In this document: positions 1 to 64,000 of the stretch, piece after piece
How the letters are laid out: the number at the start of each line of letters is the position of its first letter
How positions within the stretch are numbered: position 1 is the first letter of the stretch
Assembly: GCA_963575745.1 (NCBI GenBank)
Contig: CAUYUJ010000026.1
Location: 372,001 to 436,000 of the forward strand
Source: Prorocentrum cordatum
Taxonomy: Eukaryota
Direction: 5' to 3'
DNA length: 64,000 nucleotides
Translations under genes and position numbers: made by a program
The notes under the pieces: model-generated
What the model saw: the letters and a program-made list of their open reading frames with translations, nothing else
Databases searched by the model: none
Told to the model about the DNA's origin: nothing

Positions 1-1620
1 ATCCCCATGTTTATGCTCATCAGCAGCAGCACACTTACCAACATGTTCAGCATTCTCATCACCACCACTCCCACCACCGTAATGAGCATCACCGTCCGCA
101 TCATTATCAGCATCATCAGCATCATCATGCGCATCGTCATCGTCATGACCATCTTCCTCCTCCTCATCACCATTATATTCATCATCAACGTTAGCACACT
201 CAACACGGCCACAGCTGTCACACACCGTCGTCAGCATCCCACCGTCATTCTCTGATTCTCATCTTCATTTCACCACCAGCACACTTTTCATACCCATCAT
301 ATTCATCGGCATAGGTATCATCATGCTCGTCATCAGCATCGCCACCATCACCATTATGAACCTCAGCCATCATTGGCATCATCATCATCATCACCATCGA
401 CATCATCATACCATCATCGCACACACCATCATCTGCACCATCAGCATCATCATCATCATCATCATCATCATTATCTCCATCGTCATCATCAGTATACTTG
501 TCATCGCCATCTGAGACGTCATCACCGCCACCACCATCATCAGCAACCCACCCTGGCAATCACCATCCTCATCCTCGACTTTATTGCCATCACAAGCAAC
601 GCAACCATCTTCATTATCCTCCATCGCATGATCATCAGTGTCTTCGCCATTACCATCCTCATCATCATCAGCTTCCGCATCATCCTGACCAGCATCATCA
701 TCATCATCATCATCATCGCCATCATCCTTGTTAACACCTTCATGGTCCTTATCATCACCATAATCATCCTCATCTGCATCATATTCGTCATCATCATCAT
801 CCTCCTCATCCTAACCCGCATCGTCATCGTTGTCATCATCGTCGTCGTGGTCATTATCCTCTTCGTCATCATCATCTTCATCCTCTGCATCATCATCGTC
901 GTCGTCGCCAACATCATCATCATCGTCATCATCAGCATCAGCATCAGCAGCATTTTCAGCATCTTCATCGTCGTCATCATCATCATCATCCGCATCATCC
1001 TTACCCGCATTACCAGCATCACTATCATCATCGTCGTCGTCATCATCATCAGCATCATCATCGTCGTCGCAGTTGTCGTGTTCGTCGTCGTCGTTACATT
1101 TGCCGTCATAATCATCATCGTCGTTATCAGATTGTTGCGCATCATCGCCGGCAGCATCACCATCATCATCCTCATCAGCATCATCAACCGCATCAGCATC
1201 ATCATGGAGATCGTCGTCATCAGCAGCATCATCAACACTGCCATCATAGCCATCATCCTCATTTTCATTATGAGCATCGCCATCGCCAGTATCATCGTCA
1301 TCATGGTCCTCATCATAGGCATCATCGTCGTCATCACCATCGTCATCATCATCATCAGCAGCATCATCATCACCATCATTGGCGTGAACGTCGTCAACAT
1401 CATCATTACCACAATCATCATTAGCACTATCACCATCGTCGTCGTTATGGCCGTCATCATCATCGTCATTGCCATCAACATCATCATCATCGTCGTAGCC
1501 TCCATCATCAGCATCATCATCGCCATCATTATGCTCATCAGCATCGCCATCCTCATGCTTATCCTCGTTCCCATCGTCCTCATGGTCCTCATGGCCATCA
1601 TCGTAATCATCGTCATCATC
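1..1620. repeat. Degenerate (CAT/ATC)n trinucleotide microsatellite array
   Basis: Continuous catcatcat/cgtcat/cagcat variants; they produce poly-Ile/His/Ser/Met/Asp pseudo-ORFs in all frames. Confidence 0.95.
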
Positions 1621-1799
1621 AGAATCCTCTTCCTCCCAGGTCTCTGTACCGTTGGCCACCCCTGTCGCCTATTTCCTTGCTCTTCAGGGTTCCCTGTCCT
1701 CTCAGGCGGGAGCCTCATCCACCTCGTCCACGGAGGGCCAGGATTTTGGTGGGGGGCCATGTTAGGCTATGGTAGGCACCCGCCTGAGAGAGGTGCAGC

Positions 1800-1987
1800 C
1801 AGAGAGAGAGAGAGGGAGAGAGAAACATACACATAAAACACAAACACATGAAACACACATATTGACAGAGAAAAAGAGAGAGAGAGAGAGCGAGAGAGAG
1901 AGAGAGATAGAACACATAAAAGACACACCTACAGAAAGAGAGACGACGACGGAGGGAGGGAGGGAGGGAGGGAGGGAGGGAGGGAGG

Positions 1988-2019
<32 letters not shown>

Positions 2020-2020
2020 A
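1800..2020. repeat. (GA)n / (GGGA)n simple repeats
   Basis: agagagag and ggagggaggg runs visible directly. Confidence 0.9.
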
Positions 2021-3015
2021 CATACAACACGAAGGACTGAGCGGCAACACGCGCACACAAACTCTATCAGTTGGCGTTCGGCAGCGGGGAGAACGACTGA
2101 TATGAGTGAGTCCTGGGGCCCCTTTCTGGCCTCCTTCCCTCCCTCCTCATCCTCAACGCTCACAACGACCATCATCATCACCATCATCGCCGTCATCACC
2201 ATGGACCCCGTACTCCACTGGGGACCCGCGGTAGTCCGGCTGGCCACCTCCTTCTGGCCACGTTGGGCCCAGGAGCAGCCCTCCAGAGGCCATGAGGAGT
2301 AGGAGGAGGAGCAGGAGGAGGAGGAGGTGGTCAATGCATGCTCAGCTTGATGACAAGACGCTCACTGCGTGCTCGACTCGAGCAGGGGGAGGTGGGAGGA
2401 AGAAGAGGAGGAGAAGAAGGAGGGAGGAGGTGGGTGGCGGGAAGTGCAGGGAGGATGGAGGTGGGAGAAGAGGAGGAGGAGGTGGGAGGAGGGTTTTGCG
2501 CGTTCTTGCCCGGCCAAGTACACCCAGCATTCTTTGTTGGGATTGGTTTAGATTTGCACTTGCCTTTCGGCCAGCATCTCTGAGGATCCAGCACCTCTTT
2601 GCTCTTGCAGAGCGGACTGCAAGATCTTCTCCAGCACAGCGCCAGCAGCGGAAACCCAGAGTGGGCGAGGCTATTCAGCCCGCGCGTCCCCTGAGCAAGT
2701 CACAGGCACAGTCCTAGCGAGGCTTGTCAGCCCGCTATTCGGCACATGCACCCTCTAAGCAAGCATGATTCTTGGGGCATTGTCTTCGGTTAAAAGAGGA
2801 GGAGCAGGAGGAGGAGGAGGATCACTGACAACATTGCCAGGTCTGCGAGCGGGCCGCCATTGAACAGTCCCTCGTATGTGTATGTGTGTATGTTTCGCTG
2901 TTACGACTAGGAACCGCCAGTGGTGGAGGAGCACGAGCAGCAGCAGCAGGAGAAGGAGGGGTGCGGCGAGCCTCCGCGCGTCGCTCGGGCTGTGTACCCC
3001 CCACCCCCCCTCGAG

Positions 3016-3087
3016 GACTGCGACGTGAGGGTGTGGCTGCCGGACATGCAGAACCCGACGCTGTTGGTGGCGTGGACGGCGCACGAG
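3016..3087 (+). CDS. Exon of a WD40-repeat protein (DCDVRVWLPDMQNPTLLVAWTAHE)
   Basis: AG acceptor at 3014-3015 and GC donor at 3088-3089; 72 nt, phase 0. 'D..VRVW' ends a WD repeat and 'AHE' starts the next. Splices in frame to 4432 to give AHE|AWIRDLLW. Confidence 0.7.
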
Positions 3088-4431
3088 GCCCTCCTCCTGC
3101 TCGTCCTCCTCGTCCTTGTTCTCTTACGGGGAAGGGGAGGCCGGCCATAATCCGTGTGTTGGTGTGCGCGCACCCCTGTTTTAGCCATGGTCCGATGCAG
3201 GCTCAGATTGGCTCCGTTCCTTTGCTGGATGCCCGAATTTGTACGCGCAGGGCGTTCCAGGATTTCGGGTGGAGTCGATATTTGAATCCCTGCGCGTTCT
3301 TTCACTTCCGCTTCCCGGGGGCCTGGGGCAATCAAACATGGACCTGGGGCGAATTGGTGTCGCCATCGAAATGGTCGACAAATTGCTGGGACCGCGGGAG
3401 TTAAAAAAACAATCAAGGTCGGATGTTTGGAAAGTGCGCTGCCTTCGACGTGTCTTCGCCTTCGACCGAAGGCCGACGAAAGTAAAGCGGCGGCGGCTCC
3501 GCAGGTGGAAGGCCGGCGGAAGGTGGCGGGCAAATTACACATTGTTCATTTCTTATTATTCGAATGTTCGTTGGTTTCTGTCGGGGCCAAGATCCTTTCA
3601 TTTCTAATTGTTCTATCCTGGGCCTCTTCCTGGCCACTAGGGGGCCAGGAACAATTAGAAACGAGCGCAATTGGAAATGAGCACGATTAGAAATGAACGA
3701 CGTGTACATGTACGACATCCAATATTTTAGGGGGTCAGGGTGCCCGGAGTGTGCCATGCGCGCAGCCACCGTCTGGGCCCCACGGGGCCCGAGGATATCC
3801 GTGTTCACCGTCCCCCTGGGGTCCTGGAGCATCGGTGCCCCAGGCGGTGGAGGAGCGGTGGATGCGTACATGTTCCGTCCTCGGGGAGAATGCGGACGAA
3901 GTCCAAGAACCAAGAGTAGTTTCTTCCCAGTTTGAACCGGACTAATTGTCGGTGTCGCCCCGAACGTTGTCCATGTTGGGCAAACGTCGCATGCCTAACA
4001 GCAGCCGTTTGTTATGAACGGCATTCCCTGTTGGGCATCGTCCTGATGTCTAGCGTCACCACTATGGGCGAGCCAGTCTGTTGTTGTAGGTCGTCACGGC
4101 GAGAATGCGTTATATTCTTGTTATTCTGGCTGATCTTCTTCATCATCTTTCCCTCTCATTGGTTTCAGGGATACAGCAGCATGGGTTCTCGCGGCGTGAT
4201 GCCGACGAACCTAGGCGCGGCTACGTGCAATCATCCGTCTGCTCCTCCTTTCTGTCCTTACCCTCTTCTCTTCCTCTGCACGGTGGCACCATCCTCACCT
4301 ATCTTGCTTCCCCTTTTCAATCGGGTATCCTCTACCCACCTTTGTTGTCATTATTCCCTTCCTCCTCCTCCTCATCCTCATTCTCCTCCTCCTTCTCTCT
4401 TCCTACTCCTGTGCACCCTCCTCTGCACGAG

Positions 4432-4523
4432 GCCTGGATCCGGGACCTCCTGTGGACCCCGTGCCAGCGCTACCTCTACACGGCCTCCTCGGACGGCCTG
4501 GTGTTCGCGTGGAGCGTGCCTAG
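4432..4523 (+). CDS. Exon of a WD40-repeat protein (AWIRDLLWTPCQRYLYTASSDGLVFAWSVP)
   Basis: Typical WD40 blade H..W.RDL.W.P....LYTAS.DG.V..W; high GC3; AG acceptor at 4430-4431. The 3' end (GA donor at 4524) is inferred. Confidence 0.75.
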
Positions 4524-5389
4524 GAGTCTCCTAGCATCCCACCCCGTGAACATACAAGAGCACGGCTTCGAGCGAGGGGGGGAGTGAGAAGGAAAAGGCC
4601 TTCTCAGAAGGCTCGGCAGTCCCCAGGCCTTCTGGGAAGTTCTCTGAGCCTTCTCCGACGACGCAACCAACTCCTCAGAATTGCGCGAGGACTTCTCAGA
4701 AGCCCCGCCGCCTTCTGAGAAGGCTTTCTCCCTCTCACTTCCTCCCCTCGCCCTGCCGCCGAGAAAAGCAGGACCCCCGGGCCGCTCGGGGGGAGCGCCA
4801 AAAGTTTCTGTACATGGCGTTGTTTCTTCTTCGATTCGATCGTCCTGGCATGGGTGCGCCGAAGAGGGGGGCCCAGGGGGAGGATGAGGAGGAGAAGGAG
4901 TCGAATCGAAAGCATTAGGGATCAGCTCAACTCTGGTTCATTGCTGCGCGACGCGGCAACTGCAAGAAATATGGAAAGGGGGGCCACAGCGGGGCCCAAG
5001 TGGACGACGTCGACACCACGGAGGAGGAGGAGGAGGAGGAGGAGGAGGAGGAGGAAATGAGGAGAGGAGAGGAGGAGAGGAGGCATGGTGGCGGCGGGCG
5101 GGCCGAAAAGGGGGGGCTTTCGGGGTCTCATCCTCGTGGGTGTGGGTCGTGGGCGGGGGGGTGGCTTGGGGTGGCTGGGGGCGTGGGGGTCTGAGCCGGG
5201 GGGGCACTCCTCATCGGGCCAGGAACTCGAACCCCCGGGCAGGTCCCGGGGAGCCCGAGGCGAGACGGCGGGCGGGGGCCTGCGGCGTCTGCCACGTGCT
5301 GGCCGCGGGTCGCCCGCGTGCGCGCCGAGGCTTTCGCTCCTCGCGCGGCCGCGGTGCGAGCCAGCCCTGAGGTTCGGAGGAGTGGAAGG

Positions 5390-6083
5390 TGAGAGGAGGA
5401 GGAGGAGGAGAGGAGGAGATGAGGAGGAGGAGGGAGGAGAGGAGGAAAGGGAAGGGGAGGAGAGAGGAGGGAGGAGGAGGAGGGGGAGGAGGGAGGAAGT
5501 GAGTAGAGGAACGCAGAGGAGGAGGAGGAGGAGAGAGGAGGGAGGAGAGGAGGACGTCAAACCGGGCAATGGGGGTGTGGGGGAGGAGTTCAGGTGTGAA
5601 TTGTTAGTGGAGGTATGACACGCAGATCCTTAGGGGACGGCGGACTGCAAGGAAAGATGGGAAGTGAAGGGCAGGGAGGGAGGCGGAGGGACCCCGTGGC
5701 CTAGGCGTGTCGCGCGAGGCGCGGAAGAGCCAGGGAGCCGCAGGTCGCTCCCCGCGGGGCGGGGGGGGCGGTCCGCAAAGCTGGGCGGCGCCGGGCCTCG
5801 GACCATCGCTGTGGCGTGTCTTGTGTTTTCTGTGCGTGTCTCCGGGGCGTGGGGCGTGCGGGGCGGACTTGTCCTCCCTTCCCTCCTCCTCCTCCAGCGC
5901 CTCCTCCTCCTCCTCCCTTCCTCGCCTCGTCCTCCCCCTCCTTCTCCTTCCTCCTCCTCCTCTCCGCGCGCGAATGTGCGCGCGCGTGCGCGCGCGGCCC
6001 ATCCTCATTCCCCTCCTCCTCCTCCTCCTCCTCCTCCTCCTCCTTCTCCTCCTCCTCCTCCTCCTCCTCCTCCTCCTCCTCCT
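5390..6083. repeat. (GGA)n tract (5390-5552) and oppositely oriented (CCT)n tract (5872-6083)
   Basis: Directly visible simple repeats on either side of the 5705-5743 candidate exon. Confidence 0.9.
5705..5743 (+). CDS. Possible small internal exon of the WD40 gene (RVARGAEEPGSR)
   Basis: gcctag|g acceptor and cag|gt donor; phase 2 at both ends, matching the 4432-4523 and 6502-6574 exons. No protein motif supports it. Confidence 0.4.
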
Positions 6084-6501
6084 CGAGTCGCCTACGGCCC
6101 CGCGGGAAACCGTGCACAGCGAGGGGCATGCCTGATCCTCTGGCGAAAAACACACGCACGAAGTCGAAACATGCACTGAGAATGGACGTCCCACCGGATC
6201 TCCTCGCGTCATTGGCCATAAAACACCGCTGGTCTACCGTGTTCCGACCCGCTCGAGAGCGCGCGTGCGGATTGGACTGCCTCTGCCGCGCTGCGACGCA
6301 GAGGGCAAAAAAGCACCCCGGACGGGTTCTGCTATTTTCTGCTTCTGAGGGCCCTCGCCCGGCCCCAGGGCCGTCAAGCAAGCAACGACTCAGCACGGCA
6401 AGCGGGTCCTGGGGAGTGGACCCAGAGTTCCGGGCGGCCGACGCCCTCTTTGAAAGCGCACGACGCCGGCGGTGTGGGTCACTCGGCGCCCGTGAGCTCA
6501 G

Positions 6502-6574
6502 GAAGTACCACCTCAAGGGGTACGGGAAGAGGAAGCCCCTGGCTGCTCCGGCCGCCGCCAAGTACAACGTCTGA
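6502..6574 (+). CDS. Possible terminal exon of the WD40 gene (KYHLKGYGKRKPLAAPAAAKYNV*)
   Basis: tcag|g acceptor, high GC3, ends in TGA, phase compatible with the upstream exons. Confidence 0.45.
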
Positions 6575-8059
6575 TCGGCCTGCGGGCGTGCCGCGCACGC
6601 CGCGGAGCCCACGCCCTTCGCCTCCCCTGCCCGTCGTCGTTCCTGCTCCCTCCTTGTCCTCCTCCCTCCTCGTGTCTTCCTCGTCTCTTCGTCCTCCTCC
6701 TCCCTTCTCTCCTCCTGTTCCCTCCTCCTCGCTGCCTCCCTTCGCATGCCTGCCCCTCGCACTCCCTCCTCTTTCACGGACCTGCCCCTCATCACTCCTC
6801 CCTCTGTCCTCCCTGGCAAGGGGTAGCGGGGAGAGGGATCTGAAGAAGTTCTCCGCCGAGCAGGCCGGACATCAGTAGCGCTGTGACTGTTTCGGGGAGT
6901 TCTCTCAACCTTGTGGCTCCACGAGGAGCCCCCGACAGCGAGGCGGTTCTCTCGATGCTCCCTCCTGCTGAGTCGATCCGATATGTTCTCCCTCTTCCTC
7001 GTTTCCTCACGCCCGGGCTGGCGGCGCAAACAGGACTCGCGACGGCCGGCCTTTCTATACCTGCGGCCTCTGGAGGCCGCTTCTCCGTGGACTGGTGCCG
7101 AGGCCTGGGGAAACTGCGACATCGGGGGAGAGGGCTTCTCCTCGTCGCTTCTCCTCCAGCTGCCCTCCGCCAGCATGCCGTGGGGCGAAGTCGTGGGGGA
7201 CAGTGCCCCCCCCCCAGTTGAGACGGCCCCGAAGCTCTGCGGGGCAGAGGCGCACACAGCAGGGCGGCCGTCTTCCTGCGGGGCGGACCCGATTCACGGA
7301 AGCTCTTTCGGAAGCTCATCCTGGCTCCAGTTGCGTAGCGCTTCGACTTCTCCTGAGGCATTGGGACATCGATTCCCCAGGCCATGCGTCGGAATGGTGA
7401 CGGAAGATATGGCACCGAAATCCAACAGCAGTCCATGTTAGTTTTAAACAGTACTCGTTGTCTGTGTCGTCGCAAACGTTGTCCGTTAGTCTCGCCTGCC
7501 CACCATCGGCCGCTGTCAGATTTGGACGACGTTCGTTGCTGGGCATTGTTAGGATGTTTGTCCGTCCCCGCTCTGGGCGTGCCAAGAAGACGCTGGCCCT
7601 TCGGCAGTGGAGATGAACGCGTTGTGATCTTCGTTGGGCTTCTGTTGCTTCGTATCCCGTACCTCAATGATGTGACGGACTCGGCATAGTAATCAATTCT
7701 GGTCGGTACACATATTTTGCTGAAACAAGCAGCCAGCCGTATTGGCTTGTCAGCATGACAAAGGGGGCCAAGCCCACGATGTGCTCACGGCGGAATATAT
7801 GTGAACCATGGCAGGTCGCCATCCGGGTCGCAGCCTGAGCTTTGCGGCTGCGCACTGCTGCTGGGGCCATTCCCTCCGCACGAAACTAGCATATATAATA
7901 CTCATAGCCCCGTGCCCCAGAAGATAAAGCACCCCCCTTAACCCTTTAGTGTCGGTTATCTCTGGCCAAGACAGAGTTGGTCGGAGGAGAGGAGCGGCAA
8001 CGCTGATTTGTTTCGCGAGGGAAAGCTACGAATCGAAGATGCTATCTTCTTCCACTTCT

Positions 8060-8111
<52 letters not shown>

Positions 8112-8112
8112 G

Positions 8113-8144
<32 letters not shown>

Positions 8145-8438
8145 GCTACTGCTTTTGGTTATCCGTATTGCCAGTGCCACTACTGGGGAAGGCTACTACT
8201 ACTTCCATTACTGTTACTCGTACTTCCACGGCTTCTCTTTACCACTGATACGACTACCACGGTTATGAGTATACGATTGCTACTACAACAACAACAACAA
8301 CTACTACTACTACTACTACTACTACTACGACTACTACGACGACTACTACTACTACTACTACCACTAAGTACCACTACCACTCCGACTTCCACGACTACTA
8401 TTACTACTACTACCACTACTACAACAACAACAACAACA

Positions 8439-8469
<31 letters not shown>

Positions 8470-8532
8470 GGACTAGTACTACTATTATTATTATTACTAC
8501 TACTACTGCTACTACTACTACTGCTACTACTG

Positions 8533-8594
<62 letters not shown>

Positions 8595-8860
8595 ACGACT
8601 ACCACTACTACCACTACTACCACTATTGCTACCAGTTCTTCCAGTACTACTACTACAGCTACTACCCCTACGACTATTAGTACTTCTACTACTCCTGCTA
8701 CTATCATGACTACGAGTACGATTGCCATCATTATTTCTACTGCTATTACTATGATTACCACTACTAGTACTACTACGACGAGTGCTACTAGTAGTAGTAG
8801 TGCTACTACTACTACTACGACGACGACTACTACTACCACCGTTACTACTACTACTACTAC

Positions 8861-8927
<67 letters not shown>

Positions 8928-9025
8928 GACTACTACTACTACTACTACTACTAGTACTACTACTATTACTACCACGACAACTGCTACGGGTACTGCTACT
9001 AGTACTACTACTACTACTACTACTT

Positions 9026-9065
<40 letters not shown>

Positions 9066-9294
9066 GACTACTCGTGCTATTGCGACTACTCGTACTATTG
9101 TTATGGCCAATGTTACTACTTGTGCTACTATGACTACTTCTACTGTTACCACGACTCTTACTACTACTACTACTTCTACCTCACTACCACTACTACTACT
9201 GCTACCACTACTACTCATTTGAACACTACCACTACCGCGGCTACTGTTGTGAATACTATTACACCCACTACTACCATGTTTACTACTACTACTG

Positions 9295-9339
<45 letters not shown>

Positions 9340-9603
9340 GTACGAAAACTACTACCATAAAGACTACTAGTGTTATTACTAGTACTACTTGTACGCCGGC
9401 TACGGCTACTACTACGACTACGACCATTAGTACTCGTACTCGTACTCATACTCGTACTACCACCCACTAGAAGTATTACTCGTAGCCGTGGTACTCGTAG
9501 TACTTCGACCACTACTATTAATACGTCTACTACTACTCCTACTACCGCTACTACTACCAATACTACTACCACTACTACTACCTGACTACGAATTCTATTA
9601 CTA

Positions 9604-9667
<64 letters not shown>

Positions 9668-9964
9668 GACTACTACTACTACTGCGGTTACGTTCGCCAT
9701 TCCGTTTCTATGACTCGGACTAGTAAACTTTCCGTTGCGATCACGAGTCGTATTACTACTACAGCTACGATTACGACTGCGACTACGACTACAATTTTTA
9801 CGATTATGCAAGTCCCTACGAATACTACTTCGACTACAGTTCTTAATACCATTATTATTTCAAGTTTTACGGCTACGACTATTACGACTACTACGAATAT
9901 TTCTATCACTATTGCTGCTACTACTACTACTACGGCTACTACTACTACTACTACAACTACTACG

Positions 9965-10013
<49 letters not shown>

Positions 10014-10672
10014 GTGCTTTCACTCTGGCGGCGACGACTACGTTTACCACTACTACTACCACTACCATTACTATCACGACTACTACTACTGCTATCACTA
10101 TTACTGTCACTACTGCTACTTCGACTAATACTTCTCTGCTAGTGTTGCTTTTATTGATCTTACGACTACTACGACTACTACTACGACGACGACGACCTTT
10201 ATTATTACGGCTATTACGATTACGACTACCACGACTACGGCCTTTAACACGACTACGTCTACGACTTTTACAAGGGCTGTTATTTTTTCATTGCTGTTAC
10301 TACTGCGACTTCTGTTAATCGTATTTTTCGCATTGCTGTTGCGACTACTACTGTTACTACCACTACTACTATTACTACTACGACTACTAGGATTACTACT
10401 ACTACGACTACTACTACTACTAGCACGGCTACGACTACTACTATTTCTTCTTTGAGTCTTACTACTATTATGAAGACTACTACTACTACTACGACTACTA
10501 CAACTACCACTCCTACTCATATTACGACTACTACTACTACGACCATTACTACTCTTATTCCTACTAATACTACTATTACGAGTATTAGTATTACTAGTAG
10601 TAGGAGTGGTTGTTGTTGTGATACTGCCACGTCTACTACCGCTACTAGTACCACTACTACTACTACTACTAT

Positions 10673-10734
<62 letters not shown>

Positions 10735-11208
10735 TTTACCATTACTGCTAGTACTATTTCTATTGCTACTACTACTGGTACTACTACTACTAATAATACG
10801 ACTACTACTGCTACTACTACTACTACTATTTCTATTGCTACTACTACTACCACTACTACTACTACGACGACTACGACTACTACGACTACTACTCGTATGA
10901 GTAGTATTAGTAGTAGTAGTTGTTGTAGTAGTAGTAGTAGTCGTAGTAGTAGTAAAAGTTTCAGTCGTAGTTGTTGTTGTTGTACCACTGCTGCGGCTAC
11001 TACCACTAGTAGTAGTAGTAGTATTAGTAGTAGTAGTAGTAGTAGTAGTAGTTGTAGTAATGCTCGTAGTAGTAGTAGTAGTAGTAGTCGTCGTCGTAGA
11101 AGTAGTACTACTACGACTACAATTACTACCACTACTACTACGACTTCTACTTTTACGGCTACTACGATTGGTATCACTTTGTTACCACTATTACTACTAC
11201 TACTACTC

Positions 11209-11247
<39 letters not shown>

Positions 11248-11263
11248 TTACTATTACTAGTAT

Positions 11264-11305
<42 letters not shown>

Positions 11306-11342
11306 CACGACTACGACCACTAGTACAACTACTACTACTACT

Positions 11343-11390
<48 letters not shown>

Positions 11391-11438
11391 GCTACTACTA
11401 CTACTACTACTACTAGTACTATTACTACTACTCTTACG

Positions 11439-11487
<49 letters not shown>

Positions 11488-11492
11488 TTACT
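8060..11492. repeat. Long degenerate (TAC/ACT)n microsatellite array, with an internal reversed (GTA)n patch at ~10895-11105
   Basis: About 3.4 kb of actactact variants. Confidence 0.97.
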
Positions 11493-11969
11493 ACTCTCGC
11501 CTCTTTCCCCCAGCCCCCCCCCCCCCAAGCAAATGTATTTTTCCCTGGGCGTATTTTACCTCCCGAAGCGGGCCAACACGAGCACACATGTGATGTATAT
11601 TGTAAACAACAAGAGGTCCTACAAATCAAAAGTGCTATGTCCCGAATATCATTTTTTGGGGGAATCTTTGGGGGCCTTTCTCCTCTGCCACCCATCCTCC
11701 TCCCCTCCCCTTTCTATCTCCTTTCCCTTGCCCTCCTTGTGATATGCGTGGCAGGGCTAGATCGTCGTCGTCATCGTCGTCAACGTCGTCGTCGTCTTCG
11801 TGCGACGACGACGACCTCGTTCCTCGTCATGCATCCCACGAAAGACTCGCCGGCACAAAATCGTTTATCATTCCCCCCGCAGCACCGAGGTTTATTATCC
11901 CCCCTGTGGTTATTTAATCGCTTCGCTCATTCCGCCGCCCATATTGTCGCACCGTTTGGGCTAGCCCGA

Positions 11970-12560
11970 TTTTGGGGCCGTTTTGGCCTCGTTGGGGCCT
12001 CTTTTGGGCCTCTTGCGCCTCTTGGGTCGTCTTGGGCCTCTTGGGGGCCTCTTGGGGCCTTGTTTGGGCCTCCTGGCCGCCTCTGGGGCGGAGGCTCGAT
12101 TTTTCAGTTCTACTTTCCGTTCCTCCTCTTGAGCCCCTCTTGGGTTCGTTCTTGGCCTCTTGTCCGTAGCCCACAACTAGGGCCGTCTTGGGGGCCTCCT
12201 GGGCCGTTCTGGGGGCCGTCTTGGAGCCGTTGTGCCGTCCTGGAGCGGTCTTGGGGCCTTTGGGCCGTCTGGAGCGTCCGGAAGCCCGAAAAAGCCAGAA
12301 CACAAAAAACAACGAAAACAAAAAAACAATGAACATCATCGAGTTTAGGCCTCTGGCTCTCTTCGAGGTTGCCTCTGGAAGCTCTAGGCGTCCCTTGGAG
12401 GCCTCTTGGGCTGTCTTGGGGGCCTTTGGGCCGTCTTGGGGTCATCTTCGGCGTCTTCGAGCGCTCTTTGGGCGTCTTGGGGGCCTCTTGGGCAGTCTTG
12501 GGGGCCTCTTGGGGCACTCTGAGCGCGCTCTGGGGAGCCTGAGAGGCCGCACCCAGAAGG
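11970..12560. repeat. Low-complexity GG(G/C)CC(T/G)(C/T)TTGG-rich dispersed repeat, related to 39025-39615
   Basis: Recurring ggcctcttggg / ggccgtcttgg units in both regions. Confidence 0.65.
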
Positions 12561-12790
12561 AAAACCATCTCTGAGTAGACTTGGTCGGGCGGCGGTCGGT
12601 CGGGCGGCGGTCGGGCGGCGACCGGGCGGCGACCGGGCGTTGGTCGGGGTACTTTTCGCCGGGGGACCCCCAGGGGCCGCCCCGCGCGCGCGAACTAGAA
12701 ATACTGTTAATACTGTTAACCAGTTACCGGAGATCTTAGCACGCCCTGGCCCGTTGGGCCGGCGAATTTGGGGCATTGGGTTAAGCCCTG

Positions 12791-12794
<4 letters not shown>

Positions 12795-12869
<75 letters not shown>
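12795..12869. repeat. (GT)n microsatellite
   Basis: Pure gtgtgt run. Confidence 0.97.
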
Positions 12870-12872
<3 letters not shown>

Positions 12873-12890
12873 GTCTTGGTCGTGGGTATG

Positions 12891-13731
12891 TTATACAAGC
12901 TTGCCTCTCTGAGGCGCTTTTTTGGTATACCAGACGTGGTCCTGGGCGTTGAAATCTGACTGGAGCGGAGAGGTTGCCTGGGTGCAGCGTCGCATCCTCT
13001 TCGTGGCCAAGCCCTGGTCCTGGTCCGAGGTCTCGCAGGTCATCTTGATATCGCGGACTTCTAGCTCGAATTGCATGTCCCTGTAGCGCACGGGCGTCGG
13101 AAGATTCTGCGTGGTATTGATGCCATTCTCGCTTGTAGCACGACGGTGGTGCCTGTTGTTTCTATCGTCGTCTCGGTTGTAGTGCAGCGTGCGGCCATCT
13201 TGGAAGCGATCTCCAGTAGCGCCGAACACCCAGACCGGCAACTGTCCAAGACGGCGTGCCTCTTCATCGTCGTAGCGACCGTCGTGTTTCGCCAGCTGGG
13301 TCTTCAAGCAGGCCGTGCTCAGGATGCTCGCATTCTCTAAGCCAACGTTCGCGTGCTCCTGCATTGGGTGGTAGAGATGCGGAAGTGTGTGATTTTCAGC
13401 CACGAGGTGTTGGCATTGCAGATGCCGTAGTTTCTCTTCAATTCTTGTGGACGGCTCCTGGGCGCGCACGCGGATTCACTTCGCAGTTGTCGTTTCGTTC
13501 GTTGCCTTGAGCACGTGCTCGGCGCGATCTTCATAGTACTTGACGTAGCTCGTAACCGCGATCGCACGGAACCACGTGTCGTGTTCCTTTATTTGTCGGT
13601 ATTGATTTTGTCCCGTATCTGGCGCCACTCCCTGTCCGACTTGTATTATGCGCCCATCCGCAGTCAGCTAGCCACACTCCGTCCAAGTCGTGGTTCCAGA
13701 CAGACCGTTGCGGGGCGATCGCAGGCGCCAT
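12891..13731 (-). pseudogene. Possible intronless, decayed coding sequence of unknown function
   Basis: Coding-like composition on the minus strand. ATG at 13731, apparent frameshift near 13650 and an in-frame TGA just upstream of the 12891-13469 ORF. No recognisable motif. Confidence 0.25.
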
Positions 13732-38534: not shown

Positions 38535-38712
38535 CCTGCCAGCTCGGGCGCGGCGTTCCGCTGCAGTGCGGCGGGGCCGCTCTGGGCGGCCAGCATCAGC
38601 AAGCCATGGGGCCTTGTCCAGAGAGGGGCGGAAGGGACGGGGCGAAGCAGCGGCCGGGGGGCCGCCCTGGCGCTAGCTCGCAAGCCGGGCAGGCTAGGAC
38701 CGAGCTGGCGCT

Positions 38713-39010
38713 AGGAGGGAGAAGGAGGAGGAGGAGAAGGAGGAGAAGGAGGAGGACCAGGAGGAGGAGGAGGAGGAGGAGGAGAAGGAGGAGGAGGAGG
38801 AGGAGGAGGAGGAGGAGGACAAACAGGAAGAGGGACAAAGAGGAAGAGGAGGACAAGGACGAAGAGGACGACGAGGGCAATGAAAATGATGAGGACGAAA
38901 GCGAGGACGAGGAGCAGGACGAGGAAGAGGACGAAAACGAAAAGGATGACGACGAGGAGGAGGAGGAGGAGGAGGAGGATGAGGACGAGGACGAGGAGGA
39001 TTAGGACGAG
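38713..39010. repeat. (GGA/GAC)n low-complexity tract
   Basis: Visible directly. Confidence 0.9.
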
Positions 39011-39024
39011 GATCCTGGCAGCCA

Positions 39025-39615
39025 TCTGGGGTCCTCTTGAGGCCCTCTTTGAGTGCTCTTGTGATCTCTCGGGGCCACCTTGGGGCCCTCTTGGGTTTCT
39101 TGGTCCTCTTAGGGCTCTTGGGGGGGTTCATGACCCTTGGGGGTTCTCTTTGGGTTCTCTTGGGAGCCCAGGAGGGCCTCCTGGGGCTATCTTGGAGGCC
39201 GTCGATTAGCAAAAGGGGGGCGAATCATACCAAGGTCTCCCTTTCTGGGGCCCTCAAAATCGCCTATTGGGCTCCTCTTGAGGCACTCTTGGGGCCGTCT
39301 GGGAGCCTCCTGGGCCCCTCTTGGGGCTCTCTTGGGCCATCTTGGGACAATCTTGAGGACCCCAAAGCGCGTCGGAAGCGAAAACGCGAAGCAACAAATC
39401 ATTGATCTTCCTGGGTGTTTGAAGGAAATTGGCGTCTTGCGGGGGTCCCGTGGGGACACCGAGAGCATTTGGAACCCTCTTGGAGCAGTCTTTTGGACCT
39501 CTTGCATCATGTTGGAAGCCAACTTGAGCCATCTTCGGCTATCGGGGGTAATCTTGGAGGCCATCTTGGAGCATCAGAAGCCCTCTTGGAGCCATGTTGG
39601 GTCATCTTGGGCGCC
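39025..39615. repeat. GGCC..TTGG-rich dispersed repeat, related to 11970-12560
   Basis: Same recurring ggccatcttgg / gcctcttgg units. Confidence 0.6.
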
Positions 39616-42564
39616 CTGACTGCTCGCGGCCCCCCCCGCCCCCCCCCCCCCCGTCCAGACAAAGGTGGATGGGGGAGGGGGAGGGGTAACCCCTCCCCGA
39701 AGGGGAACTCGGGGGGTGTTAGAGCACACACTTTAAACCACCTCCGCACAGAGGGCTGGTGGGATTTAGGAATTCGGAGTGTCCTTTAGGCCTGCCTGGG
39801 GAGGGATGGAAGCGGCGGCAGGAGGAGGAGGAGGAGAGGGGCGAGGGTGGTGGGGGCGGATGGGGCGGGGGAGAGAGAAAAGAGAGGGGCGTAGTTTTTT
39901 GTCCACTGGCCCGTCGTCAGAGAGGGCTGGCCCGTGCAGCCCCGAGCCTTGCAGCAGCAGCCCGCTGCAGGGGAGGAGACGGGCGAGGGCGGCTGGAGTG
40001 GATGGGGCAGGTGAGGGAGGGGGGTATAGCCCAGCTGCGCAGAGATAGGACAGGGGAGGTGGAGAGGCGGGGGGGGGGGAGGTATAGAGGTGGAGAGGTG
40101 TAGAGGCAGGGGGGAGGTGGAGAGGTGGAGAGGTGGGAGGTGGAGAGGTGGAGAGGCAGGTGATAGGGGGGGGTATAGCCCAGCTGCGCAGAGAGGACAG
40201 GGGAGGTGGAGGGGCGGGGGGGGAGGAACCCATACCCCCTCTCTCTCGTAGTGCCTACATGGCGGCGGCAGGTTTTCGCCCGCTTTCGGCCGAGACTGGG
40301 TCGGGATGCAAGGCGGCCGGTCCTAGGGAAGGGGTTCAAGGATACATCTGGAGCCCCGAGCTGCGAGACAGGTCACGACGCTTGCCCAGACTCCCGACGA
40401 CGTCACCCCGAGAGGTCTCGACACGCTCACCAGGGCCACTTGTTCGTCCCGTAGCTTCTCGCTGCCTCGGGCCTCGGCGAGGGCCCCCGGAGCCCCTAGA
40501 GGCTTGACAGAGCACCAAAAAAGAACACATCCGCCGTGGGGAAGAAGAAGGAGGATGAGGAGGAAGCGGAGGAGGAGGCGGAGGCGGAGGCGGAGCAGGA
40601 GGAGGAGGAGGAGGAGGCGGAGGAGGAGGAGAAGGAGGAGGTCTGGGGAGGTCCTCGGGAAGACGACGATGGCCGCGCCATCCTTCCGGTGTGCGGTCAC
40701 CGCCCACGCGCCAGTCGGGATTATTGTGCCCGCTCGCTGCGGGGCTGCATCGGAGGTGGGCCCTGTTGAGGCAACGGCGGCCCTTCCGTCTGGCCCGAGT
40801 CTTGTCAGCATCGGCCCCCAGACCTCTTCCAGGATCCATCCCCAGATATCGAAGGCCTCGGGGTTGCTACCAGCTCCAATATCGGCGGTCTGCCTCCACC
40901 GAGGGAGGAAGATGCCGATCTCGGCGGTGGTGGTAAGATTCTGGCTTTCAAGGTGACCGAATTAGTTCCACCGGCACCGAAATCTAGGATCGCTTTTTCT
41001 CTGTGGAGGCAAACCTCCTGTGTTGGTGTTGGTGCTCGTTTCCAGGCCTCCAAAGACATGCTCGCGTCAAGAAGGACTTGCGAAGGGATGTTTTCGGCCG
41101 TTTTCTGCTCCCCAGGGGGCCCTCGCCGGGCCCCAGGACGATCCACGAACGAGTCGCGATGAAAACCTCTCCGTGGGAAAAGGGTAGGAACTTCCAGGGT
41201 CCCCGCGTGTCTGGGTCCTGGCCAGATTTGCGAGGCGGATCTGGTCGTGGCATCGAGAAGACTCAGGGAGGCCACGAGTTGGACAACACCAGGCCCTGAG
41301 ATCCGACGATGCGAAGAACTTGAGATCTCCTGAGAAAACACGCCCAGAGCCCTACGTATGATACGTTTCTGCTTCATTTGTCGAGCCGAATCGATTTGTA
41401 AGGGCCCCAGGGCCCGAAAGCGGGCAAAAGAGAGCCCAACGTGTTCAAGAATTGCAACACGCTCAGAGCTCAGGGGGGAGGGGCGCCGCCGTCTCGACGT
41501 GGCCCTCCTCCGAGATCACGCCCGAAGGCGCCGTGGAGCGGCGGCCCGCTGCGGCCTTCGCTGAACTCGCCTGTTTTTTTGTTGTTATTGGCGCGCAGGG
41601 GCTCGAGCTAAACGGTATGTTGGCGATGCCGTGGACCGTTCTCGTTCTGATGTCGTTTCGTAGCAAAGGCAGAGCGAAAACATAACGAAGTAAAACAAAA
41701 ACGAAAAGCACTGCTTAGCTCCAGCCCTGTTGGCGCCCGGTGGGCCCGGCCTCTGCTCGTCCGTCGCTGGGCTGCCCGTGGCAGGGCCTGGCTCTGGCGG
41801 CCCGTTCGGGCGCTGCCCGGCGATCTCCTTCCCTCAGCGTCGTCTGACCCACCCCCCGTCCCCAAATCCCCATCCTCATCCAGACGCCCTCCCATCTCAC
41901 CCCACCGGTGGGGGATATACTGTATACCCCTCGAAACCCGACGGAAACGGCTTGGATCCCAAACTAGGGGGGTAAATCGACTGTCTAGTGTGGGCAGGCC
42001 ACGCCCATGGGGATATGGGGTCGGCCAAACGATGCTCACTCTCATGGCCTGCCGACCCAGACTCGGGGCGACTGAGAGGAGGGTGATTGACCAGGAAGGA
42101 TACCATGCCCAGGGCTATGGTGTCTGACCCGTATCTCGTGGCCCCCTCGTCCCGTTTCAACCCTGGTCTCCCCCCTGTCCGCGCACATGCTTCGCGACAC
42201 GCTCTGCGCGCCCCCCTCCTTGGACGCCCCCGACAGACCCCCTCGCCTCGTGAACGGAATTTTGCAGACCGCGGGACCGCCCCAAACCCGATTGAGAAGC
42301 TGGTCCCGAGGAATGCGTCGAGACTCCTGGGAGTCGGCATGACGTCGGGGGTTTGGGGAGGAGGAGCACGGACCTCCGACGATATGCTCTCTGCAGTCGT
42401 CGGAGTGCTCTTCTTCGATCTCTGCCCCTGGGGCCCGCCAATGGGCCGCGGAGCCGGTCAAGACGTATGGGGCAGGGGATCGAACACATCACATCCTGGG
42501 GCCTGGAACAGGTCCGGCATACCATGCTATGCTTGTTCAGCACTTGGTGGCAAATGGCGGCCCA

Positions 42565-43755
42565 TACACATGTAGTGCATACATATAGCTACCTAAATAC
42601 ATACCGCCTGCATGCATGCATGCATAAATCCATCAGTCCATCCGTCCATGCATACATACATCAATACATACATGCATACATGCATACATATGTACACGCA
42701 GTCATACCTATACATACCTTCGTTCATTCAGCCATACACACAATCCTATATATACATACATCTATATGAATACGCACATGCATGCATGCATACATACACA
42801 CATGCATGTATACATCAATGCATGCATACATACACATGCATACATACATCCATACGTACGTGCAACGCATGCATGCAGGCAGGCAGGCATGTATACATGC
42901 ACACACATGCACATACGTAATGACATGTTCATGGAGGCATGCATACGTACACATACATGCATACGTACGTACATGCATACGTACATACATAGCCATATAT
43001 GTACATCCATACGTACAATCATATCGAGACCGAACTACATACTTACAGACATGTTTACACACGTACGCACATGCATACATACGCACATACACATAAACAT
43101 ACATGCACTCGACTATACATGCAGGTATACGTATACACACACTCATCTACTTATACATGCATATATATATATCCATAAGCATATACAGTTACTGGTTACA
43201 CTTACATAGCGCTACACCTCTCAACGCACATATGCATACACATATACATATACGTGCGCATATACCTGCACTTGCACGTGCACATATGCATTGAATTGTA
43301 CATACACATGCGGATACGTCTAGGCACGTACACATACATATGCACACATACGCTCATATACGCATACACATACACACTGTCATACACCCAGCCACATACA
43401 TGACCACAAATGCGTATACATACGTATACACATCTCTATCTATGTATGTATGTTCATATCTATAGATACACATATATATATACATATATGTATGCGTGTA
43501 TGTATGTATGTATGTATGTATGTATGTATGTATGTATGGATGTCTCGATGCATGCATGCAAATGTATGTATGTATGTATGTATGTATGTATGTATGTATG
43601 TATGTATGTATGTATGTTTGCATGCATGTATATGTATGTATGTTTGTATGTATGTATGTATGTACGTATGTATGTATGTATGTATGTATGTATGTACACA
43701 CATATATATATATGTACATGTATGTGTAGCTATGTTTATATACATGGAGGTATGT
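42565..43755. repeat. Degenerate (TACA/CATG)n array followed by its reverse complement (TATG)n from ~43440
   Basis: catacatacatg... switches to tatgtatgtatg at ~43440. Confidence 0.9.
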
Positions 43756-44689
43756 TTCAACACCTGTCGCCGGGAGACCCGGCTGGAAACATGTGCACTA
43801 TACGTTGTCCTGTGGCGTGTTTGCGAAGCCCCATGGGACGGCCGCGCAGTCCTCTTATATCGTCGGATGGCTGGGCAGACACTTAGACCTCGGAGCATCG
43901 GCCACAACAAGTCGCGCGACGGTATGTGTTGCCCAGTTCTCGGCTTCCGGGGACCCTCACCCATCACCAGGCCCAGGGACCAGGGACCGTCAGAGGACGA
44001 CCCTGGGTGCAAAATCAGACCCTGGGAATGGGTGCAGATCTATTCGGGCCCATGCTGCCCAGAGGAACACGGCTTTGGAGATCGGAGGGTATTGCTGCCG
44101 TTGCCTCCTCACTCGTCGCCACGGCTGGCGCACCTCGGGAAAGGTCCAGGGAGTGGCGGCAGCTGGCCTTGGCCGCCCCCGCGACACACAGAGATACCTC
44201 TCGAGGCTCAAGTTCCACCGGACCTACAGGCGTAAGCTGCCGCATGGGGTCCCCGCTCGAACGGGGGCCCTCCTGAGTTCCAACAGCTAGTACTCGAGCT
44301 TTCAGTGCGCCCCCCGATATGTTCACGGGTTGGTTGTTCTCATTCCTATATTCTCACGCTGCCTCGCTAGCCACGTGCTCCAGTGAGGTGCTGTTCGCGA
44401 ACAATCTAGGCCGCCTAAGTTTTGGTCGGAGTGGATGGGTCGGCTGATCGCGCCGCATCGCCGATACTGCGCTCATTCACTCGTCGCGGATGCATCGACG
44501 ACTCATGACGACTCGACCCTCTGCCCCCATTCACTCGTGCCCCATTTGTGTGACATCCAAGAAGAAGGAGTCGGTTCCAACCCAGCGCGGCGTATGACGA
44601 CCAGCTGTTTACGTGTGGAGCTTCAGCGCGTGCGTTTCGTGTTTTTTGCTCGCCTGATTAAATGATGTCCTTCTCCTTCTCAGACATTT

Positions 44690-44737
44690 TCTCGTCCTCC
44701 TCCTCCTCCTCCTCCTCCTTCTCCTCCTCCCCCTCCC

Positions 44738-44768
<31 letters not shown>

Positions 44769-44797
44769 ATCCTCCCCATCATCATCATAATCATCAT

Positions 44798-44856
<59 letters not shown>

Positions 44857-44918
44857 GCATCAGCATCAGCATCAGCATCAGCATCATCATCAGCATCAGC
44901 ATCCTCGTCGTCGTCGTC
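44690..44918. repeat. Compound (CCT)n-(CAT)n-(CATCAG)n microsatellite
   Basis: Visible directly. Confidence 0.92.
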
Positions 44919-45164
44919 CAGCAGGTCTGGCCAGGTGCCTGTCAGCTATCTGCCATACGCAGCATCCTGAATAGATTTTGGTGGTCATTCGGAATGGGGG
45001 GCCCCAGATATCTCTGAAAGGGATCTTGCGAACATTCGGACCGCGGGGATCCCGGGTAGTTTCCAAGAAAGGGTTCCTCGAAGAGTCGAAACGGAAGTTA
45101 CCCGGACAATGTCTTCTGACCAGTGGTCCCCGTATGCCCCCAGACCAGGAGGATACATGTTAAG

Positions 45165-45402
45165 GGTAGCTCTTTGGGAGACGTTATATAGGATCGGGAG
45201 TATAGCTCGCGCGCCGTTGCCTTTGGCTCAAGGCACGCGCGCCCTATTTGCCCGGACACTGCTTGTGTTCGCTATGTGTTGGAAAGATCATTACTCCGTC
45301 CACTCCCCATACTGAACTACCCCAGCATGGCATTGGACGCTATCTGCCATCCGCTTCCCATGGAATCGGATGCTATTTGACTTGCCACAGTCATTTCAGA
45401 CT
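45165..45402 (+). repeat. 5' LTR
   Basis: Aligns to 61005-61262 with 8 substitutions and one 20-bp indel, counted by eye. The outer end may extend to TG at 45158. Confidence 0.93.
45185..45232 (+). promoter_or_regulatory. TATA-like box (TATATA, 45185-45190) and DinoSL-like sequence (45213-45232) in the LTR
   Basis: GCCGTTGCCTTTGGCTCAAG differs from DCCGTAGCCATTTTGGCTCAAG by 1 substitution and a 2-nt deletion. Identical in the 3' LTR (61053-61072). Promoter function is inferred. Confidence 0.55.
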
Positions 45403-45417
45403 TGGTAGCGGAGCTGG
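45403..45417 (+). promoter_or_regulatory. Primer-binding site, initiator tRNA-Met type
   Basis: TGGTAGCGGAGCTGG immediately after the 5' LTR. TGGTAGC is complementary to the ...GCUACCA 3' end typical of eukaryotic initiator tRNAs (compare Ty1 TGGTAGCG). Confidence 0.85.
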
Positions 45418-45808
45418 CCGCACTCTCGTGTGGTCAGCTCTTGCTCTTCTTATCCTCACGCTATCTGGCACGATCTTCGCGACCGACTACCACCCTGCGC
45501 CACCACTCCAACTACATTTACGAGGATCAATTCAAGAGCAAGAAGCAGCACGAGAGGCACGACGTCTAGACAACAACATTGGTACCATATACGCTTCATC
45601 ACTACGCTATTACCAACCGCTCGGCAACGAGCCAAAAACGCAGCACTTGAAGCAGAGGCGGGGAGACCCGCAAGATAACGCGCCTCGGAGACTTGACAAG
45701 GCGCTACCCCAGCGCGGCAACGCGCCTGATAACCACCCATATCTTCACAGCCTCGGGCTGGTTATCTTCGCCATCATATGGTTCGCGCTGGGGGCAGCAA
45801 TCGGACAC

Positions 45809-47130
45809 ATGCGCCGAGGAGACAACAGCACAGATGGGCAAACACATGGCCCATACTGGGACCCCCAAGGCAACGTACCTTTCCGCGAATACGTTTATGA
45901 GGTCAACGCGTGGCTCAACGTCACAAGCGGACGTATGACGCCACAGGCCCAAGCAGCCGCCATACAACGCGGCCTGGGTGGCCTAGCGAGGACACTCGCC
46001 ATGAGGGTACCACCTGACATTATAAACTACGGTGCGGACATCGACGGTGTCCACACCGACCCAGTAACCTACAGCATGTTCCTCTTAAGCATGAAGTCCG
46101 AACGCCTGGAAGATGAGCGCCAGCTCACTTCAGGCACACAGCTCATCGACTTTCATGTGCCTCACGGAGAACGAATCGATGTAACCCTCACTCGGTTCGA
46201 GATGGCCCGTCTTGGGGCACAGTCGGTGGGGCTTGACCTTCCCAACTTCCAACTGCTCACTACTATCCTATTCCGCGCCTTAGGCGTCGGCAACCAGCGA
46301 GCCATGCAACTCTTGCAGACACTCCACCACCAAATGCCCCGAACACAACAACAGTATGATGAGTTGTGCGAGAGGATGCGTTCGATAGGCCATTTGTCAG
46401 AACGGTCTCTTGGTAACATAGGATCAGTATTTGGAAGGGGAAGGGGAACTGGTAGTGGAAACTTCTATACTACCTTAACCACTGAAGCTCGGCCTGGCAA
46501 CGGGCCCTCAAACATATGGGCCGACGATCCTGGAGAGTCTACTGCCCTACTAACAGGGGGTCGATCACAACCAAGCTGGGCAACCAGCCCCCCTCCTAGA
46601 GAACCTCAACCACACCGTTCCCTACGGGGTGAAGCGGATCCCCTAAGCGACGGTGTATCCACCTACCTAGGTAATGACGATTTCGACTCCGGCACCGACA
46701 CCGACACCATATCATCAGATGGTATCGAACCCCTAGATTGGTCAGATATCATGCAGATGGAAGGTGACAATCAGCGTGCCGAACACTTGTTCTGGTTATC
46801 ACAACAGGCAAAGCGGAGGTGGAGGAGGTTCACACGAAAACCAGTGCGTCGTGTTAGGAGGAGGATACGGAGCAGCTTCAGAGGAAAAGGTAAAGGCAAC
46901 CGGGGTCGCCGTAGGTTGAATGGACGAGGCATCTCGGCCTTCCTCCAGAGGCTTTCAGATGATCAGTATGATGAGATATTTTTCGGTGGGAAGGCCGTGG
47001 AAAAGGCCGTAGAGACACCTCAGGCAAAGGTAAAGGTCGGCGGGGAAACCCGCGAGGTAGAGACGGCCAGATCTTAAAGTGCCATGAGTGCGATAGTACC
47101 GATCATCATGTAAAAGACTGTCCAGCGAAG
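45809..47130 (+). pseudogene. gag: Gag-like region with CCHC zinc knuckle (frameshift at ~46991)
   Basis: PYWDP...FREYVYEVNAW...GLGGLAR...GERIDVTLTRFE; KG-rich stretch; CHECDSTDHHVKDC (CX2CX4HX4C) at 47080-47121. First in-frame ATG at 45809. Confidence 0.8.
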
Positions 47131-49813
47131 GGGAACGGAAAGGGCAGATCGACCGAAGTCAATTTCGGCTCAAGTGAACCAGATATTGAATACCTGAGCC
47201 TCCAAGACTTTGAGGCCGTGGAACAGATATTTTTCACTTGGGCCAGCAGCGTGGACAACTTGGATGAGCTCCAGGCGTACGGCCATGGACTGTACGCGTA
47301 CTACCTCGAGTACCACCGCAGGTTCGTTCTCGGAAATATCGAGCTTACGCCTGTGGAGCATGAAACGCTGGGAAACCAGCCCTTATCTTTCTTCGACTGG
47401 ATGTTCGGTAACCCAGGCAACACCATGGCCTACGAGACCAGTGACGAGGATGTCACTGTTGAGGCCTCGCCTTCGGATGTTGACCACAACCTTCGACATC
47501 GAACCGACCTTATGCCTGGAAACAGGCCCTTTCCAGTATATCCTCCAAACTATGCTGATCTGATGGGATTAGAATCCCAAGCGTTCACCGTGGGCGTGCC
47601 AGGGGACCCATGCGCACCACCTGGCACGCTCGCACCAGGCGAGTACGGACCGCACACGACACTGCAGACTCTCATGCAGATGCACGCTGTACTGGTCGTA
47701 GCCTATCCCGAGAGCCAAGAGAGTGTCGAGAGTGGCCACATGATGCTACAAGACAACGATGCTTGTGACGACTCGGAGCTAGTGTTAGCGGCTCTTACTC
47801 TTATCGACAGCGTGCACCCTGAGGACGTGCAGCGACATGCGTGGTATTCCAGAGGGAGATGGCGCCAAGCCCTTGAAAGGGCCATCTCCATGCGCGGTCA
47901 GGCTCTCCCTCCGCCGGGATGGGGTCTCCAGGCGGCGGGGCTACAGCCTAACCATGCGGCCGTGCGAAATATTATCGGGCAGCCTACGCTCGGTAACGAG
48001 CCTGAGCCGACTACCGTGCCGCCGACGCCGGGACAGCCAAGCGATGCTCAGACGCTTGTACAGCAGGGAAACCTGCCCGTCCCGGCTGGACCGATGACCG
48101 TCGTCATCGGCAATCCTATGTCAGAAGATGAAGAGGATGATGAATGTGGGATGTGCGAGGACGAGACCACCATTTTCATGATGGAAGTCAATGGCGAAGA
48201 CGAGGAGGTGGATTTCAGTCCCGACAGTCCTGATGCACCACCACCGGCACAAGACCCAATCGTGCCGGACTCCAGTCAGCAGGGAAACCTGCGCGCTCAA
48301 GATGCGCCGCCTGCGGCCCAACAGGAACCCCCGCCGGTTCCTGCTCAGGCTGCGTCGGCGGCTTCATCTGACGAGCACGCCAGTAGGTCTCGCTCGCATC
48401 CACGCCTTAGGGAAGAACCTCACCCGCAAGCACGGCTCCCCCGCGAATGGAGGCAAGCAGGCCCAACAGAGCATGCCGTTCGGCGGGGGGGGTCAATTGC
48501 TCGCCTACAATGACCCTAGGCGTCAAACGGGTGAGCATTCTGCTTTTGGAAAAGGCAACCCAGCCTACAGAGATGCCCAAGGCAGGTCCTTACGGGGTGG
48601 CTACCAGCTCGCGACGAACATTCGTCGTCCTGAGATAGAGGCTGCACGGACGCAGCTGCGGAATGTCATTGCGGCACGCAAGCTATACAGACCCAACGCA
48701 GTCTGTGGGCCGTGCTCAGAGCCACTCCAGGAGCACAGGCCTGGCTGTCCTGTAGGGCTCAACGAGGGCTTGAGCCCGAATAGAGGCCGCACTCCTGCCA
48801 AGGAGGGTCATCCACCGTTGGTTCCGATGACTCAGGCAGAGATCGACGAGATCAACCGTCGTCGCGGAACCACGGCTCATAGGGGCCCTATGGCTGAGGA
48901 GGCCCAGCCTCCGAGGGGACCTGCGCCTATGACCCAGGAAGAAAAATATGCGCTTAATCGCCTTCCTGGAATGCGGGGAAACCCGCATGGCGTCTCCAGT
49001 CAGTCCCAACAGCCAGCGATGATGGATGACGATGAACAGAAGGCTCAGCGAGCCGCAGCAGATGCGGAGCGCAGGCGAGTGGCAGACGCACGCACGCACG
49101 AGGCAACTCGCCAAATTCTACTGGAGTCCCAAAAGATCTATATGAAGGGGACAAGGAACCCCCCACTCCAACCGAAGGCCAAGAGCGAATCGCCTGCGCC
49201 CAGGACGCCTTCGGGGGAGAGACAGAAAACGTCAGCCCGCTCAGAGGAACTTGGGTTAGATGTGCAGATGGAGATGCCTCGCTCTGAAACGCCGAGGTCA
49301 CCGACTAGAGCAACTCCGGCACAGAGACCCGACCCTAGGCAACAACCCCAGGATTCCGTGGAGATTCGTAGACGACCGCCTAGCCGTTGCGGCTATATCG
49401 CCGGCAAGGCCAAGGCTTTCGAGCGTGCAGGGTTTACCCCTACGCCGGCCTCGCCTGTGGCGGCACGCTCCAAGAGGTCTGAGGAAGGTGCTCTATCTAG
49501 GGGTACCTGGGCGCCTAAGATCAAGGGCAGCGCCAGCCGAGAGACGCTGCGGGGAAACCCGCCGGGCGCTGCAGCTGCAGCATCCTCCTCCTCAGGAGCC
49601 GCAGCCTCATCGGTGACAGAGGCTCCTTTGCGGGGAAACCCGCCCGAGGATAAGCTGCACCGCCAAGGGGGCACTTCCTTTACTAGCGGGAGTCAGGCTT
49701 TGATCAATGATCGACATGCCCTGCGGAATCTTCCACCGATGCGCTCGGTGGACGAGGCGTTCATGGAAAGCTGCAGGCAGAAAGGTATTGCCCCGAGAAA
49801 TAATCATACAGTC

Positions 49814-50570
49814 AAGCAGCTTAGTAAATGCCCGAACAAGATATGCAGACACGCGCCTGAAAAAAAAAACACACACAATGCCGTGTGGAGCCTTGAGACA
49901 TTCGACGATCATGATGGATGGATCAATCTCGACGAGCTCGTGCGCGAGTTTCCGCGGCACAACGGACGTACGAGACAGGACGGGCATAACCCCAGACTGG
50001 ATGAGGCCAAGATCATCGCCGAGACCTTCTACGGCAGAACGGTTGACCAGATGGCTGCCATCATGATGGCGATCGTTCACGTCCGCGAGCCGGACGGTGA
50101 GGAGAAGCAGCGTCTCCAGTTCAAGGTCTTGGTACGGGATTCGGGCAAATCCGACATATTCACCCGTGCCTCGCAAGGGCACTCGTGGACGCTCCAGGCC
50201 CCTTGGTCGTTGTACAAGTACATTGTACTACACGACAATCCTGCCGGGAGACCGGCCCCATACCCCGAGGTTGCCACGCATGGCACACGATGGACATCCT
50301 TTGAGGGCATCATGTGGTATGGCCTCTCTTGTCGTCAAGAACACAACACCAAGAAGAGAGGGACAGGCCGATCACACATCCACTTTGTTCCGGCGCTTCG
50401 TCGTCGCGGTGTGCAGAGTGGATGGGGCCCCGATTCCGAGATCGTTATCTTTGTGGACTGGCATCGAGCCCTGAAGGGCGGAATCGAATTTTGCTGGTCC
50501 GACAATGGGGTTCTCCTATCTGAAGGAAAAGACGGCATCATTGAGCCGTATTATATTTCACACGTGGAAG
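49814..50570 (+). CDS. kptA: Tpt1/KptA-family NAD+-dependent RNA 2'-phosphotransferase domain inside the retrotransposon polyprotein
   Basis: Motifs in family order, uninterrupted: LSK...RH (49847-49852), DGW, KQR, RASQGHS (50165-50185), HGT (50279-50287), I...GL, RSHIHF (50369), SG, IFVD...AL..GIEF..S.NGVLL.EG..G.I.P.Y. Confidence 0.9.
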
Positions 50571-52154
50571 AACTCTCCACGGGAAAGCAATGGCGGAACC
50601 CAGAATTTCTGGACAATCGCCTTGCACGCGTCTCCGCCGCCATAATGACGGCCCCGAACAGGTGGACTACTGTGGGTAGTGCTAGTGTCAAGCACAGATG
50701 GTCTCTTGACCGAGAGGCTAATGAGCCTCCTACGGTTCATGGTCAAAGAGAAATTGGGGACCATTACAGCCCAACAGTGCTGGGAAACCAGCCCGAGATC
50801 CACCAGATCCTTGTGATCAACGAGAGTGAGGCAGGAAGCGCGGCTCCAAGCCGTGCTCCAAGCCAAGGGCCTAGTGCCATATTTTGGCAGGTCCTCAGCA
50901 CCTCAGATCTGGATCAGATCGCGGCCGCTCTAAATCCTGAGCAGGTGGAACAGCTAGCGGACAGACTGTGCCAGCAAGACCCCTGGGCCGCAGGCCAAGA
51001 GCCATGTCCGCCATGGCGACGCGTAACCGTCAGGCCACGCAGGGAAACCCGCCCGTTAATTGTCTTAGACACGATATGCCCGAACCGCAGGGAGACCCGC
51101 AAACGTTCGGCCGCATCTTCGGAGAGCCTGCTCGATTTGAGCAGATGCCAGGGAGCCCCTCGCATAGCATGCACACACCGAGGGGCATGACCCCAGTGGC
51201 GACGCCACCAGCACAGTCTCCGTTTGGGACTCCTGGTCGCTCTGCCACGAATGGCACTCTCATGGAGCGGATCGCCGCGGCCAGAGCTGAGCATGGCACA
51301 GCTCTTCTGAACATGATGCCACCTGGCACGCCAACGAGTCTGCAGGGAAACCTGCCCGGCACTCCAACACACCACCGACCTTTTGCTGGCCAAACTACTG
51401 CTGCTGGAGTGCCTGACGACTACCGCGCAAGGGTGGCAGCTGCGGTACAACAGGTGCAGAGTCGCAACCTCCCCACCCAAGTGGTCAGAGGTGGAGGCCG
51501 GCCTGGTCCTGGGAGCCAGAGGGTCCGAACCCACGTGACCCTGCTCGGCAACGAGCCTTTATCCCGGCCTTCAATGCTCATCCGAGCATGGCTCAGGGCC
51601 AGAGGCCAGCGCCAGCACCAATGGATCCGCCACTGTACCCAGACGGGTCTAGAGTCCCGAACAGATTTGTTCGCGAGACGGCGGATCAATTTCATAGCTT
51701 CACGAATGTGCGCTGCAGTGACCAGTCCATGTATCCGAACATGGCCTTCATGCCCGCACCGACAACGCCAGAGGTGGCCGTCCAGCCTACTGCCCATTCG
51801 ATATCATCAGGCAGTAGTGGAGTACCAGACTACATCAGGCAGACGTACCACACTCAACAGGCGTGTTTTAGGAGCAGGCAGGCAGTACAGAGCGTACGTG
51901 ACCAAGCACGTGCAGCTGCACTTGAGGTCGTGAGGAACAGAGGCTCACCTATGCGAGGAAACTCGCCAGCTGTGTCGCCCGCAGCCTCCACAACGGCAGC
52001 TCCTCCAGCAGTGGTTGCCGTAGCGCCGGAGGTACTGGCGCCCGCAGGAGATCCTCCAGTTGTTTTCCTAGGCTCCGAAACAGTCCTGGAGCGGCAGCGG
52101 CGGGTATACCCTAGAGCGGCAGATGTGGAAATCTATGCTGGAATGGAAGACACC

Positions 52155-52313
52155 TGTGCGGTATGCCTCGAGGAGTTTCAGCCGAGGGAGAGCATTTACC
52201 GCTGGAGGTGCAACCACCTGTTCCACGAGGAGCGCTGGAACTCGAATGTGGTGGGCCATGTTGCTAATCAGCGAGAAGGAGACCCTCAGCAACCAGTACG
52301 TGCTATCTGCCGA
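52155..52313 (+). pseudogene. RING-H2 zinc finger (two Cys changed to Arg)
   Basis: CAVCLEEF...RCNHLFHEE(R)W...(R)AICR. Confidence 0.8.
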
Positions 52314-53204
52314 GCGCCAGGCATCATAGCGTCATCGTTTCCATGGGCCGGCTCCTATACTCAGGCCCCCGAACAGGCAGCGAGTGAGCTGCGGGAGTTA
52401 AGGAGCATGGTGGAGGAGATGACAGCCAGTATGCTGGACAGGCAGACAGCGCAGCCCCAGCAGCGGGGAAACCCGCCGGAGGAGGTGAGATCACCGATGG
52501 GGACGGGATACTTCGACCAACTTATCCCGATGACGGCGCCTCAGCAGGGAAACCTGCCTAACACTCCACCTGTGCCGATCCTTCCGACTCATTGCGAGCC
52601 TGGAGTCGGGCAGGTGGCTCCTCCGATGTCTCCCCAGAGTGGGGGTGGGGCCGAGCTGCCACTGGGCCCTGAACAGCTGCGAGAACTGCGTGTCTGCCAC
52701 TTCCAGACCCAGATGGACAATGCACACACTACGTTCATGTTGGACGCCAATAATCCTGAGACTGAGAACTCGTCGTTGGATCTCTCAGACTCATCAGTGG
52801 CCACAGCGGCAACAGCAGTCAGGGCCGTCGAGCTCTCAGCAACGAACAATGAGTTCGACGAGTGGTTGCATTACAGGGACCACCTTACGAATGAGGGGTT
52901 ACAGGACATCTCCCTTCATTCGTACTTGACGCTGACGCGGCGTACTACCCGCGAACAGTACACGAGCATACGTGATGAGTATGCCCACTGGCAGGAGGAA
53001 CAGGGCGCCCAAGCCCAGAACGTGTCGTACTCCCAGTACATCGATCTGGCACGTATGGCCGCAGGAAGGCCAGGTGCCAGCACGATGCGGGGAAACCCGC
53101 CAAGAAGTACGACCGAACTGCGGGGAAACCCGCCAGACAGCACAGCCGGCACTTCAGAGACAGTGCACATCAAGCAGCCTAGTAAGACCTTTCTTGAGGA
53201 TGGT

Positions 53205-53645
53205 GGAAATTCAATCCTCATAGACGTGGGCTCGAAGATCAACATAATGGGAGAAAATACGAGCCGCAAGTTCGTTCAGGCTGCTGAGGCACATACTCGT
53301 CCTTGTACGTTTGAACCTCGCTCTCGTTTAAACATCAACGGGGTAGGCGAGGGGTCGGCCCCGGCTGATACCGTGGGCACCTTCAGCATTGCCTGCGAGT
53401 ACCAGGGTTCGACCCAGCTCGACTCGTACAAGACAAAAATTGTGTCAGGCTGTGGCAAGGACCTGCCAGCTATCCTGGGCCTCGACAGTACGCAGGACAA
53501 ACTCATTATTATTGTGCTCGAACGAGGCCAGGAGAAGCTGAGATTCCCTGGGAAGGGACAGGTCAAGATGGAACTCCCCGAGGGCTCCAAGATCATGCCA
53601 ACAACGAAGTTGCCATCAGGGCATCTGTCAATCAGGTGTGATCGA
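53205..53645 (+). pseudogene. pol: Retropepsin-like aspartic protease
   Basis: ILIDVGSKINIMG (catalytic Asp at 53223), flap-like INGVGEG, C-terminal LPAILGLD. Confidence 0.8.
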
Positions 53646-54211
53646 CTCTGAGCCGCGGGGCAACCCGCCTCGAGCACAAGTACCACATCGTTCCAGACGG
53701 TGCTGACAGGCGAGCCGACCCCTGCGCAAGAGCGCCAACAATTGCAGGGGAACCTGCCTCATGGGGTTGCTCGAGACACTCGCCAAAGCGACGGACGATG
53801 AGCGGCGACAGCATCGATGATCTGGAGACGTTCGATTGCTTCGTAGCCAGGACAATGGCCCAGCATGGTGGACTTGTACCCATGGATGCTGCACGGCCCC
53901 GCCGGAAGATAGTGATGGGATACTCGAGTCATGAGCTGCAGACGGTTAACGACGCAAGGTCGAAAGGCCTATTGAAGCAGCTGATGGACAATCCATCCAT
54001 GCTGGCTGCGTTTGCAGAGCAATCCGCCTCTGAGGCTACCGCGCGCTGCAGTGCTGAGCTCCAGCATCTGAGGGAAGCCCAGATGCTGGCAGACGTTGCA
54101 GGCGCATCTTCTTTATCTTGAAGATGGCAGGGCGACGCTGCCCCCTCGCCGCCTTGCCTAATGACCGATAGGCCAGGGGGTAACAAGGACAGCGGGGCAA
54201 CCTGCCATAGT

Positions 54212-54778
54212 AAAAGAGCTTTCGTCATCGAAGATACGAGAGAGGCTTGCGCCGACCTCCGCACCCGAGGTTATATCTGTGATCGCATTTCCCACAATGA
54301 ACTTATGACGACTGTGGGCACATATTACCTGGGTGCGGTGATCAGTGGGGACTACACTCTAATATGGGTCAGTACCCCGGGTGACTGGCATGCACGAACC
54401 CCAGGAAAGAGGATAGCCCCACACTGGTCTCGTATTCAAAACCTTCTGACAAAAGCCAAGAAGCTCCGCGTGGAAATCATAGTGTGTGGCCCTCCGGGAT
54501 ACGTTTGGAAGTTATCCCCAAGACGTGATACTCTGGAAGATCTCAAGTTGACGGTAGTAAGAATGCGGTTGTGTCATTTCGGTATCAGGTTTAGTATGCA
54601 AGACAATACACCGAGTGGTACCTATATGCAGGTAGCCACATCAATACCGATTAGTTCTAAGTTGTGGGCATGTGCGTGCAAACTGGCGATGCCACAACAT
54701 GTGTTGGATTGGTACGGTCAAACGGTGCGACATGCCGAATGGAGAGCTCAGACACGCATCGCACTCATCCGTCACCTC
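54212..54778 (+). pseudogene. Divergent first copy of a methyltransferase-like domain
   Basis: Collinear with 55511-56134: LIWVSTP, IIVCGPPGYVW, VRMRLCHFGI, MQVATS, CAC...QH. No recognisable SAM-binding loop or catalytic Cys. Confidence 0.45.
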
Positions 54779-55510
54779 AACGACAAAGTCCTGGGCAGCA
54801 ACACTACGCACGGAAACGTGCCGATATATTTGAACACATATACACGTACGGATCACAACATTCCTCACTATGTGACGACCAACAAAGGAGGACTGAAATG
54901 GCCTGATGTCATCCGACGTGTAATAATCAACCTGGATACGAACACGGTTATACAGGATATCGCAGTAGCCGATCAACCAACAGGATATGATTGGCATGCA
55001 CCACTACCTACAGGGGTTGCCAACATCAGTACACGGATGTACTGGCAGCCCGAGGAACCGGTCATGCTCGGAAACGAGCCTACTCAATCACCACAGAAAC
55101 CTAGACGCGTCATCATAGATGACTGTCCTTCTCCCCTCCCGACTCTGGAGATTGAAGCATGTGCCCACTCATCAGCGACGATGGGCACACAGACCGGTGA
55201 ACAAGACGAGCAAGTCTTACCTACGGTGTCGCGTATCAAACAGAAGGTAAGGCTCAAAGCCGAAAAGGAAGCAGGCGTCAAGCCTCGCCGCATCAAAAAG
55301 CACGTTGAAGACGGAAACGATGATTGCGGTGACGACTTGTCGGGACTCGGACAGGATCTTATGGCGACCTGGAGCACTTACGTCCCTGTTGAGCTGATAA
55401 GCTCAGATGAGGGTGATGACCTGTTCCTTACCCTCCTCACATCTATGCCCGACCCACGCGCTGACATATATAGCATAGTAGCTACTCTATGCTATGGTCA
55501 CAATAATTGC

Positions 55511-56134
55511 GTGCATATGTTGGAGCTTTGTGGAGGTGAGGGTGGTATTTCAGAGCTTGCCTTCTCAAGGGGTCTTTCCTCAGGAGGCAACTTAGACAAG
55601 ACCACATGTGTCGACCTGGAAGATCCCTCGGTGCAGCGAGCTGTAGATCATTACTTCGCAGTATGCCACGTACGAGTAGCCATGCTACAGCCCAGTTGTC
55701 GCACCACAGGACCACCATCCTACTACAACTACAAAGTCAACCGCAGCACTTCGGAACAACATCCTAAATAAGATTTGCCACACATAACTTATTGTGGCAA
55801 GATAGCTGTTACTCAAGAGAATGCGCGGAGGTGGTTTATACGCGAACAACCCACAGGAACATGGGTGGATGATATTTCCCCATGGAAAGAACTTGCCAAC
55901 CGACCACGTATCACAACCGTACACATCGACCAATGTGCGACGGGACTCAAAGATACGGCTGGCGACTATATCAAGAAACCGACAAATATCACCAGCAACG
56001 ACGAGACGATTCTTAAACCTTTTGAGCGACTCAAATGCAACGGTCAGCATGTGCACGCACAACCGTGCAACAGGGAGCTTTCAATGACACAAAAATACAC
56101 TCGACGACTGCAGCCCGCCTTTGTGGAAGCTGTT
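55511..56134 (+). pseudogene. Cytosine-5 DNA methyltransferase-like domain (in-frame TAA at 55769-55771)
   Basis: Motif I-like MLELCGGEGG, motif IV-like LQPSC (55688-55699), motif VI-like FIREQP, then IDQCATGL...KKPT. The order matches C5-MTases but the motifs are non-canonical. Confidence 0.6.
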
Positions 56135-56924
56135 TACTTGGCGAAAGCCATTGACACCACGCGCGGAGACGCGCCTACACGCACTGCGCGTGCTTACCCT
56201 GCTGACCTTCCTGATCAAGCTGAACCAGGAAGAGGTGCGAGACGCATCGGCGATCGCATCATCCCAAAAGTGGCTACATGCCCAGCATGCATCGACAATG
56301 TCCGAAAGGACAGTCCCAGCCACAACAGAGATCCTACACAGTGTAAGTATCATGATTCTATCTCTGTATATTGGCCATGTCCTGCATGCCAAAGGGACCT
56401 TACGATAAGCAAGGGCGTTAAGAACCGCCTCGACACTGAGCCCGGCAAACGCCGTTTTGCTGAGCCGTTCAAACTCCCAGATGATCATGATCCCGAGGGC
56501 AACAATGTGCCAGCTCGGTGGAAACCCTTGCCCAAGCCTGGGGAGGGCCACGCTTCAGCATCGGGCGGCCGTCAGGGCGCTCACGCCGGGCCACCGCGAC
56601 CACGAGCCTTTGGGAACACTGATCCTACATCTGGCGCCAGCAGTTACGATATACTGCGAGACGCGCCCGAGCGTGGAAACACGCCTTCCGCGTCTTCAGG
56701 CGAGCCGCCACAAGTAGCGGCCCGCCGTGGTCGCCTACAAGGCGTACCACCACCACCAGATGCAGTTGACGAAGGAGACCGACTGCGCAGAGCCACAAGG
56801 AACCCTCTTGCCTCAACCGGCTCGGGGGCTCCACGACTGCCCGACTGGACGAGATTTGACATCCAACGCAGTCGGCAAAACCTCCGTAGTCACGAACCTC
56901 ACGTAGTCAAAAAGGACCTCCGTA

Positions 56925-57900
56925 AATTGCACTTGCGGTGGTACCATGCGAAGGAACCCAAGATGAGGCTGATCCTAGACAAAGTGGGACTGGACAACGT
57001 TCGACTAAATATGATCAAAGAAATCTGTGACACATGTTTGGGAATGTAGAGCATGGGAACGCCCAGGTAATTCTACGCTACCCTCCGTGAGCCTCCCTGG
57101 AAATTGGCTTGACGAATGTGAAGTAGATCTCATGTTTTACAAGAAACGAACCATATTTCATATTATGGACCGATGTATCCGCCTGGCAGCAGGCCAAGAG
57201 ATTCCTGATAGAGAACGTGACACTATACTCGACGCCTACCACTACTGCTGGATTGCCTATCATGGACCCTTCAAAGTCTTGTATTCAGATGGAGAAGGCG
57301 CCCTCAACAATGACACTGCCAATGCCATGATGGCGAACAAGGGTGCGACACTTCGTATCCGAGCGCCTGGCCAACGCGCGACCTCGATCGAGTCACGCAA
57401 CGGCATTCTTAGGGGCACCCTCCATATGATCGAGGAAGAGCTGAATAGACACAACATCCCCGTTGTATTCACTAGAGTGTTGGCTGAAGGCATCTTCGTC
57501 ACTAACGCTTTCACGTTTTACAACGGAGTATCGCCATACCAAGCACGCACTGGGCGACAGCCCTCCTTTCTTCCTGACCTCGACACCCTTGACTTCCTCA
57601 GGGGGGCCGAGACGTCAGGCCACGAACGGGAGCGCCGCGTGAGGGAAGTTAGCCTGGACGCAATAACACAAGCCACGGCGGTAGCTAAGACAAATCGTGC
57701 TCTCAGGGCTAAGACGGCCCCAGATGGTGCTCGCCTTTACTCAGCAGGGGACTTGGTCGACTATCACCGACCTACAGCCACTAAGGACGACCATGGAGGC
57801 TGGAATGGCCCGTTTCCTGTGATCCGTAACGTGCCTGAACGAGGACACGTCGTCGTCAAGGCAGGATCACGTGAGGTAATTGTAATGCACCCTGATGCTC
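56925..57900 (+). pseudogene. pol: Integrase: HHCC, DDE core and C-terminal GPF region (frameshift at ~57038)
   Basis: LHLRWYH...CDTC/xEC; EVDLMF, YSDGEGA, SIESRNGILR; GVSPYQARTGRQP; GGWNGPFPV. Confidence 0.92.
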
Positions 57901-58939
57901 GACACACGCTATATATTGAATGCCTCCTTACCAGGGAACTTGGCATGGACAACATGGCCATGCAAACCGTCCTTACATATGTGGCACACCTTGGTGCAGG
58001 GAAACCTGCCACAGTCTTTGGCTGTATACCAGATTACAAGGGAAACCTCAATCTGCCGGACGACAGCAAGTTCCACCCGCGCGTGCACCTTGCACTACAG
58101 TATCTCGTGCGAAATTATTTCCGAGTTGAACGCGTAGTAGCCGTGAGACTGGCCAGGAGCGTGTCTAGTCTACCTGCATTTCAGTACGCCACCGGGTCTA
58201 CACTGATCCACTACGACAACGACGTCAACCCAGCCTTCCACTACTATGAGTGTGTGGGCACCGGCTTGAACATCTCCCAAATCACTGGTAGCACTCACTC
58301 CAGACTCATCCAGTGCCTGACGTCACATGTTCCTTCCCTAGCATTTCATGACGACCTTGCCACACATCAGCACTTGAGCACAACATCTGGAGAACATGAC
58401 CAGCCTGGAGACAGGCCTCCACCAGACACCCCAGGTGCTTCATCACCAAGTGAAGGTCGCCTGTCTACAATCTACAAAGAAAACGAGGAACATGACATCG
58501 AGGCTATGGTGATGGAGGAGTGGTACGACGAACTACGTATGGACCTTCATCCCACAACGGTTACCGACGACCATCTCTACTGCGTCCCAACAACCATGCT
58601 GCCCGACCAATGTGTTCTGGTCTCAGCATCCGTGGACGAGGAAGATATCATAGTGTCGGAAACGCTCGGAGACGAGCCTGAACCACAAGAGCCCTGTCTT
58701 ATCTCTCTATGCTCGACTACATCTGACGAGAGCTATTCTCTTGACAGTGATGAACATGGTCCTCATGTTGAGTTATGTTTCACACCAGAAATGTCAAAGG
58801 TAGTGTTGGACCAGACCCAACTTGCACAGCTTGAAACTGACATGGTCACAACGATCAGAGTATATGTATCATCGGCTGCTAAACGTGCTGTGGTAGTCAA
58901 GGAAGACGACCTACTCACCAAAGCCGATATAGCAGCACA

Positions 58940-59990
58940 CCCTAAAGAGGTTAGTGAAGCTTTGTGCACCGAACTCAAGATCTGGCTTGATAACCGGTGC
59001 TTCGATATGTATGACCTATCTAAAGCTTCCAACATCATGACATCCAGCTATGTATACAAGTGGAAGTTTGCGAAGGTAGGCACCGAGAATGTTAAAACCA
59101 TCCGTCTCAGACTTGTCCTTCGTGGATTCATGGACACGGAGGCGTTTGATGTAGAAACCTTCTCAGGAACTGCTCGAAGACAGCCCCAGAGGCTCCTGGC
59201 AAGTGAGGCGGCATGCCATCCATAATGGATCTTAGCATCTATGGATATCGACAAAGCGTTCCTCAAAGGTCTGAACTATGAGGAACTTGCTCATGCCACC
59301 GGCGAGGAAACTCGCATGGTTTGCTTCGCTCTTCCACCAGGAAGCGCCCAGGTGCTTCGTGCACTACTTGGCTTCTCTTCTTACGATGAAAGCCGACACT
59401 GCCTCAGGTGCCTCAAGCCAGGGACGGGTACAGAGGACGCCCCAAGAGCGTTCTCCCTCAAGCTTCGTACGACCACACGAGCGAAAGGCCTCGCACCGAC
59501 CAGTTACGATCCTGAGTTTGAATTCAGTCAAGATCTGTTAACGGCAAAACATGTCGATGATATCAACATGACAGGCCTAGAGAAAACTGCAGATGACTAT
59601 GTACAACGTGTCGAAAAAGTGGTTGGTAAATGCAAGCTCAACAAACATTCTTATACGAACCGCGCCGTTCGCTACACCAAGAATGAACAAGGGGATGTGA
59701 TCATGGACCAGGACGAGTACATTAAACAATTACGTCCTATCACGCACCCTGAACTTACGGGAGCGGCGGCTGACGCCAAAGCTACCAAACTCATCACCGA
59801 CATGTTCGTTAGCCTGCGAGGAGCTCTCGCCTATGCCCTTCTTACCCAAGTCTGGCTTATGGTGCATGTAGTCTCACTCCAGAAGATCCAAGAGCCCACC
59901 ATCTTACAAGTCAGACGACTGAATGCTGTGGCGCGGAAGCTGATCAGCAGCCCGGAACGCATCGCCTTCCCTCGGATGAAACCGGCGAAC
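58940..59990 (+). pseudogene. pol: Copia-type reverse transcriptase (in-frame TAA at 59223-59225)
   Basis: YVYKWK...RLRLVLRGFMD, MDIDKAFLKG, LKPGTGTEDAPRAF, HVDD (59550-59561), MDQDEYI, SLRGALAY. Confidence 0.95.
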
Positions 59991-59993
59991 TAA

Positions 59994-60640
59994 GTAGACA
60001 TACACAGTACTTCGGGGTATCGGAAGCTCACCGGTGAGGAAGACGATGAGACCAAAGGCTACGGCATCCGTGGGGCTAACGTATTGCGGCGAGGAAACTC
60101 GCCTCAAGGCAAATCCGTCATCCACCTTTGCGACGGACTATGCGAATCACACCGATTGCAGGTGAGGTCCAGCTATGCCGCTGAGGCCCTTGCAGCTGCA
60201 CACAACCTTGATGAATGCTACCCCACGCTCATCACTCTCCACGAGCTCAAGTTCAAGGCAGGGGCACTTACTCCACGACAGCTACGAGATATGCGTGAAG
60301 TTGGAGGCCTAGCCATTAAAGTATCACTTACTATAGACGCTGACTCTGTATACAAATCGCTATCCAGCAAAGATCTTAAGATACCGACGGAACGGATTTT
60401 GCTGGGACATATCAGCTGGATACGTGAGCTCATGGATATAGGTATAGTGCACAAAGTCACAACGTACGGTGGTGTGATGCTAGAGATATGACCGCAGATG
60501 GGCATACAAAGGGGAGTATCGATCGGGAGCTGCTGTTGGAAGTGATGTCAGGCACGCAGTCATTTAAGTATGCCGTGAAGCAGTTTGTTCCCTTTCGGGG
60601 TCCTGAGGACAGAAACGAGCCTAAGTCAAATCAGTTTTAG
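59994..60640 (+). pseudogene. pol: Copia-type RNase H (frameshift at ~60455; polyprotein stop TAG at 60638-60640)
   Basis: VRSSYAAEALAA, TIDADSVY, WIRE, WCDARDMTADGHTKG. Confidence 0.9.
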
Positions 60641-61004
60641 TCTGTCCTTGTTGCCCCGCGGTCCAGTCTGCCAGCACGGCGCCCTCCTAGTTGCTCGGAA
60701 ACGAGCCTTTTCACGCTTGGCAACGAGCCTGTTCAGATTGATTCCGGCTCTTTGCTTTAATACCCCTTTTGCTCGGGGAGGTATAGCCCGTTTGGCTTGC
60801 CTCTCGCCGGGCCGATAGCCCTTTGATGTCCAAGGGGCTATCTTGCGTATGCGTGAAAATGCTTTGCGAGGAAACTCGCCTTACAGTCTGGTGTTAGGCC
60901 AGACTGTACGCATTGTTTTTCTTGCAAACAGTCGTGCGCGCGGCATTTGTGGAGCCTAACGGCTGCGCGGCTATGCTCACCGTCTCCTCCCCTCCCGACT
61001 TTGA

Positions 61005-61262
61005 GGTCGCTCTTTGGGAGATGTTATATAGGATCGGGAGTGTAGCTCGCGCGCCGTTGCCTTTGGCTCAAGGCACGCGCGCCCTATTTGCCCGGGCGCT
61101 GCTTGTGTTCGCTATGTGCTGGAAAGATCACTACATCGATCTTATCCTATCTTATCCGTCCACTCCCCATACTGAACTACCCCAGCATGGCATTGGACGC
61201 TATCTGCCATCCGCTTCCCATGGAATCGGATGCTATTTGACTTACCACAGTCATTTCAGACT
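61005..61262 (+). repeat. 3' LTR
   Basis: Direct repeat of 45165-45402, followed by GATACA. Confidence 0.93.
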
Positions 61263-63399
61263 GATACAAGGGAACACTCGGAACGGCGGGGCGTCTGAGG
61301 GTCCGACCCCGCCAGGAATGACCAGCCGCATAATTGTAACGAGCGCCAGGAAAGCGCTCGAAAATGTTAGGAAGAGCTTTTTCCAAGGGAGACTGCGCAC
61401 ATAAAGCTGGGCACATCAGGACGGTGGTACACTATCGCGGCTCCTTGGCGGGAGGTGGGGAGTCTGAGGCCGTGGCCCTCATGCCGCCCAAGCATGGGTT
61501 TGGGGGGCGTTCCTGCTCTCCCGTCAACGCGTTAGCCCGGGAGAATGTTTGGACCATTGCGTTCGGGCGCAGCGTATGGGATTCCCTTACCGAGAGCAAG
61601 CTGGCATTTGGGGGCCACGGGTCCAATGGGATGGAGTTGTCCATCCGACGAGCTCTGCCCAAATAGCTCATCCTTCCTCCCCCGCTATTGCTCCTCAGCT
61701 CCTCCTCGCTCCCGTCGTCCATCCCGTTCCTGATGATACGCGATTATGACTGACTGTGTCTCGTCCTCCTCTCAGCACCAGACGTACGGCTTGTCGGGCA
61801 TTTCGCTGAGACTTGCCCGAAGGTTCTGATCTTGAGGCAAAGCATGATACGGTGGGAGATCGAACTTATATCAGCATGAAGCCTACGTTGTAGCCCGACC
61901 CGCATGCGTCTTGCATGTTCCGAGTACCTACAAGGATGCAGGGTGGGAGGCTCCAAAATGTGGCTGTCGCCGTCGCGCCGCGCAACTTACTTTGTAGTTC
62001 TTGAAAGGAGTGCGGATGTCTCTCGAAATGTGCCACTCGCCCCAGACGCGCGCACATGCGTCGTGACAGCTCCTACCAGCTACACGGATGCAGGTATGGA
62101 GGTTTCAAGATGTCGTCCATCTTGGGTTTATTGAGCCGTTCATCTCCGCATTTTTTTCTGCTTGCTACCGCCTTGTTGTTTCGTCATGTTTCTGATCATT
62201 GGTTCTGTTCTTCATATTCTCCCACCATGTCCTCATCATTTCTCTTCCCTATCCCGCCTCAATCCCCCTCTTCGTTCATCTTCCATCCCGCCCTCTTCCT
62301 ACACGTTGTTCTTCGCAGCAATGGTCTTTCTCCTGTTCCTCCCTCTCCTGCTCCTCCTCCCCCTGCTTCTGCACACGGCTCGCATCCTGCGCCTGCTCCT
62401 CCTCATCACGACCTTGCTCCTCTGCTCGCTGCAGCGTGCTACCGCTTGAGCTGCTCCTCCCCCCCTCAGTGGCCGCCGCTAGTGTCGTCGTGGCCGTCGC
62501 CGTCGTCGCCACAGGGCCGTCGCTGCAGTCGGCGGCGTGCAAAAAAGACGACGGAAGCTTCGGAGAGTTGTCTGTCCTTAGGGGCCCTCGCTGGGCCCCT
62601 GGGACCTGTCAAGCAACGACTACAGGATGAAAGTGGGTCCCTGGGCATGGGTCGAGATCTCTGGAATTCGACGTGGTGCAACAGGCATCCTCTCGGGAGT
62701 CTGGAGTCGTCGCCCCAGCCACGGGGCGCCGGGAGGCCAAGATGTCGCTGTCCGTGAGCCCCGAGCAGCTCACGGCGTGCGTGCCGCTGCTGATGAGGGC
62801 GACGCCGCCAGACAGCGCGGAAACGCTGGAGTGGTCTTCCTGCTCGCGCTCCTGCCTCGACCTCTCTGTATGCCCGCGCTCTGTCTTGCCGCGTCCATGT
62901 CTCGCTGCCGTCTCCCGATGGAGAAGCAGCAAATGGCCGAAACACCAACCGTTGGAGCTCCGCGCAGATTTCTTGGGTCGGCCCAGGGGTCCCCCTGGCT
63001 GCGCCTCTGGCCCCGCCCCCAGCGCGCCCCGCGCGCCCGGGACGCGGGGTCCAGCGCCGAGCCAGGAGATCCGCGCGGAGTTCCGGAAGTTTCGGTTCAC
63101 GCCAGCTTCTCTTCACCGAGTCCGCGCGGTTAGCCTCCTTTTCTCCATGCGTTGCCACGTGCCTTCCTGATGGTGGATACCGCCTGTGTGCTGCGCCATC
63201 GGCTGCCGAGCGCAAAGATGGCCCGGTGAGGATATGCCCAGTGGATTGGCTGTAACACTGCAGCAGCGCCTGGGGCGATGATTAATGAGGTTTGCTCCTG
63301 GCCCAACCAACAACTATATTTTGATAGTTCCCCCCTCGCCCTTTTCAAGCGCGCGCGCGCCCCGATGTTCCACGGGGCAGTTGGAGACGAAGCGGAGAT

Positions 63400-63657
63400 C
63401 CAGGAGGAGATGGGGGAGGAGGGAGAGGAGGAGGAGGAGGAGGAATAGGAGGAGGAGGAGGAGGAGGAGGAGGAGGAGGAGGAAGAGGAGGAAGAGGAGG
63501 AGTGCGGAGGAGGAGGGAGGAGGAGGAGCAGAAGGAGGAGGAGGAGGAGGAGGAGGAGGAGGAGGAGGAGGAGTTGGTGGAGGAGGAGCTGGAGGAGCAG
63601 GAGGAGGAGGAGACGGGGAATGTGGAGGAGGAGGAGGAGGAGGAGGAGGAGGAGGAC
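63400..63657. repeat. (GGA)n tract
   Basis: Visible directly. Confidence 0.92.
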
Positions 63658-64000
63658 CACCACTACCACCAATGGCATGTGCAGCAGGAGCAGCACATGC
63701 ATTGGCACGTCGTCCTGGCGGGCGTCGCATCCGACTTGACTCAAAGGGGCCAGCGGTCATGATAATGCTGCGTTCCAGGATGTCCGGGATTCTCCAGATG
63801 TCATAGTATGTGCCACGCGGGTTGCAGAAACACGGGGCCACTAGACACTCTGGACCCCTGGAACGTGACATGAGCCAATCTCACCATGACATCATTCCTG
63901 TCCCATTTTCACAGCCCCCCCTCTGGTCGAAATGAATTCAGTAATGCCCCATCGTCCGTCGTTGTCGACGTCCGCCGCCGTCTCCGCCAGGCAATGCTTC

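What the first reader, a model, noticed from the sequence alone, without database searches (positions are those of the whole stretch)
45619..60879. At least 34 co-varying GNRA-tetraloop hairpins spread along the sense strand of the Copia element
Seen in sequence: the 14-mer GC-N-N-G-[GNRA]-C-N'-N'-GC, with N' complementary to N, occurs perfectly at 45619, 45658, 45712, 46575, 47040, 47367, 47514, 47988, 48063, 48279, 48973, 49549, 49630, 50779, 51342, 51543, 51953, 52463, 52544, 53087, 53120, 53655, 53744, 54808, 55066, 56161, 56671, 57996, 58403, 58664, 59302, 60089, 60693 and 60866. G.U or one-mismatch variants occur at 46492, 51039, 51087, 54192 and 60715. Nine different stems keep pairing (5' arms GCGGG, GCAGG, GCTCG, GCTGG, GCCTG, GCGAG, GCGCG, GCACG, GCGTG) and the loop stays GNRA (GAAA, GCAA, GAGA, GTAA, GGAA). 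The motif falls in all three codon phases and also after the polyprotein stop, so it is not a peptide repeat. I saw no antisense copies and no perfect copy elsewhere in the window. A rough equal-base expectation is about 0.01 per 16 kb. Established: GNRA tetraloops are stable RNA folds used for protein binding and tertiary contacts. Inference: a distributed cis-acting RNA code, such as multiple Gag packaging/condensation signals, export or antitermination sites, that could help handle a 16-kb genomic RNA. I know of no such array described for LTR retrotransposons.
Basis: partly seen in the sequence, partly recalled or inferred. Interest (0 to 1): 0.9.

Follow-up and report, generated by a model that had tools for sequence, protein, structure and literature searches.

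The report
Hairpin barcode array in a retrotransposon
A 16-kb Copia-type retrotransposon carries about 43 copies of one tiny RNA hairpin written into the sense strand of its protein-coding sequence, kept by selection, and most likely used to mark its long RNA for a protein that binds it.

Summary
All copies lie on the + strand between two 240-260-nt LTRs (45165-45402, 61005-61262). Shuffles give 0.01-1.2. Of 40 sites picked without asking for pairing, 35 have both variable pairs Watson-Crick (P about 3e-37).

It is a nucleic-acid signal, not a peptide repeat.

Relatives show selection:
- A 63%-identical element keeps hairpins at orthologous sites with compensatory stem changes.
- A conserved GEKER motif was rewritten to GEETR to create one hairpin.
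- A sister lineage carries 8 copies of a different fixed version, with a 7-bp stem, a conserved C.A mismatch and a GNRA loop. Five of these map within 0-74 nt of window hairpins.
- More distant relatives lack the array.

Best reading (confidence 0.4): multivalent binding sites on the genomic RNA for an element protein, most likely the Gag arginine-rich/zinc-knuckle region. They would act as dispersed packaging or condensation signals. No RNA or binding data exist. The Copia type is supported, but the dinoflagellate host is likely and not settled.

The parts
45165..45402 (+). 5' LTR-like direct repeat
   Evidence: matches 61005-61262; 89% over 258 aligned columns, including a 20-nt indel
45404..45415 (+). 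primer-binding-site-like TGG... stretch directly after the 5' LTR
   Evidence: sequence; reading it as a PBS is inference from general knowledge of LTR elements
45619..45632 (+). hairpin, arm GCTCG, loop GCAA
45658..45671 (+). hairpin, arm GCGGG, loop GAGA
45712..45725 (+). hairpin, arm GCGCG, loop GCAA
45986..45999 (+). near copy, arm GCGAG, loop GACA (loop position 3 not R)
46492..46505 (+). near copy, arm GCCTG, loop GCAA, one U.G pair
46575..46588 (+). hairpin, arm GCTGG, loop GCAA (other codon phase)
47040..47053 (+). hairpin, arm GCGGG, loop GAAA
47367..47380 (+). hairpin, arm GCTGG, loop GAAA
   Evidence: peptide kept in 8 of 9 family fragments
47514..47527 (+). hairpin, arm GCCTG, loop GAAA
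47988..48001 (+). hairpin, arm GCTCG, loop GTAA
48063..48076 (+). hairpin, arm GCAGG, loop GAAA
48279..48292 (+). hairpin, arm GCAGG, loop GAAA
48973..48986 (+). hairpin, arm GCGGG, loop GAAA
49098..49111 (+). near copy, first base A instead of G, loop GCAA
49549..49562 (+). hairpin, arm GCGGG, loop GAAA
49630..49643 (+). hairpin, arm GCGGG, loop GAAA
50779..50792 (+). hairpin, arm GCTGG, loop GAAA
51039..51052 (+). near copy, arm GCAGG, loop GAAA, one A.C mismatch
51087..51100 (+). near copy, arm GCAGG, loop GAGA, one A.C mismatch
51342..51355 (+). hairpin, arm GCAGG, loop GAAA
51543..51556 (+). hairpin, arm GCTCG, loop GCAA
51953..51966 (+). hairpin, arm GCGAG, loop GAAA
52463..52476 (+). 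hairpin, arm GCGGG, loop GAAA
52544..52557 (+). hairpin, arm GCAGG, loop GAAA
53087..53100 (+). hairpin, arm GCGGG, loop GAAA
53120..53133 (+). hairpin, arm GCGGG, loop GAAA
53655..53668 (+). hairpin, arm GCGGG, loop GCAA (other codon phase)
53744..53757 (+). hairpin, arm GCAGG, loop GGAA (other codon phase)
54192..54205 (+). near copy, arm GCGGG, loop GCAA, one G.U pair
54808..54821 (+). hairpin, arm GCACG, loop GAAA
55066..55079 (+). hairpin, arm GCTCG, loop GAAA
56161..56174 (+). hairpin, arm GCGCG, loop GAGA
   Evidence: an L013 hairpin maps 74 nt away
56671..56684 (+). hairpin, arm GCGTG, loop GAAA
   Evidence: an L013 hairpin maps 60 nt away; L002 has a hairpin in the same short variable stretch
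57181..57194 (+). near copy, arm GCCTG, loop GCAG (last loop base not A)
57996..58009 (+). hairpin, arm GCAGG, loop GAAA, phase 0 (AGKPA); orthologous hairpin in L001 with a G.U pair
58403..58416 (+). hairpin, arm GCCTG, loop GAGA; orthologous to L013 hairpin 7575
58664..58677 (+). hairpin, arm GCTCG, loop GAGA; maps exactly onto L013 hairpin 7830; L001 has a hairpin with another stem a few codons away
59302..59315 (+). hairpin, arm GCGAG, loop GAAA, inside the RT; made by rewriting the conserved GEKER motif to GEETR
60089..60102 (+). hairpin, arm GCGAG, loop GAAA; orthologous hairpin in L001 with a compensatory A-U to U-A change
60693..60706 (+). hairpin, arm GCTCG, loop GAAA, after the last long ORF of this copy
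60715..60728 (+). near copy, arm GCTTG, loop GCAA, one U.G pair
60866..60879 (+). hairpin, arm GCGAG, loop GAAA, after the last long ORF of this copy
45752..46834 (+). Gag-like region (28% identical to the N-terminal part of relative P0019), followed by an arginine-rich stretch
47077..47130 (+). single CCHC-type zinc knuckle (weak Pfam matches, below cut-off)
50099..50527 (+). Tpt1/KptA RNA 2'-phosphotransferase domain inside the polyprotein
   Evidence: PF01885, E 5.5e-19, 69.3 bits
52149..52232 (+). RING finger
   Evidence: PF17123, 29.5 bits; also in relatives P0019 and L013
57042..60458 (+). integrase-like, RT (RVT_2) and RNase H-like part of the polyprotein; carries two in-frame stops in this copy
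61005..61262 (+). 3' LTR-like direct repeat

Best explanation
The element's full-length sense transcript carries an array of about 43 small hairpins. Each has a 5-bp stem (G-C, C-G, two free pairs, G-C), a GNRA loop that is mostly GAAA, and a 3' C. The hairpins are written into the polyprotein ORF and its ends.

Selection acts on the fold and on the fixed bases, not on the encoded peptide. I propose that the hairpins are repeated, equivalent docking sites for an element-encoded RNA-binding protein. The most likely binder is the arginine-rich stretch plus CCHC knuckle at the C-terminus of Gag. Many Gag copies would then load along the whole 16-kb RNA, pick it out from cellular RNA and from other elements' RNA, and condense it into the particle. 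These would be dispersed packaging signals.

Shown: the array, its strand and element specificity, pairing covariation, conservation and turnover in relatives, the cost paid in protein sequence, and an alternative version of the hairpin in a sister lineage.

Inferred: that the acting molecule is RNA rather than single-stranded cDNA, that a protein reads the hairpins, that the protein is Gag, and that the outcome is packaging.
For: 1. Count and specificity. There are 35 perfect and 8 one-mismatch copies, all on the + strand and all between the LTRs. Shuffles give 0.01-1.18.

2. Pairing. Of 40 sites matching the fixed bases only, 35 have both free pairs Watson-Crick (P 3e-37), 3 have G.U and 2 have A.C. 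On alignment A3, 99.1% of 230 cells pair and 0 of 500 shuffles reach this value.

3. Not a peptide. Ten stems encode different peptides (LGNEP, RGNPP, QGNLP and others). Six to nine in-ORF copies sit in other phases, and 5 of 6 of these still have the 3' C. In L013 the same 18-mer is read in another phase in 2 of 8 copies.

4. Loop preference beyond codon usage. Loop position 2 is A in 28 of 35 copies, while GGA makes up 25% of Gly codons elsewhere.

5. Orthologous conservation with compensatory change, window versus L001 (63% aa identity). At 60089 an A-U pair became U-A. At 58664 the free pairs differ on both sides (TC/GA against GA/TC). At 57996 an A-U pair became G.U.

6. Protein sequence was sacrificed. 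GEKER, conserved in L001, L002 and L013, became GEETR at 59302. AGKAP became AGKPA at 57996.

7. A sister lineage has its own version. L013 has 8 + strand copies and 0 antisense copies of a 7-bp-stem, GNRA-loop hairpin. Five mappable ones fall 0-74 nt from window hairpins (P 0.0004).

8. In intact relatives the imperfect pairs are G.U (3 of 3 in L001 and L002). These pair in RNA only on this strand.

9. Family fragments keep the hairpin-encoded residues better than the rest: 294 of 333 against 5752 of 7318, Fisher P 9e-6.

10. Spacing is more even than random. The coefficient of variation (CV) of the gaps is 0.70 against 0.97 for random placement (P 0.006), and no gap exceeds 1.1 kb. This fits coverage of the whole RNA.

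11. Gag has an arginine-rich run and a zinc knuckle.

12. The hairpins are predicted to form. Mean stem probability is 0.85, and 30 of 35 exceed 0.5. Free energies are -8 to -12 kcal/mol.
Against: - There is no RNA evidence and no binding evidence of any kind, so the binder is a guess.
- Relatives without hairpins (for example P0019) have a similar arginine-rich and knuckle region. The 150 more distant representatives show no excess of hairpin-compatible peptides (33 against 31.5 expected). The clade can therefore replicate without the array.
- Native flanks do not raise the predicted folding above controls (0.85 against 0.80).
- The L013 version keeps a C.A mismatch in all 8 copies at a synonymous site where T would pair. 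A pure 'stable stem' model does not predict this.
- L001 has one antisense GNRA copy.
- The strong codon-phase lock is not explained by packaging itself.
- The window copy is dead, with frameshifts and in-frame stops. Its 8 decayed copies look neutral (3 G.U, 3 A.C).
Confidence: 0.4

Rival explanations
1. The hairpins are selected RNA structures, but they serve another step than packaging. Candidates are nuclear export or stability of a long unspliced RNA, protection from host RNA decay or silencing, control of translation of the roughly 5000-codon ORF, or recruitment of a host protein.
For: All the evidence for selection on an RNA fold applies equally. Even spacing also fits a coat of host protein. 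The element encodes unusual RNA-related activities such as Tpt1, which hints at non-standard RNA handling.
Against: A 5-bp hairpin is too weak to stall ribosomes (free energies; the inference is mine). Export and stability elements known from retroelements are single, larger structures (recalled, not tested). Forty copies with strict fixed bases suggest a stoichiometric binder.
Confidence: 0.3
2. The array is mainly the product of a copying mechanism. An example would be template switching of reverse transcriptase at short homologies, pasting an existing hairpin over a similar site. It would spread like a selfish mini-cassette with little or no function.
For: At 59302 about 5-6 of 9 bases changed at once without any length change. 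The ancestral sequence already held the 5' arm, and the resulting 14-mer is identical to those at 51953, 60089 and 60866. L013's 8 copies share one 18-mer. Nine window copies share the arm GCGGG, and seven of them are identical 14-mers.
Against: Variation within L013 copies is confined to the two degenerate loop positions, which is not neutral drift. Orthologous hairpins persisted over about 37% protein divergence with compensatory changes. Hairpin residues are more conserved than their surroundings. There are no antisense copies in the window or in L013. A copying mechanism may explain how hairpins arise, but not why they are kept.
Confidence: 0.1
3. The acting molecule is single-stranded DNA. 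The hairpins would form in plus-strand cDNA and act in reverse transcription or integration.
For: Strand specificity alone cannot separate + strand RNA from + strand DNA. Small G-C-clamped GNA/GNRA-type DNA hairpins are known to be stable (recalled).
Against: G.U-type pairs in intact relatives (3 of 3) are weak in DNA. Plus-strand DNA is made on a minus-strand template and is hardly ever single-stranded (general knowledge). There are no hairpins in the LTRs, where the priming and transfer steps happen.
Confidence: 0.07
4. The GAAA loops make RNA-RNA tertiary contacts (tetraloop-receptor type) that compact the genomic RNA without any protein.
For: GAAA dominates the loops (23 of 35). GNRA loops are classic tertiary-contact modules (established knowledge).
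Against: The two halves of the classic 11-nt GAAA receptor are not enriched on the + strand: 3 against 4.2 expected, and 13 against 10.9. No second over-represented motif remains after masking the hairpins.
Confidence: 0.05
5. The functional unit is the encoded peptide (x-G-N/D-x-P, or PG[ND]RI in L013), for example a repeated cleavage or docking motif. The hairpin would be incidental.
For: 24-27 of 33 copies share one codon phase. G, N/D and P are nearly constant. Six of 8 L013 copies encode [GD]PG[ND]R[IV].
Against: Perfect nucleotide complementarity across ten different stems is not needed for a peptide. A synonymous shuffle that keeps the protein gives 1.18 against 33 observed. Out-of-phase and non-coding copies keep the nucleotide motif. 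Synonymous positions are constrained: the stem third positions, and loop position 2 being A.
Confidence: 0.03

Closest known systems
Dispersed packaging signals of single-stranded RNA viruses (MS2, STNV, picornaviruses, HBV pgRNA; Twarock and Stockley model; PMC6281560, passages read)
   Same: Many stem-loops are spread along a genome, often inside coding sequence. They share a loop recognition motif while the stems vary, and they are proposed to bind coat protein cooperatively.
   Different: The viral signals are degenerate and were found statistically or by SELEX. Here the motif is crisp, with 11 constrained positions in 35 perfect copies. It is phase-locked to the ORF and sits in an LTR retrotransposon. 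No binding has been shown.
Retroviral psi elements bound by the nucleocapsid zinc knuckles (recalled knowledge, not tested here)
   Same: Both involve a Gag-derived basic or zinc-knuckle domain and small G-containing tetraloop hairpins on the genomic RNA.
   Different: Psi is one compact 5' leader structure with a few loops of GGNG type. Here there are about 43 GNRA hairpins over 15 kb, mostly inside the ORF.
Phage lambda/P22 boxB hairpin bound by the arginine-rich N peptide (recalled knowledge)
   Same: Both have a 5-bp stem with a GNRA-like loop read by an arginine-rich peptide. This shows that such a small hairpin can be a specific protein site.
   Different: boxB has a pentaloop, is present once or twice per operon, and acts in antitermination. 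There is no homology.
Strand-specific genomic self-tags such as Chi, KOPS or DNA uptake sequences in bacteria (recalled knowledge)
   Same: A short motif is heavily over-represented on one strand of a replicon and embedded in coding sequence at a cost to codon choice. It serves as an identity or polarity mark for a protein machine.
   Different: Those are double-stranded DNA words without secondary structure. Here the mark is a fold, with covarying stems.
In-frame palindromic insertions such as Rickettsia palindromic elements (recalled knowledge)
   Same: Both are small palindromic units found inside ORFs without breaking the frame.
   Different: RPEs are 100-150-bp insertions scattered over many unrelated genes. 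Here three hairpins in conserved domains arose without any length change, and the motif is confined to one element.

Membership tests
Ty1/copia-type LTR retrotransposon | Flanking long terminal direct repeats | tested here: met
   45165-45402 and 61005-61262 match; 89% over 258 columns including a 20-nt indel. No target-site duplication was identified.
Ty1/copia-type LTR retrotransposon | RT of the RVT_2 (Copia) family | tested here: inconclusive
   The window copy, read through two stops with X, scores 25.1 bits against a cut-off of 31.6. Relative L001 (63% identical) scores 45.3 bits, P0019 and P0012 34.8, and P0009 33.0. The feature is met for the family but falls below threshold for this broken copy.
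Ty1/copia-type LTR retrotransposon | Integrase encoded upstream of RT | tested here: met
   The integrase-like stretch lies at the start of 57015-60491, with the RT motifs downstream. In P0009 the rve match (20.5 bits, below cut-off) at residues 810-897 lies before RVT_2 at 1506-1706.
Ty1/copia-type LTR retrotransposon | Gag with nucleocapsid-type zinc knuckle | tested here: inconclusive
   zf-CCHC family matches score only 10-16 bits, below the cut-offs. A C-x2-C-x4-H-x4-C pattern is visible.
GNRA tetraloop hairpin | Four-base loop G-N-R-A closed by a Watson-Crick pair on a helical stem | tested here: met
   35 of 35 copies by construction. In the unbiased set, 40 of 40 have the loop and 35 of 40 a fully paired stem. 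The structure is predicted as the MFE fold.
GNRA tetraloop hairpin | Sheared G.A pair and U-turn-like loop geometry | not testable with these tools
   This needs NMR, a crystal structure or chemical probing.
Dispersed packaging signals | Multiple stem-loops along the genome sharing one recognition motif, with variable stems | tested here: met
   43 sites, ten stems and a GNRA loop. Spacing is more even than random.
Dispersed packaging signals | Specific binding by the capsid or Gag protein, and an effect on assembly or packaging | not testable with these tools
   No tool here handles protein-RNA binding, and no RNA run holds the element.
Mobile in-frame mini-insertion (RPE-like cassette) | The unit is an insertion relative to homologues that lack it | tested here: not met
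   At 57996, 59302 and 60089 the homologues without the hairpin have the same, or nearly the same, length. In variable linkers (56671, 58403, 58664) indels make this undecidable.
Mobile in-frame mini-insertion (RPE-like cassette) | Scattered over unrelated genes of the genome | tested here: not met
   There are 0 copies in the other 48 kb of the window. In the 5.9-Mb bin G001 the unpaired pattern is at control level (97 against 103), and the L013 motif occurs only in contig C157. The host genome itself was not available.
Peptide repeat | Conservation is explained at the amino-acid level, with free synonymous sites | tested here: not met
   as set out under the peptide rival explanation.

The most novel reading that the evidence does not exclude
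The array is a heritable RNA 'barcode' that co-evolves with its reader protein. One lineage uses about 43 hairpins with free 5-bp stems and a 3' C. Its sister uses a fixed 7-bp stem with an obligatory C.A mismatch. More distant relatives have none. Sub-families of a high-copy retrotransposon would then package only RNAs bearing their own code. This would be a specificity system that stops competitors and defective copies from parasitising their particles. It would evolve by rewriting coding sequence, possibly by reverse-transcriptase template switching between hairpins.
Probability: 0.2. Interest if true: 0.88.

Novelty: new variant of a known kind. Interest (0 to 1): 0.78.

Why it matters
How LTR retrotransposons choose their own RNA is poorly understood outside yeast Ty elements and retroviruses. 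The question is sharpest for very long elements in genomes crowded with related copies.

This is an unusually clean natural case. A 15-nt structured word is repeated about 43 times, and its evolutionary history is readable. Hairpins were gained at the expense of conserved residues. Stems changed by compensation. A sister lineage has a different word. These features make the question directly testable with a handful of oligonucleotides and one recombinant protein.

If the packaging reading holds, the model of dispersed packaging signals would extend from small RNA viruses to retroelements. It would also offer a compact, portable tag for loading long RNAs into Gag-based particles.

I found no description of such an array in four literature searches (search listings only, apart from the papers read).

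Tried and rejected
- Rfam at gathering thresholds gave 0 matches in the window.
- No whole genome is held for the window.
- Earlier findings of this scan gave nothing by place, words or sequence.
- No RNA holder was listed among 15 runs. Contigs of four DNA or unknown-type runs were laid. The family is very abundant there, but only 40 of more than 2,300 differences were shown and none fell in a perfect hairpin. The contigs themselves could not be read, so no family-level DNA alignment was possible.
- The viral-contig scan found no relative.
- A word-based protein search with ORF 51417-53651 at near lengths gave nothing.
- PDB sequence searches with two ORFs and with P0009 gave nothing usable.
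- Native flanks do not improve predicted hairpin formation: 0.85 against 0.80 and 0.80 in two controls.
- The classic GAAA receptor halves are not enriched, and no second over-represented word was found.
- There is no clustering of short gaps: 10 gaps under 100 nt against 10.1 expected.
- No lineage-specific repeated word was found in the more distant relatives L014, L005, L008 and L011.
- No other related element lies in the window.
- I first suspected that the hairpins might be 14-nt frame-shifting inserts or tiny introns. I rejected this because most lie inside long open frames and the unit is 15 nt in frame.
- A resemblance of 55.1-56.4 kb to cytosine methyltransferase motifs is recalled only. 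Pfam and PDB were silent.
- De Mendoza 2018 (PMC5890265, passages read) says that Symbiodinium Copia elements lack DNMT, and it does not mention hairpins.

Full report
**The observation.** A regular-expression scan for GC-NN-G / G-N-R-A / C-N'N'-GC, with N' complementary to N, finds 35 perfect copies on the + strand between 45619 and 60879. It finds none on the - strand and none in the other 48 kb of the window. Two-departure matches are at background, with 4 of 31 inside on + and 10 of 39 on -. The base after the 14-mer is C in 30 of 35 copies. Of the 60 perfect 5-bp/4-nt hairpins on the element's + strand, 37 have GNRA loops and 35 are of this one type. The - strand has 0 GNRA loops, and the rest of the window has 2 on each strand.

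**Expected counts.** Mononucleotide shuffles give 0.01 (500 shuffles). First-order Markov simulations give 0.025 (200 runs). Permuting synonymous codons with the protein kept gives 1.18, maximum 5, against 33 observed in the ORF pieces (500 shuffles).

**The setting.** The array lies exactly between two direct repeats, 45165-45402 and 61005-61262. The first repeat is followed at once by a TGG-initiated stretch that looks like a primer-binding site (this reading is inference). The + strand between the repeats is a chain of long open frames with at least seven frame changes and four in-frame stops, so this copy is dead.

Pfam finds a Tpt1/KptA RNA 2'-phosphotransferase domain (69 bits) and a RING finger, weak CCHC knuckle matches and RVT_2 at 25.1 bits, below the cut-off. 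An intact relative scores 45.3 bits for RVT_2. The integrase-like part precedes the RT. 'Copia-type LTR retrotransposon' therefore holds.

**The host.** The host is less certain.
- A flanking sulfatase exon has Prorocentrum cordatum as its best named homologue, at 54% identity.
- The LTR holds a stretch resembling the dinoflagellate spliced leader. My recalled search term occurs in 28 papers, and the five listed are on dinoflagellates (listing only).
- Against this, 103 of 104 short family protein fragments carry the EukProt name 'Pyramimonas sp.', a green alga.

**Fold or peptide.** 24 of 33 in-ORF copies share one codon phase, or 27 of 33 if three copies in ORF overlaps are read in the frame that gives that phase. 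They encode x-[LRQHP]-G-[N/D]-x-P (P about 1e-7 for 26 or more of 33 in one given phase, observed up to 27). The signal is still nucleic-acid level, for five reasons.
- I picked sites by the nine fixed positions only. Of the resulting 40 sites, 35 have both free pairs Watson-Crick (binomial P 3e-37), 3 have one G.U and 2 have one A.C.
- On the 46-row alignment A3, 99.1% of 230 cells pair, with 0 of 500 shuffles as high. The covariation score is 0.51, against 0.09 for shuffles and 0.11 or less for slid registers. A3 holds the 40 window sites plus 6 sites from relatives. Those 6 were chosen allowing only Watson-Crick or G.U pairs, so they lean towards pairing.
- The ten stems encode different, chemically unrelated residue pairs.
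- The out-of-phase copies keep the nucleotide motif, including the 3' C in 5 of 6.
- Loop position 2 is a synonymous site in the main phase. It is A in 28 of 35 copies, while GGA is only 25% of Gly codons elsewhere.

**Relatives found.** One JGI metagenome contig (L001, 4987 nt, intact ORF) is 63% identical in protein to the window's integrase-RT part. One contig of a genome bin labelled as a Rickettsiales bacterium (L002) is also a relative. That bin, G001, holds further contigs of such elements and so contains mis-binned eukaryotic DNA.

A maximum-likelihood tree of 17 rows gives a 100/100 clade ((window, L001), (L002, (L013, P0003))). L005 is next and the other relatives lie far outside. 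L001 has four + strand hairpins, two of them with a G.U pair. L002 has two, one with a G.U pair.

**Evidence of selection at shared sites.** Three window hairpins have orthologous or near-orthologous hairpins in L001.
- At 60089 the free pair A-U is replaced by U-A, and the loop changes from GAAA to GCAA.
- At 58664 the two free pairs differ on both sides.
- At 57996 an A-U pair is a G.U pair in L001.

The codon alignment also shows what the hairpins cost. At 59302 the motif GEKER, identical in L001, L002 and L013, reads GEETR in the window. Five to six of nine bases changed and the length did not. At 57996, AGKAP in L013 is AGKPA in the window and L001.

In the 104 family fragments, the four residues fully encoded by each of six hairpins are identical to the window in 294 of 333 cases. 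At all other aligned positions the figure is 5752 of 7318 (Fisher P 9e-6).

**A second version of the word.** L013 (9.9 kb, two long intact frames) has no canonical 14-mer. A relaxed scan showed 8 + strand copies and 0 antisense copies of G-R-T-C-C-C-G / G-N-R-A / C-A-G-G-A-T-C. One of the 8 departs from this word by a single base in the 3' arm. The word forms a 7-bp stem with a C.A mismatch next to the closing G-C pair. The exact 15-nt core occurs 7 times in the 5.9-Mb bin, all in this contig and all forward, with 0 in the reversed-pattern control.

Variation among the copies is confined, apart from that base, to the two degenerate loop positions and the G/A at stem position 2. Two of the 8 copies lie in another codon phase than the ORF, where the same letters are translated as VVPETGS. 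The hairpin is predicted to fold with a 1x1 internal loop at -5.8 to -7.3 kcal/mol.

Five of the 8 copies can be mapped onto the window through protein alignment. They fall 0, 4, 19, 60 and 74 nt from a window hairpin centre (P 0.0004 for all five within 74 nt). So the array is ancestral to this clade, its positions are roughly kept, and the word itself has diverged between lineages.

**Where the array stops.** Outside the clade the array is absent. L014, L005, L008, L010, L011 and L012 have none and no other repeated word. The 150 best of 4,679 representative relatives (107,755 residues) hold 33 hairpin-compatible peptides against 31.5 expected.

**Decay in this copy.** The two LTRs differ at a few percent of aligned positions apart from one indel. 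Eight of 43 hairpins carry one departure: 3 G.U, 3 A.C and 2 loop changes. That mix and number are what neutral decay after insertion would give. The estimate is my own arithmetic and not a tool result.

**Arrangement.** The number of short gaps is as random (10 against 10.1 expected). Overall, though, the gaps are more even than random. Their coefficient of variation (CV) is 0.70 against 0.97 (P 0.006), and the largest gap is 1095 nt over 15.3 kb. There are no hairpins in the LTRs.

**Mechanism.** The evidence shows a sense-strand fold with fixed identity bases. It is kept and renewed by selection at a cost to the protein, it covers the whole internal region, and it diverges between sister lineages. 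The simplest agent that needs about 40 equivalent, sequence-and-shape-specific sites on one long RNA is a protein that coats or counts that RNA. Gag has an arginine-rich run followed by a zinc knuckle. From recalled knowledge, arginine-rich peptides read GNRA-like hairpins in phage boxB, and zinc knuckles read tetraloops in retroviral psi. I therefore favour dispersed packaging or condensation signals, as modelled for small RNA viruses (PMC6281560, passages read), at confidence 0.4.

The main weaknesses are these.
- There are no RNA or binding data.
- Hairpin-free relatives have similar Gag tails.
- Flanks have no effect on predicted folding.
- The conserved C.A mismatch in L013 is unexplained.
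- The phase lock is unexplained. It may reflect descent from one ancestral in-frame word, or tolerance of the turn-forming peptide G-N-x-P.

Other RNA-level roles (0.3), a copying by-product (0.1), a single-stranded DNA role (0.07), protein-free tertiary contacts (0.05; the receptor halves are not enriched) and a peptide motif (0.03) are ranked below.

**How hairpins arise.** Three hairpins in conserved domains arose by substitution without any length change, which argues against a simple inserted cassette. The 59302 case is suggestive. The ancestral sequence already held the 5' arm, and the new 14-mer is identical to three others in the element. Patch copying by template switching during reverse transcription is a plausible source. 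This is inference only.

**Known or new.** Four literature searches found nothing on such arrays (listings only). De Mendoza 2018 (passages) and a 2026 preprint on retrotransposon methyltransferases (passages) do not mention them. I file the finding as a new variant of a known kind, namely dispersed cis-acting RNA signals. It is unusually crisp and sits in a class of elements where none has been described.

Noticed in passing
window 45184-45245 (and the same part of the 3' LTR): The LTR holds a TATA-like word. It is followed by a stretch resembling the dinoflagellate spliced leader, bracketed by a GC-rich inverted repeat. The element's transcript might start with a built-in leader-like sequence.
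   Followed up: partly
window 50099-50527: A Tpt1/KptA RNA 2'-phosphotransferase domain (PF01885, 69 bits) lies inside the retrotransposon polyprotein. Pfam does not detect it in the relatives L013, P0004, P0009, P0012 or P0019. It is an unusual cargo for an LTR element.
   Followed up: partly
window 52149-52232; L013 ORF1 residues 787-835; P0019 residues 884-936: A RING finger is a shared domain of this clade of Copia-type elements.
   Followed up: partly
window about 55100-56400: A conserved region upstream of the integrase is shared with many relatives (for example P0009 and P0019). Its motifs reminded me of SAM-dependent or C5 methyltransferases. Pfam and PDB sequence searches were silent, so the resemblance is recalled only.
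   Followed up: partly
L013 (G001:C157) 537, 1499, 2970, 5512, 5914, 7576, 7831, 9275: All 8 hairpins of the sister lineage keep a C.A mismatch at a synonymous site where T would give a perfect 7-bp stem. A ninth site reads GPGHRI, with a broken loop. This is unexplained.
   Followed up: partly
L001 2493, 2682, 2694: L001 has one antisense GNRA hairpin of the canonical frame. It also has three sense hairpins with GCNNG stems but non-GNRA loops, all in the main codon phase. They may be relics or variants.
   Followed up: partly
proteins P0153-P0256: 103 of 104 short fragments of this element family carry the EukProt source name 'Pyramimonas sp.' (a green alga). The window's flanking sulfatase points instead to dinoflagellates. 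Either the host or that data set's label needs checking.
   Followed up: partly
G001 contigs C124, C157, C236, C256, C260, C284, C322, C350: A genome bin titled as an uncultured Rickettsiales bacterium contains at least eight contigs of eukaryotic Copia-type retrotransposons. These are mis-binned host DNA.
   Followed up: yes
window 34980-36236: A sulfatase exon (PF00884, 84.7 bits). A 99%-identical fragment exists in a JGI metagenome, and the best named homologues are from Prorocentrum cordatum (54%).
   Followed up: partly
window 17773-18528: There is a weak RVT_1 match (24.5 bits, below cut-off). It is probably the remnant of a different, non-Copia retroelement.
   Followed up: no
window about 500-1100, 8000-11200 and 23400-26400: Long low-complexity arrays with 9/12/15-nt periodicity, low G+C (about 0.40) and extreme GC skew (-0.52 to +0.66).
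   Followed up: no
window 22535-22634: A run of 100 N, which is an assembly gap.
   Followed up: no
window 45100-61300 in runs X1-X4: The element family is extremely abundant. Between 2,147 and 12,081 contig pieces per run were laid at 85% likeness or more, in four runs from four studies. Differences are dominated by transitions.
   Followed up: partly

What the first reader, a model, noticed from the sequence alone, without database searches (positions are those of the whole stretch)
49814..50570. LTR retrotransposon encoding a Tpt1/KptA NAD-dependent 2'-phosphotransferase between Gag and protease
Seen: a complete, stop-free, intronless Tpt1 domain on the element's sense strand. It keeps all four residues of the Arg-His-Arg-Arg catalytic tetrad (RH, KQR, RASQGH) and the NAD-lobe HGT and RxHIH motifs, and is flanked by element-specific hairpins (49630, 50779). 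Established: Tpt1/KptA/TRPT1 enzymes remove the 2'-phosphate from spliced tRNA junctions using NAD+, and some also ADP-ribosylate 5'-phosphorylated RNA/DNA ends. It is not a standard Copia domain. Inference: it may be released by the protease into the particle to cap or protect cDNA or RNA ends, or to heal tRNA primers or cleaved RNA as a counter-defence.
Basis: partly seen in the sequence, partly recalled or inferred. Interest (0 to 1): 0.85.

Follow-up and report, generated by a model that had tools for sequence, protein, structure and literature searches.

The report
Retrotransposon carrying a Tpt1 RNA enzyme
A decayed copy of a very abundant, unusually large jumping gene of a marine microbe carries, inside its own protein-coding frame, a complete copy of the cellular RNA 2'-phosphate-removing enzyme Tpt1, an accessory that I could not find described for such elements.

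Summary
Window 49805-50575 (+) encodes a complete two-lobe Tpt1/KptA domain (Pfam PF01885, 74.5 bits; model closest to human TRPT1). [quoted passage not shown] The domain sits in a 1002-codon open frame of a 16.1-kb Copia-order LTR retrotransposon (LTRs 45158-45402 and 60999-61262, 6-bp target duplication, tRNA-type primer site), downstream of a Gag zinc knuckle and upstream of a protease-like motif, integrase, RT and RNase H.

This copy is dead: LTRs are 95.5% identical, with four in-frame stops and several frame breaks. Its intact Tpt1 therefore says nothing about selection. The module is not a one-off, though. Thousands of contigs in four public runs cover it, protein fragments 60-84% identical exist, and a second lineage (46% identical) keeps Tpt1, its key residues and the downstream linker.

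The two "flanking hairpins" are 2 of 37 covarying GNRA-tetraloop hairpins spread along the sense strand (0.6 expected by chance). This is a separate finding.

Function is inferred: an active enzyme working on the element's own RNA or cDNA. Expression, selection (dN/dS) and host lineage could not be tested.

The parts
45152..45157 (.). Target-site duplication, left copy (GATACA)
   Evidence: Read directly. The same six bases follow the 3' LTR.
45158..45402 (+). 5' LTR (245 bp, starts TG)
   Evidence: Direct repeat found. Aligned to the 3' LTR: 233 of 244 aligned bases identical (95.5%), K2P 0.047, 21 gap columns.
45403..45414 (+). Primer-binding-site-like TGGTAGCGGAGC directly after the LTR
   Evidence: Read. 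Complementarity to an initiator tRNA-Met 3' end is recalled knowledge and was not tested. No tRNA gene lies in the window.
45809..47077 (+). Gag-like region (frame 2) ending in an arginine-rich tract
   Evidence: Open frame. No Pfam, NCBIfam or PHROG hit. Called Gag by position only. 45809 is the first ATG of this frame, by hand count.
47080..47121 (+). CX2CX4HX4C zinc knuckle (frame 1)
   Evidence: Read from the translation of 46975-48513, residues 36-49 by hand count.
48182..51190 (+). 1002-codon open frame holding Tpt1. Residues 1-540 and 800-1002 are low-complexity linker.
49805..50575 (+). Tpt1/KptA/TRPT1 domain, both lobes. R-H 49847-49852; K-Q-R 50105-50113; RASQGHS 50165-50185; HGT 50279-50287; R-S-H-I-H 50369-50383; S-G-W-G in place of S-G-M-R at about 50417-50428.
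   Evidence: Pfam. PDB sequence search. Fold. Alignments. Coordinates by hand.
45619..60879 (+). 37 dispersed hairpins of the form GCNNG-GNRA-CNNGC, including 49549-49562, 49630-49643, 50243-50256 and 50779-50792 around and inside Tpt1
   Evidence: 200 dinucleotide shuffles give mean 0.62, maximum 3. None on the minus strand. Two per strand in the other 47.9 kb.
52155..52229 (+). RING-like zinc finger (frame 0)
   Evidence: Pfam zf-RING_11 E 5.9e-7, 29.5 bits against cut-off 27.
53190..53560 (+). Protease-like segment (D-V-G at 53223-53231, I-L-G-L-D at 53472-53486)
   Evidence: Motifs read. Atlas leads to retropepsin clusters reach only 0.82-0.83. No Pfam hit. Inferred.
54122..57049 (+). Conserved accessory region upstream of integrase (frame 2; in-frame stops at 54119 and 55769). 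Includes a methyltransferase-like motif set at about 55500-56000 and Cys/His-rich segments.
   Evidence: Homologous to P0162 and P0161. No family hit. The fold attempt failed.
56930..57700 (+). Integrase (H-x4-H...C-x2-C, then D 57126, D 57288, E at about 57390). A 1-nt insertion breaks the frame at about 57036.
   Evidence: Relatives 41-56% identical. rve at E 0.0057 in P0162. Motifs and frameshift read by eye.
58980..59990 (+). Reverse transcriptase, RVT_2 type (H-V-D-D at 59550-59561; stop at 59223)
   Evidence: RVT_2 matched in 4 of 7 members of alignment A6, best E 6.6e-11. The window's own pieces give no Pfam hit.
59994..60640 (+). RNase H and end of the polyprotein (stop at 59991, frame break near 60470, TAG at 60638-60640)
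   Evidence: Alignment to P0152-P0158. Sequence read.
60999..61262 (+). 3' LTR (264 bp, carries a 20-bp insertion relative to the 5' LTR)
61263..61268 (.). Target-site duplication, right copy (GATACA)

Best explanation
Window 45158-61262 is an old, inactivated copy of a very high-copy, giant (16.1 kb) Copia-order LTR retrotransposon of a marine protist. An ancestor of this element lineage captured a eukaryote-type TRPT1/Tpt1 coding sequence into its polyprotein, between the Gag zinc knuckle and the protease-like, integrase, RT and RNase H block. The lineage has kept it as a working enzyme module.

Shown:
- The domain, its fold and the catalytic tetrad.
- Its place in the element's frame.
- Its presence in many diverged copies and in a second deep lineage.

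Inferred: the domain is made as part of the polyprotein and so ends up inside the particle. There it most likely carries out the canonical NAD+-dependent removal of internal RNA 2'-phosphates from packaged RNA (genomic RNA and/or primer tRNA). Such scars are left by Trl1-type RNA ligation and would otherwise stall reverse transcription. I prefer the two-step phosphotransferase reaction over one-step 5'-phosphate capping for one reason. The second tetrad arginine (K-x-R), which is selectively needed for step 2, is conserved in every element-type sequence that covers it.
For: Domain and fold:
- PF01885, 74.5 bits.
- Best solved relatives are human and mouse TRPT1 by sequence and by fold.
- All four tetrad residues are mapped through yeast numbering, as are HGT and RxHxH.

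Element:
- LTRs with a 6-bp target-site duplication.
- Integrase lies before RT.
- Relatives carry RVT_2 (4 of 7 members).

Family-wide presence:
- In 4 of 4 runs laid (4 studies), 11672, 12263, 2757 and 2301 contigs at least 80% alike cover all 30 bins, including 49376-51016. At single Tpt1 positions 2-30 contigs per run are seen.
- Nine short protein fragments 70-84% identical and P0151 (77%) exist in public libraries.
- P0004 joins integrase residues (24 of 27 identical) to the Tpt1 N-lobe.

Deep conservation:
- P0001 and P0038 are 46% and 35% identical and share Tpt1 plus about 130 residues of downstream linker (E 2e-26).
- Among window, P0151 and P0001, 78 of 202 positions are invariant. 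These include all 10 positions that are at least 90% conserved across 66 Tpt1 sequences (about 8e-5 by chance, hand calculation).
- A quick tree puts window, P0151, P0001, P0038 and five others on one side of a branch with 98% support, against 76 other Tpt1 representatives.
- P0016, a 50%-identical relative, carries the hairpin-encoded L-G-N-E-P inside its Tpt1 domain.

Step-2 argument: in passages of PMC10622864, Runella Arg64Ala slows step 2 by 210-fold and step 1 by only 3-fold.
Against: - This copy is dead, so nothing here shows current function.
- No dN/dS could be computed, because no DNA of other copies could be fetched.
- The summed contig depth over the Tpt1 bins is about one third of that over Gag and IN-RT in X1 (1310-1731 against 3400-5600), and lower still in X2. 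The tool warns that depth cannot rank parts. Even so, subfamilies lacking or strongly diverging in the middle region cannot be excluded.
- The conserved Arg of S-G-M-R (PhoTpt1 Arg133) helps cage the 2'-PO4 and binds the NAD alpha-phosphate. Its alanine mutant in Runella was deleterious (PMC10622864 passages). It is Gly, Asp or Val in window, P0151 and P0001.
- Some fragments have lost key residues: P0007 has H to Y in R-H, and P0066 has H to R in QGHS.
- No source of 2'-phosphates on retroelement RNA is known.
- The primer site looks like that of an intron-less initiator tRNA.
- No RNA ligase, kinase or CPDase domain was found in the element.
- That 2'-phosphates block RT is recalled, not taken from any call.
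Confidence: 0.45

Rival explanations
1. The same captured and maintained enzyme works mainly as a one-step ADP-ribosyltransferase. [quoted passage not shown] This would protect them from 5'-3' exonucleases or end-joining.
For: - Tpt1 enzymes perform this reaction on 5'-monophosphate ends with the same active-site residues (abstract of PMC12170183).
- Solved KptA-DNA complexes with 5'-p-ADPR-DNA are among the fold matches (9lda, 9ldc).
- The closest solved relative is human TRPT1. Human TRPT1 is reported to cap RNA and DNA ends (recalled).
- Loss of the Arg133-equivalent may point to a changed substrate mode.
Against: - The step-2-specific arginine (K-x-R) is conserved in all element-type sequences that cover it. 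One-step capping would not need it.
- No call distinguishes the two chemistries.
Confidence: 0.2
2. Passenger: a retro-captured host TRPT1 sequence is carried along by a successful family with no benefit to the element and is decaying.
For: - The window copy is dead.
- Several fragments carry lesions at catalytic positions (P0007, P0066).
- One conserved Arg is lost clade-wide.
- Summed depth is lower over the middle region.
- No selection test was possible.
Against: - A lineage only 46% identical still has an open frame, the tetrad and all 10 family-wide near-invariant residues. Neutral drift to that distance would have destroyed both the frame and the motifs.
- The domain is in frame within the polyprotein in both lineages.
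Confidence: 0.12
3. Repurposed fold: the domain is kept for something other than nucleic-acid phosphate chemistry. Examples are RNA binding, NADP(H) dephosphorylation, or ADP-ribosylation of a protein such as Gag or a host factor.
For: - Tpt1 can transfer the 2'-PO4 of NADP(H) (title and passages of PMC10622864).
- The Arg133-equivalent is lost.
- The N-lobe has a roughly 40-residue insertion relative to cellular Tpt1.
Against: The full RNA-phosphate-binding tetrad is retained. A pure binder or a protein ADP-ribosyltransferase would not need it.
Confidence: 0.1
4. Artefact or host gene: the Tpt1 stretch is a host gene fragment or an assembly chimera that merely lies inside the element in this window.
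For: None beyond the general possibility. No whole genome is held for checking.
Against: - It is one 1002-codon frame with element linkers on both sides.
- An element-type hairpin lies inside the domain (50243).
- It is covered by contigs of four independent runs.
- P0004 links it to the integrase.
- P0038 links it to the downstream linker in another lineage.
Confidence: 0.02

Closest known systems
Cellular tRNA 2'-phosphotransferase TRPT1/Tpt1 (human 7yw3, mouse 7yw2, yeast 7yw4)
   Same: Two-lobe fold, Arg-His-Arg-Arg tetrad, RAxQGHS, HGT and RxHxH motifs. Best sequence and fold match.
   Different: - Embedded in a retroelement polyprotein rather than a free-standing 200-250-aa protein.
- About 40-residue insertion in the N-lobe.
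- An 'S-C-R-x-E-H-N-x-K' insertion before RxHxH, shared only with the element-type clade.
- The S-G-M-R arginine is lost.
Tpt1 (PTS_2-RNA) domains in viruses: dicistro-like viruses EPlV2 and PVLADV1 (PMC11316551, passages), gammabaculoviruses NeleNPV, NeseNPV and NeabNPV (PMC3230848, passage)
   Same: A cellular Tpt1 acquired by a selfish replicon. In the dicistro-like viruses it also sits inside a replicase polyprotein. Function is untested in all cases.
   Different: Those are RNA and DNA viruses of arthropod- or oomycete-associated samples. This is a chromosomal LTR retrotransposon family. I made no sequence comparison with them.
Retrotransposons that captured host enzymes: SymbioLINE-Dnmt, SymbioDIRS-Dnmt3, Klebsormidium Gypsy-Dnmt3 (PMC5890265, passages)
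   Same: A host nucleic-acid-modifying enzyme is built into the coding region of a retrotransposon family and conserved across copies.
   Different: The enzyme (DNMT) and the element classes (LINE, DIRS, Gypsy) differ. That paper states that the Copia elements of Symbiodinium lack a DNMT domain, and it does not mention Tpt1 (0 occurrences).
Ty1/Copia LTR retrotransposons, e.g. SmTCL1-4 of Symbiodinium microadriaticum (PMC5776459, main text part 1)
   Same: LTRs, target-site duplication, integrase upstream of RT and RNase H, RVT_2-type RT.
   Different: - 16.1 kb against about 5-10 kb.
- About 9 kb of extra coding sequence (Tpt1, RING, a conserved region upstream of the integrase).
- RT and integrase so divergent that Pfam misses them in this copy.
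- 37 sense-strand GNRA hairpins.
- No purine tract in front of the 3' LTR.
Dispersed stem-loop packaging signals of ssRNA viruses, and boxB-type 5-bp GNRA-like hairpins bound by arginine-rich peptides (recalled, no call)
   Same: Many copies of one small hairpin type with a fixed loop class and free stem sequence, on the genomic sense strand. An arginine-rich tract lies at the Gag C-terminus.
   Different: Nothing is tested here. The hairpins sit mostly inside coding sequence in one register (G-N-x-P). No binding partner is known.

Membership tests
Tpt1/KptA/TRPT1 (Pfam PF01885) | Profile match above the curated threshold | tested here: met
   74.5 bits against cut-off 26, E 1.4e-20. The NCBIfam bacterial equivalog reaches only 19.3 bits against 239. 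That is expected for a eukaryote-type sequence.
Tpt1/KptA/TRPT1 (Pfam PF01885) | Two-lobe fold (N-terminal RNA lobe, C-terminal NAD+ lobe) | tested here: met
   Model pLDDT 80.1. 22 of 22 PDB matches with E<=0.001 are Tpt1/KptA. The 7yw3 match has 262 alignment columns.
Tpt1/KptA/TRPT1 (Pfam PF01885) | [quoted passage not shown] | tested here: met
   Alignments, with the definition from PMC10622864. Window C-R-H, K-Q-R, R-S-H-I-H.
Tpt1/KptA/TRPT1 (Pfam PF01885) | His-Gly-Thr NAD-ribose motif and second His of RxHxH | tested here: met
   H159, G160 and H193 are among the columns at least 90% conserved in A5. Their roles are from PMC10622864.
Tpt1/KptA/TRPT1 (Pfam PF01885) | Conserved Arg of S-G-M-R (PhoTpt1 Arg133 / ApeTpt1 Arg134) | tested here: not met
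   Window has S-G-W-G, P0151 has S-G-W-D, P0001 has S-G-F-V. This residue is not part of the essential tetrad. It is inessential in yeast and deleterious in Runella.
Tpt1/KptA/TRPT1 (Pfam PF01885) | NAD+-dependent RNA 2'-phosphotransferase activity | not testable with these tools
   Needs yeast tpt1-delta complementation or an in vitro assay.
Ty1/Copia LTR retrotransposon | Two LTRs in direct orientation flanked by a target-site duplication | tested here: met
   245- and 264-bp LTRs, 95.5% identical. GATACA on both sides.
Ty1/Copia LTR retrotransposon | Integrase upstream of RT and RNase H in one sense-strand coding region | tested here: met
   Order read. Collinear with P0152-P0154, which span integrase, RT and RNase H.
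Ty1/Copia LTR retrotransposon | RVT_2-type reverse transcriptase | tested here: inconclusive
   There is no Pfam hit on the window's own pieces. RVT_2 is found in 4 of 7 aligned members, best E 6.6e-11. P0152 and P0154 score 27 and 24 bits, below the 31.6 cut-off.
Ty1/Copia LTR retrotransposon | Primer-binding site next to the 5' LTR and polypurine tract before the 3' LTR | tested here: inconclusive
   TGGTAGCGGAGC follows the LTR, but no tRNA was available for comparison. The 40 bases before the 3' LTR are pyrimidine-rich, not purine-rich.
Ty1/Copia LTR retrotransposon | Gag with zinc knuckle and retropepsin with D-T/S-G | tested here: inconclusive
   The knuckle is present. The protease-like motif reads D-V-G in this decayed copy. 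Atlas leads reach only 0.82-0.83, and there is no Pfam hit.

The most novel reading that the evidence does not exclude
This giant Copia lineage carries its own nucleic-acid repair or marking enzyme into the particle. Tpt1 would clear RT-blocking 2'-phosphates from, or ADP-ribose-cap the ends of, an RNA genome. That genome would be selected for packaging through about 37 dispersed GNRA hairpins read by the arginine-rich tail of Gag. This would be the first retroelement with an RNA-repair enzyme and a virus-like multipartite packaging code written through its coding sequence.
Probability: 0.15. Interest if true: 0.85.

Novelty: new variant of a known kind. Interest (0 to 1): 0.68.

Why it matters
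The natural substrates of Tpt1/TRPT1 outside fungal and plant tRNA splicing are a long-standing open question. The enzyme is kept in animals, bacteria and archaea that have no known internal RNA 2'-phosphates (PMC12621583, passage).

A retrotransposon family that has kept the enzyme in its polyprotein over deep divergence gives a compact system. The substrates are limited to what is inside a particle: genomic RNA, primer tRNA and cDNA ends. That makes the question directly testable.

It also adds an RNA-end or 2'-phosphate enzyme to the short list of host enzymes captured by retroelements (DNMTs, dUTPases, chromodomains). Dicistro-like viruses and baculoviruses have made the same acquisition independently, which suggests a shared pressure.

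The 37 covarying GNRA hairpins written through the coding sequence are a second feature I found no description of. They show how an RNA signal and a polyprotein can be co-encoded.

Tried and rejected
Whole genome of the window: none held.

DNA of other copies or relatives:
- The search for related loci with the Tpt1 alignment in metagenome, viral and genome contigs: pattern hits, but no confirmed relative.
- A back-translated element-specific motif in metagenome contigs gave 13 loci. 0 of 13 encode any element protein by tblastn.
- The IN-RT alignment in viral and genome contigs: nothing.
- As a result there is no dN/dS, no copy-by-copy census, and no hairpin covariation across copies.

Long proteins carrying this Tpt1: none among 1363 candidates of 551-1754 aa.

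Other copies in the window: none by tblastn or blastn.

Expression: no RNA holder was listed among the runs. This says nothing about expression.

Other domains:
- NCBIfam and PHROGs add nothing.
- P0162 and the IN-RT profile find nothing in the PDB by sequence.
- The Atlas gives only sub-0.9 leads: a DNA cytosine-5 methyltransferase cluster at 0.77 for 54122-55768, and retropepsin clusters at 0.82-0.83 for 53151-53648.
- The fold of the methyltransferase-like segment of P0162 (3-row alignment) came out at pLDDT 43 and was not searched.

Rfam: no family on the element at E<=1.

Hairpin-encoded G-N-x-P as protease cleavage sites: rejected.
- The residues on either side covary as base pairs would (L..E, R..P, Q..L, R..S, H..V).
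- 7 of 35 coding hairpins are in other registers.
- 2 lie in the 3' UTR.

Earlier findings of the scan: nothing on this genome, sequence or idea.

I stopped that step. The coordinates of motifs in 'parts' are hand counts from earlier outputs and may be off by a codon.
Full report
**1. The observation**

- The translation of 49700-50650 (+) matches Pfam PF01885 (PTS_2-RNA) at E 1.4e-20, 74.5 bits against a cut-off of 26.
- The whole 1002-codon open frame 48182-51190 gives E 5.5e-19.
- By sequence, the only solved relatives at E<=0.01 are two mammalian TRPT1 chains, 7yw3 and 7yw2.
- An AlphaFold2 model built on a 66-row alignment (pLDDT 80.1, pTM 0.75) matches human TRPT1 best (E 7e-13).
- All 22 PDB matches with E<=0.001 are Tpt1/KptA chains, and the alignment covers both lobes.

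I mapped the catalytic tetrad through the yeast enzyme. Its chain carries native numbering: R23 H24, K69-x-R71, R138. PMC10622864 (passages) defines the tetrad.
- Window C-R-H (49847-49852) corresponds to R23 H24.
- Window K-Q-R (50105-50113) corresponds to K69-x-R71.
- Window R-S-H-I-H (50369-50383) holds the fourth arginine.

That is wrong, but all four residues are present. One conserved residue is missing. The arginine of S-G-M-R (PhoTpt1 Arg133) is glycine here. In the structures it helps cage the 2'-phosphate and binds the NAD alpha-phosphate. It is dispensable in yeast but not in Runella.

**2. The element**

- Direct repeats of 245 and 264 bp (45158-45402 and 60999-61262) are 95.5% identical (233 of 244 bases, K2P 0.047). 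They are flanked on both sides by GATACA.
- TGGTAGCGGAGC follows the 5' LTR directly.
- On the + strand, in order, lie:
  - a Gag-like frame with an arginine-rich tail
  - a canonical CX2CX4HX4C knuckle (47080-47121)
  - about 2.7 kb of low-complexity linker
  - Tpt1
  - more linker
  - a RING-like finger (Pfam zf-RING_11, 29.5 bits)
  - a protease-like motif
  - a 2.9-kb conserved region of unknown function
  - integrase, RT (H-V-D-D) and RNase H
- Pfam does not recognise the window's own integrase, RT or RNase H.
- Eleven public proteins are 41-56% identical to the integrase-RT frame. RVT_2 is found in 4 of 7 members of the joint alignment, best E 6.6e-11. rve is seen weakly in P0162.

This is therefore a very divergent, giant (16.1 kb) Copia-order element. 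No purine tract precedes the 3' LTR, which I cannot explain.

**3. State of this copy**

The copy is dead.
- Four in-frame stops: TGA at 54119, and TAA at 55769, 59223 and 59991.
- At least seven changes of frame along the coding region.
- One frame change, at about 57036, is a 1-nt insertion relative to the C-R-E-C of the relatives (by eye).

With at least 11 lesions in 15.2 kb, a 0.77-kb segment escapes damage by chance with probability of roughly 0.55-0.6. The 'complete, stop-free' state of Tpt1 in this window is therefore no evidence of selection.

**4. Is Tpt1 a one-off?**

No. Several independent lines show it is part of the family.
- I laid the contigs of four public runs (four studies) on 45000-61400 at 80% likeness or more. 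This placed 11672, 12263, 2757 and 2301 contigs, with cover in all 30 bins, including the three bins over Tpt1.
- At single Tpt1 positions (50163, 50277, 50393) 2-30 contigs per run are seen. Nearly all carry a base different from the window, so the window has private changes.
- The exhaustive protein search found 748 Tpt1 relatives. The top of the list consists of nine short fragments 70-84% identical and P0001 (46%). The indexed search added P0151 (77% over 190 aa).
- P0004 begins with 27 residues of the integrase frame (24 identical) and continues in the Tpt1 N-lobe. It comes from a rearranged copy that links the two parts.
- P0038 belongs to the same lineage as P0001 (99% branch support). 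It aligns to the window from the Tpt1 C-lobe through about 130 residues of downstream linker (35% identity, E 2e-26).

Two lineages that differ by more than half of their residues thus share Tpt1 in the same polyprotein context.

Conservation falls on the functional residues. Among window, P0151 and P0001, 78 of 202 positions are invariant. These include all ten positions that are at least 90% conserved across 66 Tpt1 sequences, plus K-x-R. By hand that is about 8e-5 by chance.

A quick maximum-likelihood tree (85 rows; the careful search did not finish; long branches were flagged) places window, P0151, P0001, P0038, P0018, P0122, P0014, P0027 and P0079 on one side of a 98% branch. Several share an S-C-x-x-E-H-N insertion.

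Results against this reading:
- The summed contig depth over Tpt1 is about a third of that over Gag and IN-RT. The tool says depth cannot rank parts.
- Some fragments have lost catalytic residues (P0007, P0066).
- No nucleotide sequences of other copies could be obtained, so dN/dS is missing.

**5. The hairpins**

They belong to a much larger set.
- Between the LTRs, the + strand holds 37 hairpins with at least 5 perfect pairs closing a GNRA tetraloop: 24 GAAA, 5 GCAA, 5 GAGA and 3 others.
- 200 dinucleotide shuffles give a mean of 0.62 and a maximum of 3.
- There are none on the minus strand, and two per strand in the remaining 47.9 kb.
- 35 of 37 have the form GCNNG-GNRA-CNNGC, with ten different, always complementary, NN pairs.
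- 35 of 37 stems are exactly 5 bp.
- Two lie in the 3' UTR.
- Of the 35 in coding frames, 28 sit in the register that reads x-G-N-x-P. The flanking residues are dictated by the stem: L..E, R..P, Q..L, L..Q, R..S, H..V.
- The same site in the RNase H region reads R-R-G-N-S-P here and R-R-G-N-A-P in P0152, as a compensatory stem change would give.
- P0016 has L-G-N-E-P inside its Tpt1 domain.
- Six of the 15 listed structural joints between copies begin or end at a hairpin edge.
- Rfam has no match.

This is an RNA-level (or plus-strand) signal. It is neither a set of protease sites nor a border of the Tpt1 domain. My best guess is a dispersed packaging or recognition signal read by the arginine-rich Gag tail. 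That guess is untested.

**6. How it probably works**

Shown: an intact-looking enzyme module kept in the polyprotein frame of a successful retroelement lineage.

Inferred: it is translated with Gag and the protease and is therefore in the particle. The most likely chemistry is the canonical two-step removal of internal RNA 2'-phosphates. The second tetrad arginine matters mainly for step 2 (210-fold against 3-fold in Runella), and it is conserved in every element-type sequence that covers it.

Rivals:
- The main rival is one-step 5'-phosphate ADP-ribose capping of cDNA or RNA ends (abstract of PMC12170183; KptA-DNA complexes).
- A neutral passenger is made unlikely by the deep conservation.
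- An assembly or host-gene artefact is made unlikely by the four runs and by the linking fragments.

Weak points of my preferred reading:
- I know of no source of 2'-phosphates on retroelement RNA.
- No ligase, kinase or CPDase domain lies in the element.
- The claim that 2'-phosphates stall RT is from memory.

**7. Comparison with the literature**

Full-text searches returned no paper that places a Tpt1 domain in a retrotransposon.
- Tpt1 + retrotransposon + phosphotransferase: 5 papers.
- PTS_2-RNA: 8 papers.
- KptA + retrotransposon: 3 papers.
- TRPT1 + retrotransposon: 3 papers.
- A broader six-term search.
- I read passages of four co-occurring hits, which were incidental. The other hits I saw only as listings.

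Supplements were not searched, and subscription journals and Repbase are not covered.

Related cases in print:
- Tpt1 domains in the polyproteins of two dicistro-like viruses (PMC11316551).
- Tpt1 genes in gammabaculoviruses (PMC3230848).
- DNMT capture by LINE, DIRS and Gypsy elements (PMC5890265).

The search for GNRA + hairpin + retrotransposon + packaging gave five unrelated papers.

**8. Verdict**

I file it as a new variant of a known kind: a Copia-type retrotransposon with an undescribed accessory enzyme. The hairpin system is a second, independent point of interest.

Still open: host lineage (the only named relative is labelled Pyramimonas sp.), expression, selection and activity.

Noticed in passing
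window 45619-60879 (+): 37 covarying GCNNG-GNRA-CNNGC hairpins lie on the sense strand of the element (0.62 expected from shuffles, 0 on the other strand). Most are inside coding sequence in the register that reads x-G-N-x-P, and two are in the 3' UTR. No Rfam match.
   Followed up: yes
window 54122-57049 (+); P0162 residues about 1-900: A 2.9-kb region upstream of the integrase is conserved in related element proteins (P0161, P0162). It includes a segment with cytosine-5-methyltransferase-like motifs (x-C-G-G-x, P-x-C, E-Q-P, Q-C) and Cys/His clusters. No family or PDB hit was found, the Atlas gave a lead at only 0.77, and the fold attempt failed (pLDDT 43).
   Followed up: partly
window 52155-52229 (+): A RING-like zinc finger (Pfam zf-RING_11, 29.5 bits) lies in the polyprotein between Tpt1 and the protease-like motif.
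   Followed up: no
window 60960-60998 (+): The bases directly upstream of the 3' LTR are pyrimidine-rich. No polypurine tract is visible where an LTR element should have one. The LTR ends in ...CAGACT rather than CA.
   Followed up: no
window 45206-45808 (+): The Gag frame stays open for 200 codons upstream of its first ATG (45809), back into the LTR. Three hairpins there (45619, 45658, 45712) are already in the G-N/D-x-P register. The true start of translation is unclear in this copy.
   Followed up: no
joints at 47988, 48973, 51053, 52557, 60707, 60880: Several length variants between copies begin or end exactly at a hairpin edge. Either the hairpins are conserved islands in fast-changing linkers, or they are hot spots for template switching.
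   Followed up: partly
P0021 (1700 aa) and P0008 (776 aa): Two cellular-type relatives of the domain stand out. One protein joins SPRY, a kinase-like P-loop, a fungal-type tRNA-ligase CPD domain and a C-terminal Tpt1, which looks like a Trl1-type ligase-Tpt1 fusion. Another holds four tandem Tpt1 domains.
   Followed up: no
window 34980-36236 (+): A sulfatase-type open frame (Pfam PF00884, E 9e-24) is the only recognisable host gene among the 18 long frames I scanned outside the element.
   Followed up: no
window 43372-43727, 44646-44850, 63347-63700: Long imperfect microsatellite and low-complexity arrays (8-12-nt periods; CTC/ATC triplets) flank the insertion. Strongly skewed low-GC blocks lie at 8-12 kb and 24-26 kb.
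   Followed up: no
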